Assembly (NCBI GenBank): GCA_016748015.1 | Contig: JAAOMT010000678.1 | Coordinates: forward strand, 352,389 to 416,388 | From: Geosiphon pyriformis uo1 | Lineage: Eukaryota > Fungi > Glomeromycota | DNA length: 64,000 nucleotides | Direction: 5' to 3' | In this document: piece by piece, positions 1 through 64,000 of the stretch | Numbering within the stretch: the stretch's first letter is position 1 | How the letters are laid out: every line of letters begins with the position of its first letter | Notes under the pieces: model-generated | The model's database searches: none | What the model saw: the letters and a program-made list of their open reading frames with translations, nothing else | Told to the model about the DNA's origin: nothing | Translations under genes and position numbers: made by a program

Positions 1-1895
1 GTTGTTGGAGTTTAAATTGGGATTAAAATTTGATTCCAATTCTGATGCACAGCTGCTAATTGGTTCTTCTTCCTCTGAGATTGTGTAGATTATGTGGATT
101 GGTGGATTGTAAATAAGGTCACACTTATTACAGTATTGAAAGTTACAGAAAATTAAGCAATATTGACATAATCAAGTATTTAACTGCTCTAAACACTGCT
201 CTTATTTTTTCTTAGTGGGTGCTAATCATTGGTAATGTTTGTGGAATTTTTCCAGATTGTCTTTAATGTTACTAAAGATGTCGAAGATGAAGACATATTC
301 AGGTTTGGGCAGTAAGAGTGAGTTATTTTTAATTTCTAATAACTTACTGGTAGTGGTGCTTTCTGCTTTCGCACTTGCCATTCTCTAGATTTCATGTTTG
401 TCATGAGGATATCCTTCCAACTGTCACAACACTTTTTTTCAGATGTTGTCAATTGAAGTTCTTTTGCATACTCAGTTTTTTATCAGGATGGTATACTGGC
501 ATGTCTTGTCACATGTTTCTCCTTGTCCAGAAATGTCATTTCACATTTCTTCATTGGAGAAAATAGTTCCACATGCGAAACAAAGTTTGTTATCCTATTT
601 TCCTTATCTTTTTGGGCATCTAAACTGTTCTATGATATATAGGCGACAATAAAACTTTGTTGTTGTGGAGTATTCCTCGTCATCGCCACAGCATGTGCCC
701 ATTGATGACAATTTCTTGCTGCAATCTATGCATACTAATTTTGGTTAGCAATAGTTAAATGGCAGTGGTAAAAAGTAAGCATATAGACTATAAGTGGTGG
801 TTGGTATTGAACCTTCTTCCTCTTTTTTCCCTTTTCCCTTATTGTTATCTTCTTTCTACTCCCAAGTTGTTAGTTTGTTCTAATCATTGTCAGTTACTCA
901 GGCTTGGTCAGCATTCCAGGTAGGTTCTTCCTTTCATTTTTTTTTTTTTTGTCATCCCAAGAGAGTATTAATAGTAGCTCATTGTAATCTTTGTCAGCCC
1001 AGAACACTTGATAGGCTTTCTAAATAGGTTTCTCCTTTTTTTCCTCAAATTCAATCAATAGTGCTGGCAGAGTGGTAGTCTTGAAGTGGCCACATATGGC
1101 TGGTACATGTGTGTATTGATTGTTTTGACTAAGCTGAAGCTTTTGGGTGTTCTAATTAAGCATTGCATTGGTTTTGAACAGCCAGTTGTTGCCAATGAGT
1201 GCTTGGTACTGAGTGGCTTCCATGACTAATACCTTGATCAGTACAATAATACCATTGACTTCAATGGGTAGGGCATTTATTTCACCAATTGAAGTCTTAG
1301 TGGTTCTATCAGCAGTAATTATCCTTGCACTAGCAGCTTGATCAACTCAGCAATCTAATTAGTCTATGAGCTGTCTTGTGATGATGCTGCCAATTGATCC
1401 ACTATTTAGGATCAGTTTGATAGCATGGCCATCTACTTTAGTGTCAGTGTACATGGCAGTGATTGGTTTTTTCTCAAATACAGCTCTATTGAACAAAGAA
1501 GTTGCTGACAATTCTTTAATTTTGAAGGGAAATATAGCTGCAAGTGACTTGTCTTCTGTGATGGTGGCTGGTAATATGTTGCTGATAAGTAATTTCTGGT
1601 TTGTCTCTAAGTTGTTGGATGAGGCATCTTCTGGGGTAACCAGAAGACTTAAATAGTTCTGAGAACTCGGGTTTTGGGTATAACCAGTTCTTGAACTCTG
1701 CTGGCATGATTTTGATGGCTGGTTGGCTGAACTGAAAATTGGTTGGTAAACAACTATTGCCAATCTCCAGTTTTGGGTGACTCTTGACCTGAGATTTCCT
1801 GATGTCATCTGAATTAAGTTTAATAACAGAATTGGAATTGGTGATTGTTGATATATTACTTGTGACTATGGTTGATAAATAACTGGTACTGCCAG

Positions 1896-2763
1896 TGTTA
1901 CAGTTTAAGAATTTAGCAAAAAGAATCATAAAAATAATACAAACTATTCAATCATAATATAGTACAGTAATAATCTTAGAAAGGTAATGATTAACATAGT
2001 AGCAAACACCATCTCGCAATAGTGGCAAGCACCAGTTCACAATAGCAGTCAACACCAACTGGTAATAGCAGCAAACACCAGGTTGAAATATCAAAAAAAA
2101 AGTATTTTCTTGTAGAACTACAAACATGTATATATACAGTAGTTTTAATATTGGGAAATAATCAATCAAGTAATAAAAATCATAACTTATCAAGCAACAG
2201 ATCCAATTTTATCCAACAAACTCCACTTTAAATCATACTTTCAAATTAAATATCCCAAGAAACCTTTAAAAATCAAAAAAAAATGAAAAAAAATATTTAA
2301 AACGGAACTATCACAACCCAAAGTATTAAGAAACTTACTTGTATTATTTATTGAATGAAACTATCATTCATCAACTGAATCCCTTGAAAGAATAAATCTT
2401 GATCAAGATTATTCACATTGTTACTAATTGATAAAAGCTTTATTGTGAGAATTAGAAAAGCGCTAAAAGACCATTAACATTCTGTGTTTCTAGATTAGAG
2501 AAACACATCAGGCAATTGCAAGGATAGCCTCAGAGAAGACCCCAGACAGTGGGTAGATTTCAGTTCAGCCTCTGAGAAGGAGTACATAAACACACACAAC
2601 AATCAAGAATTAAAGAATAACTTACATCACAACAGTAAAAAGAAAGCCTTCAGTGTAACAGTAATATTATCACACAAATAGAATTGAGGAACTCACGAAA
2701 GACTGATTGCAATTAAAGCAGGATATCAGCAATTAAATATAACAAGAAAACCATCCCGTAACA
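1896..2763 (+). mobile_element. Solo LTR, family C (868 bp), inserted in A1 gag
   Basis: TGTTAC...GTAACA termini and a perfect CCAG TSD (1892-1895 / 2764-2767). A1 gag resumes on both sides. Orientation is inferred from tandem repeats followed by TGTATATATACAG near 2127. Confidence 0.88.
1997..2088 (+). repeat. Four ~23-bp tandem repeats (ATAGYRGCAAACACCA-like core) in U3 of LTR-C
   Basis: Units: atagtagcaaacacca, atagtggcaagcacca, atagcagtcaacacca, atagcagcaaacacca. They lie upstream of a TATA-like box. Confidence 0.8.
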
Positions 2764-4721
2764 CCAGTTAATAGAGTAGAACTTGATATACTTGTGGTTG
2801 ATAAATTGGTGGCTGCATTACTGGTAGGTAATTTGATTGATATATTTCTGGATTGGATTGATATCTTGGAGTTTGAAATCAGTAATTGGGGTTTTGGTAT
2901 TGATTTCCTGATCATTGGTTTTCTATTCTTAACCTACAATCAATTCTTAAATGCTCTTGTTTACCACAGTAGTGGCAAACACATGTCTTCTGCTACCACT
3001 GTTAATTGGTCGAAAATAATAAACACAACTGATTTTGGAAACAATTCGCATTTTCTGAATTATTGTGTCATTGTGATGGTTGATAAATTGCATGATTATC
3101 AGCTAAGTATCTCTCCAATTTCTGATTGATAGAATTACTAAATTGTTTCAATTTGGAATCCAATTCAGATGATCTATTCATTATTAGATTAATGGCTTGG
3201 TAGTTGGCTTCAAGTTCAGCTGCTTCAAAATCTCTGGCATTTGTAATTGTGGCTTGAAGGTCTGCTGGATGCATTGAGCATACTTGCTGGAAGATGCTAC
3301 TGCATAGAGCTTTAATGAATTGATTTAGAATTTGTAACACTGTAAAATAATCAGTTTGAATTGCCCAAATTTGGTGCAGATTCCTATGGAAGCATCCTAA
3401 GTAAGTGGTGACTGCTTCATTTTCTCTTTGCTTGATAGTGGTGAAGATGTTTACTAGACAATTAATACTATTATTATTGCTGAAGTATTGTAAAAATGCA
3501 AGCTTGAATGCATTAAAATCCTGGAATTTGTTGGCTAGACTCTAATACCATGAGTTGGTAGTATTCTAGAGAAAATAGGGAATGGCTTGCATGGCTCTGG
3601 CATCATCTCATCCATTGGCTGTGATGGCTTTTTTCACATTGTTTAGTTACACTTGGGCATCATCCTTTTCGCCAGTGAATTTTTCAAGTTTGGTAATAAG
3701 AACATATGCCATTGGTGCTATGATTTGCTGTTGTGATGGTTGTTGAAGTTGTTGTTGCAGCTGTTGAAGCAGCTATTGTGGTTGTTGAGATGGTTGAAAT
3801 AATTGCTGTTGAATCAGTTCAATAATTGGTTCAATTGGTAGTTGATTGATGATAATTACTGAAGGTAAGTTTTGTTGATTAATTGTTTTGGGGTTTGAAT
3901 TGTTTTGAGTTTGCTGGGTTTAAATGTTTGGAGTTTCAACTTCCGAATTTTCTAAGATCAGGTTCTGATAAGTTAAATTTTTGATCTTCAGCTTTTTTTT
4001 TTTTTCTAATTCTGTTATTTCCCAGGGACTCACGTTTCTGAAATCTGGTTAAAATGGTGGTGATCAGAATCCTAATGGTGTTGGTGATCATGATTTAAAT
4101 CCTTCAAAATATTCGCCATATGATCCTAGTAACTCTGCTCTTCTTTGTTTACTTTGAAATGGGAATTGTCCAAAGGTTGATATTGTATTTAATGTGGATG
4201 TGTCTACTAATGAGATATTAATGGCACTTCCTAGTGTATAATAATATGATAGATTGGTTGGTGATTTAACTTGGGTTTTCTTCTAAGTAAGTGGTTGTAT
4301 TTGTTTTGGTGTTACTGCTAGTGTTTGCAATCTTTCTTTGTCTTTGTCTGCATAGGTGATGGAGAATTGTTGTTGTGTGTATCTTTCAATGGTTTGATTG
4401 ATTTCCTTGATGATTGGTATGAAACTGTAATTTCTTGGTAAACTAGTATGTTGAAATAATTCTGTATAGAAATTTTTTCTTGTGAATTCAATGTTAACTA
4501 TTCCTCCTAAGCAGTCTGTAATTTTATTATTGACATAGAAATTAAAGACTAATTCTACTGGGAAGTAGTTATTGTTTAATCCTAATTGTTGGCTGTACTG
4601 TTGAAACAAAAATTTGGCGAATCCTAAATGGTTTGTCCCTATAATTTCTGATTTTGCCACTTTTGGATAATTGTTGATGGTGCTAGTTTTTGTAGAATTA
4701 TATCTTACAGAAAGCACCAAA

Positions 4722-5561
4722 TGTTACAGATGATTATTTGGGATCTCAAATCAAATAACAAACTCATAACTTGGTGTTCAATTGATGATGGTATTAGTAA
4801 TCTAGAGATTGTTTGTATTTGAAAGTTTGATTGTGGAGTTCTTTGTATAATGAACAGAGACTTAATAGTTGTTTCAATAGCCTTCCAGAATTGCAATTCC
4901 ATCAAATTTTTTTCTCAGCATGGTGGCCGGTAATCCTTCTGGTAAGCTATCCTTAAATCTATGAGTGTTTTACCCTTGTTTCACAGGTCTTTTACCAGTC
5001 TCTATGACATCTATAACTCAATGCTTTAATTCTTAATTAATTAGTCAACAAAAAAAAATACAAAAGAGATAAAAGAAAATAAAAGAAAATAAACAAAAGC
5101 AATTGCAAGTTAGTATCTTGTCAATAGCCATGATCAAGAGCTATTGTTCTAGTATGGTTAAGTATCAATTACTATCAACACTTCATGTTGATAGTAGAGA
5201 ATGGATTGGAGATAAAGAATAATTATTTATTGATATTTGTGAATAGAAGGTTGTTTAGATCAAATCTAAACTAAGAGATCTGTTTTTTCTACTTCTAACA
5301 ATACTGCTATATATACATAATTGAGATTCCTTGATTTCTCAGTTTTTCACACCAGAAATTCTGAAATTTCTGGAATCCTGCAATTCCTTTTGAGAGAAAT
5401 TCTGGAATTCTGGAATCCTGCAATTTTTTGTATGAAAATTCTGAAATTCCTGGAATTTTGCAATTCCTTTTAAGAGGAATCTTGGAATTCCACATTTACT
5501 ACAGCTATTTCTGATTGGCTACTTTATATGCTAATATACTTCCTATGTTTTATGAGTAACA
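4722..5561 (-). repeat. 5' LTR of A1 (840 bp)
   Basis: TGTTAC/GTAACA ends; PBS at 4703-4719; homologous to the other LTR-A copies. Confidence 0.93.
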
Positions 5562-8500
5562 ACAGTCAAATGGTTGTCTCACTTTGATTGGTCTTAATGG
5601 TTTACTGGGTTTTGTTCCTCCTCTTCTCTGACAAGCATCACAATTTTGAATATATTGGATAATATTTGGATACATTGATGGCCAATAGTATCTTTTTCTG
5701 GTTCTTTCTATTATTGCTTCTTTATGAAAATGTTCTGCTGTTAGATTTAAATGCATGTTGAACAATATTGTCTCTTTCTCTGGTTCTGTGATTACTCTGG
5801 TTGGTTAATCTGGATTCTTTTTGTTTTTCTGGTAAAGTATATTTCGGTGATTAATAAAATATTTTGATTGTTGTTTTATGTTGTTTTGTTCCTTTTGAGA
5901 TAATTTCTCCTTGAATAATTGAGTATTTATATAATATTAGAGTTGTTAGTATTTTTGTATATTCATCTTTTATTATATTTTTGGGTTGAAATGTTTTTAG
6001 ATTTGTCTTATTTGTGACAAACTGTTGGCATTTCTGTTTTTTTTTTTTTTTTGTAATATACTGTATAATTAAATAGTAAAAGTTCTATTTTCTATCTAAC
6101 ATGGCAATTGTCTCCAAATTTTTGCTTCTGGATTGAAGTCAATCTTTTGTGATCAGTGTACACATTAAACTATTAACTCAAGTATTTTTTCCATTTGATG
6201 ACAGCCCAATAGATAGTTAAGTGTTCCAGTGCTGGAGTTCTATAGATTATTTCAGCTGGACTTAAGCTTTTACTGGCATAAACTACTGGATGTTCTTGTC
6301 TATTTAGTCCTTTCTGAGATAATACTGCTCCCAATGCTTGACCAGATGCATTGGTTGTAATTATAAATGGTTTGCTATGATCTGAATAGATCAGTACTGG
6401 GGCTTGAATAAGTTTTTTTCTTAATGTGTCAAAAGCTTCTTGTTAAGTTTTTGTCCATTCATATTTGGTGTTTTTTATTTGGAGTTAGTATAGTGATTGA
6501 GCTATTTTGGAAAAGTTTTTGATAAAGTAGCAGTAGTATTCAGCAAATCCAAAGAATACTCTTAATTCTGTGAAATTATTTGGTACTAGAAAGTTTTTAA
6601 CAATCTTAATTTTATCTGGATCTGTTTTAATACTGTCTTTGCTTATAACATGTCCCAAAAACTTGAGTTCAGTTTTGCCAAAAAAACATTTGTTTGCATT
6701 TAATTTCAATCTTGCTTATCTGAGTCTTTCAAATACTTGTTGGAGATAATGCAAATAATCATTAAATGTTTTTGAGAACACATTGGTGTCATTTAAGTAT
6801 ACAATTACTGATTTCCATAATAGTCTTGTATAAACAATTTCTATAAGTTGCTGGAAAGTGGCTGGAGCATTCATTAAGCCAAATAGCATAACTTCGAATT
6901 CAAAGTTCCTTTTTTGTGTTATAAAAGCCGTTTTTTCTTTGTTTTCTGGTTTCATGGCTATCTGCCAGTAACTACTGTTTAAGTCTAATATTGAGAACCA
7001 TTTTTTTCCTCTAAAAGCATCGAAAAGCTCTTGAATTTTTGGAGTTGGGTAGCTATTTCTTTTTGTTACTCTATTCAGTTTCCAGTAATCTACACAAAAG
7101 CAGATTTTTCTATTCTTCTTATAGACTAATACTACTGGTAATGACCATGGGCTCATTGATAGCTAAATTAGCCTGTTGTTAAGCATCCAATTAATTTTTT
7201 AATGAATAATCTTGTGGCTGGCTGGTGGTACTCTGTATGCTTTTTGTTTAATTGGCATCACATTTTTAGTCTTAATCTGATGCTGGAAGATATCAGTTCT
7301 GCCAAATTTGTTTTCACTGGCAAAGATGTTATTAAAGTTGTTGAGTAACATTTTGAGTTGCATATATTATAGTGGGTCTAAATTTTCCAAGTTTATTTGT
7401 TCCAATTGTTTTGGTTGGAGTAGATAACATTCTTCTCATCCATATATTGTTTGAGATGTAATATTGACATATCTACACAGTTGTAGAAAGTCTGAAATAA
7501 GGTTTGGCAGTTGGTCTTTAATTTTGGTGGTTAGATATCCAATGTTGGTTCCTTCTAGTATCTCGATGATATCTTTCATGTTGTTGTAAATAGAAATTTT
7601 AATGTGACTGTGGTTTTTGGCTGGTATATGTAGATTAACTAATCCAATTTTTTCTGATTTACAAATTGTTGCTTCTGTCTCAAAAATCTGAATCTGATCT
7701 TTCACTTTTCTCTTTATGACTACTATGTACTAATTGTATGGTGAAATAAAAATTGATTGATGAGTGGAGATAATTTCTCTCTTGTCAATAACCTCTTCTT
7801 TTGCCATATTGACTGGTATCTCTATTCTACCTGTTGATCTAAATCTTTGTATTCTTCTAGCTGTAATTCCTGATTCTTTTCTGTTTCCTATTAATACTAA
7901 TTAAACTACTTTAATTAGAGGCAGGAATATTGCCTGTGCTATTTTTTTATTTGGCTCTATGATATAGGCCTTTTTTGAGTCATTTTGCAACATAGCAATG
8001 ATATTTCTCACATATTTTGTGTCAATTATTCCTCCTCTGATGTTGATTCCTTTTTTTACTAAATTACTCTTGAATGCTAATTGAACCATTGTTGTTGCTA
8101 GAATTTCCAGTGCTATTTTAAGATTAATGCAGGTACATAAGTGTGGTTCCAATTTGATGGCATCTTTTTCCAGATATCTTAGATCAAATCTTGCATCAAT
8201 ATTATGCACACATTCTGGCATAATGTCTTCATTGTTATTGCTAAACCATTTAAGTTCTTGCTTCTTGATAAGATCAGAAAGCACGATGTATTGTTTGGAA
8301 TTTGAATTGGAGTTTAAATTATCATAATTTTTGTTGCCATTTTAAACAAAGCTGGAACTGTTATTTTTGTTATCATCATTGTCAGAGTTTGAATTGGGAT
8401 TGAAAGTTGATCTCAATTTTGATGTGCAGCTGTTGATTGGTTTTTTCTCTTCCAGGATTGTGTAGATCATGTGTAGTGGTGGATTGTAAATAAGGTTACA

Positions 8501-11500
8501 CTCATTACAATATTAAAAGTCACATGGAATTAAACAGTAGTTACATAGTCTTGTGTTTATTTCTTCCAAATATTGTTCTTGCTTTTCTTTTGTTGGTGCC
8601 AAGTTCTGATAGTGCTCATGAAACTCTTCTGGACCTGTTTCTATGTTGAGAAAAGCATCTGGATTTGAGATGAGGACAACATTGACTGGTTCTGGAGGGT
8701 TATTTTTGATTTCTAATATTTTACTGGATGTGGTTCTTTTGACTTTGGTATTCACCATCTGCCAGATCTCATTCTTGTTATGTAGATAACCATCCAAATG
8801 GGTTATTGCTTGGTGCCAAGCTGTAATAATAAGAGTGCCATGACTGATCCAGTCACTTATAAGGATTGTGTATTGGCATGAAGTGCCACATATTCCTTCT
8901 TGACCAGGAATGTTGTTTCACATTCCTTTATCAAGCAACTGTTCTCCATAAGTGAGACATGGTTCATTGTCCCACTTGTCTTGTCATTTCAGATAGCCAT
9001 ACTATTCTTGGTAGTATGACTTGTAATAATAATAGGTTTTTGTCCAGTAATCTTTGTCTGGCACAACCCAAGCTCCCATGGAAGACAATTTTTTCTTGTA
9101 GTCTTTACATCTGAGTAAAATATAAGGTGGTTCTGGCCTGGTATTAGTGGAATATAAACTTCTCCAATTACTAGTTTCTGTATTGTCCATGTTCTCTTCT
9201 GGTATGTCTTCTTCCTTTTCTTTCCTTTTTTTTTTGTCTTTTTCTTTCTAGTCTAGAATTGGTGATAGCTCATTGTAGTTGTTATCAGCCCAAAAGATTT
9301 GGTATGCTTCCCAGATAGGTTTTTTTTCTTCATTGTCAAACTCAATGAGAGATACTGCTGGCATGGTGATGAATTTGAAGTGACCACATGTGGCAGGTAT
9401 CTGTGTGTGTTAACTGTTCTGGCTAAGCTGTAGTTCCTGCATGTTCCAATTGAGCACAGAATTTGTTTTGACTAGCCAGTTATTACCAACTAATACTCAG
9501 TACTGCATAGCTTTTATTACCAAAACTTTGATTGGAGTAATAATACTGTTTACTTTAAAGGGAAAATTATTGATCTCACTGATAAGAGTTTTGGTTACTT
9601 CATCAGCCGTTATTATCCTGGCACTAGTAGTGCAATTAACTCGATGATCTAATTGGTTTATGAATTGTTGTGTAATGATGCTGCCTGCTGATCCACTATC
9701 CAAGATCAATTTAATGGCCTGTCCATTAACTTTGATGTCAGTGCATATTGCTGTAATAGTTTTTTTCTCTATTGCAGCTCTACTGAACAAAGGGATTTCT
9801 GACAGTTCTTCAATTTTGAAGAAATATAGCTGCAAGTAACTCATCTTCCATGATAGTGGCTGGTGGGATATTGTTGGTGGTAAGTAGTTGTATTTGATTA
9901 GTTTCCACATTATTGGATGAGGTGTTTTTTGAGATAACCAAGAGACTTAAATAGTGTTGGGTATTCAGGTTTTGGGTGTATCTGGTGTCCGAATTTTATT
10001 GTCAAGATTCTGATGGCTGAATTGAGGAACTGGGGATTGGTTGATGGGCTACCATCAATGATCTCTAGCTTTGTTGTGTTAGTCTCAGTCTTTGAGTTTT
10101 GTTTTAAGGTAAGTTGTGTGGTGGTGTTTGAATTTGTTGGGGTTGATAAATTACTTGAGACTGTGACTGATAGATAGGCTAGAATTGCAATTGATACATG
10201 ATGGGTTTTGTTAACTAATAAATTGGAGCTTAATATATGGGTGGTTGATAAATTAGTTGTTGTGTCATTTGAATGTAATGAGGTAAGTGTTGATCCTAAT
10301 TTGGGTATTGATTCGGAGCTTAAAATTTGCAATCGGGGTGTCAATATTAGTTTCCTGATTGTTGGTTATCTAGTTTTAACCTACAGTCAATTCTCAAATG
10401 TCTTTGTTTACCACAATAGTAGCAAACATATGTCTTCTGCTGTCATAGCTGATTGGATGATGGTTGAGGATGTAACTGGTTTTGGGAGTAATTCATGTTT
10501 CCCTGATTATTGTGTCATTGTGAAGATTAATAAACTGCTTGATTGTTAGCTAAGTATCCCTCTAATTTTTTGTCAATGGAATTACTGAATTGTTTCAGCT
10601 TAGAATCCAATTCAGATAATCTATTCATTACTAAATTGACAGCTTGAGTGTAATTAGCTTCAAGTTTGGTGGATTTGAAATTCTGTATATTGGTAACTGT
10701 ATCTTGGAGAGTTTATAAGTGCATTGGGCATATGTATTGGAGAATACTACTGTACAGTCTACAGATAAACTGGTTTAGAATCTGTAGTACTGTAAAATAG
10801 TCAGCTTGGATTGCTTAAATTTGGTGCAAGTTCCTGTGAAAATGTCCCAAGTAAGTGGTAATGGCTTCAGTTTCTTCCTGTTTGATTGTGGTGAAGGTAT
10901 TGGCTAGGCAATTAATACTGTTATTATTACTAAAGTATCTTAAGAAGGCAATTTTAAATTCCTGAAATATTTAAGATTTAGCAGCTAAACTTTGATACCA
11001 TGAGTTAGTGGTATCTTGTAAGAAATAGAGGATGGCTTGGAGTGCCCTGACATTATTCCATCCATTGGCTGTAATGGCTTTTTATACATCATTTAGCCAC
11101 ACTTGTGTGTCATCCTCTTTGCCTGTGAATTTCTCAAGTTTGGCTATTGGAACATAGGCCATTGGATTCACATTTGGTTGTTGTGATAGTTAAAGAGATA
11201 GTGGTTGAGGTGATATTGGTGGCTGTTAAAGTTGTTTAACAATTAGATCAATTGGTTGCTGATTGATGACAATTTCTGGAAATAAGTTTTCCTGATTAAT
11301 TAACTTGGAGTTTGGATTATTTGGAGTTTGCTGGGTTTGAATATTTAAGATTTCAACTTCCAGATTTTCTGCAATCAGATTTTGATAATTAAATTTTTGA
11401 TCCTCTTTTTTCTCTTCTTCTGATGTCATTATCCCTCAAGGACTTGTGTTTCCGAAATCTGGTTGAAATGGTGGTAATTGAAATTCTGATGGCATTGGCA

Positions 11501-12983
11501 ATTGGGATTTAAATTTTTCAAAATAATTACCATAAGTTCTTAGTAATTCTGCTTTTTTTTGTTTACTTTGAAATGGAAGTTGTCCAAATTTTAATGTTAC
11601 ATTTGATGTGAATGCACTTGTTAATGTGATATTGATGGTACTTCTGGGTATATAATGATATAATGGATATAGTGGGAATTTGATTCTTTGTTTCTTCTAC
11701 ATTGATAATTGTACTCCTCTTGATGTTACTGCTGGTGTTTGTAATTTTTCTTTACCCTTATCTGTGTAGGTAATGGGGAATTGTTGTTGAATGTATCTTT
11801 CAATTTCTTGATTAATTTCTCTGATAATTGGTGCAAAACTGTAATTTTGTAGTAAGCTGGTGTGTTGGATTAATTCTGTATAAAAATTTTCTCTTACTGA
11901 TTCAATGTCAACTGGTCTTCTTAGAAAATCCGTGATTTTCTCATTGACATAAAAGTTAAAGACTGATTCTGCTGGATAATGATTGTTGGTTAAGTCTAAT
12001 TGTTGACTGTACTGTTTAAATAAAGATTTAGTGAATCCTAAATGGTTTGTCCTTATTATTTCTGATTCTGCCACTTTTGGATGGTTGTTGTTGGTACTAG
12101 TTCTCTGTAGAATTATACCTTATAGAGAACATCAAATGTTACAAGTGATTATTTGGGATCTCAAAGCAAATAACAAACCCATAACTTGGTGCTCAATTGA
12201 TATAATTATTTTGGTTTCCAAAGGTTTCTGTAGTCTGAAAGTTTTGGTTAAGTTCTTTGTATAATGAACAAAAATTCAATAGTTGTTTCAGTAGCCTTTC
12301 AGAATTGCAATTCCATCAAATTTCTTTCTCAGTATGGTAACTAGTAATTCTCTTGGTAAGCTATTCTCAAATCTATGAGTGTTCTACCCTTGTTTCATGG
12401 GTTTTTTACCAGTCCCTATAACGTTTGTATTTCAGCACTTAATCTTTTAATCAATTAGTAAATAACAACAACAGAAAAAAAATAAAAATAAAAGAAATAA
12501 GAAATAAGAAATAAGCCAAGGCAATAATAATTAGTATCCTACCAATAGCCATAATTAAGAGCTATTGTTCTAGTGTAGTTTTTAAGTATTTAAGATTATC
12601 AACATGAAGTGTTAATAGTGGAGAGTGGATTGAAATATTAAATAATTATATATTAATATTTATGAATTGGAAGGTTGCTTAAGTTAAATCTAAACTGAGA
12701 GATCTGTTTTTTTTATTTCTAATGCTATCATTATATATACATAATTGAGATTTCTCAATTCCTTAATTTTTCACCCCAGGAATCCTGAAATTCCTGAAAT
12801 CTTGCAATTCTTTTGAGGGAAATCCTAAAATTCTGGAATCCTACAATTCCTTGTATGAGAATCTTGAAATTCCTGGAATTTTGCAATTCCTCTAAGAAAA
12901 ATTCTGGAATTCCACATTTACTACAGTTACTTTTGATTGACTAATTTATATATTAATATACTTTCTATATTCTATAAGTAATA
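5562..12983 (-). mobile_element. Ty3/Gypsy family A copy A2: 5' LTR through integrase N-terminus, interrupted by A1
   Basis: LTR 12137-12983. Protease LILDSGSAG in 9497-9910, dUTPase 7901-8284, RT 6485-7156, integrase HHCC zinc finger 5550-5765. Inserted inside the 3' LTR of B1. Confidence 0.93.
12137..12983 (-). repeat. 5' LTR of A2 (847 bp)
   Basis: TGTTAC...GTAATA ends with a decayed PBS immediately adjacent. Confidence 0.92.
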
Positions 12984-13441
12984 CTACCCTAATAATTATA
13001 ATAAGAAAATAAAAGAAAATAAAAAAAATGTAAAAGAAATAGAATTTTATTAAGGAAAACGTTTTCTGTTTAGGCCTGGAATCACTAACAGATTACTGAA
13101 ATTGGTAGCTAATCAATTTCAAAATGTTAGTTGTGTTGAGGGAATTTCAAGTGTAATAATTTAAAGAATTTGTTTTTCGAATAATTAATTTTTATTTGAG
13201 ATATATAAAAGGTGATTTGTTCTAATTAAGATATCTAAAGTAAGATACTATGGTAAGATACTATAAGAAGATATTATGAGAAAATACATTTTCTTGGAGA
13301 AAAAAGCTCTTTTTTTATACAACTTGTTGTAGTACTAATCTTTGAATTTGTATTTTTTTCTTTACAATTTGGGTAAACTAATGATACATTTTGGTAAATT
13401 ACAAGTTATTTCACTGAACTATTGATTATTTCGGCGAATTT
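12984..13441 (-). repeat. Partial 3' LTR of B1; U3 start and PPT are missing and U5 is displaced by A2
   Basis: Near-identical to 21620-22091. Homology stops at the TTCGGCGAATT repeat, where ORF3 sequence joins directly. Confidence 0.85.
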
Positions 13442-13449
13442 TCAGTGAT

Positions 13450-14051
13450 TTAGTTTGAAAATTGTTGAAATTTTAGTTCTGTAAGCTTTCTAATGTATTG
13501 AATTTTTATTGGATGAAGTATTGGATTTTGTAGGACGTTTTCACAAGTGTTGAATAAATCATAGAATCTAAATGCTGCTCTAAGTTTGTAGTGAGTGTTT
13601 GTTGGTCTAGCTGCTGTCTTGATTCATTGTGAATTTGTTTTTGTATAGCTTCAGAAGTGCTGTTGGTTGCTTCAAGTTCCAGTTTTCGTTCATAAAGTGT
13701 TTTTTTAATATAAAAATATCTATATATAAGAATATGTTTATTGTTCTGTTCATTGAAGAATAGTAGAAGTTTTTGTTGAATTGTAATATTTGGTAAAATG
13801 TCAATAGGAGCAGATAAAAGATTTTCTTTTAGTACTTGCTTTAAGAGTTTTGGTAATTGATTTCCAGAGTAACTTCTTGTTTTTCTTCTATAAAGATGAT
13901 AATTCTGAGAATTATTTACTACTGGGGCTGTGGTTTCTTTTTGAATATAATTAATTTGACTTCCATTAATTGTTATAGATAAGTCAGAAAGTGTTTTCAA
14001 GGCTAACATTAATTTTTGGGATTTTTGTTGAATATTTCGAGGAATAATCAT
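13450..14051 (-). pseudogene. ORF3 of family B (unknown function, one frameshift)
   Basis: ATG at 14051. LSITINGSQINY, YRYFYIKKTL and, in the shifted frame, AAFRFYDLF..LQNP..IRKLTELKFQQF align with family A ORF3. Confidence 0.75.
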
Positions 14052-14229
14052 AATAACTAATTAATAAGTAATTTGAAAAGAATAAAGAAAATTATTTTTT
14101 TTGGGTATAGAGTTTTTATTTGTTTTTGGGTTTAAATGTTTCTTTGTAATTATTTACTATTTTTATGTTTTTGTATTCTTTAAAAGAGTTATTATGAAAA
14201 ATGTTAAATTAAGTATTCAAGTTTGGTTG

Positions 14230-15632
14230 TTGTTCTATTATAATTATTGGTTCTAAATTTTAGAGAATATCTTTAGGATTAATTAAAGAGGACTGTGTAC
14301 TAATTTGTAGAATTAATGGTTCAGAAATGTTTTTGAAATGATAATGTTTCAATTGATTTTCATGTGCAACTTTTGCTAATATTTTGTGATCAAGTCTTAA
14401 TTTGTATGATCCATTGCTTAAAATTTCGTGAATATAAAATAGTCCATCACATTTATGTTCAAATTTTCCACTTTATTGTTTTTCAGCCTTAGTTCTGTGT
14501 AAGAAAACTTTATTTCCAACTTTAAATTTGTTGGTAACTGGTAATAGTTTGTTATCATGCCTTTCTTTTTGTAGGACTTGAGAGTGTTCAATATAAGAAA
14601 CTACTATGTGTTTTTTTTCTTCTAATATATTAAAAAAAGTATAGGCTCTTTTTTGGAGTGTTTTTTAAAAGTTTTCTTTATTGATTGGTTGCACTGGATA
14701 TGTTTCTACTGTGAAATTAATTGGTAATGTTGCTGTCCTTCCATAAATAAGATCAAATAGTGTGTGTTTCATAGTATCTTGTTTTAGTATTCTGTATGCT
14801 AGTAACACTGATGGAATAAATATATCCCATTCTTGCTCAGAATCTGTTGAGACTTTGGCTAAAGATTCACATAATGTTCTGTTGAAATGTTCTACAAGTC
14901 CATTTGTTTGAGAGTAATAAGATAATGATAAAAATCTTTTAATATTGAATTGTTCACAAATTTCTTGTATTAAGTTGTTCACAAAATGTGTTTTTTGATC
15001 AGATAAAAGTTCAATTGGGCATTTATGTCTACAAATAATGTCTTCATAAATGAAATTTGCTACTGATTTTGCATTTGCTCTTTGAATGGTTCTAGCTTTA
15101 AGCCATTTAATAAGATAATCTACTACAACTGTAATATAATGATTTTTTTGGGTTGTAATAGATAATGATTCGACTAAATTAATTCCAACTCTGTTAAAAA
15201 GTTGTTCAACTTTGATTGGATTTAAAGATTTTGTGGGGCAAGTTTCTTCTTTTTTTTGACAATTATCACAAAATTCTACATATTGTTGAATGTTTTTTTG
15301 CATGTAAGGCCAAAAATAATGTTCAAGAGTTTTTTGAATTGTTCTATCTCTTTCTAAGTATGCTAAAAAAAAATCTGTATACATGTTGTATAGAATTGTT
15401 TCTTTTTTATTTTCCTGTATTAATCTGAGTGATTGATTTAGGTTTCTGTGATTTTTGTAATAAATTTTGTTATGATATATGAAATATTGTTTAAATTGGT
15501 GTTGTAATCAATGTTTTTTACTTGGAGACCAATTTTTTGGCATGGTAAGAGTCTCCAAATAGTTTTTAATGTTGTTGTAATTTTTGGGATTTATTGTTGT
15601 TTGGTTATTTTGTTAGTAGATTGGTAAGTCAT
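14230..15632 (-). pseudogene. Stand-alone integrase ORF of B1
   Basis: ATG at 15632, 19 nt after the RNase H stop. Motifs YFWP..CDNCQ, LLSDQ and NGLVEHFNRTL. The left boundary is approximate. Confidence 0.85.
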
Positions 15633-18600
15633 AGTGAATTTGTTGTTGGTGTTAATCTTGTCTCATTCTTGAAAGACTATTAACATTGGTGTGTAGTTTT
15701 CTTGGTTTGTAATATACAATATATTTGTATTCTGCTAGAAAGTTATTTTATTAAGACTGTTTGATACTTTGTTCAGTTTTCTTTTTATTGAACCATTTGA
15801 AGCCAATATTGTCAATTATGATGTCAAATTCTTTTTTATTTTTCAAATATTGTTGAAAATGTTTAATAGCCCAAATAACTACAGCAGCTTCTAATTCAGT
15901 TGAGCCATATTTGAGTTCTGTTAGCTTGAGTGTTCTACTAGCATAGGCAATGACTTGTTCCTGGCTATTTTTATCCAATTGTGATAGAATGGCACCAAAA
16001 ACTATATGTGAAACATTAGTGGCTAGTTGGAACTGTTTGTTGAAGTCTGGATAAGCAAAAATTGGGGCTGTTGTCAATTTTGTTTTGAGAGTTTCAAAAG
16101 CTTTTTGTTGTTTTTCAGTCTATTTGTATGGTACATTTTTGTTGGTAAGATAATTAAGTGGTTTGGCAATTTTTGAGAATTTTTTTATGAATTTTTGATA
16201 GTAAGAGGTTAATCTTACAAATTCTTGTAACTTTGTAATATTTTTAGAAGTTTGAAAGTTTTTGACAGCACTGATTGTTCCAGGATTTGGTTTAACTCCA
16301 TCTTTACTGACAATGTATTCAAGAAAATTTAAGCTTGTTTTTCTAAAGTGACATTTTTCAATATTCAATTTTAATTCTGCTTTCCATAATCATTAAAAAA
16401 CTTCTCACAAGTAGATAAGATGGGCTTCAAAGCTTGGTGAATATACATCAGTATTATCAAAATAGACAACTATTAATTGCTATAAAAATTCTTTATATAC
16501 AATATTCATAAGTTACTGGAATATTGCTGGTGCATTACAGAGTCCAAAAGGCATAACATTAAACTCATAATTTCTTCCTTGGGTGGTAAATGCTGTTTTG
16601 GGTTGATTTTTTGGGTTCATTTCGACTTGTCAGTATTTACTTTCCAAGTTTAAAGTTAAGAAGAACTTGGCTTTTCTTAGAGCATCTAGCATGTTATTAA
16701 TTCTTAGAAAAAGGTAGGCATTTCCAATTGTCACATTGTTTAGTTAGTAATAGTTAACACAAAATCTAATATTTCCATTTTTTTTTAATAAGAACTACTA
16801 GTGAGACCCAAGGACTTCTTAATAGTTGAATCAATTCATTATTGAGCATTTTCTGAACTTTTTTTCTGATGAATTGGTGGCTGACAGGTGGCACTCAATA
16901 AGCTTGTTGATGTTTTGGTAGAGCATCTCTTGTGTGGATTTAATGTTGAACAATATCAGTTTTTCTAAGATCATTGTTGTTTTTTGCAAATATGTCAGCA
17001 AATTCAGCTATTAACTGTTTCAATTGTTTTTGTTGTTGAGGTTTTAAGGGACTCATGTTGATTTGAGAAAGTTTTTCTTCCAAAAGATGGTAGTTTTCAG
17101 TAGTAGCAATGATGTTTGAATTGGAAAGTAGAATATGTTTTACAATTTCGATGAAATTAGAAACAATTTGAGGGTTTTTATCCTGAAAGATATTACTATA
17201 TATAATTTCAATTTTTAATTTATTTAATAGAACAATAAGGTAGTTGTTGGGATTGTAAAATATAACTCAAAATTTTTTCATTCTTTTAGAAATATAAACA
17301 TTTGGGATTGAGATTTAATGCTTTAAACAAATTTGTTTATTGAATTCAAAGATTTGTTGAGTAGTAGTGAGTTTTGAGCAAGTGTAAATTTTGTGATGTT
17401 TTCCAAAAAGTAAAATAGTAATTGGTTGGAGAAGTTGAAAAATCTGGTGAAATTCATTTTGTGTATTGAGAGCTATGTTTACTAGAACTGTAAATCGTTC
17501 AATTAAACCAAAATCTTGAGTTTCTCTATCACTTTTTCCCAATTGTTTTCTGTTGTTAACTGATTGTAAATCCGAAATTTTAATTAAAAATAGGTAAATT
17601 GCTTGGGCAATCTTTTCAGCATGTTCAATCCTAAATGGTTTGTTTGTTTCATTCTGTAACATGATGGTAATGTCTTCAGTATATCCTGTATCTATAACTC
17701 CTCCTCTAATATTGATTTCTTTGTTTGTCAATGATAATCAAGAAACAATTTGTACCATTGCTCCTGGTGGTATTTCAAAAGCAATTTTAAGGTTGATTTT
17801 GGTTAAGAATTTTGGTTAAGGATTTTGGTTAAAGAACCAAAGTGTTTTTGCCAAGATATCTAAGGTCATATTTTGCATCAATTTTATGGGCTTTTTCTGG
17901 TTTCATTCTTTGTCTATTGTTGTCAAAGTATTTAAGTTGTATAGCAGGCTGGTTTTTAGTAAGATAGATTGGTGTTGTTGTGATTTCTTCTTTTGTTTCA
18001 GATTTCCCAAATTTAATTTCTTTCTGGTTATTTTTACTGGGCAGAAGAATGCTAAGAGCATAGCATTCTGAACACCATTTGTCATTACAAGGCATGATGT
18101 ATTCTTCACACAATTGAATGTTTATTTGCTCTAATTATTGAATTTGAGCTTTTTGGGTTGGGTATGTGTGGCTTGCAATTTGGTGATATGTCTCTATTTC
18201 ATCTTTATAGTTGAATCCAGCTAATTCCATTGTGTATTCAATGTACTCAGCTTCTTTCATTTGTTGGATATCTTTCTGTGTGGCTCTATTAATTAAAGCC
18301 ATTGCTAAATCAAAGATTATTTTAGCATTATAAAAATAGTGATAGAGTTTGTTAAAAGCACTGTTGTATGCTGCATCAAAAGATGTTCCTCTTTTAATTT
18401 TTTTCGAAATTAATAAGGCATATTGGCAGGTTTGATCACATACTCCTCCTCTTATTGCAATATCAATCCAGTTGCATTCTTCTGGTAACATATTTTCACA
18501 TGTAAAACAAGAAGTGTTGTCCTATTTTCCACTTTTTTTGGAATATTTAAACTGTTCCCTATGACATGCTTTACAGTAGTAATAGGTGCAAAGTTTTATA

Positions 18601-21321
18601 TTCTTCTTCTGGAGAAATATATGCTCCCATTAATAAAAGTTTTTTGTTGTAATCTTTGTATTTAAGTGGGATGTAGAGTGGTTGTTTCCATGGTTCTGGT
18701 GTAGAATATCTAACTACATTCCATCTTTTGGTCTCCTCAAAGATTTCTTGTTCTGTTTCTTCAGCCCAATTGGATGGTGATCTAAGAGCTATAAAGGTTT
18801 TAGTGATTGGTAGTTCTTTTTCCTCTTCAAATTCGAATACTGGGACTTCTTCAGATTTTTTATTAAAAGTACCACAGGTGGCAAGTACTTTAGTGTATTG
18901 TCCTTAGTATGAAATCTTCAATTCCTGGGTTTTCCAATCTAAATTTGCATTGGTCTTGAAAAGCCAATCATTTCTGACACAAGCTTGGTATTGGAGTGTA
19001 TTCATGACTAGAATTTTGACTAGAATGGTAATTTTATCAATGGTAAATAAGAAATTGTCAATTTCTCTTACTGGTGTCTTTTTTATATTATCTGCTATAA
19101 CAATTACAGTTTGGACTGGTCTGTTAACAGTTCTTTGAAGCTGTTGCATTAACTGGTAGATGATAATATTTCTAGTTAATCTACTGTCTAAGATTAACTG
19201 AATTGGTTTTTTTTTTATTTCAGTTTCTGTATACATAGTAGTAATTGCTTTTTGTTTATTGACTGCTGTATTGCTAAGCAAGAATGGTGATTTATTTGCT
19301 TCAAATTCGAATGGGAATATATCTGAAAGATTGGTATTTTGAGCAATTTGGACTGGTGGAATAGTATTATTGGAAGGGTTTGATCTTGGTGCTGCAACTT
19401 CACCTTCAAAAAATGCAGTTTGTTAAAAATTCGATTCTTCAGGCATTGTAAGATAACTGGGTTGAGTGTAATAGTGGTTGGGTCTTTGCTGACCAGAATT
19501 TTAGGAAACCAACTGGTTGTTTAGATTGATTCTGCTGTTATTATTATGAAACTAATTTTAAGATGTGAATTGGTTTTGTTGAACCAATCTTCAGGCAGGT
19601 ACTTAATATTGTTGTGTATGTGGCTGTTAATACTGTTGGATTGGTGAGAGTTGTTGATATTGTTGCTGTAAAGCAAATTAATAGTAATTGGTTTGCTGTT
19701 GGAGTCTTAAAAAATAGTAGGCTGGTGATAATGGCTGATAATGAGATTGCTGTGTTGAAAAGTAATGTTGATTAATTCTGTTTTGTTGGTCTCTTTGTAG
19801 CTTTCTGTAATCTCATTTCCAATGTTCTGGAATCCCACAATAATGACAACTTTGGTTTTGACTGTTTGATAATAATAAGTAGTTGGTTTGGTTTTGTTGT
19901 TGTGGTGGCTAATATCTTTGTGATTGTTGCTATTGTTGCTGGTTAGTGAAATAGTTTTCAAACTTCTTTGTAAGTTAGTTAATTTTTTCTTCAGCTGTTG
20001 AACTGGTTTTTTCAATAGCAAGATTCACAAGTTTGGTATAATCTGCTTCTTCTATTGTCATTTTATAGTTTTTTGCATGTCTAATGGCTGTTGCTAAGTC
20101 TTCTGGAGCATGTGGGTGAACTTTTTTGATTAACTTGTCTTTCAATTCTGTTATAAACTGATCCATAATCTGGGTATTGGAATAGTATTCATTGGTTTCC
20201 AATTGTTAAATTCATCAAAAAAGTTTGTTGAATCTTCCAAGATAGGTTATGACAGTTTCAGATATTTCTTGTTTGATATTGCAAAAGTGATTGTGGAGAG
20301 TAATAGATGTGTTGTTATTGGTGAATTGTTGTAAGAAAACATCTTTGAATGCTTGCTAGTTTTCAAATAGTTCTTTTAAGTTTTTAAATTATTCTCTTGT
20401 AGTTCTTTAAAAAAAGTATGAGATTGCTTTGAGCATTTTTGCTGTATTTCAACCATTTGTATCTCCTGTTTTTTGAACTTTGTCAAGTCATTTTTGAGAG
20501 CTGGTATCATTATCTTTACCAGTAAATTCTGGAATTTTTGCAATATAAGCAGTTATCATTTTTTTTTTGTTTTTTGTAATTTCTTCTAGTTTTAATTCAG
20601 TTTCTTTACTTTCTAAGTTTTCTGAATAATTACTTTTGTTTTCCTGTAAGTAATCAAAAAGATTGGTGCTGGTTGATATTGGTTTTTGCTATTGAGTAGG
20701 ATTTTTAGGTGACTGAAAATTTTCTGGTCTGGAGAAGTGGTTAAGTGATGAATTTGGTATTTGTGATTAAGCAAGTGAAATTGAAAATAGTGTAATAGAA
20801 AGTAGTAATTTGATACTGGTTCCTTGTTCAGATATTTGTAAGTTTTTGGTAGTTGTTTTTGGTGTTTTTGGAGTATTTGGGGTAGTACTTGAGTGTTGTT
20901 TCAGTTTTTGTTTGTCTTTGTTGCTTGTTTCTGTCTCTGATTCAAAGTCAATAGAGTATTTAAACTGTACTGGATATGTTTCTTTGCAATACTTGATAAT
21001 ATTAAAATTAAGTTTTTGAAAGTAAGTGGCAAGTATTTTACTGTTAAGGTTTTTAGTTCCCAATTGTGAATAGTGTATTAAATTATTGTAGAAGTTGCTT
21101 CTAACTTCTAAAATATTGTAATTTCCAAAAAGATAATTGTTAATGCAGTTTTTAATATACTGGTAAAGTGTCTTTTTAACAATTTCAATTCCATCTGGAA
21201 TGTTGAATCTCAGTTTGCAATGGGTGTAAATTGACTGATAATACTCTAGAGTTGTTGTGTCTGGTGTGGTCACTATTTTGAAGTTGTTATTGCTGTATTA
21301 TTTCCATGAAAGAGCACCAAA

Positions 21322-22296
21322 TATTACCAGAAATTTTTGGTCTCTTTTTTTGGATATTGTTAATGTTGATTTGTTATGAATTTATATTTTCAGGAAGTAG
21401 TTGGACCTCCAGTAACTGAATTTATCTTCAAATTATCTCCTATAATTTGAACTGCTGGGTTTATAAGTAGAATGGCCAATTCTGTGCCAGTTATTTTGTG
21501 TAGTTATGTTGTAGTAAATGTTAACTTTTTCCCAAAAATTGCTTGTCTGGAAGCTCACTAAAAATGTGTAGTTACTTTGCTGTGAAAGTCAACTTTTCTA
21601 CAGGAATCTCATCTGTAGGCTATCCTAATAATTATAATAAGAAAATAAAAGGAATGTAAAAGAAATGTAATTTTATCAAAAGAAGTGTTTTTTGTCCAGG
21701 CCTGGAATCACTAACAGATTACTGAAATTGGTAGCTAATCAATTTCAAAATGTTAGTTGTGTTGAGAGAATTTCAAGTGTAATAATTTAAAGAATTTGTT
21801 TTTCGAATAGTTAATTTTTATTTGAGATATATAAAAGGTAATTTGTTCTAATTAAGATATCTAAAGTAAGATACTATGGTAAGATACTATGAGAAGATAT
21901 TATGAGAAAATACATTTTCTTGGAGAAAAAAGCTCTTTTTTTATACAACTTGTTGTAGTACTAATCTTTGAATTTGCATTTTTTTTTTTGCTACAATTTG
22001 GGTAAACTAATGATACATTTTGGTAAATTACAAGTTATTTCACTGAAATATTGATTATTTTGGCCAATTTTCATTAATTTCGGCAAATTTTGACTATGTT
22101 AAATGGTTCAGAGTATTGTGTAATTTAATCATCTTAACTTCTATAGTACAAATCGGATTATTGCTTGAGTAATAATATTTGATAATTTGATTAACTAATA
22201 AGTAATAATCAAAATAATAATAATATATGCTAATTAATAATAGAAATTATGAAAATAACTTCATGCTAATTAATAGCTAAAATTCTACTGGTAACA
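21322..22296 (-). repeat. 5' LTR of B1 (975 bp)
   Basis: TATTAC (decayed TGTTAC)...GTAACA ends; homologous to 32975-33965; PBS at 21304-21319. Confidence 0.92.
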
Positions 22297-25200
22297 ACAT
22301 GATGCCAAAGTGTTGGTTACACCAGCTAGAAAGCAGTTCACAAGATTGATTAACAACATAGTTGGAAAACTAAAAGATTGCCAGGACATTTAACTGACAG
22401 CCTGCAAACTCATGGCTCTATGTTTGAATAATCTGCTAAGAATGCTTTTTGAATTGGCAAAATTCACCAAATTTACTACAGAGTTTTCAGCCAGCACTTG
22501 TCTAAAAGATTTTAAATCATACAATTCAGAATAAAAAATAACTTTAATAAAAAAGTCAATAGGCAAATTGGCCTTTAGCTTAAGTTCTTTTTTTAGCAAC
22601 CTGTTCTATTTTTTACAAACATCTGCAGAAACATGACTAAATTGTAATCTGTAACTAACTATTAGTTGCAAAACAGTGGACACCAAATACAAAAATTGCT
22701 TGTCAGACACAGCTTTTTTCAAAACCAAATTCACAAAAAACTTAACATTAGACTAAGCTTTAGCAAGACTGGATTTTGAAAAACCATTAATGAACAAAAA
22801 GATATCCAAGTATCTGTGAGATTCACTCTTTTTTACAATTGAGATGTAAGATCCACTTATTAGCAGCCAAGAAATTTCTACTTTTGGGTTGATAGATATG
22901 GCTACCATCTTATCTGTATTGATCAAAATATCATTGATATGAAAAAACTCACTAGCCAAGTTGAAAATACACTAAGTGATAGACATACTATTTCCAACCC
23001 AAATAGTATCATCCATAAAGACTTCTGCTGCAAGATATAAAGTCAAACCACTTCTATAATTTTGCTTGCCAGTATATGTAAAGAACTTAGAATCTAACCT
23101 ATATCTATATAAATTTTCATGTTTCTTAGCTTCACAAAGCAGCAGATCATAAAAAATTCTCCACAACAAAGATAAGAATACTTCACCCTAATCTAGACCA
23201 TCATAAACAGTATATTTATCAATGAGCCCAAAGTCTGTCATTACATGATTAAACCACTTATTGTATATAGTCTCAAAAAACTTAATAAAGCAAAGACATA
23301 TTTTAATCCTAATTAGACTGTTTTTTAAATGGGGCCAACCAACAAAATCATATGTCTTGTACATATTTTGTAGCACAAGCCACAGCTTATAGTCTTTTTC
23401 TAATACATCTTCAATGACAGAACTAACAGCAAAAATAAGAGATTGAGTAAATATGTTTTTTAATACTGAAAAGTTGTCATTACACAAAACATCAAATTCA
23501 CTACAAGCCAAAAAGATCCTATCTGAGAGAATCTTAAACAGTATTTTATGTGCCATTTCAATTAAAGCTATTGGTCTAGTGTTTGTTAGGATTTCTTCCT
23601 AATTATAAGGCTTTGGTATTATGGAAACTCAAGTTCTTTTCTATTGTTCAGAAACAGCATTTAGTGATAAACACCCATTTAAAATGTCTAACAAACCACC
23701 CAAAATCTGCTCATCTCCATTTTTCCAGAGCTTATTTAGAATACCAAATAAACCAGCAGTTTTCCCATTAGACAAGGTTTTAACAACCTGCAAAAATTTG
23801 TTAAACTTAATTTTATACATAATGCCAGAAAAAATCTTGTTATCAAAATGATTTAAAAGAGCATATTGATCATGCCAATAACTAAACAAAGTATTTGACA
23901 CCACTTGCTTTCTTGTCCAACCTTTCATAATAATATTAATTAAGAACTTAACCAGCTGTGGCTTCAGAACCAACTCATTCTCAACCACTAAATGATCAAG
24001 CACTATCTTCCAAAATGGTCAGTCCAAGATACTTTTAATTATTTTACCCTTATCAGAACAAAAATTCTCCATGTATTTTTCAATAGATCTTTGGATAAAA
24101 TCATTTCAGGCAGATCTGGACTCAAAATATTTGGATTTGCAGTATCACTTCTTAACACTTGATAAATAACACAAAATCTTCCTTAAACTAACACCAGCAC
24201 ATAACATAGAACAAACTTTAACAGCCTTTCTCTCATTAATGACAGCCCAGACATTGATTAAATAACCAGTTTCCAAATCTTGATTCAAACTAACACTCTT
24301 TATTAGTTTGGCCACTATCAATTCCAGTTTGAAAAACTTCAAAGACTGCACATTTTTTGAATCATTGAATTCAGAAAACCACAGTTTAGAAAACACATTA
24401 TCAACAGAACTGACTATCACTTCTCTGAGAATTTTTCACATTGAATCCAAGTTACCACTACTCTTGACACCATTAAAATCCACTTTTTGCCTACAAACAG
24501 CCTCAAAAAGCACTCTTTAAAACGTAATCATTTATTGTTATCAGCACTTTTGATCAAGAACTTCCATCTATCTCTATTAGCTTGTTTGCATATACTGTTG
24601 AGGTGAATATCTAGAAGACCACCCAGACCAGCAGCAATTGAAACCACTTTGTAATTAGTGTCAAAAAACTCAAAAGTGGGATAGATACTGTGATTAACAA
24701 CAGCAGATGCCAGATTTTGGCTTATGAAAATAAAATCAATGACTTTCTTACTGCTTTTAGAATTGCTCTAAATAGGTGTCGTAACTAAAAAATGTCCATG
24801 GAACAAGTTAACCAACTCCAAATCTACACAAAACTTGAAACTAGCACTTCTCTTTGTACTGTCTTTATTGAAATTCTCACACAATACTTCAAAAGTGCTG
24901 GAATTGACTGTTTTGGGAATAAATAAGTTGATAACAGTTGCTTGACCAAATCTTGCTTCAGCAGAAGCACCAACATATAAATCCAAAACTGTAATTGACA
25001 ATTTGCTCTTAAACAGAAGCTTGACTGAAATAATTCTACCAAAAATCTCTTCTATCTTTAAAACATGTTGAGCCAAAAAATTGTCCATAATTATGACAAT
25101 CTTAACACCAAGAAAATTTACATCTAATCCAGACATAAAAATTCAAACTCTATTAAACTTATGTATAATTTAAGACCTAATGTTTGATCTCAATTTTGTC

Positions 25201-25323
25201 TTTGTAATAATAAATACCAAATTACCTAACTTTTTGTGTCAACAAATATTGTCTTCCTGTTTTGTAAGAATATTAATACTCTGAACATTACACATAACAA
25301 ATCTCTATACCAGATTTATCATT
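22297..25323 (-). pseudogene. LINE ORF2 (APE endonuclease + reverse transcriptase), decayed and interrupted by B1
   Basis: Start MINLV*RFVMCNVQSIN..KQED (APE motif CNVRG). RT motifs QNMYKTYDFV (DMxKAYDSV), DGLD*G..LLWRIFYDLLL and FMDDTIWVG. Confidence 0.88.
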
Positions 25324-25408
25324 AAGAAGTATGAGTAAAAAAAGTCAAACCAGCATTGTCCATTTTGGCTAACAGGTCTATAACTGTAATCAATAAACTG
25401 TTTACTAT

Positions 25409-26282
25409 TGTTACTTATAGAATATAGGAAGTATATTAGCATATAAATTAGCCAATCAGAAGTAGCCATAGTAAATGTAGAATTCCAGAATTTTTCTCAG
25501 AAGAATTGTAGGATTCCAAGAATTTCAGAATTTTTATACAAAGAATTACAGGATTCCAGAATTCCAGAATTCCTTTTAAGAAAAATTGCAGGATTCCAGA
25601 AATTCCAGAATTCCTAGTATAAAGAATTGAAAAATTAAAAAATCTCAATTATGTATATATAGTGGTAATATTAGAAGTAGAAAAGACAGACCTCTTAGTT
25701 TAGATTTGATTTAAGCAATCTTTTTTTTTACAAATATCAATAAATAATTATTTACTATCTTAATCCATTCTCCACTATCAATACTTTATGTTGATAGTAA
25801 TTGATACTTAATCATATTGAACCAATAGCTCTTGATTATGGCTATTGACAGGATACTAATGTGCAAATTGCCTTGGCTTATGCTCTTATTTTCTTTATTT
25901 TTTTGTTTTACTTTCTTTGTTTTGCTAACTTAATTTAAAAAAATTCACATACAGAAGTACTAATATTAGAATATAGCATTGGTAAAAAACCCAGAAATAA
26001 AGGTAAACACTCAGATTTGAGAATAGCTTATTAGGAGATTGTTGGCCACTACACTGAGAAAAAAATTAATGGAATTGCAATTCTGGGAAGCAATGAACAA
26101 ACAACTACTTTAACCTGCAGGTTGACATTTGAAACATCATTAAAAAAAAACTTCATTAGAACCTCTGTTTATTATACAAAGAACTTTATCAAAATCTTTA
26201 AAAACCAACATTAGTATATTAATTGAGCATCAAGTTATGGGTTTGTTATTTGCTTTGAAACCCCAAATAAACACCTGGAACA
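25409..26282 (+). repeat. 5' LTR of A3 (874 bp)
   Basis: TGTTAC start and GGAACA end, followed by the PBS TTTAGTGCTTTCTGTAAGG. Confidence 0.92.
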
Positions 26283-29200
26283 TTTAGTGCTTTCTGTAAG
26301 GTATAATCTAACAGAGAACCAGCACCAACAAACAACTATCTGAAACAGTAACAGAATCTGAAGAAACAGGGACAAACCATTTGAGATTCACAAAATTCTT
26401 ATTCCAACACTATCACACTTATCTTGAATTAACAAATAATAGTTGGCCAACAGAATCAGTTTTTAACTATTACATCAACAAGAAAATAATATATTATTTG
26501 GGAGGCCAAAGAGATCCAGAATCTGCTTTTAACAATTTCTTCAATAAACTACTCCAAAGCACCACTTTTCTACAAAACTACTTATTTGCACCCCTAATTA
26601 CAGAAATAAACAGAGATTTCCTATCACTTTTGCTAACAAGGGAAAAAGAAGATTACAAACATCAGCAAAAACACCAAAACAAATCCAACTACTCACTTGG
26701 AAGAAACAAAAATTTGATTTACCTGCTAATTCATTATATTACTATATACCCAAAAGTACTATCAATATAATAAGTGTGACTACAGCAAATGTGACAACAC
26801 CACTAAACAGAATTCTGTTTTAAAGTAAACAAAAAAAAGCAGAGTTATTAAGAACATATGGCGATGATTTTAAGAAATTTAAATCATGATTTCTAACACC
26901 ATCAAAAATTCAATTACCACTACCACAACCAGATTTCAGAGCCATTAGTCCTTGGAAAATAACCAACTCCAAGAAAGAAGAAAATAGCGATTAAGAAATT
27001 AGCAAGCAAAACCCAATTCTAGAAAATTCAGAAACCAAAACTCCAGTTAATCAAACTCTAAAAAATCAGAACAATTCAAACTCCAACACTATTACTCAGA
27101 AAAACTTATCTCCAGTAATTGTGATTAATCCACTACCAGCCTCACTAATCAATGAACAGCAACAGCCACAACCACCACCTCAGCAATAACTATAACAATA
27201 ACCACAACTGCAACAACAACTACCATTAGTACTAATGGCATATGTACCCATTGCCAAAATTGAAAAATTCACCAGCAAAGAGAACAACACCCAAATGTGA
27301 TTGAACAATGTGAAAAAAGCTATCACAGCCAACAGATGAAATAATGCAAGAGCCATGCAAGCCATTTCATACTTCCTCTAAGATACTGCTGATTTGTAAT
27401 ATCAGAGCTTGGTCAACAAACCTCAGGATTTCAACACATTCAAGCTTGAGTTCTTAAGATATTTTAGCAACAATAACAGTATTAATCACTTAGCCAATAC
27501 CTTTACCACCATCAAGCAAGGAAAAACTAAAGCAGTCACTACTTATTTAGGACACTTTTATAGAAACTTGTGCCAAATACAAGTGATTGACACAAATTAT
27601 TTTACAGCACCACAGATTCTGAACCAGTTTATCTATAGATTATGCAGTAGCATCCTCTAGTACATATGTCTAATACACTCACAAACTCTTCAAGATACAG
27701 TTACCAATGCAAGAGATTTTAAATTCACCAAACTTAAAGCAAATTATGCCCAAGCTGTCAATCTAGTAATAAATAGATTATCTAAATTGGATTCTAAATT
27801 GAAACAATTCAGTGATTCAATTAATCAAAAACTAAAAAAATACTTAGCTAATAATAATCAGACCATATATTAACTATCAAAACATTGCGACAATCTTAAA
27901 AACATTAATCAGCAACAATATTAGTCATGTCTTGTGACAACACGATTATTGTGGCAGTAAGAAACACATATTTGCCACAATTATAGTAAACAAAAACACA
28001 TCAGGATTAACTGCCACATTAGAATTAATAATCAACAATTGGGAAATCAATATTGAAACCCCGATTACTGATTACAAACTCCAAATCAATACTCAAATTA
28101 GGATCAATACTTACCTCATTACACCCAAATAACACAACAGCCAATTTATTAACCATTAGTATATCAAGCTCCAATTTATTAGCTGACAACATCTGTTATT
28201 TACCAGCCACAGCCACAAGTAATATACCAGCCTCAACAAATTTAAACACCACCACAAAACTTATCTTAAACCAGAACACAAAGGCTGAGAATAACACAAC
28301 AAAACTAAAGATTGGCAATAGTTGTTTATTAACCAATTCCCAGCTTTTCCACCCAACAATTAGAATCACACTCTCAGAATTTGGAAATTAGATATGCCCA
28401 AAACCCAAATACCCAACACTATTTAAGTCTTCTGATTACTCCAGAAGATGCCTTATCCAACAACTAAGAATTCAACCAAAACAAATCACTTACTAGCAAC
28501 ATACCTCCAGCCATTGTAACCAATAATAAATTACTAGCAGCAATTTTCCCATTTGAATTCAAGAAACCATTACAAACACTATTGTTCAGTGGAGCTGTAC
28601 TTGAAAAAAAACCTATTACTGTTATGTACACTAATGCTAAAGTTGATGGTCAGGCCATAAAACTGATCCTAGATAGTAGTTTAGCAGACAGTATTATCAC
28701 ATGACAATTCATGGACCAATTAAGTCACCTAGTTAATTGTGCTGTTAGTGCCAGAATTATAACAGCCAATAGAGTGACCAAAACTCCAATTGGTAAGATT
28801 GATAACTTCCCTATAGAAGTTAATAGCATTATCATACCAATCAAGGTATTAGTTATGAAAACCACATAATACTAAGCATTCATTGGTAATAATTGGCTGT
28901 CCAAAACAAATGCAATGCTTGACTGGACCACCCAAGAATTGCAATTTAGTCAGAACAGACAATACACACAAGTACCAGCAATGTGTGATCATTTCAAATC
29001 CAGTAACAACATGCCAGCACCATTTATTGAGTTCAATGACAAAAAAGAAAAACCTATTTGGAAAGCATACCAAGTTTCCTGTGCTGATGCTAACCACAAC
29101 AAATTACTGCTGATACCATCATGAAATGACAAAGGAAAGGAAGAAAGAAAAGAAGAACCTACTTGGGAAACCAACCAAAGTTATTAGGATAATAACAAAC

Positions 29201-32200
29201 AAAGTAAGCAGCCATCAATTTGGACTTAAAAAGACAAAAAAAAAAAAAAAAAGAAAAAAGAAGAATCAGTGCCAGCCATTACTGCCACTTATAGTCCATA
29301 CACCTATACTTTACCACAATCATTTAATTATTGCTGACCAAAACTCGTATGCATCAATTGTGGTAAGAAATTGTCATTAATGGGTGTGTGCTGTGATGAC
29401 AATAAAAAATACTCTATAGCAACCAAATTTTACTGCTGCCTATGTGTAATAAAATGCTTTGGATGACCAAAATAACAAGAAAAATGGGACAATGAATCTT
29501 GTCTCACTTGTGAAAAAACTTTATTAAATAAAAGAATGTGAAACAACATTCCTAAACGAGGAGGAATCTGTAACAAATTATGCCAATACACAATTCTAAT
29601 CAATGATTAGGTAAGAAAAGAGACTTCCATAAAAACTGCTTGGAAAAAAGCAAAAAAAATAAGAATGATCAAAAATAACTCACCAGAACTCATAAAACTT
29701 GACTAAGGCCCAAACCCAGATATTATTATAGAGCTGATAAACCCAGAACAATTCTATGAGCACTACCAAGAATTAGCACTCACTCAAGAAAAACAAAAGC
29801 AACAGTTAAAAGAACTAAACACACAATTATGTGACCATTGTTTGATTCTCTGTGACTTCCAATATTGTAATGAGTGTGACCTTATTTACAATCCACCATC
29901 ATGCATAATCTACACAATCCTGGAAGAAAAAAAACCAATCAGCAGCTGTGCATTAGAATCAGAATCAACTTTTAACTCCGATTCAAATTCTGACAATAAT
30001 GACAATGAAAACAACAAATCTAGCTCTATGTAAATTAGCAACAACAATGACAACAACAATTCAGACTTAAATTTAAACCCCAAACAATATATCGCACTCT
30101 CTGATCTCACCAAGAAGCAGACTCTGAAATGGTTTAGTAATAATAACAAAGACATTATGTCTAAATGTGCACATGATACAGATGCAGAGTTTGATTTGAG
30201 ATATCCAAGAAAAGATGTCATCAAATTAGAACCATATTCACACATCTGCATTGATCTCAAAGTAGCACTAAAAATCCCAGCAACAACAATAGTTCAATTA
30301 GCATCTAGAAATAGCTTAGCAAAAAAAGAAATTAACATTAGAGGAAGAATAATTGATGCAGAATATATAAAAAATATTATTGCTATGTTACAAAATGATT
30401 TAGAAAAGACCTATATCATAGAGCCAAATAAAAAAATAGCACAGACAATATTCCTGTCTCTGGTTCAGATAGCTCAATTAATGTTAGTGAGAAACAAAGA
30501 AGAATTAGAAATTACAGCTAGAGGGATACAGGGTTTCAGATCTACAAGTAGAATAAATATATTAATTAATATAACAAAGAAAAAAATTGTTGACAAGAGA
30601 GAAATTACCTCCACCCATTAATTAATTTTTATTTCACTATATAACTAGTACATGGTAACTATAAAGAAAAAAGTAAAGGATCAGATTCAGATTTTTGAGG
30701 CAGAAGCAACACTTTATGAATCAGAAAAAATTGGGTTAGTTAATCTATACATACCAGCCAAGAACCACAGTCATATCAAAATTCCTATTTACAACAACAT
30801 GAAAAACATCATTAAGATATCAGAAAGAACTACTATTGGATATTTAATTACTAAAATTGAAGACCAATGGCCAAACACCAGTTCAGACTTTCTACAACTG
30901 TGCAGATATGTAGATATTACATCTCAAACAATATACAGATAAGAAAAATATTATCTGCTTTAACCAGAACAATTGAAATAAATAAACTTGTGAAATCTAG
31001 ATTCATTACAACATATGCAGCTTAGGATGTTACTCAACAATTTCAATGACATCTTTGCCAGTAAAAATAAATTTGGTAGAATTGACATAATTCAGCATTA
31101 GATCAAGACTGAAGATGCAATGTCAATCAAACAAAGAGCATACAGAGTACCATTAGCCAGTCATGAGATTATTCATTAAGAAATCAATTGGATGCTTGAC
31201 AATAGGCTAATTTAGCCATCAATAAGTCTATGGTCATCACCAGTAATACTAATTCATAAAAAGAATGGAAAGATTCACTTTTGTGTGGATTACCAGAAAC
31301 TTAATAAAATAACCAAGGAAGATAGCTACCCAACTCCAAAAATCTAAGAACTTTTTGATGCTTTTGAAAGAAAAAAATGGTTCTTAACATTAAACTTAGA
31401 TAGTGGTTACTGGCAAGTGGCCATGAAACCAAAAGACAAGAAGAAAATAACTTTTACAACCTAAAAAGAAAATTCTGAGTTTGAAGTAATGCCATTTGGC
31501 TTGATGAATGTGCCAGCAATATTTCAATGACTTATAAAAATTGTCTATACTAAACTACTATAAAAATCAATAGTTGTATATCTAGATGACACCAACATAT
31601 TCTCCAAAACATTCAATGATTATTTGCATCATCTTAAACAAGTATTTGAAAGACTAAGAAGAGCTGAATTAAAATTAAATACAACCAAGTATTTCTTTAG
31701 AAAAACTGAAATCAAGTTTTTGGGACATGTTGTAAGCAGAAATGATATCAAAACAGATTCAGACAAGATTGAGGTAGTCAAGAACTTTTCAGTACCAACC
31801 AACTTGACAGAACTAAAAACATTCTTGAGATTTGCTGGATATTACTGCCACTTTATCAAAGACTTTTTTAAGATAGTTCAATCACTACACCAACTTTAAA
31901 CAAAAAACACCAAATACAAATAGATAGAAATTCAACAAAAAGCTTTTAATATACTGAGAAGAAAACTTATTCAAGCTCCAGTGTTGATATATCCAGATTA
32001 CAGCAAACCATTTATTATCACTACTGATGCATTAGGCCAAGCATTAAGAACAGTACTATCACAGAAAAAACTGGATGGAAAAGAACATCCAGTAACATAT
32101 GCCAGCCAAAGTTTGAGTTCAGCTGAAAAGAACTATGGGACACCAGCATTAAAACATTTAGCAATTTATTGGGCAGTCAGGAAATAGAAAAAATACTTGA

Positions 32201-32974
32201 GCTAAAAGTTTAATGTATATACTGATCATAAAAGACTGACTTCAATTCAGAAGCAAGAATTTGAAGACAATTGTCATGCCAGATAGAAAATAAAATTTTC
32301 ACCATTTAATTATACAGTACATTACAAAAAAGAAAAAAATAATGGAAATGCTAATAGTTTGTTGAAAATGAAACAAATTTAAGAACATTTTAAACTAAAA
32401 ATATAACAAAATTTACAAACAATTGAAAATAAAAATATAACAAAAAAATGAACACACAAAAATATTAACAACTCCAGCACTATATAAATACTTAATGATT
32501 CAAGAAGAAATTATCTCAAAAAAAACAAAACAACATAAAACAACAATTAAAATATTTTATCAATTATCAAAATATACTTTATTAGAAGAACAGAAGAAAT
32601 CCAGATCAACTAACCAGAGTAATTACAGAACCAGAAAAAGAAACAATATTATTCAACATGCACTCAGATTCAACAGCAGGACATTTTCATAAAGAAGTAA
32701 CCATAGAAAAAACCAGAAAAAGATACTATTGGCCAAACATTATTCAATATATTCAAAATTGTAATGCTTGTTAGAGAAAAGGAGGAACAAAACTCAGTGA
32801 GCCATTAAGACCAATCAAAATGAGACAATCATTCGATTATATTAGAATTGACTTAGTCAGATCATTAATTATAACCAACAAAGGCAACAGATATATCGCA
32901 GTAATTATAGACTATCTTATAAAATGGCCAGAAGCAAAAGCCATTCAAAGAGCAGATGCAGAATCTGTTGCCAA

Positions 32975-33965
32975 TGTTACCAGTAGAATTTTAGCTATTA
33001 ATTAGCATGAAATTACCCTTATAATTCTTATAATTAATTAGTATAGTAATATCATTTCAAATTATCATTTATTATTTAATCAATTATCACATATCACGAT
33101 TCAATTAAATAATACAATTAGTATGACAGAAAGTAGAATGATCAAATTACACAATACTCTGAACTTTGTAACATTCTAAAATTCACCGAAATTTACAGAA
33201 ATTCGCCGAAATTTATAGAAATTCGTCGAAATTATGAATAGTTCACCCAAATTAATCAATAGTTCAGCAAAATAACTTGTAGTTCATTAAAATATATCTT
33301 TAGTTCGCCAAAATTTGAGCAAAAAGAAAAAGTGCAAGTCCATAGACTAGTACTACAACAAATTGTATAAAAGAAGAGCTTTTTTTTTCAAGAAAATGTA
33401 TCTTACTTTAGATTTATCACTTAGAACCATTCCTATACACAAAAAAAAGAAATAAATATCAAATAATTCGAAAAACCAAATTCTTTAATTATTGCACTTG
33501 GAAAATTTTCAAAACCCAACTAATGTTTTGAAATTGATTAGCTACCAATTTCAATAAACTGTTAGTGACTCCAGGCCTGAATAGAAAACGTTTTTCTTGA
33601 TAAAATCCTATTTTTTTTACATTTTTTTTATTTTTCTTTTCTTTTTTTATTACAATCATTAGGGTAGCCTACAGACAAAATTCCTGTAGAAGAGTTGACT
33701 TTCACAGCAAAGTAACTACACATTTTTAGTGAGCTTCCAGACGAGCAATTTCTGGGAAAAAGTTGACATTTACTACAACACAACTACATAAAGTAACTGG
33801 CAAGGAATTGGCCATTCCACTTATAAGCCCAGCAGTTCAAATTATAGGAGATAATTTGAAGATAAATTCAGTTATTGGAGATTCAACTACTTCTAAAAAA
33901 TGTGAATTTGTAATCAACAGACAGTTACAACATTCAAGAAAAGAGACCAAAAACCTCTAGTAACA
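32975..33965 (+). mobile_element. Solo LTR, family B (991 bp), inserted in the A3 integrase
   Basis: TGTTAC...GTAACA ends. Flanks CCAA and CTGA both derive from an ancestral CCGA. The integrase sequence ESVA|xFIH*DL resumes after it. Confidence 0.92.
33178..33315 (+). repeat. ~19-21-bp tandem repeats with a TTCGCCGAAAT core in U3 of LTR-B
   Basis: Units include aattcaccgaaat, aattcgccgaaat, aattcgtcgaaat, agttcacccaaat and agttcgccaaaat, upstream of TGTATAAAAG. Confidence 0.75.
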
Positions 33966-34862
33966 CTGAATTCATTCATTAAGATTTGATCTGTTAACAT
34001 GGATGTCCAAAAAACTATTATCAAATCAAGGAACTCACTTTGTGAATAGAACATTGACAGAATTAAGTCAAAGATTTGGAATAAAAAGATCATTATTATC
34101 ATCATACCATCCACAAACAAATGGGTTAGTAAAAAGATTTGGTAAAATATTGTTGTAAAGCAATTGCCAAAATCAGTTAAGAAAACCAGAACAAATGAGA
34201 TTTGTTCATACTATTAGTATTATTTGCTTACTGAACAATAAAGCAAAACACTACACAAGCAACACCATTTAAATTAGTATATGGTAAAACAGCAACATTA
34301 CCAGTTAATATAAAAATCAAAACATATTCAACAGAACCAATAACAGAAGAGAACTTTCAAAGAACATTGTTGAGAAGAACATATAACTTAATAGAGACAC
34401 TAGAAAACAAAAGGCAAAAAGCAGCTGATAACATTTAAAAATCACAAGAAAAACAAAAAGAAAGACATGATAACCAACTACCAGATAAACCAGTTGAATT
34501 CAAAATTAGAGACAAAGTACTTTTATATTGTACCAAAGTGGAGAAACAATAGAGTGGAAAATTTAACCCCAAATGAGACAAACCATTTTACATAGAAAAA
34601 ATTCTAGAAAATGGAGTTTATAAATTAAGATTGAACAACAAAATTTTAACCAAAGCAGCACATAGTAATTGACTAAAATCATATTACCATATAGTATCAC
34701 TATCCACCAATATTTCACAATTAGGAGTACAGAGAATACTAGTTCAACCAGATGAGATTTCATAAGATCTAAAACCAATCATTATCATTGACACCAATAC
34801 GTCAAATTGAATAACTAAAAGAATATAAAGACATAATAGATATAACAAAAGACAACAGAAAA

Positions 34863-35492
34863 ATGGAAATTATCAACAATATCCATATACTAACACAACA
34901 ATTCTTTCAACTGATCCAACAACAGAAGATAGAAATTACAATTAATCAACAAACCATCAGATACAAAAACACAAAAAAGAAACCACAAGATAAAATACAA
35001 AGAAAAACAGAAAACACTATTGAAAAAATAATTACAAAGGTGAAAGTAACAATAGAAGCACAGCAAAAAGTCATTCAATATTTAGAGTTGATAATAAAAA
35101 CATGGAATTAGTGAACACAACAATTTCCAAAAAACTTTTGTTACTTTCACTTGAGACAATACATAAATATTCAGAACTTATATATAGATAAAACAAAGTA
35201 ATTATTTGACACAGAAATATTACAACAACTTGAACAATTTGTGAGAAAGAACAATATAATCACACAAGCATGAGCCATCTATTGATTACAAATTGGATTT
35301 CAAGACTGGCCAAAAATTTTACTTAATCTAGTAATAGACACCATTACTGTCAACCAAATGGGAAAAATAACCAATGCCCAATTTGAAAAATTACAGAACA
35401 AAATAACTCAAGTAATTTTCAAAAAAAAAGTCCAAAAAATACTCAAAGACAGAGAATTAGAATTAGGAGATCTTGATAGAGTTCAATATTAA
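34863..35492 (+). pseudogene. ORF3 of family A (630 nt, 209 codons plus stop, unknown function)
   Basis: ATG in an A-rich context after the IN stop; the TAA overlaps the PPT. Other copies are 630-633 nt, or 623 nt with a deletion. Confidence 0.85.
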
Positions 35493-35506
35493 AAAGGAGG
35501 AAATAA

Positions 35507-36340
35507 TGTTACTCATAGAATATAAGAAGTATATTAACATATAAATTAGCCAATCAGAAGTAGCCATAATAAATATGAAATTCCAGGATTCTTTTCAGAG
35601 AAATTGCAGGATTTCAAGAATTTCAGGATTTTTGTATAAGAAATTGTAGGATTCCAGAAAATCCAGAATTCTTGGTGTAAAGAATTAAGAAATTGAGAAA
35701 TCTCAATTATGTATATATAGCAGTAGCATTAGAAATAAAAAAGACAGATCTCTTAGTTTAGATTTGATTTAAGCAACCTTTTTCTTTACAAATATTAATA
35801 AATAATTATTTATTATCTTAATTCATTTTCCACTATCAACACTTCATGTTGATAGTAATTAATACTTAACCATACTGGACCAATAGCTTTTGATCATGAC
35901 TATTGATGGAATACTAATGCACAAATTGCCTTGGCTTATGCTCTTATTTTTTTTATTTTCTTGCATTATTTTTTTTGTTTTGCTAACTTGATTTAAAAAG
36001 ATTCACACATAGAGATACTAACGTCAGGATATAGCACTGATAAAAAACCCAAAAATAAGGATAGACACTCAGATTTGAGGATAGCTCACCAGGAAATTGC
36101 TGGCCACCATGCCAAAAAAAAATTGATGGAATTGTGATTCTGGGAAGTGACAGACAAACAACTACTTTAACTTGCAGATTGACACTTGAAACACCATTAA
36201 AAAGAAAATCCTATTGGAATCTCTGTCTATTATACAAAAGACTCTATCAAAATCTTCAAAAATCAACATCAGTATATTAATTGAGCACCAAGTTATGGGT
36301 TTGTTATTTGCTTTAAAACTCCAAATAAACACCTATAATA
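35507..36340 (+). repeat. 3' LTR of A3 (834 bp)
   Basis: Follows the PPT; direct repeat of 25409-26282. Confidence 0.92.
35546..35722 (+). promoter_or_regulatory. LTR-A U3 promoter: CCAAT box, GGAATTCC-type tandem array and TATA box
   Basis: TTAGCCAATCAGAAG, then a variable number of 8-9-bp GGATTCCA/GAATTCCA units, then ATGTATATATAGC. The same order recurs in the other LTR-A copies. Confidence 0.7.
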
Positions 36341-38215
36341 CTGTGTTTTCCAACTTTAATATAACTGAAGAATTAAAAACTACTGCTTCTGCAATAGTTT
36401 TACCACTAGTAGTTACATTTAAACCCTTACTTATTATTATATCTGCCCCTTGATTCTGTGATAAAAAGATCACCAATGGCTAATATTCAAAACTAGACTG
36501 GAAAACTATTGGCCCAAGTGTGTCCAATCTTTTAGCCAACTTGTTAATGCATTCCATGAGACTAGCAAGACTATACTCAAGAGCAGCAAATCTATTATTC
36601 AACTCCATAGATAGCAGTGGAATAGGTTCATCTCCAAAGAGAAACCAAAATCAGCTGAGCCATTATATATAGAAAGAGGAGAGAAAGAAGACCCACCAAC
36701 AATCTTGGCCCAAAAGACACCACCAAAAAAAACAAGACAAAAGATTGGGGCAAAATGTTTAGCATAAATTAATGCCAATCTGCTTTTATTATTATTTGAC
36801 AATATCCTGCAGAATGCACTAACAAGAAATAATTTCTTACTTATAGAACAGCTCAAAGAGGTGTGACCCAATTTTTCATACTCTAGTATACTTAGCAGAT
36901 ACCAGATAAGACCAGTGCAAACTAACACCTCTTAGTACAGATGTAGTTCCCATAATAGTGTTCAGTAACTTAGATGAATCAAAACAAACAACAGCACATC
37001 TGGCTCAGGCATATGTAATAGAATGTTGATTAATGACACATGTTTTCCCACTCACAGAACCAATAAAGTTCCAAATGTTATGAGCATTAATACTCATTAG
37101 CAGTGTATAGAGCATTGTCTTGTGTTAATTTCTTGTATCTTATGATTTTTTGCCCAAATTAGCCTTAGCCACTCTCACAGCATCTTTCCTGATTAAGACA
37201 GACCATTTAGCTATAACCAAATCAGCATAATCAGAATAGGTAAACTCTATCACAGCTTTCTGCTATAGTTTTATCAGCTGCATTTTGATCAACACAATAT
37301 CTCTAAACTCAGAAAGCACAATACACACAGCCTTAGCCAATGTACTAACAGGAATCTCTTTTATTACCACAGTCCAATCTAAATGATCAGAGAATTTCTT
37401 AAGATTAGTGTTTACCAAAACATTTGTTACTCTTATCTTTTCTATAGCCTGTGCCAAACTTGATTCAGAAGTGAAGAAAGCACAAATAATTCCAGTAAAT
37501 TTTGAGAGAGTAGAGGTCTCTCCAAAATTATTGATTCCTAAAAATAACTTTCTAATTGCTACAAGTTTTTTCAGAGAAGATTTTCCAATTACTTTGTCTA
37601 GACCAATATCTAAAGTAAAAAGCTTTCTTATAGACACATTAACCAGATTTTTTAGAAGCAGAAAAAGAATTACAAAAGCATCCAAGAAAATGTCACTATC
37701 ATTAATATCATTCAAGAAATCTATTTTCCTCAATGGTGTATTCAAAGTCTTTTTCATTACCAATCTCAGATCTTTTGGTATTTAAACAGAGTCATTTTTA
37801 TTGAACACATTCTTTTCCTTATAATCCACACTGGTTTTTTCTACTAAATACTTCTTTTCCATATTAACACTATCAAATTTGGTGGTATTACCAGCTTTAG
37901 ACTCCCAAGAACTGCTAAATATCTTTTCAGACAGAACAACCTCATAAGCAGCACTATTTTTTAGAACACCACTTTTTCTCTTTTTTTTAGAGGCAATATC
38001 TTTACTAATAGTATCAGCACCAAAGCCTTTAACAAACTTCTTTATTACAGCAATACTACAGCCAATAGTGGTCTTATAATTAAGCAAAAAAAATTTGAAT
38101 TTATTATACTGAATTGTAAAAACTTTTTTAAAAAAAACTTTTTGACTTTTTTTGGGAATTTAAGACAAAAAAAAGAAAAAAGTTTTTAATTTTTTTAAAA
38201 TTTGGTAAAATTGTT
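36341..38215 (-). mobile_element. 5' part of the minus-strand LINE (5' UTR and ORF1 with RRM-like and zinc-knuckle regions); joins 22297-25408 once A3 is removed
   Basis: ORF fragments 37782-38087, 37263-37763 (VVIKEIPVST..VLSEF..IKMQL) and 36599-36928 (decayed knuckle YEKLGHTSLSC). The A3 TSD links both halves. The right end is approximate. Confidence 0.85.
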
Positions 38216-41200
38216 TATGCAACTTTTATGTTTAAATTTAACATAATAAAAACTACAAAATTAATCAACAAAAATATAATAATAAGTATTAATCTTAAAA
38301 GATTAGTAAATAATTATATAAATTAAACAGTAATTAAAAAATCTTAATAAAAATATTAGTAAAAATTATATATATTATATTATTTAAATTATGAATAATT
38401 AAGTTAATCAAAATATAATTTGTAAAGCTATAATAAAAAACATTAATAATTTTAATAATTAAGATTAAACTAATTTTTCAACAGCTATATAGTTTATTTT
38501 TATTAAAAAAAATAGGTTATATAATTAAAAATAATATTAACAAATTATTATAAAATATTAAAAATATATATAAAGCTTTGTTTTATATATTTTTAATAAA
38601 ACCAACTATATATAATTTATAAAAATCTTTAAAATTAATTAATAAAAAAACATATATAATTATTTGTTTTAAGTTTAAAAATAATTTGATGATAATTTTA
38701 TTTGCTATTTTAGTTTTTAAGAAATTTATTTAAAATAAACAAACTTAAAATTATTTTTTTGTCTAATGTATAAAAAATTTGGTTATGTTTAATTTACATA
38801 TAATACTAATATTTTGTTAAAATCTAAAGTTAAGACCAAAAAACATTTTTTAGATTTAGATAAATATAAATTTTTTGTTATTTATATTAAAAAAACAACT
38901 TTAATTACTTAATCAATCTTTTTAATAATTTGTTTTAAAAACAAATAGCTAGTAATAACTTTTTTGGTGTTTTTTTTAATTTATTTTTTTATAATATTTT
39001 TTTAGTATTATTGTTTTTTTTTATTAATTGTTTTTTTTTATTGATTGTTTTTTTATAAAATATTTGTTTAAATATTCTTAAATATTTTTTGAAATTATTA
39101 ATAAATCAGGTTTTTAATATTTTTTGTAAATTAAATTTATTTCTTTTTGTATCTTTTTTTATTATCATGTTATATTATAATTGTAATTTTTTTTAGTTAT
39201 TATAAGTTTAAATATAATTGTAAGTATTTTAAATGTGTTTTTTTTTAGTTAATATTATTAATAGTTTTTTGTTGTTAAATTTTAATAGTTTAAAAGTTTT
39301 TATTGTTAAAATTAGTGGTTTAAAAATCAATATATTAGTAAAAAGTTTAATAAATATAATTTTAATAAGATTAAATTATTTGTGTATTAATTTTGGGGGG
39401 TTTTTTTTTTCTTAATAATTAGTTTTAATTAAAAAATTGTTATATATATAATATTAAGAATATAAATTTTTTTACAAAACAAAATAATATTGTTTATTGG
39501 TATAAAGAAAGTAATAGTCTTATTTTTATTATAATAAAAATTAAATTAAATTATAGTATTAAGTTTTAAATTATAAACAAATTTAAAAAAATTTACATGT
39601 TTATATCTAGTTTAAATTCGAATTTTCTAAATTTAGAATTATTATTATTATAAACAATAATATTATTAAGCATATTTATAAAGTTTTAAAGATATTAAAT
39701 TAACTTTTATTAATTTATTTATTATTTAAAAATAGTTTTTTAGTTTTAATATTAGAATTAAATACTAAACTTTTTTAGTATATATTTAAATTAAACTGCT
39801 ATTATTAACTTAATTATTATTAAAACAATTAATAAAAATATTTTTGTTATTTTGAATAATAACTTTAATAAAAATAAATTAAAGTATAATATTAGTTTTA
39901 AAAAATATTTAAATTTAAATTTGGTTAATTTTTTTTAATAACTTATTTGTTAAAATTACAATTTAAAAAAACTTGTATAGTATTAAAAAATAATTAATTT
40001 TATTTTGGTTTTTTTTTAGTAATATTATGATTATTTATAATGTTTATAATATACAAAAGTTTTTCTTATAAATTACAATATTGTAATAATTTTTGTTAAT
40101 TTAAGTGGTTTTTAAATATATAGTTATTTATTTTATATAAACAAACCAATAAAAATCATTAAAAATTTAAGTTTAAAAGTATTAATAATTCTAAATAGAT
40201 TAAATTTAGAAAAGTTTTTTTGTTTTAAACTATAATTATTTTGAATACTTTTAAAAAATCAAATTTAATTAGTAATTTAAATATTATATAAGATTATTTA
40301 AAAACATTATATATTTTATTGCTAATTATATGTTTTTTAAATCTTAATATAATAAATTTTTATATACAAAAAACTGTTATATATTGTATTTTTATAATTT
40401 AAAGCTATTAGTTTCTAAGATTTTTAAATTATTTGTTTTATATTTAAGTTTTAATCTTAATTATATTATATATAAATAGTTAATTTTGAATTTTTTAAAA
40501 ATTTTTGTAATTTAAATTTTGGTGTATAATAAATTTAGATTTGAAATTGTTAAATTAATACTATTTAAGATTAAAAAAAATTATTATTTTTTAAAGTTTT
40601 ATAAATTTTATAAAATTAAGTTAAATAAAATTAATATAAGAATAAAAAACATATAAAAAATTTTATTAATAATAAATGTCATATAATTTACACCATTTTG
40701 AAATGTTTTTTTTTACAAAATAATCTTGAATTATTTAATTATTTCTAATAATATTAAGTTATTTATTAATTTAATTATAAAAAATTAAACCAAAAAACAT
40801 ATCATGTTTAACAAATATTTATATGTTTTTTTAATTATATTTATGATATTGTTTTTATTAATATTATAATTAAATTTAAATAAAATAAATTTTTATATAG
40901 TAAAGTTATTAATTTGTTTAATATTTTAAATAAGCTTTAGAAATATTGTAATAAATATATTGTTAATTTACTATTAAATTTGTTAAATTTTTGTTTAATA
41001 TTAAAATTTGTTTTTGTTTAATAAAAAAAATTTAAGTATTAATAATCTTAAAATTTTATAATTAAAAAAATATTTTAATTAATTTTTATTTAATTGTTTT
41101 AGTTAAGACTACCAAAAAAATTTTGTTAAAAATTTTATTAAATTGTATTTTAACTGTTTATAATAAGTTTAATATTTTTTAAAAAAACAACTTTTTAGTT

Positions 41201-42526
41201 TTAAAAAACATTTTTATTTTTTACAAATTTTTGCTATAAATTAAGTTATAAAAAATGTCTTAAAAAAATCATAAATTGTAATTGGTTTTATAAAATATAT
41301 ATAAAGCATATAATTTAGTTAATTAATTCTACTTGAAAAATAATTTACAAAAAATTATAATATGTATTAAATTTATAACTAAAACAAATTAAATAAAAAA
41401 TTAGACTGATCTTATGTTTTATTTAACTGTAAGTATTATTAATAATACTATTTAAATTAACAATAATATATTATTATTTAATAAATTTTTAATATTATAG
41501 GTAAATTTTTTAAAATTAATAATATTTTTAATTAATACTAATAAAACTACAGCTATATTTTTTAACTAATAAATTATTAATGTCTCTTTGTTTATTAATA
41601 AATTATTGATTATAATTACTAAAAAAAAAAAATTACATAAATATATTAATATTTTTTTGTTAATAAACAGTTTTTTTAAGTCAAATTTAATCAAAACTTA
41701 TTTTAATATTAAATATTTTGCAAATATAATTTAAAAAAACTGTTTTAGACAAATAATTTTCATATTTAGTTTTTATTATTTTGTAATTAATTGTTAATTA
41801 CAGATCTTAATTTAGTTTTGTTTTTAAAAATATTTGTTAAAAGTAAAATATAATAATTTAAAAAAACTTAAAACTAAAAACTAATTTTCCAAAAAACTTT
41901 TCAAATAAAACTTTATATTATTTTTTTTGGTATGATTTGAGCAGATTTAAGCTAAGAGTAAAATTATGTTATTATTGGTTTTTTAATACTTTAAATATTA
42001 TTAGTTAGTTGTTTAATTACTAATTTTTAGATTATAAATTATAAATTAAGTCTTTAAAAATTTATTACAATTTTTTGTTAAGTTAAAAATCAGATTAATA
42101 AAAAATTTTTTAGTTAAAATGATCAGAATTTTTTTGAATTATAATATTAATTTAGCAAATTTTCTGTTTATAATATTTTATATAATAGATAATATTTTTA
42201 TATTAAATATTTTAAGTACTATACTGTATTATAAAGTAATTAGTTTATAAAAAAAATTTAATGTAACTTTTAATAAACAATTTATTAATAAAAACAGTTA
42301 AATTTTTAATTTAAAAACTTTTTGTTATTAAAAAAAACTAAATTTAAAAAGTTTTATGTTTTATTAATTTAATATTATTGTTAAATTTTTTTAAGTTAAA
42401 GATTCAAACATGTTTGTTTTATTTATTGGTTATAGTTTTAATTGTTAAAATATATATAGTTTGAATTGTTTTTAAGTAATTAATAAATATTTAGTAAAAA
42501 TAAATTTATTTATTATAAGTGTTTTT

Positions 42527-42645
42527 TTTATTTTATTTTATTTTATTTAATGAGTGCAGTCCAACCACTACCTAAATACATAAGATCAAACAGGACCCTA
42601 AATTAAGTGTGGCTCATGCTCTTTCTACACGTGACCAGCCACTCG
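42527..42645 (-). mobile_element. Tail-only LINE or SINE-like retroposon (~119 bp) with an (AAAAT)n tail
   Basis: GC-normal island homologous to 46075-46176 and 44338-44447. TSD AGTGTTTTT at 42518-42526 and 42646-42654. Confidence 0.8.
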
Positions 42646-43274
42646 AGTGTTTTTATAAATAATTTATTGAAAATTTAAATTTACATAAAATAATCAATAA
42701 TATTTTAATATTTTTTAAAAATTTAAATATAAGTATTAATATTCAAATTTTTGGTTTAACTTTATTAATATTGTCAAATTATAAATTATTTTTTTAATAC
42801 TTAAATATATATTAGTATTTAATATTATAAAAATTTATTTTAATAATTAAACTGTTTTAAACACTTGTGTTTTTGAGCTTATTTTGAGATTATTCGACTT
42901 TTGTAATTATTGTTAAAAAAAAAAAAAACAGATTGTTAATTTTATTTATAAAAAAAACATTTTAGTTATTTGGTCTAAAATTAAAAACCACTTTGATATT
43001 ATTATTAATAAATTGCTAATATAGTTTCTTATTTATCTTTGTATTTTTTATTTTAATTTATAAAAAAATTTTCAAACTGATAATAATAATATTTTATTTA
43101 CAATATATATTAAACAGTATATTATATTTAATAAAAAATTAAACCAAGTATTAATAAAAACAGTTTATAAACAATTATCTATTATTATTTAAAAGTATTT
43201 ATATAATAAATATTATCTTAAAATTTTTTGTTTTTATTGTAAAAAAATGAAGTTTTTAAATTATGTTTTTATAT

Positions 43275-43823
43275 TATTATCAGAGATTTTTGGTCTTTTT
43301 TTTTGAATGTTGTTGTTATTGCTTTGCTGTTAATTCCTAATTATTAGAAGTTATTAAATCTTTAATAACTAAATTTATCTTTAAATTATCTCCTATAATT
43401 TAAACTATTGGGTTTATAAATAGAATGGCCAATTCTGTATTAGTTATTTGTATAATTACTTTGTAATAAAAATCAATTTTTTTTCAGAAAATGCTTATTT
43501 AGAAACTTACTAAAAATATGTAATTATTTTGCTATAAAAATTAACTTTTTACAGAAATCTTGTTTGTAGACTATTTTGATATATATATTTTTTGAAAAAA
43601 AATAAAAATATAAAAAATATAAAATAAAAAAATTTTTTTAAGAAATTTTTTTCTGTTTAAACTTAAATTACTAACAAATTACTGAAATTGATAGTTAATT
43701 AATTTTAAAATGTTAGTTAAAATTTGAAATATTTCAAGTCAAATAATAATATATACTAATTAACAATAGAAATTATAAAAATATTTTTATATTAAATAAT
43801 ATCTCAAATTTTTATTAGTAATA
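43275..43823 (-). mobile_element. Decayed, internally deleted solo LTR of family B
   Basis: 43275-43739 matches 21322-21778; 43741-43823 matches 22211-22296. Confidence 0.85.
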
Positions 43824-45039
43824 AAATACAAATTATATACTATAATATATATAGAGTTATTAATAAATCTAGTTGAATTTTAAAAGTTATTTATAAATGT
43901 TTTGTTTTTATTATCTTTAATTTTACAAATTTTATCTTTTTATGTATTTAATAATACTTTATATATTGTTTTTTGTAAAAGTTTTGTTTTTAAAATTTGG
44001 TTTATTAAAATTATATTAGTTTTTAAAAATATTAAATTAGTCTGTTTATATATAATTAATTATATATAATAATTGATATCAAATTACAAAAAAAAATATG
44101 ATTATATAAAACTAAATATAGAATTACAATAAAAAAAATAATCTAATTAATTATAATAAAACTGTTTTATATAGTTTATATAGTTTATTAAATAAATTGT
44201 CTTTTAAAGTAATTTATATGTTTAATATTAAAAAAGATTTTTGTAATTGATTTTGGTTTATACAATAAGTATTAATTTTTTTTTAATTTAAATAATAGTA
44301 TTAGTATTTATATAAATGTATAGTATAATTTTAATTAGTTTAAATAATTGATTATATGTAATAAATATATAAATTATATTTAATTATAAATATTTAATTT
44401 GTTTATATATGCTAAACTATAATTAGACTGTATTTATTAAAAAAAAATTTAATTTAATTATAATACAATTATAAAAATTTTATAATTTATATTTTTTCTA
44501 TATGTAATTAATTATTTAAATTAATTAAAATTATATTATGTATTTACAGAATTAAAAACTTTTGTATATTTACAAAAACTATTATAAATTACTTAGTTTT
44601 AAAAATAAATTAAACTTGATTATTTTTTTAATTAAATCTATTACTATTATTGTTAATTTTTTATTTTTTTTATTTAAATAGTTTATTTTTATTAATAGTT
44701 TTCTTATTAATAAACATATTTAAATTCTTTTTTATTACTATATTTTTTATTAAATTCTGTTTAAAAAATTATTTATAACTTATATTAAAAATAAAACTAA
44801 AAAATTATTAATACAAATTTATTTAATTTTTTTATTAACTTACTAATTTGTTTTATAAAGTTAGCAAAATTGCATTTTAATTTCAGATTTTTTAAAACAA
44901 ACAAATAAGATTTAATGTTTATAAACAAACCAAAATTATATATAATACTAAAAATCATAAATTATTTACTATTTAAATTTATGAATTAATATATATTTTA
45001 TTAAATTATTTATTTTTAACTAATATTAATAATATTTAT

Positions 45040-45320
45040 TTAAAAAATTTAACAGCATTAAAACAATAACTTTTAATTATGACTATTAATAAAGTATTAA
45101 TTTTTTATTTTTTATATATTTTATTTTTTTGTTTTGTTTTGTTTTGTTTATATTAATTAATTAATACAAAAATAAATATAAAATTAATTTATTAATAAAT
45201 AAGATTGTTTATTAAAAGAGTAAAAAATGCCAAAATAAATTAATTATTATGCTAAAAAAATGAAACATTAAGTATTGCTGTTATTACAACTTAAATTTCT
45301 GTTTATTATACAAAAAACTT
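45040..45320 (+). repeat. Heavily decayed LTR-A-related remnant
   Basis: caataacttttaattatgactattaa and tctgtttattatacaaaaaact match two LTR-A landmarks in the correct order. Confidence 0.55.
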
Positions 45321-46059
45321 GAATATTAAATCTTTAAATATATTAAAACTTTTAAATTTAATCAACAAATTATAATACCAATTTATAAACTAATTATTTA
45401 TACAACTATCTATAATAATATTATTCTTAGTTTCTAAAAAGTTTTTTTAAATATAAGATTTTTATTTTTTTAAAAAATTTAATTATTTTTATTAAGTAAT
45501 TTATTTATTGAATTTTTTTATAAAAAACAAAAGTATTAAAGTTTTGTTAGTGATATTATTTATTTTGTTTCTTAATAATAAAATATAAATTGGGTTTAAC
45601 TGTAATTAAATTAATTTATATTATTTAATTATAATTAATAAAGTCTAATATTGTTTTTTTGTTTTTGCAGTAAGTTATAATTTATTATAAAATTAAAATT
45701 TTTAGATTATATATTTTTTTTTATTAAACTATTATAAGATTAAATTATTATAATAATTAAATTATTAATGTTTTGTTTATACTATTTTTGGTTATTTTTA
45801 GATAAATTATAAATTTTTAATAGAATAAAAAATAAATAAATAAATAAAATTAATATTTTATTAATTATTATAATTAAAAATAATTAAATTAATTTATAAA
45901 AATTTTAATAACATATATAAATTATATTTGGCTTTGAATATAAAAAAACAAGTAAATTTTAATAACAAAATTTAAGACTTAAAATATGAATTTTAATTTA
46001 ATTATAAACAATAATATTTTTTAAATAATAGCAATAATATTGTATTTGTTAAAATTTTT

Positions 46060-46342
46060 TTATTTATTAAATATTTAATAAGCACAGTCTAATTACTACC
46101 TAAAGATATAAAATCAGACAAAATTCTAAGTTAAGTATGATTTATACACTTTCTATATGTAACCAGTCACTCAAGCTAATTAAAACAGTACTATACATCT
46201 AAATTACTTATCAAAAAAATATTATGCAAAAAACTAAAATCTAATCTGAACAAATAACAATATAAACCAAAGCAAACATGAATATCTAATCTAATACTAA
46301 AACTATAACATAAATTAAAAGACCACATAGATAACAGACTGA
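46060..46342 (-). mobile_element. 3' end of a third LINE (ORF2 C-terminus and tail), interrupted by A4
   Basis: The tail is homologous to 42549-42646. Upstream on the minus strand is a coding-like end, FSIRLDIHVCFGLYCYLFRLDFSFL. Confidence 0.7.
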
Positions 46343-49300
46343 TATTATAGATAATTATTTGGGATCTCAAGCAAATAACAAACTCATAATTTGGTGCTTA
46401 ATAGCTAATATGATGGTATAATCTTTAAAGATTTTCATGATCTAAAGGTTTTATTAATCTGAAAGTTTTGGGTTGGAGTTTTTTGTATAATAGACAGAAA
46501 TTCAATAATTGTTTTATTAGTAGCCTTCTGGAATTGTAATTCTATCAAATTTTTTTCTTCAGTGTAGTGGCTGGTTTATTCTAGCAGTCATGTCCTTTTG
46601 ATAAGCTATCTTCAATTTCCGAGTTCTCTATCCTTATTTTTGGGTCTTTTACCAGACTATTCTTAATGTTAATAACTTAATGCTTAATTCTTAATTAATT
46701 AGTAAACAACAAAAAACAACAAAAAAAAATAAAAAAAATAAAAGAAAATATAGAAACTGAAACCAAGGCAATTAAGTTAATATTCTATTAATAGCCATAA
46801 TTAAGAGCTATTGTTCTAGTGTGATTAAGTATAAGTTACTATTAACATAAAGTGTTGATAATAAACAATTGAATTAATATAATTAATAAATATATTTATT
46901 AATAGTGTGAATGTATGAATACTAATTAGAAAATAGAACTCAGATGTTTTCTTCTTTTTGCTTCTAATGCTATTATTATATATACATAATTGAGATTCTT
47001 TAATTCCTTAATTTTTCACACCAGAAATCCTGAAATTCCTGAAATCCTGCAATTTTTTATATAAGAATTCTGTAATTCTGGAATCCTGCAATTTCTTTAA
47101 GAAGAATTCTAAAATTCTCTATTTACTATGTTTACTTCTAATTGGCTAATTTATATGTTAATATAATTCCTATATTTTATGAGTAATATTATTCTCTCCT
47201 TTTAATATTGAGCTCTATTGAGATCTCCTAATTTCTCTAATTCTTCAAATTGACTTATATCTTGAACTTTTTTTTCGAAAATTACTTGTGTTATTTTAAT
47301 CTGTAATTTCTCAAATTGGGTATTGGTTATCTTATCTATTTGATTAGTAATAACTGTATCTATTTTTGAATTGAGTAGTATTTCTAGTCAGTCTTGGAAT
47401 TCAGCTTGTAATCAATATATTGCTTGTACTTGTGTGGTTAGATTGTTTTTTCCCACAAATTGTTTAAGTTGTTGTAGTATTTTTGTATCAAATAATCACT
47501 TTGTTTTGTCCATATATAAGTTTTGAATGTTCAAGTATTATTCCAAGTAAAAATAACAAAAGTTTCTTAGAAATTGTTGTGTTCACTAGTTCCAAGTTTC
47601 TTTGGTCAATCTTTGGTATGGTGTAGTTTTTGTTTGTATTTTTATTGCTATTTTTACTTTTAGAATTATTTTGTCAATGATGTTTTCTGGTTTTTTCTGT
47701 ATTTCATATTGGGATTTCTTCTTTGTATCTTTATATCAAATGATTTGCTGATTAATTGTAATTTTCATATTTTGTTGTTAAATTAGTTGGAAAAGTTGTT
47801 GTGCTAATGTGTAGATATCATCAGTAATTTCCATTTTTTTCTGGTATCTTTTGTCATATGTTGATTCTTTATATAGAGTTTTGATGTCTTAATTTAACAT
47901 GTTTGTATTGATAATTATTATTGGTTCTAGATCTTGTGGAATTTTATTTGGTTTGACTAGTATTTTCTGTACTCCCGATTGTAGAATATTAGTAATAGAT
48001 AATAATGTTATACTGGTTTTAGTTAATCTCCATGTGCTATTTTGGCTAAAATTTTGTTGTTTTATCTTAATTTATAAGCTCTATTTTCAAGAATTTCTTC
48101 TATGTAAAATGATCTGTCCCATTTGGGATTAAATTTTCTACTCCATTGTTTTTTTACTTTGGTATAATGTAAAAGTACTTTGTTTTCAATCTTGAATTCA
48201 ACTGGTTTATCTGGTAGTTGGTTATTATATCTTTTTTTTTGTTTTTCTTGTGACTTCTGAATATTATTAACTGTTTTTCACCATTTGTTTTTTAGTGTTT
48301 TTATCAAGTCATATGTTCTTCTCAACAATGTTTCTTGAAAATTCTCTTCTGTTATTGGTTTTGCTAGATATGTTTTGACTTTTATTTCGACTAATATTGT
48401 TATTGTTCTATTATATACTAATTCAAATAGTGTAGTTTGTGTAGTGTCTTGCTTTATTGTCTGATAAGCAAATAATACTGATAGTATAAACAAATTCTAT
48501 TTATTTTGGTTTTTTTGGCTGATCTTGACTATTGCTTCATACAATATTCTATTAAATTTTTCAATTAAGTTATTGGTTTGTAGATAATATGGTAATGACA
48601 ATAGTCTTTTGATTTCAAATTTTTGACTTAATTCTACTAATATTCTGTTTACAAAGTGAATTTTTTGGTTAGATAATAATTCTTTTGGACATCCATGTTA
48701 ACAAATTAAATTTTGATGAATGAATTTGGCAATGGATTTTGTATTTGTTTTTTGAATTGCTTTTGCTTCTGACCATTTAGTAAGATAATTCATAACTATT
48801 GTGATATATTTATTTCTTCTACTGGTTATTGTTAATAGTCTGACTAAGTCAATTCTGATTCAATTGAATGGTTGTCTCACTTTGATTGGTCTTAATAGTT
48901 TGCTAGATCTTGTTTCTCCTTTTTTCTGATATGCATTACAATTTTGAACATATTAGATAATATTTAGATACATTAATAGCCAATAATATTTCTTTCTGGT
49001 TCTTTCCATAGTTGCTTCTTTATGAAAATGTCTTGCTATCAGATCTGAGTACATATTGTATAGTATTGTTTCTTTTTTTGCTTCTGTGATTACTTTGAGT
49101 GGTTAATCTGAATCTTTTTTGTTTTTCTGATATAATATATTTTAATAAATAATAAAATATTTTAATTGTTGTTTAATAGTGTTTTATTTCTTTGAAGATA
49201 ATTTTTTTTAAACTACTGGGTATTAATATAGTGTTGAAGTTGTTGATATTTTTGTGTATTCATCTTTTTGTTATATTTTTGGGTTAAAATGTTCTTAGAT

Positions 49301-51518
49301 TTGTCTTATTCATAACAAACTATTAGTATTTTCATTTTTTTTTCCTTTTTTATAATGTATTATATATTTGAATGGTGCAAGTTCTATTTTCTATCTTGTA
49401 TAATAATCATCTCTAAATTTTTGCTTCTAAATTAATGTTAATCCTTTGTGATTAATGTATATGTCAAATTTTTGGCTTAAGTATTCTTTCTATTTCATGA
49501 CTGCTCAATAGATAGCTAAGTGTTCTAGTGCTAGTATTCCATAATTTTTTTCTGCTGGACTCAAACTTTGGCTGGTGTATGCCACTGAATGTTCTCTTTC
49601 ATCTGGTTTTTTCTGTAATAATACTGTTCTCAATGCTTGACCAGATGTATCAGTAATAATGATGAATGACTTGCTGTAATCTGAATAGATTAATATTGGT
49701 GCTTAGATAAGCTTTTTTCTTAAAGTATTGAAAACTTTTTGTTGCTTTTCAGTCTATTTGTATTTCACATTTTTGGCTTGAAGCTGGTGGAGTGATTGAG
49801 CTATTTTTGAGAAGTTCTGTATGAAGTGGTGATAGTATCTAACAAATTCTAAGAATACCTGTAGTTTTGTCAAGTTTGTTGATACTGAAAAGTTTTTTAC
49901 TATCTTAATTTTATTCAGATCTGTTTTGATATCATCTTTGCTTATGATATGTTCCAAAAATTTCAATTCTGTTTTTTTAAAAAAGCATTTAGTGGCATTT
50001 AACTTTAGCTCTGTCTTTTTTAGTTTTTCAAACACCTATTGTAAATAATAAAGATAATTATCAAAAGTTTTTGAAAACACATTGGTATTATCCAAATATA
50101 TGATTACTAATTTCCATAGTAATTTAGTATAGACAATTTCTATTAGATGTTGAAAGATTGCCAATGCATTAGTTAAACCAAATGGCATTATTTCAAACTT
50201 GAAATTTCTTTCTTTGGTTGTGAATGCAGTCTTTTTCTTATTAGTTAGATTTATGGCTATTTGCCAGTAATCATTATTTAGATTCAATATTGAGAACCAT
50301 TTTTTTCCTTCAAAAGCATCAAATAATTCTTAAATATGTGGAGTGGGGTAGTTGTCTCCACAAGTTACATTATTGAGTTTTTTATAATTCACACAAAAAC
50401 GGATTTTTCCATTTTTCTTATAGACTAGTACTACTGGTAATGACCATAAACTCATTAATAGTTAAATTAACTCATTGTCTAATATTTAATTAATTTCTTG
50501 TCAAATAATTTTATGACTGACTGGTAGCACTCAATATGCTTTCTGTTTAATTGGCATTATATCTTTAGTTTTAATCTAATGCTGGATGATATCAGTTTGG
50601 CCAAATTTGTTTTCACTGGCAAAAATGTCAGTAAAATTATTAAGTAACATTTTGAGTTGTATTTGTTAAAGTGAGTCCAAGTTTTCTAAGTTCATTTGTT
50701 TTAATTGTTCTAATTGTTTTGGTTGGAGCAAATAACATTCTTTTTGTTTGTAGATTGTTTGTAATATGATATTAACATATCTACATAGTTGTAGAAAATT
50801 TGGAATGAAGTTTGGTAGTTGCTCCTCAACTTCAGTAGTTAAGTATCTGATGATGGTTCTTTTTGTTATTTCTATGGAGTTTTCAGTTGTATTGTAGATA
50901 GAAATTTTAATATGGTTGTTGTTCTTGGCTAGTATGTAAAGATTGGTAAGCCCAATTTTCCCTAATTTGCAAATAGTTGGCTTGGTTTCAAAAATCTGTG
51001 ATTGATCTCTTACTTTTCTTTCTACTATTAACATATATCTATTATATAATGGAATAGAAACTAATTGATAAGTGAAGATAATTTCTCTCTTGTTAATAAT
51101 TTTTTTTTCAGTCATATTAACTAGTATATATATTCTATCCATAAATTTAAATTTACTAATCTCCTTAGCTGTAATCTCTAATTTTTTTTATTTCTCACTA
51201 ATACTAACTAAGCTACTTTAACCAGAGCCAAAAATATTGTCTATGCTATCTTTTTATTTGATTCTATGATATAAGCCTTTTCTGAATCATTTTGTAGTAT
51301 TGCAATGATATTTCTTACATATTTTATGTCAATTATTCCTCCTCTAATATTAATTCCTTTTTTTACTAAACTACTTTTAGATGCTAATTGAACTATTGTT
51401 GTTGCTGGAATTTTTAATACTACTTTTAGATTAATACAGGTGTATAAATGTGGTTCTAATTTAATAGTGTCTTTTCCTGAATATTTCAGATTAAATTCTG
51501 TATTGATATTATATACAC
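46343..51518 (-). mobile_element. Family A copy A4: 3' LTR, ORF3, IN, RH, RT, dUTPase; continues at 61600-61944
   Basis: LTR 46343-47188, PPT, ORF3 47202-47834, IN ATG at 49263, RT 49754-50287. Split by A5 at the start of the dUTPase. Confidence 0.92.
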
Positions 51519-52366
51519 TGTTATAGTGATTATTTGGGGTCTCAAGTTAAATAACAAATCCATAACTTGGTGCTCAAAAGCTATTTGTGTTGATAATAAA
51601 CTGAAGGTTTTGGGATCTGAAGGTTTTCCAATGAGTCCTTTGTATAATGGACAGAGATTCAATAGTTGTTTTATTCATAGCTTCCCAGACTCGCAAGTCT
51701 GTCAATTTTTTTCTCAGCTTGGTGGCTGGCAATCCTCTGGTAAGTAATCCATATCTTCTATACATGTCCTACTCATTCACAGAGGTCTTTTACCAGACAA
51801 TCCTTGACGTCAGTAATCAGCACTTTTAATCAATTGGTTAGTGCACAATAACAAAATCACAGAAAATAAAGAAAATAACAAAAAATAAAGAAATGTAAAG
51901 AAATAAGCCAAGATGTTTGGTAGATTAGTATTCTGTCAATAGCCATGATTAAGAGCTATTGTTTTAGTGTGGTTAAGTATTAATTATTATCAACATGAAA
52001 TATTAATAGTGATGAGTGGATTGAGATATAAAATAATTATTTATTTGATGATTTTGTTTCTAGATTAAGGATTCTGTAGTATTAATTCTGTCTTTTTTGT
52101 TTCTAATACTACTGCTATATATACATATTTAAGATTCTTCAATTCCTCGATTCTTTACGACAAGAATCCTAGAATTCCTGGAATCCTGTGATTCCTTTGA
52201 GAGGAATTCTGAAATTCTGGAATCCTGTGATTCCTTGTTAGGGAATTCTGAAATTCCTGGAATCCTGGAATTCTTGAGAGGAATCCTGGAATTTCACATT
52301 TACTACACCTACTTTTGATTGGCTAATAATTATATTAATATATTTCCTATATTTCTATAAGTAACA
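51519..52366 (-). repeat. 3' LTR of A5 (848 bp)
   Basis: Direct repeat of 60768-61599, preceded on the minus strand by the PPT AAAAGAAGAGAA. Confidence 0.95.
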
Positions 52367-52379
52367 TTATTCTCTTCTT

Positions 52380-53002
52380 TTAATATTGAGCTCCATCGAA
52401 ATCCAACTCATTTAATTCCTCTTCTTGAAGTATTTCCTGGACTTTGTTTTCGAGAATTATTTGTATTATTTGGGTCTGTAATTCTTTAAATTGAGCATTG
52501 GTGATCTTTCCCAATTGATTACTGATAACCATATCCATTGCTTTGTTAAGTAATATTTCTGGTCTATTCTGAAATGCTGTGTGTATTTGGTATATGGCTC
52601 GGGCCTGTGTGGATAAGTTGTTTTTTCTCACAAAATGTTCTAATTGTTGTAGTATTCTTTTGTCGAATAATCACTTTGTTTTATCCGTATATAGATTCTG
52701 GATATTTAGGTATTGTCCCAAGTAAAAATAACAATAGTTTTGTAGAAATTGTTGTATCCACTAATTCCAAGTTTCTTTAGTCAACTCTTGATATAGTGAC
52801 TCTTTTGTCGATTCTCTTATTGTTAATTTTACTTTCATAATGATTTTGTCTACTGTATTTTCAGTTTTCTTCTGTGTTCTGGGTTGTAATGTCTTTCTAG
52901 TATTTTGATATCGAATGGTTTGTTGATTGATTGTAATCTTCATTTCCTGATTAATTGAAAGAGTTGTCATGCTAGTGAGTAAATGTTGTCTGTAATTTCC
53001 AT
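52380..53002 (-). pseudogene. ORF3 of A5 (7-nt deletion near the 5' end)
   Basis: Fragments 52761-52970 and 52380-52631; ATG at 53002; stop at the PPT. Confidence 0.85.
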
Positions 53003-53056
53003 TTTTTTGATATTTTCTGTCGTGTCTACTGTGTCTTTATATATTCTTTTTATGAA

Positions 53057-54439
53057 TCAATTTAACATGTTGTTGTCGATAATCATGATTGGTTCCAGAT
53101 CTCGTGGAATCTCATCTGGTTGGACTAGTATTCTCTGTACTCCTAATTGTAGAATATTACTGGTGGATGATAATATTATACTGTAGTATGATTTTAGTCA
53201 ATCTCTATGTGCTACTTTGGTTAAAATTTTGTTATTCAGTTTTAATTTGTAAGCTCCATTCCCTAGAATTTCTTCTATGTGAAATGGTCCATCCCATTTG
53301 GAGTCAAATTTTCCACTTCATTGTTTTTCCGCTTTGGTATGATGTAAGAGTACTTTGTCTCCAATCTGGAATTCAACTGGTTTGTCTAATAGTTGATTAT
53401 TATGCCTTTTTTTCTGTTTTTCTTGTAACTTTTGAATATTATCAGCTGCTTTTCTTTGTTTGTTTTCCAATGTTTCTATTAAGTCATATGTTCTTCTCAG
53501 CAATGTTTTTTGAAAATTTTCTTCTGTTATTGGTTCAGCTGGATATGTATTAATTTCTTTTTTTACTGGTAATGTTGCTGTTCTACTATATACTAATTCG
53601 AATGGTGTTGCTTGTGTAGTATCTTGCTTCATTGTCCGATAAGCAAATAATACTGATGGTATGAACAAATCTCATTCATCCTGGTTTTCTTGACTGAGTT
53701 TGGCAATTGCTTCACACAATGTTCTGTTGAATCTTTTGACTAATCCGTTGGTTTGTGGATGATATGGTGATGATAGTGGTCTCTTAATTCCGAATCTTTG
53801 GCTCAATTCTGTTAATGTTCTGTTCACAAAATGAGTTCCTTGGTCTGATAATAATTCCTTTAGACATCCATGTCGACAAATTAAATCTTGATAAACAAAT
53901 TTGGTAATGGATTCTGCATCCGCTTTTTGAATTGCTTTCGCCTTTGGCCATTTAGTAAGATAGTCTATGGCTACTGCTATATATCTGTTTCCTCTGCTGG
54001 TGATTGTTAATGGTCTGACTAGATCAATTCCAATCCAGTTAAATAATTGTCCCACTTTGATTGGTTTTAATGGTTCACTGGGTCTTGTTCCTCCTCTTTA
54101 CTAACAAGCATCACAATTTTGAACATATTAAATGATGTCTGGGTACATTGATGGCCAATAGTATCTCTTTTTGGTTCTTTCCATGGTTGCTTCTTTGTGA
54201 AAATGTCTTGCTGTTGGATTTGAGTGCATATTGAATAATTTTGTCTCTTTTTCTGGCTCTGTAATTACTCTGATTGGCTGATCTGGATTCCTTCTATTTT
54301 TTCGATAAAGTATATTTTGATGAGTGATAAAATATTTTGATTGTTGTTTGATACTCTTTTATTCTGTTTGAGATAAATTCTCCTTGAACTGTTGAGTGTT
54401 TATATAATGTTACAGTTGTTGATATTTTTGTATGTTCAT
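53057..54439 (-). pseudogene. Stand-alone integrase ORF of A5 (461 codons; HHCC, DDE and GPF; no chromodomain)
   Basis: Starts MNIQKY. Motifs H..H..YYWP..CDAC, IGIDL, LLSDQGTHF, NGLVKRFNRTL and KWDGPFHI. 1383 nt in a single frame. Confidence 0.92.
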
Positions 54440-54500
54440 CTTTTATTATATTTTCGTTGATATTATTCTGGTTTTGTTATATTTTTGGGTTGAAATGTTC

Positions 54501-57500
54501 TTAGATTTGTTTATTTATGACAAACCATCAGCATTTCTGTTGTCTTTTCTCTTTTTATAATATATAGTATACTTATATAGTGTGAGTGCCATTTTCCATC
54601 TCCAAATTCTTGTTTTTGAAGTGATATTAATCCTTTGTGATTTGTGTATACTTCAAACTTCTGATTCAAGTATTCTTTCCATTTCATGACTGCCCAGTAT
54701 ATTGCTAAGTGTTCTTGTTCCAGTGTTCCATAGTTCTTTTCGGCTGGTGTTAAACTTTTGCTGGCATATACTACTGAATGTTCTCTGCCATCTGGTCCTC
54801 TCTGAAATAGTACTGCTCCCAATGCTTGGCTGGATGCATTGGTGGTGATGATGAATGGTTTGCTGTGATCTGGATAGATCAGTACTGGAGCTTAGATGAG
54901 CTTTCTTTTCAGAATATCAAAAGCTTCTTGTTGACTTTCTGTCCATTCATATTTTGTATTCTTGTTTTGTAGTTGGTTGAGTGGCTGCGCTATTTTGGAA
55001 AAGTTCTTGATAAAACATTGATAGTAGCTAGCAAATTCCAAGAATGATTTCAGTTCTGTCATATTGGTCAGCACTGGAAAGTTCTTTACTATCTCTATTT
55101 TCTCTGGATCTGTTTTGATGCTGTCTTTGCTGACTATGTGTCCCAAGAATTTTAGTTTTGTCTTGCTAAAGAAGCATTTTGTTGCATTTAACTTTAGTCC
55201 TGCTCTTCTTAGTCTTTCGAACACTTATTGAAGATGATGAAGATAATCATCAAATGTTTTTGAAAATACATTGGTGTCATCCAAGTATACAACTACTGAT
55301 TTCCACAATAAGCCAGTATAAACAATTTTCATTAGCCATTGGAAAGTTGCTGGGGCATTAGTTAAGCCAAATGGCATTACTTTAAATTCGAAATTTTCTT
55401 CTCTAGTAGTGAATGCCGTCTTCTCTTTATTGGCCAAATTCATGGCTACTTGCCAGTAACTACTGTCTAAGTCTAATGTTGAGAACCATTTGTTCCCACC
55501 GAAAGCATCAAATAATTCCTGTATTCATAGAATTGGATAGCTGTCTCCATGAGTTACACTATTGAGTTTCCTGTAGTCTACACAAAATCAGATTTTTTCA
55601 TTCTTCTTACAGATGAGTACTACTGGTAATGACCATGGGCTCATTGATGGCTGAATTAGCCCATTGTCAAGCATTCAGTTTATCTCTTAATGGATGATCT
55701 CGTGGCTAGCTGGTAGTACTTTGTATGCTCTTTGTTTAATTGGCATTGCATCTCCAGTCTTGATCTGATGCTAGATAATATTAGTTTGGCCAAACTCATT
55801 TTCGTTGGCAAAGATGTTATTAAAATTGTTGAGCAACATTTTGAGCTGCATACGTTGTAGTGGGTCTAGATTTCCTATGTTCATTTGTTTTAATTGTTTT
55901 GGTTGAAGTAAATAACATTCATCTTGTCCATAGATTGTTTGTGATGTAATGTCAACATATCCACAAAGTTGTGGAAAGTCTGGAATGGGGTTTGGTGGTT
56001 GGTCTTCTATTTCTGTGGTTAAATATCCAATGTTGATTCTTTTTGGTACATTGATGATATTGCCAGTGTTGTTGTAGATGGGAATTTTTATGTGGCTATA
56101 GCTTTTGGCTGGTATGTGGAGATTGATCAGCCCAATCTCTCTTGATTCACAAAGGTTTGCTTCAGCTTCAAAAATCTGTTCTTGCTCCTTTTTCTTCCTT
56201 TTTATTGCTAGCATATACTGGCTATATGGTGAAATGGAAATAGCTTAACCGGTTGAGATAATTTCTCCTTGGCCAACAATTTTTTCCTCTGCTATATTAA
56301 CTGGTACATCTATTCTACCTGTTGACCCAAATCCCTGTATCTCTCTTGCTGTTATTTCTAATTCTTCCCTGTTTCCCACTGACATTAATTGAGCTATTTT
56401 AACCAGAGGCAGGAATATTGTCTGTGCTATCTTTTTGTTTGGTTCTATAATATAGGCCTTTTCTGAGTCATTTTGTAGCATGGCGATGATATTTCCTATA
56501 TATTCCACATCATTTATTCCTCCTCTTATATTAATCTCTCTTCTTGCTAAACTACTCCGGGATGCTAGTTGAACTATTGTTGTTGCTGAAATTTCCAGCA
56601 CTATTTTCAGATCAATGCAGGTGCGCAAATGTGGTTCCAATTTGATAACATCTTTTCCAGGATATTTCAGATCAAACCCTACATCGATATCATGTGCTCA
56701 TTCTGGCATAATGCCTTCGCCATTGTCACTGTACTATTTCAACTCCTGTTCTTTGGAGAGATCTAGTAGAGCAATGTATTGTTCGTAGTTAGGATCGAAG
56801 TCTGAATCATTGATATTTTCGTTGCCATATTGTGCAGAGCTGGAACTGGTGTTTTCATCATTGTCATTGTCAAGGTTTGAATTGGGATTGTAAACTAATT
56901 CTGATTCTGATATGCAGCTGTTAATTGGTTCCTCTTCCTTGGGGATTGTGTAGATCATGCGTGGTGGTGGATTGTAGATGAGGTCACACTCATCACAATA
57001 TTGGAAGTTACATGGAATTAAACAGTGGTAACATAACCTGGTGTTTATTTCTCCCAAGTGTTGTTCCTGTTTCTTTCTTGTGGGTGCTAATTCCTGGTAA
57101 TGTTTATGGAATTGCTCCAGATTTAGAAAATTTATGACTGGTTCTGGGTCCCAGTCAAGTTCTATGGGCTCTGGAGAATTGTTTTTGATTTCTTTGATCT
57201 TTTTGGGTGTTGCTCTTTCTATTTTGGTAATTGCTATTCTCCAAATTTTGTCATCATCATGTGGACAACTGTCCAGTTGCTACATGGCTCTTTTCCAGGC
57301 TGCCTCTATTGGGGTTTCTTTCCTTATCCAGTCACTTATTAAAATTGTGTATTGACACAATACATCGCATATTCTTCTACATTCAGGAATGTCATTCCAC
57401 ATCTCTTCATCTAGTAGGATCTTTCCACAAGCAAGACAAGATTGGTTATCCTATTTTTCTTGCCTCTTTGGTCACCCAAAGCATTCGAGTAGGCATGAAC

Positions 57501-60500
57501 AACAGTAGAACTTTGTTGTAGTGTGGTATTCCTTATTGTTACCACAGCATGCACCCATTGATGACAGTTTCTTGCCATAATTGACGCATACAAGTCTTGG
57601 CCATCGATAATTGGATTGTTGTGGAGTGTGGTGGGTGTAGGAATTATAAATGGTGACAGTTGGTGGCGTTCTTTCTTTTTTTTCTTTTTCTTTTCCCTTA
57701 TCTTTGTTCTATTCCCAACTTGAGGCTTCTTCTTGTTTGTTGTCAATCCAAATCAAATCATTGGTTTCCCAGGTAAGTTTGTTTGTTTGCTTTCCTTTCC
57801 CATTGTCATCCCAAGAGAGTATTGGTGGCAGCTTGTTGTGCTCTTTGTCAGCCCATGACACTTGGTAGGCTTTCCAGGTAGGTTTTGGTTTCTCTTCCTC
57901 GAAGTCGATTAGTGGTGCTGTGGTGTTGGTAGTCTTAAAGTGGCCACACATTGCTGGTACTTGCATGTGTTGTCCGTTCTGGCTGAGTTAAAGCTTTTGG
58001 GTATTCCAGTCCAGAGTGGTGTTCGTCTTGGACAGCCAGTCATTACTAACTAGAGCTTGATATTGGGTAGCTTCTATGATGAGTACTTTGATTGGTACTA
58101 TGATGCTGTTAATTTCGATTGGTAAGTCATCGATTTTGCCGATTAGAGTCTTGATTGCTCCATTAGCCATGATGATTCTGGTGCTAGCAGCTCAATCAAC
58201 TCAGCAACCTAATTGATCCATGAGTTGTTGTGTGATGATGCTGCCTGCTGAACCACTGTCAAAAATTAGTTTGATGGGATGGCCATCAATTTTCACATCA
58301 GTGTACATAGCGGTAATTGGCTTTTTTTTCAGTGTGGCTCTACTAAATAATGGCATGGTTGACAGTTCCTCAAGTTCGAATGAAAAAATGGCATCCAGAG
58401 ATTTGTCTTCCATGATTGTGGCAGGTGGAATGTTGCTGGTAGATGTTTGTCTGAGTTCCTGGTTGTTGGGTGTGGCATTTTCTGGAATAACCAGGAGACT
58501 TAAATAGTTTTGGGAATTCAGGTGTTGGGTGGTGCCAGTTTCCGAATTCCAAGAACAGAGTTCTGAGCTTTGGTGAGAGGAATTGGAGATCGGTTGATGA
58601 ACAACTATCGCCAATCTCCAATTTTGAGCAATTCTGGATCTTGGATTTCCTGATGTCATTGTAGCTAAGTTTTAGAGCAGTGTTTGGATTGATGGTTAAG
58701 TCTGATAAATTATTTGGGGCGGTGGCTGATAAATTACTGGAGGCTGCTGTTAATAAATTGCCGGTGGCTGTGGTTGATAAACTGGAATTTGATATACTAG
58801 TAGTTAATAGATTGATTGCTGCGTCATTGGCAGGTAAGTATTTTGATATTGGTCTTGGTTTTGATTTGGATAATGATTCAGAGTTTGGAACTGGCAATCA
58901 GGGTTTCTGTATTGATTTTCCGATTGTTGGTTGCTATAAGTATGACAATTAACTCGAATATGGCTTTGTTTACCACAGTTGTGGCAGACATGCGTTTCTG
59001 GCTGCCACGGCAGACTAGGTGCTGTTAAGGATAATGGACGTGATTGATTTTGGAAACAATTCATGTTTCCTGAATTATGGCGTTGTTGTGGTGTTTGATA
59101 TATGGCGCGATTGTTAGCTAAATACTCCTCTAATTTCTGATTAATTGATTCGCTAAAATGTTTTAATTTGGAATCCAATTCAGATAATCTATTTATTACT
59201 AGGTTTACTGCTTAGGCATGGTTGGCTTTTAACTTAGCTGCTTCAAAATTTCTGGCATGTGTAACTGCAGTAGGGAGGTCAACTGGATGCATTGGGCATA
59301 CTCACTGAAGGAAGTTACTATGCAAATTTCTAATAAATTGGTTTAAAATCTGTGGTGCTGTAAAATAGTCAGTTTGAATTGCTTGGATCTGGTACAGGTT
59401 TCTATGGAAGCATTCTAAGTAAGTAGTGACTACTTCAGTATCTTCTTGTTTAATAGTGGTGAAAAGGTTGGCTAACTTGTTGATGCTATTATTGTTGCTG
59501 AAATATCTTATGAATTCTGTCTTAAAGTCATTGAAGGTTTGAGATTTGACAGCTAGACTTTGATACCATGCATCTGTGGTGTCCCTTAGAAAGTATGGGA
59601 TGGCTTGAAGTACTTGAGTGTCATTCCACCCATTCACAGTAATGGCTTTCTCTATATCATTTAGCCATAGTTGCATGTTGTCTTCTTTGCTGGTAAAGTT
59701 GTCAAGTTTTGCGATTGGTACATAGACCATTGGATTTAAGTTGGGTTGTTGTGGTGGCTGTTGAAGCAGTTGTTGTTGTACTGGTTGTTAGAGTGGTAGT
59801 TGAAATGGCTGTTGTATGGATTCAGCTATTGGATTAATTGGCAGTTGCTTGATGACAATTACTGGAGATAAGTTTTGCTGATTAATTAATTCGGGGTTTG
59901 GATTGTTCTGCCTTTGATGATTCGGAGTTTCGATTTCCGAATTTTCTAAATTTAGATTTTGCTGAGCTTGAAAATTTGGGGTTTCAACTTCTGGGTTTTC
60001 AGTGATCAGGTTCTAGTAAGTAAATTCTTGATCTTCCGATTCTTCCTCTTCTTCCTCAGATAGTTCCCATGGGGTAACAGTTCCAAAGTCTGGCTGAGGT
60101 GGTGGTGATCAAATTCTTGATGGCGTTGGTGATTGTGATTTAAATCCTTTGAAGTATTTGCCATATGGTCCTAATAATTCTGTTTTCTTTTGTTTACTTT
60201 GGAATAGAAATTGTCCAAATGTTGATGCCATGTTTGATGTGGACACACTTATTGATAAAATGTTAATGGTGCTTCTGGGTGTATAGTGATAAGATGGATT
60301 GGTTGAGGATTCAACTTTTGTTTTCTTCCAAGTGGGTGGTTGTATTCTTTTAGGTATTACTGCTGATGTTTGTAGTTTTTCTTTGCCTTTATTAGCATAT
60401 GTAATTAGATATCTTTGTTGAGTGTGATGTTCAATTTTTTGGTTGATCTCAGTGATAATGGATGCAAAATTATGATTTGTTGGTAGATTGGTGTTTTGAA

Positions 60501-60744
60501 TTAATTCTCTATAGAAAGTTTCCCTTGCTGATTCAGTATTTACTGGTGTTCCTAACAAAGAGGAAATCTTTTCATTGACGTAGAAATTGAAGGCTGATTT
60601 GGCAGATATATGATTGTGGTTTAATCTCAAGTATTGACAATAGTATTGAAATAAGGATTTTGTGAATCCTAAATGGTTTGCTCCTATATTTTCTAATTCT
60701 GCCACTTTTGGATAGTGTTTGTTGGTACTGGTTCTCTGTAGAAT
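54501..60744 (-). pseudogene. ORF1 polyprotein of A5: N-terminal domain, gag (CA, CCHC), protease, Cys-rich domain, dUTPase, dUTPase-like domain, RT, RNase H
   Basis: Track fragments starting at 60705, 59730, 59178, 58659, 58170, 57966, 57057, 56640, 56214, 55443, 55224 and 54822 share one frame. Motifs CHNCGKQSHIRVNC, FDSGSAG and YLDD. Confidence 0.93.
56315..56690 (-). pseudogene. dut: dUTPase domain within ORF1
   Basis: All five trimeric dUTPase motifs are present: VGFDL, RSSL, GGINDVEYIG (GxIDxxYxG in other copies), KIAQ and REIQGFGSTG. Also at 7850-8200, 17500-17880, 30175-30550 and in A4. Confidence 0.92.
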
Positions 60745-60748
60745 TATA

Positions 60749-60765
60749 CCTCACAAGAAGCACCA
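60749..60765 (-). promoter_or_regulatory. Primer-binding site TGGTGCTTCTTGTGAGG
   Basis: Lies 2 nt after the 5' LTR and is complementary to a tRNA 3' end, CCTCAC...AGCACCA. Elongator Met or Ile(TAT) are plausible; the identity is not resolved. Confidence 0.85.
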
Positions 60766-60767
60766 AA

Positions 60768-61599
60768 TGTTACAGTAATTATTTGGGGTCTCAAGTCAAA
60801 TAACAAATCCATAACTTGGTGCTCAAAAGCTATTTGTGTTGATGATAAACTAAAGATTTTGGGATCTGAAGGTTTTTCCAATGAGTTTTTTGTATAATGG
60901 ACAGAGATTCAATAGTTGTTTTATCTATAGCTTCCCAGATTTGTAAGTCTGTCAATTCTTTTCTCAGCTTGGTGGCCGGCAATCCTCTAATAAGTAATTC
61001 GTATCTTTTGTATGTGTCCTACCCACTCGCAGGGGTTTTTTACCAGGCAATTCTTAATGTTAGTAATTAGCACTTTTAATCAATTGGTTAGTGCACAATA
61101 ACAAAATCACAAAAAATAAAGAAAATAACAAAAAATAAAGAAATGTAAAGAAATAAGCCAAGGCATTTGGTAGATTAGTATTCTGTCAATAGCCATAATC
61201 AAGAGCTATTGTTTCAGCATGATTAAGTATTAATTACTATCAACATGAAATGTTAATAGTGGAGAGTGAATTGAAATATGAAATAATTATTTATTTGATG
61301 ATTTTGTTTCTAGGCTAAGAATTCTGTGATATCGATTCTGTCTTTTCTGTTTCTAATACTACTGTTATATATACATATTTGAAATTCCTCAATTCCTTAA
61401 TTCTTTATGACAGAAATCCTGGAATTCCTAGAATTCTGCGATTCTTTTGAGAGGAATCCTGGAATTCTGGAATCCTGTGATTCCTCGTCGGAGAATCCTG
61501 CAATTCCTGAGAGGAATCCTGGAATTTTATATTTACTATGTCTACTTCTGATTGGCTAATAATTATACTAATATATTTCCTATATTTCTATAAATAACA
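60768..61599 (-). repeat. 5' LTR of A5 (832 bp)
   Basis: TGTTAC...ATAACA ends, adjacent to the PBS and the TSD. Confidence 0.95.
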
Positions 61600-61944
61600 A
61601 CACATTCTGGCATAATATTTTTTCTACTATTATTAAACCATCTTAATTCCTGCTCCTTAGCAAGATCAAAAAGTGTAATGTATTGTTTGGGATTTGAATT
61701 GGAGTTTGAATTGTTGTTATTATTGTTGTTATTATTTTAAACAGAGCTGAAATTATTGTTATTGTTATCATTGTCAGAGTTTGAATTGAGATTAAATGGT
61801 AATTCCAATTTTATTTTGTAGCTATTGATTGGTTTTTTTTTTCCAGAAATAGTATAGATTATGCATGGTGGTAAATTGTAAATGAGATTACACTCATTAC
61901 AATATTAAAAATCACAGAGAAATAGATAGTGTTGACAAAGTTGA
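61600..61944 (-). mobile_element. Continuation of A4 (end of the Cys-rich domain and acidic linker)
   Basis: Joins 51518 across the ACAC TSD and encodes LCQH..CDF*YCNECNLIYN. Confidence 0.88.
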
Positions 61945-64000
61945 TATTACAGATGATTATTTGGAGTCTCAAAGCAAATAACAAACCTGTAACTTGATGC
62001 TCAATCAATTATAATGATGTTGATTTTTGAAGGTTTTCGTGATCTGAAGGTTTTGGTAGAGTTTTTTGTATAATAGACAGAGATTTAATTAATAGTTTTA
62101 TCTGTAGTTTCCTGAAACCACAGTTTTGTTAATTTTTTTCTTAACATAATAGTCAGTAATTCTCCTGGTAAGATATCTTCAATTCTGAGTGTCTATCTTT
62201 ATTTCTGGATTTTTTACTAGTGCTATATCCTGATATCAGTATCTCTGTATGTAAATCTTTTTAATCAAGTTAGCAAAATAACAATAAAAATAAAGCAAGA
62301 AAAAAAAATAAGAAAATAAGCCAAAGCAATTTGTATGTTAGTATTCTGTCAATAGTTATGATCAAAAGCTATTGTTTTAATGTAATTAAGTATCAATTAC
62401 TATCAACATAAAGTGTTGATAGTGAAGAGAGGATTTGAAGTAGTGAATAATTATTTATTTTATTTGTAATATAAAAGGTTGCTTAGATTAAATCTAAATT
62501 GAGAGATCTGTTTTTTCTATTTCTGACACTACTGTTATATATACATAATTGAGATTCCTCAATTTCTCAATTTTTTACACCAAAAATTCTGGAATTCTTG
62601 GAATTCTGTAATTTTTTTTGAGAGAAATCTTAAAATTCTAGAATTCTGTAATTCCCTGTACAAGAATTTTGAAATTCTTAGAATTTCACATTTACTACAG
62701 CTACTTCTGATTGGCTAATTTATATGCTAATATACTTCCTATATTTTATGAGTAACATTATTTCCTTCTTTTTAATATTAAGCTTTGTCAAAATCTTCTA
62801 ATTCTAATTCTCTGTTTTTGAGCATTTCTTGAACTTCTTTTTTGAGAATTACTTAAGTTATCTTGTTTTGTAATTTTTCAAATTGGGCATTGGTTATTTT
62901 TCCCATTTGGTTAATGGTAATAGTGTTTATTGCTGGATTAAGTAGAATTTCTGGTCAGTCTTGAAATTTGGTATATAGCCAATAAATGGCTCTTGCTTGT
63001 GTGGTCAAATTTTTTTTCTCCACAAATAATTCCAGTTGTTGCAGTATTGTTGTATCAAATAATTATTTTGTTTTATCCATGTATAAATTTTGAATGTTCA
63101 AGTATTGTCTCAGATAAAAATAACAAAAGTTTTTTGGAAATTGTTGTATCTACCAATTACAAGTTTTGATAATCAACTCTTGATATTGGGTGATTTTTGG
63201 TTGTGCTTTTATTGTCAATTTCACTTTTGTAATTATTTTGTCAACAGTGTTTTTTGTTTTTCTCTGTACTTTATCTCATGATCTTTTTTTGGTGTTTTTG
63301 TATTTAATGGTTTGTTGATTGATTGTAATTTCTATTTCTTGTTGTTGGATCAGTTGAAAGAATTGTTGTGTTAGTGAGTGAATGTCATCAGTAATTTCCA
63401 TTTTTTTACTGTTTTTCATTGTATCTATTATGTCTTTATATATTTTTTTGGTTGATCAACTTGACATGTTTGTGTTGATGATAATGATTGGTTCTAGATC
63501 TCATGGAATCTCATCTGGTTTGACTAGTATTTTTTGTACTCCCAATTGCAGAATATTAGTGGTGGATGATAATATTATACTGTAGTATGATTTCAGTCGA
63601 TCTCTATATGTTACTTTGGCTAAAATTTTGTTGTTTCATCTTAATTTATAAGCTCTATTTCCAAGAATTTCTTTTATGTAAAATGGTCTGTCCCATTTGA
63701 GATCAAATTTTTCACTTTATTGTTTTTTCACTTTAGTACAATGTAAAAGTACTTTGTCTCCAATCTTGAATTCAATTGGTTTATCTGGTAGTTGGTTATT
63801 ATGTCTTTTTTTTTGTTTTTTTTGTGACTTTTGGATGTTATCAATTGCTCTTCATCATTTATTTTTTAGAGTTTCTATCAAGTCATATGTTCTTCTTAAC
63901 AATGTTTCCTGAAAATTGTCTTCAATTATTGGTTCTGTTGGATAAGTGTTAACTTTTATCTCAACTAGTAATATTGCTGTTCTACCATATACTAATTCAA
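61945..64000 (-). mobile_element. Family A copy A6: 3' LTR 61945-62757, ORF3 62772-63401, integrase C-terminus
   Basis: LTR ends, PPT and a 630-nt ORF3; inserted into A4 and continues right of the window. Confidence 0.92.

Follow-up and report, generated by a model that had tools for sequence, protein, structure and literature searches.

A conserved accessory protein family encoded behind a separate integrase ORF in Ty3/Gypsy retrotransposons of Geosiphon pyriformis

The window analysed here, a 64,000-nucleotide stretch of the Geosiphon pyriformis genome, was found by self-comparison to be a stack of decayed LTR retrotransposons nested in each other, and Pfam searches recovered pieces of Gag, protease, dUTPase, reverse transcriptase (RT), RNase H and integrase (IN) from it. 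The elements discussed below fall into two families, A and B. The focal element, a family-A copy, lies on the minus strand and has both LTRs, the polypurine tract (PPT) and a flanking GTGT duplication (Table 1). Its domain order, determined using Pfam and, for RT, from the translation, is gag-PR-dUTPase-RT-RH-IN. By its LTR pair, PPT, target-site duplication and domain order it is a Ty3/Gypsy (Metaviridae-type) element. The two LTRs differ at 89 positions over 830 columns and, since 87 of these 89 differences are transitions, decay after insertion consisted almost entirely of C>T and G>A changes. Elsewhere in the window, an 8-kb stretch (38000-46000) with 9-14% GC and faint remaining LTR matches probably represents extremely deaminated old copies, and a solo family-B LTR (32975-33963) is inserted within the integrase of an A element.

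The integrase is encoded as an ORF of its own in 4/4 A copies examined for this junction, where the RNase H reading frame ends in a stop and the IN ATG follows 30-65 nt on. In the focal element this ATG lies 61 nt past the RNase H stop, and the integrase ends 54 nt ahead of the ATG of the next ORF, here called ORF3. Between protease and dUTPase, both families also carry a cysteine-rich stretch some 200 aa long (minus strand, 57283-57900 in A and 18202-18800 in B), which had no Pfam match at E≤0.01.

Table 1. Features of the focal element, of the other ORF3 copies in the window and of the integrase junctions. Positions are those of the window unless another locus is named.
Feature	Position	Strand	Remarks
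5' LTR, focal element	60767..61599	-	87.6% identity to 3' LTR
Gag capsid fragment	59302..59787	-	Pfam PF03732, E 2e-9
Aspartyl protease fragment	58201..58671	-	Pfam PF13650, E 1.5e-4
dUTPase, between protease and reverse transcriptase	56245..56697	-	Pfam PF00692, E 7.7e-16
RNase H end of pol	54501..54891	-	Stop at 54501-54503, common to 4/4 A copies examined
Integrase, own ORF, decayed	53057..54439	-	rve core 53672-54097
ORF3, focal family-A copy, broken	52380..53002	-	7-nt deletion near 52952; 3 premature stops
Polypurine tract	52367..52381	-	Begins inside ORF3 stop codon
3' LTR, focal element	51519..52366	-	TG...CA, then 4-bp target duplication GTGT
ORF3, family-A copy	34863..35492	+	5 premature stops
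ORF3, family-A copy	47202..47834	-	8 premature stops; one extra codon
ORF3, family-A copy	62772..63401	-	6 premature stops
ORF3, family-B copy	13444..14051	-	Residues 1-203 of about 235; frameshift near 13618
Family-B LTR start	22277..22296	-	Encodes final codons and stop of intact B-type ORF3
RNase H stop/IN ATG junctions, A copies	54439-54503; about 49260-49300; 32380-32450; 5960-6000		
RNase H stop/IN split, locus L003	772-801 of L003		Same as A copies

The original prediction placed a conserved ORF of about 209 aa behind the integrase in four A copies and a homologue in family B. The positions and lengths of the four A copies were all correct, as was the 7-nt deletion, which is private to the focal copy. 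The overlap of the A-family stop codon with the PPT was also borne out, the final two A's of the stop being the beginning of the purine tract. The description of these copies as open frames failed: none of the four is open (premature stops in Table 1), and codon 113 is a premature stop in every one. The proposed length holds for family A, in which a natural intact copy, P0001, has 209 aa and shares 83% identity with the focal copy across 190 aa; the true start of the family-A ORF3 is uncertain, because 7 of 20 alignment rows begin 10 codons upstream. It does not hold for family B, the intact proteins of which have 235-239 aa, or 221-225 aa if called from a later Met. For the B homologue in the window, relationship to A was supported by deep profiles, and the copy itself proved to be damaged twice: its frame shifts at about residue 145, and a deletion ends it at about residue 203 and takes away the PPT and the LTR start as well. 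Intact B-type ORF3 does not end at the PPT; its final codons are formed by the opening bases of the LTR, and this LTR-encoded tail ends 70 of 120 B proteins among the matches listed. Since the frame runs on across the PPT and into the LTR, the purine tract accounts in part for the acidic tail of the B-type protein.

Whether a gene had been maintained in these broken copies was assessed using transversions only, which leaves out the C>T sites that the original prediction had proposed to exclude from a dN/dS calculation. The four A copies form six pairs, which are not independent of each other; when these were pooled, pN/pS in the ORF3 frame, uncorrected for multiple hits, was 0.32 (bootstrap 0.20-0.53). 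The five remaining frames gave clearly different values (0.69-1.32), as did six frames of the LTR (0.96-1.31). The integrase C-terminus gave 0.23. Only two indels (7 and 3 nt) separate the four A copies of ORF3; the LTR has many 1- to 2-nt gaps. ORF3 is therefore a genuine accessory gene that purifying selection has acted on. Neither of the outcomes named beforehand as speaking against the original prediction, a ratio near 1 with random indel phases or a confident match to a characterised retroelement ORF, was observed. Synonymous transversions numbered 70 over 210 codons in ORF3 versus 28 over 181 in the adjoining end of IN. This approximately twofold higher density suggests either that subfamilies have recombined or that the 3' end of IN contains an RNA or DNA signal.

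Homology between the two families was not significant when only the window copies were compared (BLASTP E 0.51; HHalign 0.9%). With deep alignments, HHalign gave 95.7% (E 1e-8) over 188 columns, and all three motif pairings on which the original prediction had based the relationship appear in this alignment. Cross-searches with hmmsearch recovered 92/120 and 42/120 proteins at E<1e-3 among the matches listed, and shuffled or reversed controls yielded no matches. Mean A-B identity of ORF3 is 22%.

Protein searches returned 157 matches for the A query and 121 for the B query. The 120 matches listed for each were all hypothetical proteins of G. pyriformis, as were 27 of 27 longer matches. A first metagenome scan gave no matches. 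A full-library search gave 121 (20 of them looked up), which included two further Geosiphon subfamilies and the metagenomic proteins P0312, P0322, P0382 and P0383; the metagenomic rows aligned to A at 99.3% and to B at 99.6% in HHalign. P0377 and P0384 were treated as repeat-driven chance matches and were excluded from the alignments, and a quick ORF3 tree was used only for delimiting subfamilies. Judged by these profile comparisons, conservation of ORF3 extends over four Geosiphon subfamilies (A, B, C and D) and to metagenomic proteins. The idea that its core is a widespread domain of Glomeromycota host proteins was unsupported, as the 20 of 121 matches checked comprised 14 from Geosiphon and 6 with no taxon name. 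Hundreds of G. pyriformis gene models (within P0001-P0267) were observed to be pieces of retrotransposon ORF3, many of them chimeric with Gag, protease or dUTPase fragments.

Outside the window, one locus was informative for the gene order. L003, which holds P0322, has an RNase H stop, a separate integrase ORF, a 316-nt spacer and an intact ORF3 of 230 aa. This ORF3 crosses the purine tract into a B-like LTR start; the contig carries one end only, and the LTR was inferred from its start motif. The integrase C-terminus has an SH3-type match and no chromodomain. The expectation that ORF3 always lies 3' of a stand-alone integrase thus agrees with the one informative outside locus (1/1) and with the A copies in the window. 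A further locus, L004, has a partial ORF3 homologue. As the integrase and ORF3 each have their own ATG behind a stop, their expression would need subgenomic RNAs or re-initiation. The only match on a viral contig, at 7760-8545 of L001 (phrog_13678), is a phage protein encoded between portal-like and capsid-like genes; it has one short helical motif in common with ORF3 (HHalign 14%), a resemblance dismissed as a chance match picked out by its pattern.

The protein properties agreed with the original description of a helical protein that occupies the env position, between IN and PPT, and is not Env-like. The maximum 19-residue Kyte-Doolittle mean was 0.27-1.07 in all seven proteins examined, with no transmembrane segment that could serve as an anchor, and by hydropathy the N-terminus has no strongly hydrophobic stretch. 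Five of the seven proteins have a pI of 9.2-9.5 and a basic linker, and the number of cysteines is 1-3. Two structural models were considered. Model 1 was confident in its core alone (residues 74-196; mean pLDDT 60.9). The AF2 model of P0312, built from 36 diverse rows in an alignment of 20-37% identity, reached a mean pLDDT of 82.9 and a pTM of 0.68, and its confident core is all-helical. This model has a helix at 11-24, a hairpin at 29-42 and helices at 60-72, 88-96, 105-122, 129-144, 149-163 and 188-223. ORF3 is thus predicted to open with a short N-terminal helix and a beta-hairpin, which a basic linker joins to a compact helical core (P0312 60-215); the tail is acidic. Gly113, Arg158 and Phe163 are the majority residue in every subfamily and in the metagenomic rows, and Asn148 is conserved in at least 90%.

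Searches of Pfam, PHROGs and NCBIfam assigned ORF3 to no family past the cut-off or at a convincing E-value. There was no Env or movement-protein family match, and none in Pfam to GDSL esterase or DEDDy exonuclease, the confidently modelled ORF3 core being all-helical and not alpha/beta. Sequence searches of the PDB returned weak rows (importin-5, E 0.014), and a wider profile had nothing under E 0.97; tblastn against phages gave no match and the ESM Atlas no usable match for P0001. The original prediction had proposed AlphaFold plus Foldseek, and Foldseek returned no match at E≤0.001. A VIA structure search over 48,161 chains had no match at Z≥5, the best being Z 4.3. These fold searches barely covered the N-terminal hairpin, and the absence of a significant match does not make the fold new.

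Below these thresholds, several leads pointed in a common direction. ParB-type proteins, DUF1016_N, DUF3102 and DUF6192 form one group of helix-turn-helix families. ParB-family chains ranked 3, 24 and 27 of 48,161 in the structure search with the P0312 model, with Spo0J at Z 4.0 (rmsd 5.5, 95 aligned), ParB at Z 3.5 (rmsd 3.0, 59 aligned) and KorB at Z 3.4 (rmsd 4.4, 91 aligned), scores that are tied with those of TPR, GPCR and designed bundles. KorB reached Z 3.0 against model 1, and sigma-F ranked 8 (Z 3.8, rmsd 2.5, 56 aligned). DUF1016_N was the commonest Pfam match of B members (5/29, best E 0.0028), with a best score of 18.2 bits that is below the Pfam cut-off of 32.8 and confined to one B subfamily; it matched none of 15 distant homologues and no A-family protein. 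A direct HHalign comparison with nine natural YhcG N-termini gave a probability of 5-6% (P about 0.007). The score of 23.3 exceeded those of all 201 block shuffles (highest 20.2), and in a separate run one of 25 block shuffles scored 24.9 versus the observed 25.6. The link to DUF1016_N is a weak, sub-threshold lead. DUF3102 appeared in Foldseek at E 1.6 for model 1 and fell outside the top 50 for the better model, and DUF6192 scored 0.90 in the ESM Atlas. The Atlas also offered the phage RegA translation repressor and a viral coat protein, both at 0.92; these two leads share 136-138 of 256 features with the query, and the scores are uncalibrated for protein parts.

ORF3 may resemble the ParB/Spo0J/KorB proteins and DUF1016_N (the N-terminus of YhcG) in a three- to four-helix arrangement at about residues 84-210 of the model and in an aromatic-x-Ile-Gly motif ahead of the helices. 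It differs from ParB and YhcG in having neither the ParB CTPase domain nor the PD-(D/E)XK nuclease, and the scores are sub-threshold. Among the functions listed in the original prediction, the weak, sub-threshold structural and profile leads lean toward nucleic-acid binding by a helix-turn-helix, for anti-silencing or tethering, rather than a movement factor.

Our preferred, though tentative, reading is that ORF3 may be a DNA-binding regulator of its own element. It is the fourth gene after gag, pol and the separate integrase ORF in dUTPase-bearing Ty3/Gypsy elements and, like the integrase, would depend on a subgenomic RNA or on re-initiation for its expression. Once made, the protein would move into the nucleus and bind the LTR of its own element using a putative helix-turn-helix formed by helices 129-144 and 149-163, with Asn148 and Arg158 presumably on the reading helix. 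Purely by analogy, it may keep copies transcribed despite host cytosine-directed silencing, a step against which the heavy mutation of the window copies counts. A more specific version, which we consider doubtful, is that a fungal four-cistron retroelement captured a bacterial or phage helix-turn-helix domain of the ParB/KorB/YhcG-N type as a sequence-specific LTR binder against cytosine silencing or as a tether for the free integrase.

A DNA-binding fold would also suit a role in integration, with ORF3 acting in trans as a tether or cofactor between the free integrase and chromatin and so standing in for a chromodomain. ORF3 adjoins an integrase encoded as its own ORF, and the L003 integrase ends in an SH3-type match with no chromodomain. 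However, adjacency is no evidence of binding, and ORF3 has diverged far faster than its supposed partner (A-B identity of 22% versus 46-53% in well-aligned IN stretches), and we regard this role as rather unlikely. Slightly less probable again is binding of RNA for packaging, export, protection or suppression of RNA silencing, possibly in a particle with Gag. A basic, soluble protein would suit such a role, the unusual multi-ORF layout demands translational or splicing control, and the RegA and coat-protein leads point the same way; these leads carry the limits on shared features and calibration given above, and no RNA-binding fold was matched in the structure search. The env position invites the idea of a replacement for Env that acts in movement or in spread from cell to cell within coenocytic hyphae, but a protein with no transmembrane segment, 1-3 cysteines and no match to Env or movement proteins makes a very improbable candidate. 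Finally, all five ORF3 copies in the window are broken and the purine tract in part dictates the acidic tail, as might be expected of a non-functional remnant conserved through mutation bias or PPT/LTR constraint. This explanation is largely refuted by the frame-specific purifying selection, by intact full-length copies in several subfamilies and at L003, and by the confident fold obtained from an alignment of 20-37% identity, and we give it hardly any credence. The remaining probability goes to other roles.

Additional ORFs behind pol are already known in LTR elements (PMC2864245, PMC5408684, PMC11963269). Elements in a survey of fungal Gypsy elements have, as here, an extra ORF of unknown function, and PosPlaTy3-5 has its dUTPase between PR and RT, as here; the survey centres on chromodomain-bearing elements and, in the part of the text considered, assigns no family to the extra ORF and describes no stand-alone integrase (PMC2864245). 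LTR elements of bdelloid rotifers are also dUTPase-bearing with a non-Env ORF3 behind pol, but those ORF3s encode Env, small transmembrane proteins, a GDSL esterase or a DEDDy exonuclease, none of which is matched by the Geosiphon ORF3 (PMC5408684). In plant Retand elements, ORFs with a TRP28 domain lie between pol and the 3' LTR and have been proposed to be DNA-binding regulators of transposition; they are antisense, plant-specific and of another domain, whereas the Geosiphon ORF3 is on the sense strand and abuts or crosses the PPT (PMC11963269). VANC of Mutator-like elements is another fast-evolving transposon accessory protein and offers a functional analogy only, as it belongs to a plant DNA transposon and derives from MAIN-like proteins, and is not linked to ORF3 by any sequence or fold match found here (PMC13547354). 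No published description of this ORF3 family was found in the main texts searched, most subscription papers, the Geosiphon genome paper and supplements being outside the search. ORF3 represents a real, and on that search undescribed, family of accessory proteins in a Gypsy lineage with an unusual four-ORF layout, the presence of an extra ORF3 being itself of a known kind.

The family offers a confident model with no significant match among solved structures, and the intact natural copies (P0001, P0201, P0312 and P0322) make its function directly testable. If the doubtful capture of a bacterial or phage domain were true, the helix-turn-helix protein would play in a fungal retrotransposon the part that VANC or a viral transactivator plays elsewhere. 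For annotation of the G. pyriformis genome, hundreds of 'hypothetical proteins' are retrotransposon ORF3 copies rather than host genes. LTR elements make up 41.2% of this genome, and the paper that reports their expansion does not use the words 'integrase' or 'envelope' in its main text (PMC11952901). A conserved, previously undescribed ORF3 gene could help explain the LTR expansion in G. pyriformis.

Follow-up and report, generated by a model that had tools for sequence, protein, structure and literature searches.

Family-A LTR retrotransposons in the window (the whole 64,000-nt stretch of Geosiphon pyriformis DNA analysed here) carry the integrase in an ORF of its own, downstream of a stop codon that closes RNase H. 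According to the comparison of sequences, the separation of the integrase cistron is a designed feature and not a product of decay, and this holds for the whole lineage to which the elements belong. Across this lineage the expression of LTR retrotransposon genes is thus altered, in a variant of Ty3/Gypsy that is apparently undescribed.

The window is an AT-rich nest of decayed LTR retrotransposons. CpG is strongly depleted (ratio 0.14), TpA shows no excess (0.79), and the deamination is heavy (C>T 11%, G>A 13%). The features are listed in Table 1. The target duplication of the focal family-A element is GTGT (4 bp), and its Gag-to-RNase H frame is interrupted by decay stops and by two small deletions near the end. 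The focal integrase shows the H2C2, rve core and SH3-like end domains, and its best solved relative is Ty3-G Gag-Pol (7q5b, E 4e-51).

Table 1. Positions, in window numbering, of the focal element and of the junctions and ORFs discussed in the text
Feature	Position	Strand	Remarks
Focal family-A element	51519-61599	minus	LTRs, 4-bp target duplication, primer site
5' LTR of focal element (TG...CA)	60768..61599	minus	87.6% identity to 3' LTR
3' LTR of focal element	51519..52366	minus	purine tract before LTR
Primer-binding site (TGG-start)	60749..60767	minus	directly after 5' LTR
Gag-PR-(Cys-rich region)-dUTPase-RT-RNase H	54504..60750	minus	single reading frame
Conserved TAA closing RNase H, focal copy	54501..54503	minus	
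61-nt spacer, focal copy	54440..54500	minus	A-rich, without ATG; second stop and internal tandem duplication
Stand-alone integrase ORF, focal copy	53057..54439	minus	460 codons, one frame, 8 decay stops
ORF3, focal element	52386..53002	minus	~205 codons, ends at polypurine tract; weak profile match
Family-A junction	5964..5999	minus	TAA, 30-nt spacer with in-frame second TAA, ATG
Family-A junction	32380..32450	plus	TAA, 65-nt spacer, ATG
Family-A junction	49261..49297	minus	TAA, 31-nt spacer, ATG
ORF3, further family-A copy	62781..63401	minus	
ORF3, further family-A copy	34863..35489	plus	
ORF3, further family-A copy	47211..47834	minus	
Family-B junction	15592..15654	minus	TAA, 57-nt in-phase spacer, second TAA, out-of-frame ATG (15632)
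Family-B integrase	14209..15594	minus	decayed; end coordinate approximate

The TG...CA LTRs, primer site, purine tract, target duplication and Ty3-type domain order all place the element in Ty3/Gypsy; Pol as a single polyprotein is the usual state of this group and not the basis of its classification. The LTRs, primer site, purine tract, Gag and the order PR-RT-RH-IN are the same as in other Metaviridae, for example yeast Ty3. In the usual Ty3/Gypsy state, however, the integrase is made as the C-terminal portion of a continuous Pol, and the text available from a fungal survey describes Pol as a single PR-RT-RH-IN polyprotein (PMC3248453). The window lineage departs from this state, and also differs in having a conserved ORF3 and no chromodomain match. 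The C-terminal integrase chromodomain that characterizes chromoviruses was not found: the focal integrase gave no match, and PF00385 is absent from the precomputed domains of 120 stand-alone integrases as well as from the integrases domain-scanned here. A Ginger-like DNA transposon with a stand-alone integrase (no RT, TIRs) was also considered and rejected, as the window has RT-RH and LTRs; several loci of relatives without visible RNase H still have the same pol extension upstream, which also counts against it.

The preliminary description had reported a TAA after RNase H at five junctions, and it is present at all five (5997-5999, 32380-32382, 49295-49297, 54501-54503 and 15652-15654). The distances from TAA to ATG (30, 65, 31, 61 and 19 nt), the A at -3 of each ATG, and the second in-frame stop in the spacers of all four family-A copies were likewise as described. 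The sequence given for the end of RNase H, LSR-I/M-RQ-I/D, stands as a restored reading and not as the actual one: the copies read LSQIRQI, LLKMKQI, LL*IRQI, LS*INKQI (with a slip) and LSRMRQD. In the copy at 54501, deletions of 16 nt and 1 nt shift the RNase H frame ahead of the stop, and therefore the homology of this stop rests on alignment. The four family-A copies are 76-81% identical, and their spacer lengths differ by tandem duplication of one A-rich unit, regardless of phase.

In a window so strongly deaminated, the stops could be the decay (CAA to TAA) of an ordinary fused Pol, and family B, whose spacer keeps the phase and which has two TAA codons, would suit this explanation. The junction codon was compared with the background, as had been proposed. 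Among 788 aligned codons of pol and IN, none reads as a stop in each of the four family-A copies, and two do so in three copies. At the sites occupied by CAA and TAA only, TAA fills 19 of 100 cells, and the chance of TAA in all four copies is about 0.1% if the copies are independent, which they are not fully. Because of the count of zero in 788 and the 19 TAA in 100 cells, the junction stop is not ordinary decay. The spacer moreover varies out of phase, and relatives with a stop-free RNase H are split identically, using all three stop codons. For the lineage, decay is refuted.

Family B is less clear. The proposal that an ATG opens the integrase is right for family A, whereas the family-B ATG at 15632 does not share the integrase frame and runs into a stop after 13 codons. 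The integrase profile in this family begins at the codon 15594-15592, which is ATA. The spacer is accordingly 57 nt long, in phase and with a second TAA; therefore family B alone is ambiguous and compatible with a decayed fusion. The five junctions had also been presented as coming from two divergent families. The junctions stand, but not the two families as separate cases: in the integrase tree described below, A and B group as sisters (SH-aLRT 99), and thus they go back to a single origin.

A homologue search with the read-through window integrase gave 1042 proteins of 253-805 aa. Among the best 120 of these, the lengths are 390-453 aa, the first residue is Met in 118, and 98 are stand-alone integrases that begin where the window integrase has its Met. 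Several of the stand-alone homologues are named Rhizophagus irregularis, and the named homologues come from Rhizophagus, Cetraspora and Diversispora, pointing to a host of the Glomeromycota type. The start Met is conserved although the proteins are only 43-51% identical to the query. The zinc-binding HHCC and catalytic DDE residues are retained in 73-74 of 74 aligned integrases. In IMG/VR, three weak integrase loci were detected.

The DNA flanking the relatives was collected for 162 loci, and the junctions were examined in L001-L130. RNase H followed by integrase was found in 56 loci, comprising 19 split loci with their own integrase Met, 28 fused loci, and 9 that are decayed or unresolved. 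These last nine (L045, L046, L066, L076, L078, L079, L101, L107 and L118) had been flagged as split but resemble decayed fused-type or unresolved copies, and they were left out of the count of split loci. RNase H is stop-free in all 19 split loci. The integrase ORF is complete in 15 of them, ended by the contig edge in two and broken in two. The stop codon after RNase H is TAA in 12, TAG in five and TGA in two, the spacers range from -11 to +727 nt, and tabulation of their phases 0/1/2, again a check proposed beforehand, gave 4/4/11. Two near-complete elements, L018 and L022, retain gag, pol and IN as long open frames, and their terminal repeats match at 100% and 93-96%. The relatives, with stop-free RNase H and the same split at every kind of stop codon, bear out a separate cistron and not decay.

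Fused forms were searched for among proteins of 806-2300 aa, and five close rows bearing RT or Gag were found. Four of them are eukaryotic gene models (P0157, P0158, P0160 and P0161). The RNase H end is missing in three of the four, and the first helix of the integrase is missing or replaced in every one, as expected of predicted joins. The fifth, P0159, is a continuous RT-RH-IN-ORF3 ORF, found on one contig and placed inside the split clade. An in-frame, stop-free RH-IN linker had been named as the observation that would speak against the split. It is seen in P0159, as an exception inside the clade, and the split is otherwise upheld.

The integrase tree was made with 50 rows (quick IQ-TREE, LG+G4) and has some long branches. 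The window copies are sisters within a set of 21 split rows and P0159 (SH-aLRT 95), and every one of the 27 split rows falls, along with three fused rows, into a wider set (SH-aLRT 87). The split label changes three times on the tree, against 16.9 times when shuffled. This distribution fits one gain of the split, which would have been followed by a few re-fusions.

A Pol-integrase fusion might still be produced across the stop by readthrough, by frameshifting, or by an intron that removes it. According to the analysis of 17 loci, readthrough is possible in two (in-phase, stop-free 63-nt spacers) and a frameshift overlap exists in three; no route is common to all. In-frame splicing of RH to IN had likewise been named as evidence against the split. 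An in-frame GT-AG intron sparing the RNase H end is available in 4 of 17 loci (strong donors in 2) and in none of the other 13. The context TGA-CTA, presumably a readthrough signal, occurs at the PR/RT stop in three relatives, and at 0 of 17 RNase H stops. Since no readthrough, frameshift or intron route is shared, the integrase most likely begins at its own AUG. The four public gene models do join the parts, and P0159 is continuous inside the clade; however, the joined models are incomplete and the start Met is kept at 43-51% identity. Production of a fusion is thus very improbable.

We consider it likely, with a probability of roughly 0.6, that ribosomes on the full-length RNA restart after the RNase H stop and so translate the integrase. 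The stop and start lie within -11 to +5 nt of each other in 5 of the 19 split loci and within 163 nt in 14. Some members show direct stop/start overlap (TAATG, ATGGATAA). The IN-ORF3 junctions are likewise close, with one ATGA overlap. The short spacers (16) contain one ATG against 8.2 expected (P 0.003), or two ATGs when the corrected family-B spacer is used. The five long spacers (278-727 nt) contain 34 ATGs against 35.7 expected, a poor fit to simple scanning from the Pol stop. A purine at -3 is not commoner at the integrase start (15/19) than at internal Met codons (76/114).

Restart that depends on a TURBS was examined as a special form of this process and rejected. The TURBS core TGGGA is present in 2 of 19 loci and in none of the five window copies, and no excess structure was detected upstream of the stop (mean z -0.11). 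TURBS-type restart requires the stop and start within about 20-30 nt, according to the available text of PMC10275272, whereas the spacers exceed 30 nt in 13 of 19 loci and those of the window are 30-65 nt. Reinitiation after a long ORF over long spacers is judged improbable in one review, as far as its accessible text goes (PMC3894237).

The long spacers lead to a second possibility, that a dedicated subgenomic mRNA, arising at an internal promoter or through a splice from the 5' leader, serves for the integrase (and ORF3) in the manner of foamy-virus Pol. This would account for the long ATG-rich spacers, which are ATG-free over the last 60-151 nt before the AUG. Acceptor-like YAG sites lie within this ATG-free leader in 13 of 19 loci, but they are absent in the other 6, TATAWA is found in only 4 of 19, and neither a splice acceptor nor a TATA box is shared across the 19 loci. 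Foamy viruses make Pol separately from Gag and package it via RNA, according to the part of PMC3196705 that was available; on the other hand, the recurrent stop/start overlaps would serve no purpose on a separate mRNA. We regard a subgenomic mRNA as possible but doubtful. The depletion of ATG in the spacers would also suit the leader of a separate mRNA.

In 11 loci of the relatives, a motif of ~40 nt is located in the spacer, after the upstream stop and, in the 10 loci measured, 3-37 nt ahead of the integrase AUG. The integrases of these loci are 55-69% identical. The motif folds into a strongly covarying hairpin. Its main stem of 5 bp is paired in 55 of 55 cells, and each of the 5 pairs has changed on both sides; identity over the variable stem columns is just 36%. 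Over the whole structure, 27 cells show changes on both sides against 8.4 when shuffled (0/500), and slid controls pair at most 46%, but the structure was drawn from the same 11 sequences and the controls therefore lean in its favour. A search of Rfam with 12 loci (to E 10) gave 8 weak matches, none at the hairpin. Among 39 loci, the hairpin model matched just the 11 used to train it and none of the other 28, no match was obtained with the hairpin pattern in IMG/VR, and at the window junctions the model found nothing (best match 17 bits, main stem lacking). The covariation points to RNA-level control at the RNase H/integrase junction in one branch.

Internal ribosome entry at such a structured element, whether or not the upstream ORF is translated, was considered in this connection. 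The covarying hairpin speaks for it; lying between stop and AUG, and so 3' of the stop, it is unlike a TURBS. However, it is confined to one subclade, the window spacers are A-rich and unstructured, and the hairpin may instead be a protein-binding or packaging site. A hairpin of 40 nt is also small for an IRES. Internal entry seems improbable.

A further cistron, ORF3, had been proposed, and a conserved ORF3 indeed follows the integrase. In the window it is conserved across four family-A copies (62-75% to the first copy), and the focal ORF3 matches the ORF3 family of the relatives weakly (E 0.0017, probability 16%). Many relatives have a small helical ORF3 after the integrase, often running into the purine tract. 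No Pfam match below E 0.013 was obtained with 13 members. The predicted structure is confident (pLDDT 92.8), and fold comparison gave no clear match (best Z 5.0, rmsd 3.3, 69 aligned; Foldseek E above 0.1). The leads from the ESM Atlas are weak only, a closterovirus coat (0.94) and a phage translation repressor (0.92), neither of which shares as many as 170 features. In P0159, ORF3 is fused to the end of the integrase, which hints at a functional link between the two.

Restart after the RNase H stop would then build on the arrangement shown by the sequences: Pol terminates at RNase H, the integrase is a separate ORF with its own AUG, and the small conserved ORF3 comes next. Ribosomes would restart or re-enter near the RNase H stop, via direct overlap or across a short ATG-poor spacer. 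The window-type junctions would use the short ATG-poor spacer, in a manner comparable to LINE-type ORF2, and in one subclade the spacer hairpin would aid the use of the start site. The integrase may get into the particle via binding to RNA or to Pol/Gag (cf. foamy-virus Pol), or may join the cDNA after synthesis. ORF3 is a possible accessory partner of the integrase. As a tentative overall picture, to which we give less weight than to the restart itself, this may be an old, undescribed fungal LTR lineage that makes Gag-Pol, integrase and an ORF3 of novel fold from one RNA by successive restarts, steered by the hairpin in one branch, with the integrase packaged without a protease-released fusion, possibly via ORF3.

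For integrase expression, the closest working analogy may be ORF2 of non-LTR elements (the UAAUG coupling of SART1, and LINE-1), in which, as in the window lineage, a second ORF lies on the same RNA across an overlap or a spacer. Its translation depends on that of ORF1, according to the text available from PMC2881922 and PMC3894237. Non-LTR elements have no capsid and hence no packaging problem, whereas the window lineage is an LTR element that splits Pol itself. The TURBS of caliciviruses and influenza B, and the fungal viruses CHV1 and HvV190S, have overlapping or adjacent stop and start, as in 5 of 19 relatives; the window lineage differs in having mostly spacers beyond 20-30 nt, and its sole conserved structure is 3' of the stop. 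In foamy viruses the enzyme is produced apart from Gag and packaged via RNA and protein contacts (PMC3196705, accessible part), but the whole Pol including integrase is separated, whereas the window lineage separates the integrase only. DIRS elements resemble the window lineage in having the integrating enzyme in a separate ORF (10.64898/2026.05.21.726589, text in part). The DIRS enzyme is, however, a tyrosine recombinase in an element without true LTRs, while the window lineage combines LTRs with a DDE integrase.

No description of an LTR element whose DDE integrase has an ORF of its own was found in the papers searched; one may exist in Repbase or GyDB, in subscription journals, or in supplements such as the AM-fungus TE library of PMC11952901. 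The word integrase appears nowhere in the retrieved text of two papers on TEs of AM fungi (PMC11952901 and PMC11075540), and once, in a filter list, in that of 10.1101/2021.03.30.436303; the split is not described in these texts. The available parts of PMC6431247, PMC13465315 and PMC5911963 contain no precedent for it.

Stand-alone integrase genes are misannotated as lone transposases, as bacterial MAG proteins or within intron-joined Pol models, and pipelines that require an intact RT-RH-IN ORF would call active copies dead. In textbook LTR retrotransposons and in most retroviruses, the fusion to Pol is what brings the integrase into the particle. The present lineage is large, has near-intact members and does without the fusion, which raises the question of how eukaryotic ribosomes reach the second and third long ORFs on one RNA. 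Loss of the fusion also poses the question of how the integrase meets its cDNA. For ribosome access, the covarying spacer hairpin is a concrete target.

A hairpin of ~40 nt, conserved and strongly covarying, precedes the integrase ATG in 11 of the loci collected around relatives of the window integrase (L004, L005, L007, L011, L012, L020, L023, L025, L030, L034 and L085). The hairpin is absent from the window, and no match to it was detected in Rfam. Spacers of another subclade share short GGACAAA-type words, in copies too few for a test. Downstream of RNase H, an acidic, Cys/His-rich extension of ~270–590 aa is present in L004, L084, L007, L025, L030 and L022; the extensions of L004 and L022 showed no match in Pfam.

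In both window families, a dUTPase and an unassigned Cys-rich region separate the protease from RT. In one subclade, to which L003, L022 and L027 belong, the stretch from protease to RT contains a single in-frame TGA with CTA directly after it, which likely represents programmed readthrough at an unusual position.

Feature coordinates
Feature	Position	Strand	Remark
Hairpin, ~40 nt	L004:4463-4500		ahead of integrase ATG
GGACAAA-type words	L002:870-905, L006:1000-1040, L015:1490-1510		spacers
Post-RNase H extension	L004:3494-4438; L022:4942-6702		
TGA-CTA	L003:870, L022:3358, L027:1585		protease/RT
dUTPase, Cys-rich region	window 56245-57750, 17315-18520	-	protease/RT
Extra ORF, 266 aa	L018:7458-8255		coiled-coil-like; between integrase and ORF3 homologue
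ORF3 homologue	L018 near 8586-9176		

Window positions 38000-46500 are much more decayed than the remainder. This segment has ~10% G+C and holds remnants of the window's LTR elements.

Three members of the split-integrase lineage (L084, L085 and the protein P0150) were deposited as part of bacterial MAGs; contamination by fungal DNA is the most likely reason. The distant elements L102, L104, L105, L120 and L121, on MAG contigs, carry integrase upstream of RT, a Gmr1-like order, and were used as the outgroup only. The protein P0159, nested among split elements, contains RT, RNase H, integrase and ORF3 in one unbroken ORF; this ORF, known from a single contig, likely represents a re-fusion.

Follow-up and report, generated by a model that had tools for sequence, protein, structure and literature searches.

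A conserved cysteine-rich region ahead of the dUTPase in Ty3/Gypsy elements of Geosiphon pyriformis

Element A5 of Geosiphon pyriformis encodes, between its aspartic protease and its dUTPase, a cysteine-rich domain that is real, conserved and under purifying selection. It is located on the minus strand of the window, i.e. the whole stretch of 64,000 nucleotides that was analysed, and the preliminary description of a multi-CxxC domain at this place proved correct, since the quoted motifs were retrieved from 57594 to 56986. The domain is predicted to bind three zinc ions. Our best, albeit tentative, explanation is that it represents a conserved accessory region of Gag-Pol, which probably stays joined to the dUTPase and tethers it.

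The cysteine-rich stretch within element A5

A5 is a decayed LTR element, all features of which lie on the minus strand. Two TG...CA LTRs, a target duplication, a primer-binding site and a polypurine tract document its Ty3/Gypsy membership, and the order from Gag via protease, RT and RNase H to integrase corresponds to the Ty3/Gypsy Pol order. The 5' LTR (60768..61599) is adjoined by a TGG primer-binding site and associated with the 4-bp target duplication GTGT; the 3' LTR (51519..52366), which is preceded by the polypurine tract, shares 87.6% identity with it. Gag (58942..59601), comprising a capsid-like domain (59601-59239) and a CCHC knuckle (58986-58945), the protease (57976..58317; DSG), the cysteine-rich domain as an in-frame stretch of Gag-Pol, the dUTPase (56317..56712; PF00692, E 5.6e-16) and the RT of the RT-RNase H region (54604..55587) share one common frame. 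A single frameshift after RNase H precedes the integrase (53186..54250; H2C2, core and SH3), and the SH3 part is followed by a tail of about 270 codons without a family name (52390..53185). The expected residue of the dUTPase motifs is the majority at each of five checked positions (up to 51 relatives), and PF00692 is recovered with E 2e-20 in P0156, a relative without stops that is a metagenome protein. Host mutation of these elements is strong, with a CpG o/e of 0.14 and transitions accounting for 84 of the 87 LTR differences.

The whole cysteine-rich region of A5 (56986..57594) extends over about 203 codons with three stops, from the first Leu at 57594 to the last Cys at 56988-56986. Cluster 1 (57493..57588) has the pattern C-x2-C-x24-C-x2-C of a predicted treble-clef zinc finger and is mildly basic together with the linker after it. 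Its second Cys is replaced by Tyr in A5 (57579-57577) and is a Cys in most other copies from one public DNA run. Cluster 2 (57355..57438; C-x2-C-x19-C-x3-C) shows a TRASH/FCS-like spacing and runs into a helix. It is followed by an acidic body with predicted helices (57036..57345), including the helix that leads into cluster 3. Cluster 3 itself (56986..57033; C-x2-C-x3-C-x4-C-x2-C), for which the confidence of the structure model is low, contains five Cys, a correction to the earlier consensus. The Cys clusters of that consensus are conserved, whereas the "CC" of SSMGACC is not (W-I, C-I, C-S and T-I in other lineages). An acidic Asn/Ser-rich linker (56715..56985), which is shorter in family B and P0156, leads to the dUTPase.

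Conservation among copies and relatives

The copies that had been proposed for A1, A2, A3, A5 and B, and in part for A4, were all located. On the minus strand these are A1 (121..732), A2 with a first finger resembling that of family B (8498..9109), the divergent family B with one frameshift near 18600 (18063..18660) and A4 (61821..61943), of which cluster 3 alone is present, the insertion of A5 having separated it from the A4 dUTPase. A3 is located on the plus strand (29350..29877) and lacks 27 codons of the helical body. Among the relatives found, all named ones originate from Geosiphon pyriformis. Among 254 database proteins with the domain, 133 have another retroelement domain, and the order Gag/protease, domain, dUTPase is present in 130 of these; of the other three, two continue into the next Gag and one is a tandem repeat. 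The family is very abundant, as 13,019 contigs from one DNA run map to 2.1 kb. Scanning metagenome and viral contigs for the Cys pattern retrieved no relatives. Word searches with P0156 returned the query itself only and missed the known Geosiphon relatives, so that these negative results carry little weight. A search of limited breadth yielded no element in which domain or dUTPase occurs without the other.

Motif counting alone performs no better than chance, given that 339 of 25,344 windows (215 codons each, six frames) contain at least five C-x2/3-C motifs, many of them antisense; the domain is singled out by its conservation. Conservation of the cysteines had been set beforehand as a point on which the idea of a multi-zinc-type module could fail, and it holds: the 13 Cys in three clusters are kept across lineages of only 41-68% likeness, with two of them lacking data in one lineage. 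Together with purifying selection, this pattern at the sequence level argues for such a module. Cys accounts for 91% of the 1421 residues at 12 core sites. Family B retains 14 of 16 A-family Cys compared with 74 of 178 residues that are not C, H or W, and the metagenome relative retains 13 of 17 versus 73 of 181 other residues. Across six pairs of A copies, pS amounts to 0.54-0.77 and pN to 0.16-0.29, and omega of the domain, based on the four unsaturated pairs, ranges from 0.10 to 0.35 (protease: 0.10-0.19).

Selection about equal to that of the protease, and a surface that varies while Cys, Trp and Gly hold, would also suit an internal scaffold. The protease is dimeric and the dUTPase trimeric, thus placing the domain between two oligomeric enzymes, which it might space or oligomerise; alternatively, it might interact with the basic Gag or integrase of the same element, and zinc would be merely structural. 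A spacer would hardly need three zinc sites, however, and the drawings of other Gypsy elements with a dUTPase show no such domain in the accessible part of the source (PMC2864245); we regard this explanation as unlikely.

Finger 1 is the most variable of the fingers. Identity between the A-major and A2 types is 43% in finger 1 versus 87% in the protease, and the grouping of finger 1 differs from that of finger 2. Finger 1 may have been swapped between lineages; an AU test did not reject a common tree for it (p 0.14). Third-position transversions between A copies are mostly 0.1-0.45 before about 57100 in two divergent comparisons and drop to 0-0.15 across the stretch that spans cluster 3 and the dUTPase, as though this cluster moved together with the enzyme. 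This drop near cluster 3 is significant in one of three pairs (Fisher p 0.003, 0.08 and 1.0), divergence from cluster 3 to the dUTPase is below that of RT-RNase H in none of the pairs, and A5/A3 transversions are low already across fingers 1 and 2.

Charge, predicted fold and known zinc-binding families

In the five lineages that cover the domain completely its net charge is -13 to -19, and residues 33-86 have a net charge of +2 to +7 in each of the six lineages; an acidic loop of finger 1 is conserved (positions 55 and 57). Nucleic-acid binding, one of the functions initially considered, appears plausible for the first finger only, the remainder being acidic. An acidic surface and a fixed place beside the dUTPase are also what one would expect of a DNA mimic that inhibits uracil-DNA repair and, jointly with the dUTPase, protects the cDNA, and inhibitors of this kind are acidic. 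The searches that were run revealed no known inhibitor of similar sequence or fold, and this role is extremely improbable.

A first fold, obtained for the window copy (pLDDT 63, pTM 0.32), matched generic helices only. For a second one (pLDDT 72, pTM 0.47) Foldseek found no match at E 0.001 among PDB or viral structures, and the best VIA match (Z 5.2) concerned helices; this absence concerns the domain folded as a whole and does not imply a new fold. In the predicted model finger 1 exhibits the features of a treble clef, namely a CxxC knuckle, a hairpin and a helix starting with the second Cys pair. Numerous treble clefs can be superposed on residues 1-45 (Z 3.2-4.3, rmsd about 2 A, about 40 residues), and one of them, with a Z of up to 4.3, is a chain that we take to be the RNA-binding ribosomal protein eL24. 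The superposition on GATA3 has a Z of 3.3. Protein-binding treble clefs (ZZ, LIM, Rim2 and the PHD-like VAL2) match equally well (Z 3.3-4.0), so the fold does not choose between roles. An Ada2 ZZ-SANT chain aligns over 95 residues (Z 4.0, rmsd 5.6). The helix of finger 2 starts at the second Cys pair in the whole-domain model, and no zinc-finger match aligned to finger 2 alone. The three clusters are not detectable as mutual repeats (hhalign probability 0.1 or less).

No Pfam family exceeded its cut-off on the domain among the matches listed, and the claim that it is not a known Pfam retroelement domain survived the comparison. PDB sequence searches yielded nothing below E 0.16; one further search was filled by matches of the flanking dUTPase and is uninformative on the domain. 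The best value in the ESM Atlas was 0.78 and provided no lead. PHD and extended PHD fingers possess cross-braced C4HC3 ligands including a conserved His; no His is common to the six lineages in residues 33-118, and PF13771 matched one of 60 members with 18.8 bits, compared with a cut-off of 29.1. In view of the same two observations, the suggestion of a chromatin reader that stands in for the chromodomain is not supported. In chromoviruses the chromodomain is located at the C-terminus of the integrase, whereas the present module lies upstream of the RT. A search of A5, A3 and B in three frames (E 0.01) recovered SH3 in A5 and B and no chromo family in any of the three copies; a divergent chromodomain could be missed because the copies are decayed. 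A stand-in is unlikely, since the domain is far from the integrase, which has its own tail.

An E3 ligase-like function of RING type, proposed as well, is not supported by the ligand pattern. RING domains form a C3HC4 or C3H2C3 cross-brace; fingers 1 and 2 consist of eight Cys in four pairs without a His, and no RING family is present among those listed for 41 and 60 members. RING domains do occur far down the Foldseek lists (E of 1 or worse for the PDB, 0.16 or worse for the viral library), as is expected for any treble clef. A ubiquitin ligase or ligase adaptor is very unlikely. The second zinc site of ZZ domains is formed by two Cys and two His; here the inner CC is not conserved, the His pair is absent and the likeness (Z 3.7-4.0) is common to other treble clefs. 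The C-x2-C-x19-22-C-x3-C repeat of MYM, TRASH and FCS fingers corresponds in its spacing to finger 2 and not to finger 1, and no Pfam family of this type is among those listed (25/39 families for 60 members). GATA fingers combine C-x2-C-x17/18-C-x2-C with a basic tail; the spacing here is 24, and GATA3 tops the Foldseek list at a non-significant E of 0.15. LIM domains have two fingers that are separated by two residues, and a His ligand, whereas the fingers described here are 18 residues apart and lack His; PF00412 matched one of 41 members (E 0.00027) and is absent from the 25 families listed for 60 members. A likeness to ADD and YacG fingers is unsupported by the Pfam or PDB searches. Finger 1 is predicted to resemble treble-clef families (eL24/TRASH, MYM/FCS, ZZ, LIM, GATA and FYVE) in fold, none of which is matched significantly by profile or structure, and the helical body with the five-Cys cluster is like nothing found. 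The literature that was searched contained no description of the domain; the Geosiphon genome paper, Repbase and supplements lay outside this search and could hold one.

The equal fold similarity to ZZ, LIM and PHD-like fingers and the alignment with Ada2 ZZ-SANT are compatible with a host-facing adaptor, i.e. a released domain that would bind a fungal chromatin, silencing or restriction factor via its fingers and acidic surface, thereby aiding silencing evasion or targeting. The net acidic charge, the conserved acidic loop, the fast divergence and deviating grouping of finger 1 and the strong host mutation of the elements point in the same direction. Nevertheless, the ligands follow the pattern of no reader family, the PF13771 match is a single one below the cut-off, the domain is not attached to the integrase, the AU test is not significant and no host-gene donor was present among the matches examined. 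We consider this adaptor possible, if doubtful; it ranks close behind the tether because the domain is mostly acidic.

A proposed dUTPase tether and the significance of the domain

As a tether the domain would hold the dUTPase on the RNA or the new DNA of the element within the particle. Basic and aromatic residues of finger 1 (K43, K44, K82, Y/F64, Y65, F/Y74 and W83) might grip nucleic acid, a stalk to the dUTPase trimer might be formed by the acidic body together with cluster 3, and the protease would leave domain and dUTPase joined as in the betaretroviral NC-dUTPase. The gain for the element would be less uracil in its cDNA. This explanation is supported by the common frame, the fixed order, selection, the fold of finger 1, the basic stretch of residues 33-86, the drop of divergence at cluster 3 and the precedents of NC-dUTPase and Juno. 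It is weakened by the net acidic charge, which is unlike that of a nucleocapsid protein. The variable and possibly swapped finger 1 suits a host-facing role and also counts against the tether, as does the variable linker between domain and dUTPase (40-90 residues), which could hold a cleavage site.

The NC-dUTPase of Mason-Pfizer monkey virus and MMTV remains uncleaved and combines nucleic-acid binding with dUTP hydrolysis (PMC1802613), and likewise has a zinc-finger module directly N-terminal to the dUTPase in the polyprotein. Its NC part consists of CCHC knuckles, is derived from Gag via a frameshift and precedes the protease, whereas the A5 domain is all-Cys, about 210 aa long, acidic and placed after the protease, the CCHC knuckle being kept separately in Gag, and we only infer an uncleaved fusion. 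Juno elements of bdelloid rotifers share the dUTPase between protease and RT and an adjoining extra zinc motif, but this is a single knuckle behind the dUTPase rather than a multi-cluster domain ahead of it (PMC5408684). PosPlaTy3-5 of Postia placenta and elements of Phanerochaete and Tuber are fungal Ty3/Gypsy LTR elements with a dUTPase in the same place between protease and RT; they possess a chromodomain and, in the available portion of the source, no Cys-rich domain is named before the dUTPase (PMC2864245), whereas the elements reported here have the three-cluster domain and no chromodomain match.

New fixed domains are rarely gained by LTR retrotransposons and can reveal host pressure (PMC9289625), and a striking LTR expansion is described for Geosiphon (PMC11952901). 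A bolder scenario, which we rate as quite improbable, is that a swappable three-zinc module, acting from within Pol and not tied to the integrase, recognises a host factor of chromatin or silencing and either disables this factor or directs integration; such a module would represent a new anti-silencing or targeting device that drove the proliferation of LTR elements in Geosiphon and its relatives. At present the domain extends the repertoire of parts known from such elements in a real, if modest, way; its range is narrow as far as seen, and its function is a guess. The stop-free P0156 makes its biochemistry testable. A large set of Geosiphon "hypothetical proteins" is now explained as fragments of dead elements, and selection has maintained the domain across at least six lineages of a very abundant family.

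Element A5 and its surroundings

The window consists of nested, decayed LTR elements. A5, a copy of Ty3/Gypsy family A that carries the cysteine domain studied here, lies on the minus strand between LTRs at 61599-60768 and 52366-51519, which share 87.6% identity. It has a primer-binding site and a polypurine tract, and 4 bp of its target (GTGT) are duplicated. A single frame with stops but without frameshifts encodes Gag (including a CCHC knuckle), protease, the cysteine domain, dUTPase, RT and RNase H, and the integrase follows downstream, past one frameshift. The element (61599/51519) is nested in A4, exactly between the linker of the A4 cysteine region and the A4 dUTPase. A long Gag N-terminal extension before the capsid-like domain (60750-59600, minus strand; 213 codons open from 60750) is common to the copies. 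The dUTPase-RT interval (56300-55920, minus strand) harbors a conserved segment of about 110 aa, whose faint likeness to the C-terminal half of dUTPase (E 0.006 in P0156, a metagenome relative) suggests that it is possibly a degenerate second dUTPase fold.

Judged by eye, the minus-strand regions 22100-25400 and 36340-37800 hold the remains of a non-LTR (LINE-like) RT and a frame that resembles ORF1; a Pfam search of both returned no match at E 0.01. About 8 kb of roughly 10% G+C (38000-46300) separate element clusters, and a distinct repeat of about 470-1000 bases (12984-13451, 21322-22296, 32975-33963, 43275-43747) is inserted in several elements, one copy lying within the A3 integrase.

Conservation and selection of the cysteine domain

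The motifs of the multi-CxxC domain proposed in the preliminary description are present as written at 57594-56986 (minus strand) and recur in A1, A2, A3, the divergent family B and partly A4. At least five C-x2/3-C motifs occur in 339 of 25,344 six-frame segments of 215 codons, a count that alone is not distinct from antisense frames; it is conservation, not motif number, that sets the domain apart. Searching 1.84 billion representatives with a profile yielded 434 matches at E 0.001, 150 of them listed. All 120 relatives listed, out of 178, are named Geosiphon pyriformis, which makes this fungus the probable host, and the ten divergent profile matches looked up comprise nine from Geosiphon and P0156, a stop-free protein of 1064 aa from a metagenome assembly with the order protease-domain-dUTPase-RT. 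The range is narrow as far as seen in the best 150 of 434 matches, with searches outside Geosiphon being weak.

Seven groups were recognized among 256 proteins (254 assigned) and upheld by a tree of 31 rows; the six compared by column are 41-68% alike. Cysteine is the majority residue at 11 sites in all six lineages and at two further sites in the five lineages with data. The 13 positions (C38, C41, C66, C69; C88, C91, C111, C115; C223, C226, C230, C235, C238 in P0001 numbering) thus hold across a large alignment, a point on which the original proposal depended, whereas the CC pair that it quoted is lineage-specific (51-52). Cys makes up 1289 of the 1421 residues at 12 core sites, and Tyr accounts for 96 of the 132 others. 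This excess fits decay after insertion, because G-to-A change yields Tyr and 84 of the 87 LTR differences are transitions, which are spread over CA, CT, CC and CG contexts and not CpG alone; the CpG observed/expected ratio of the whole window is 0.14. Many of the database entries are gene models in which stops have been skipped, and this leaves gaps in their rows.

Pairwise comparison of A copies gave pS 0.54-0.77 and pN 0.16-0.29 for the domain, with omega at 0.10-0.35 where dS is unsaturated (four of six pairs), compared to 0.10-0.19 in protease, 0.08-0.20 in RT and 0.15-0.44 in linkers. Among 254 database proteins surveyed with retroelement segments as the only probes, 121 are fragments with nothing but the domain, and among the remaining 133 the order Gag/protease-domain-dUTPase is seen in 130; four have long flanks unaccounted for by these probes. 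The domain is an in-frame Pol region under selection that keeps a fixed place ahead of the dUTPase, an enzyme with motifs conserved across the family.

There are hints of mosaic ancestry. In the A2-type lineage, finger 1 groups with B, lineage C and P0156 (100/99), whereas finger 2 and the helical body group with A (100/98); an AU test of 22 rows did not reject one shared history (p 0.14). Third-position transversions between A copies drop near 57100, significantly in one of three pairs, and remain at a low level across cluster 3 and the dUTPase.

Predicted fold of the fingers

No Pfam family passes the cut-off on the domain among the matches listed, and no solved PDB chain matches it by sequence. 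An AlphaFold2 model of the P0156 domain (60 alignment rows; pLDDT 72, pTM 0.47) is good in the finger 2 helix and helical body, moderate in finger 1 and weak in cluster 3. Foldseek returned nothing for this model at E 0.001; its top rows, all below significance, consist almost entirely of treble-clef fingers such as GATA3 and LIM. In VIA, residues 1-45 superpose on eL24-type ribosomal chains, p62 ZZ, Rim2, LIM, FYVE, VAL2 PHD-like and GATA3 (Z 3.2-4.3, rmsd mostly about 2 A). The prediction for finger 1 is therefore a treble clef that belongs to no one family in particular. Under the usual definitions of these families, the ligand pattern rules out PHD, RING, ZZ, LIM and GATA, and the finger 2 spacing is TRASH/FCS-like.

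Candidate roles beside the dUTPase

The suggestion that the domain stands in for a chromodomain is weak, since Pol processing separates the parts of the polyprotein and would cut it away from the integrase, which has its own tail. That tail, conserved but unnamed, spans about 270 codons downstream of the integrase SH3 domain (53185-52390, minus strand), recurs at about 34680-35500, 47230-48015 and 62765-63340 (about 60% alike between A copies) and has no Pfam match. It occupies the chromodomain's place in an element where the domain search found no chromodomain family, and makes the stronger candidate for a targeting function.

A dUTPase between protease and RT is already known from fungal Gypsy elements (PMC2864245) and likewise from rotifer elements, of which Juno adds an extra knuckle (PMC5408684). 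Inserted domains in general were noted for fungal LTR elements in a survey (PMC3248453), fixed extra domains are termed rare (PMC9289625), and striking LTR expansions are described for Geosiphonaceae and Ambisporaceae (PMC11952901). A search of literature listings, which took in neither Repbase nor supplements nor the genome paper of Geosiphon, found no published description of the domain. It is real, selected and, as far as the tools used reach, unnamed.

Net charge is +2 to +7 over residues 33-86 and -13 to -19 over the whole domain. An acidic body and a first finger that varies argue against the tether role favoured below and make an adaptor for a host protein a serious alternative, only slightly less probable than the tether. 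An internal scaffold is less probable still, and an E3 adaptor or, marginally behind it, a DNA mimic would be very surprising. The domain would bind zinc and be packaged with Gag-Pol. Our tentative preference, modelled on the betaretroviral NC-dUTPase (PMC1802613), is that it may serve as a tether that anchors the dUTPase to the nucleic acid of the element.
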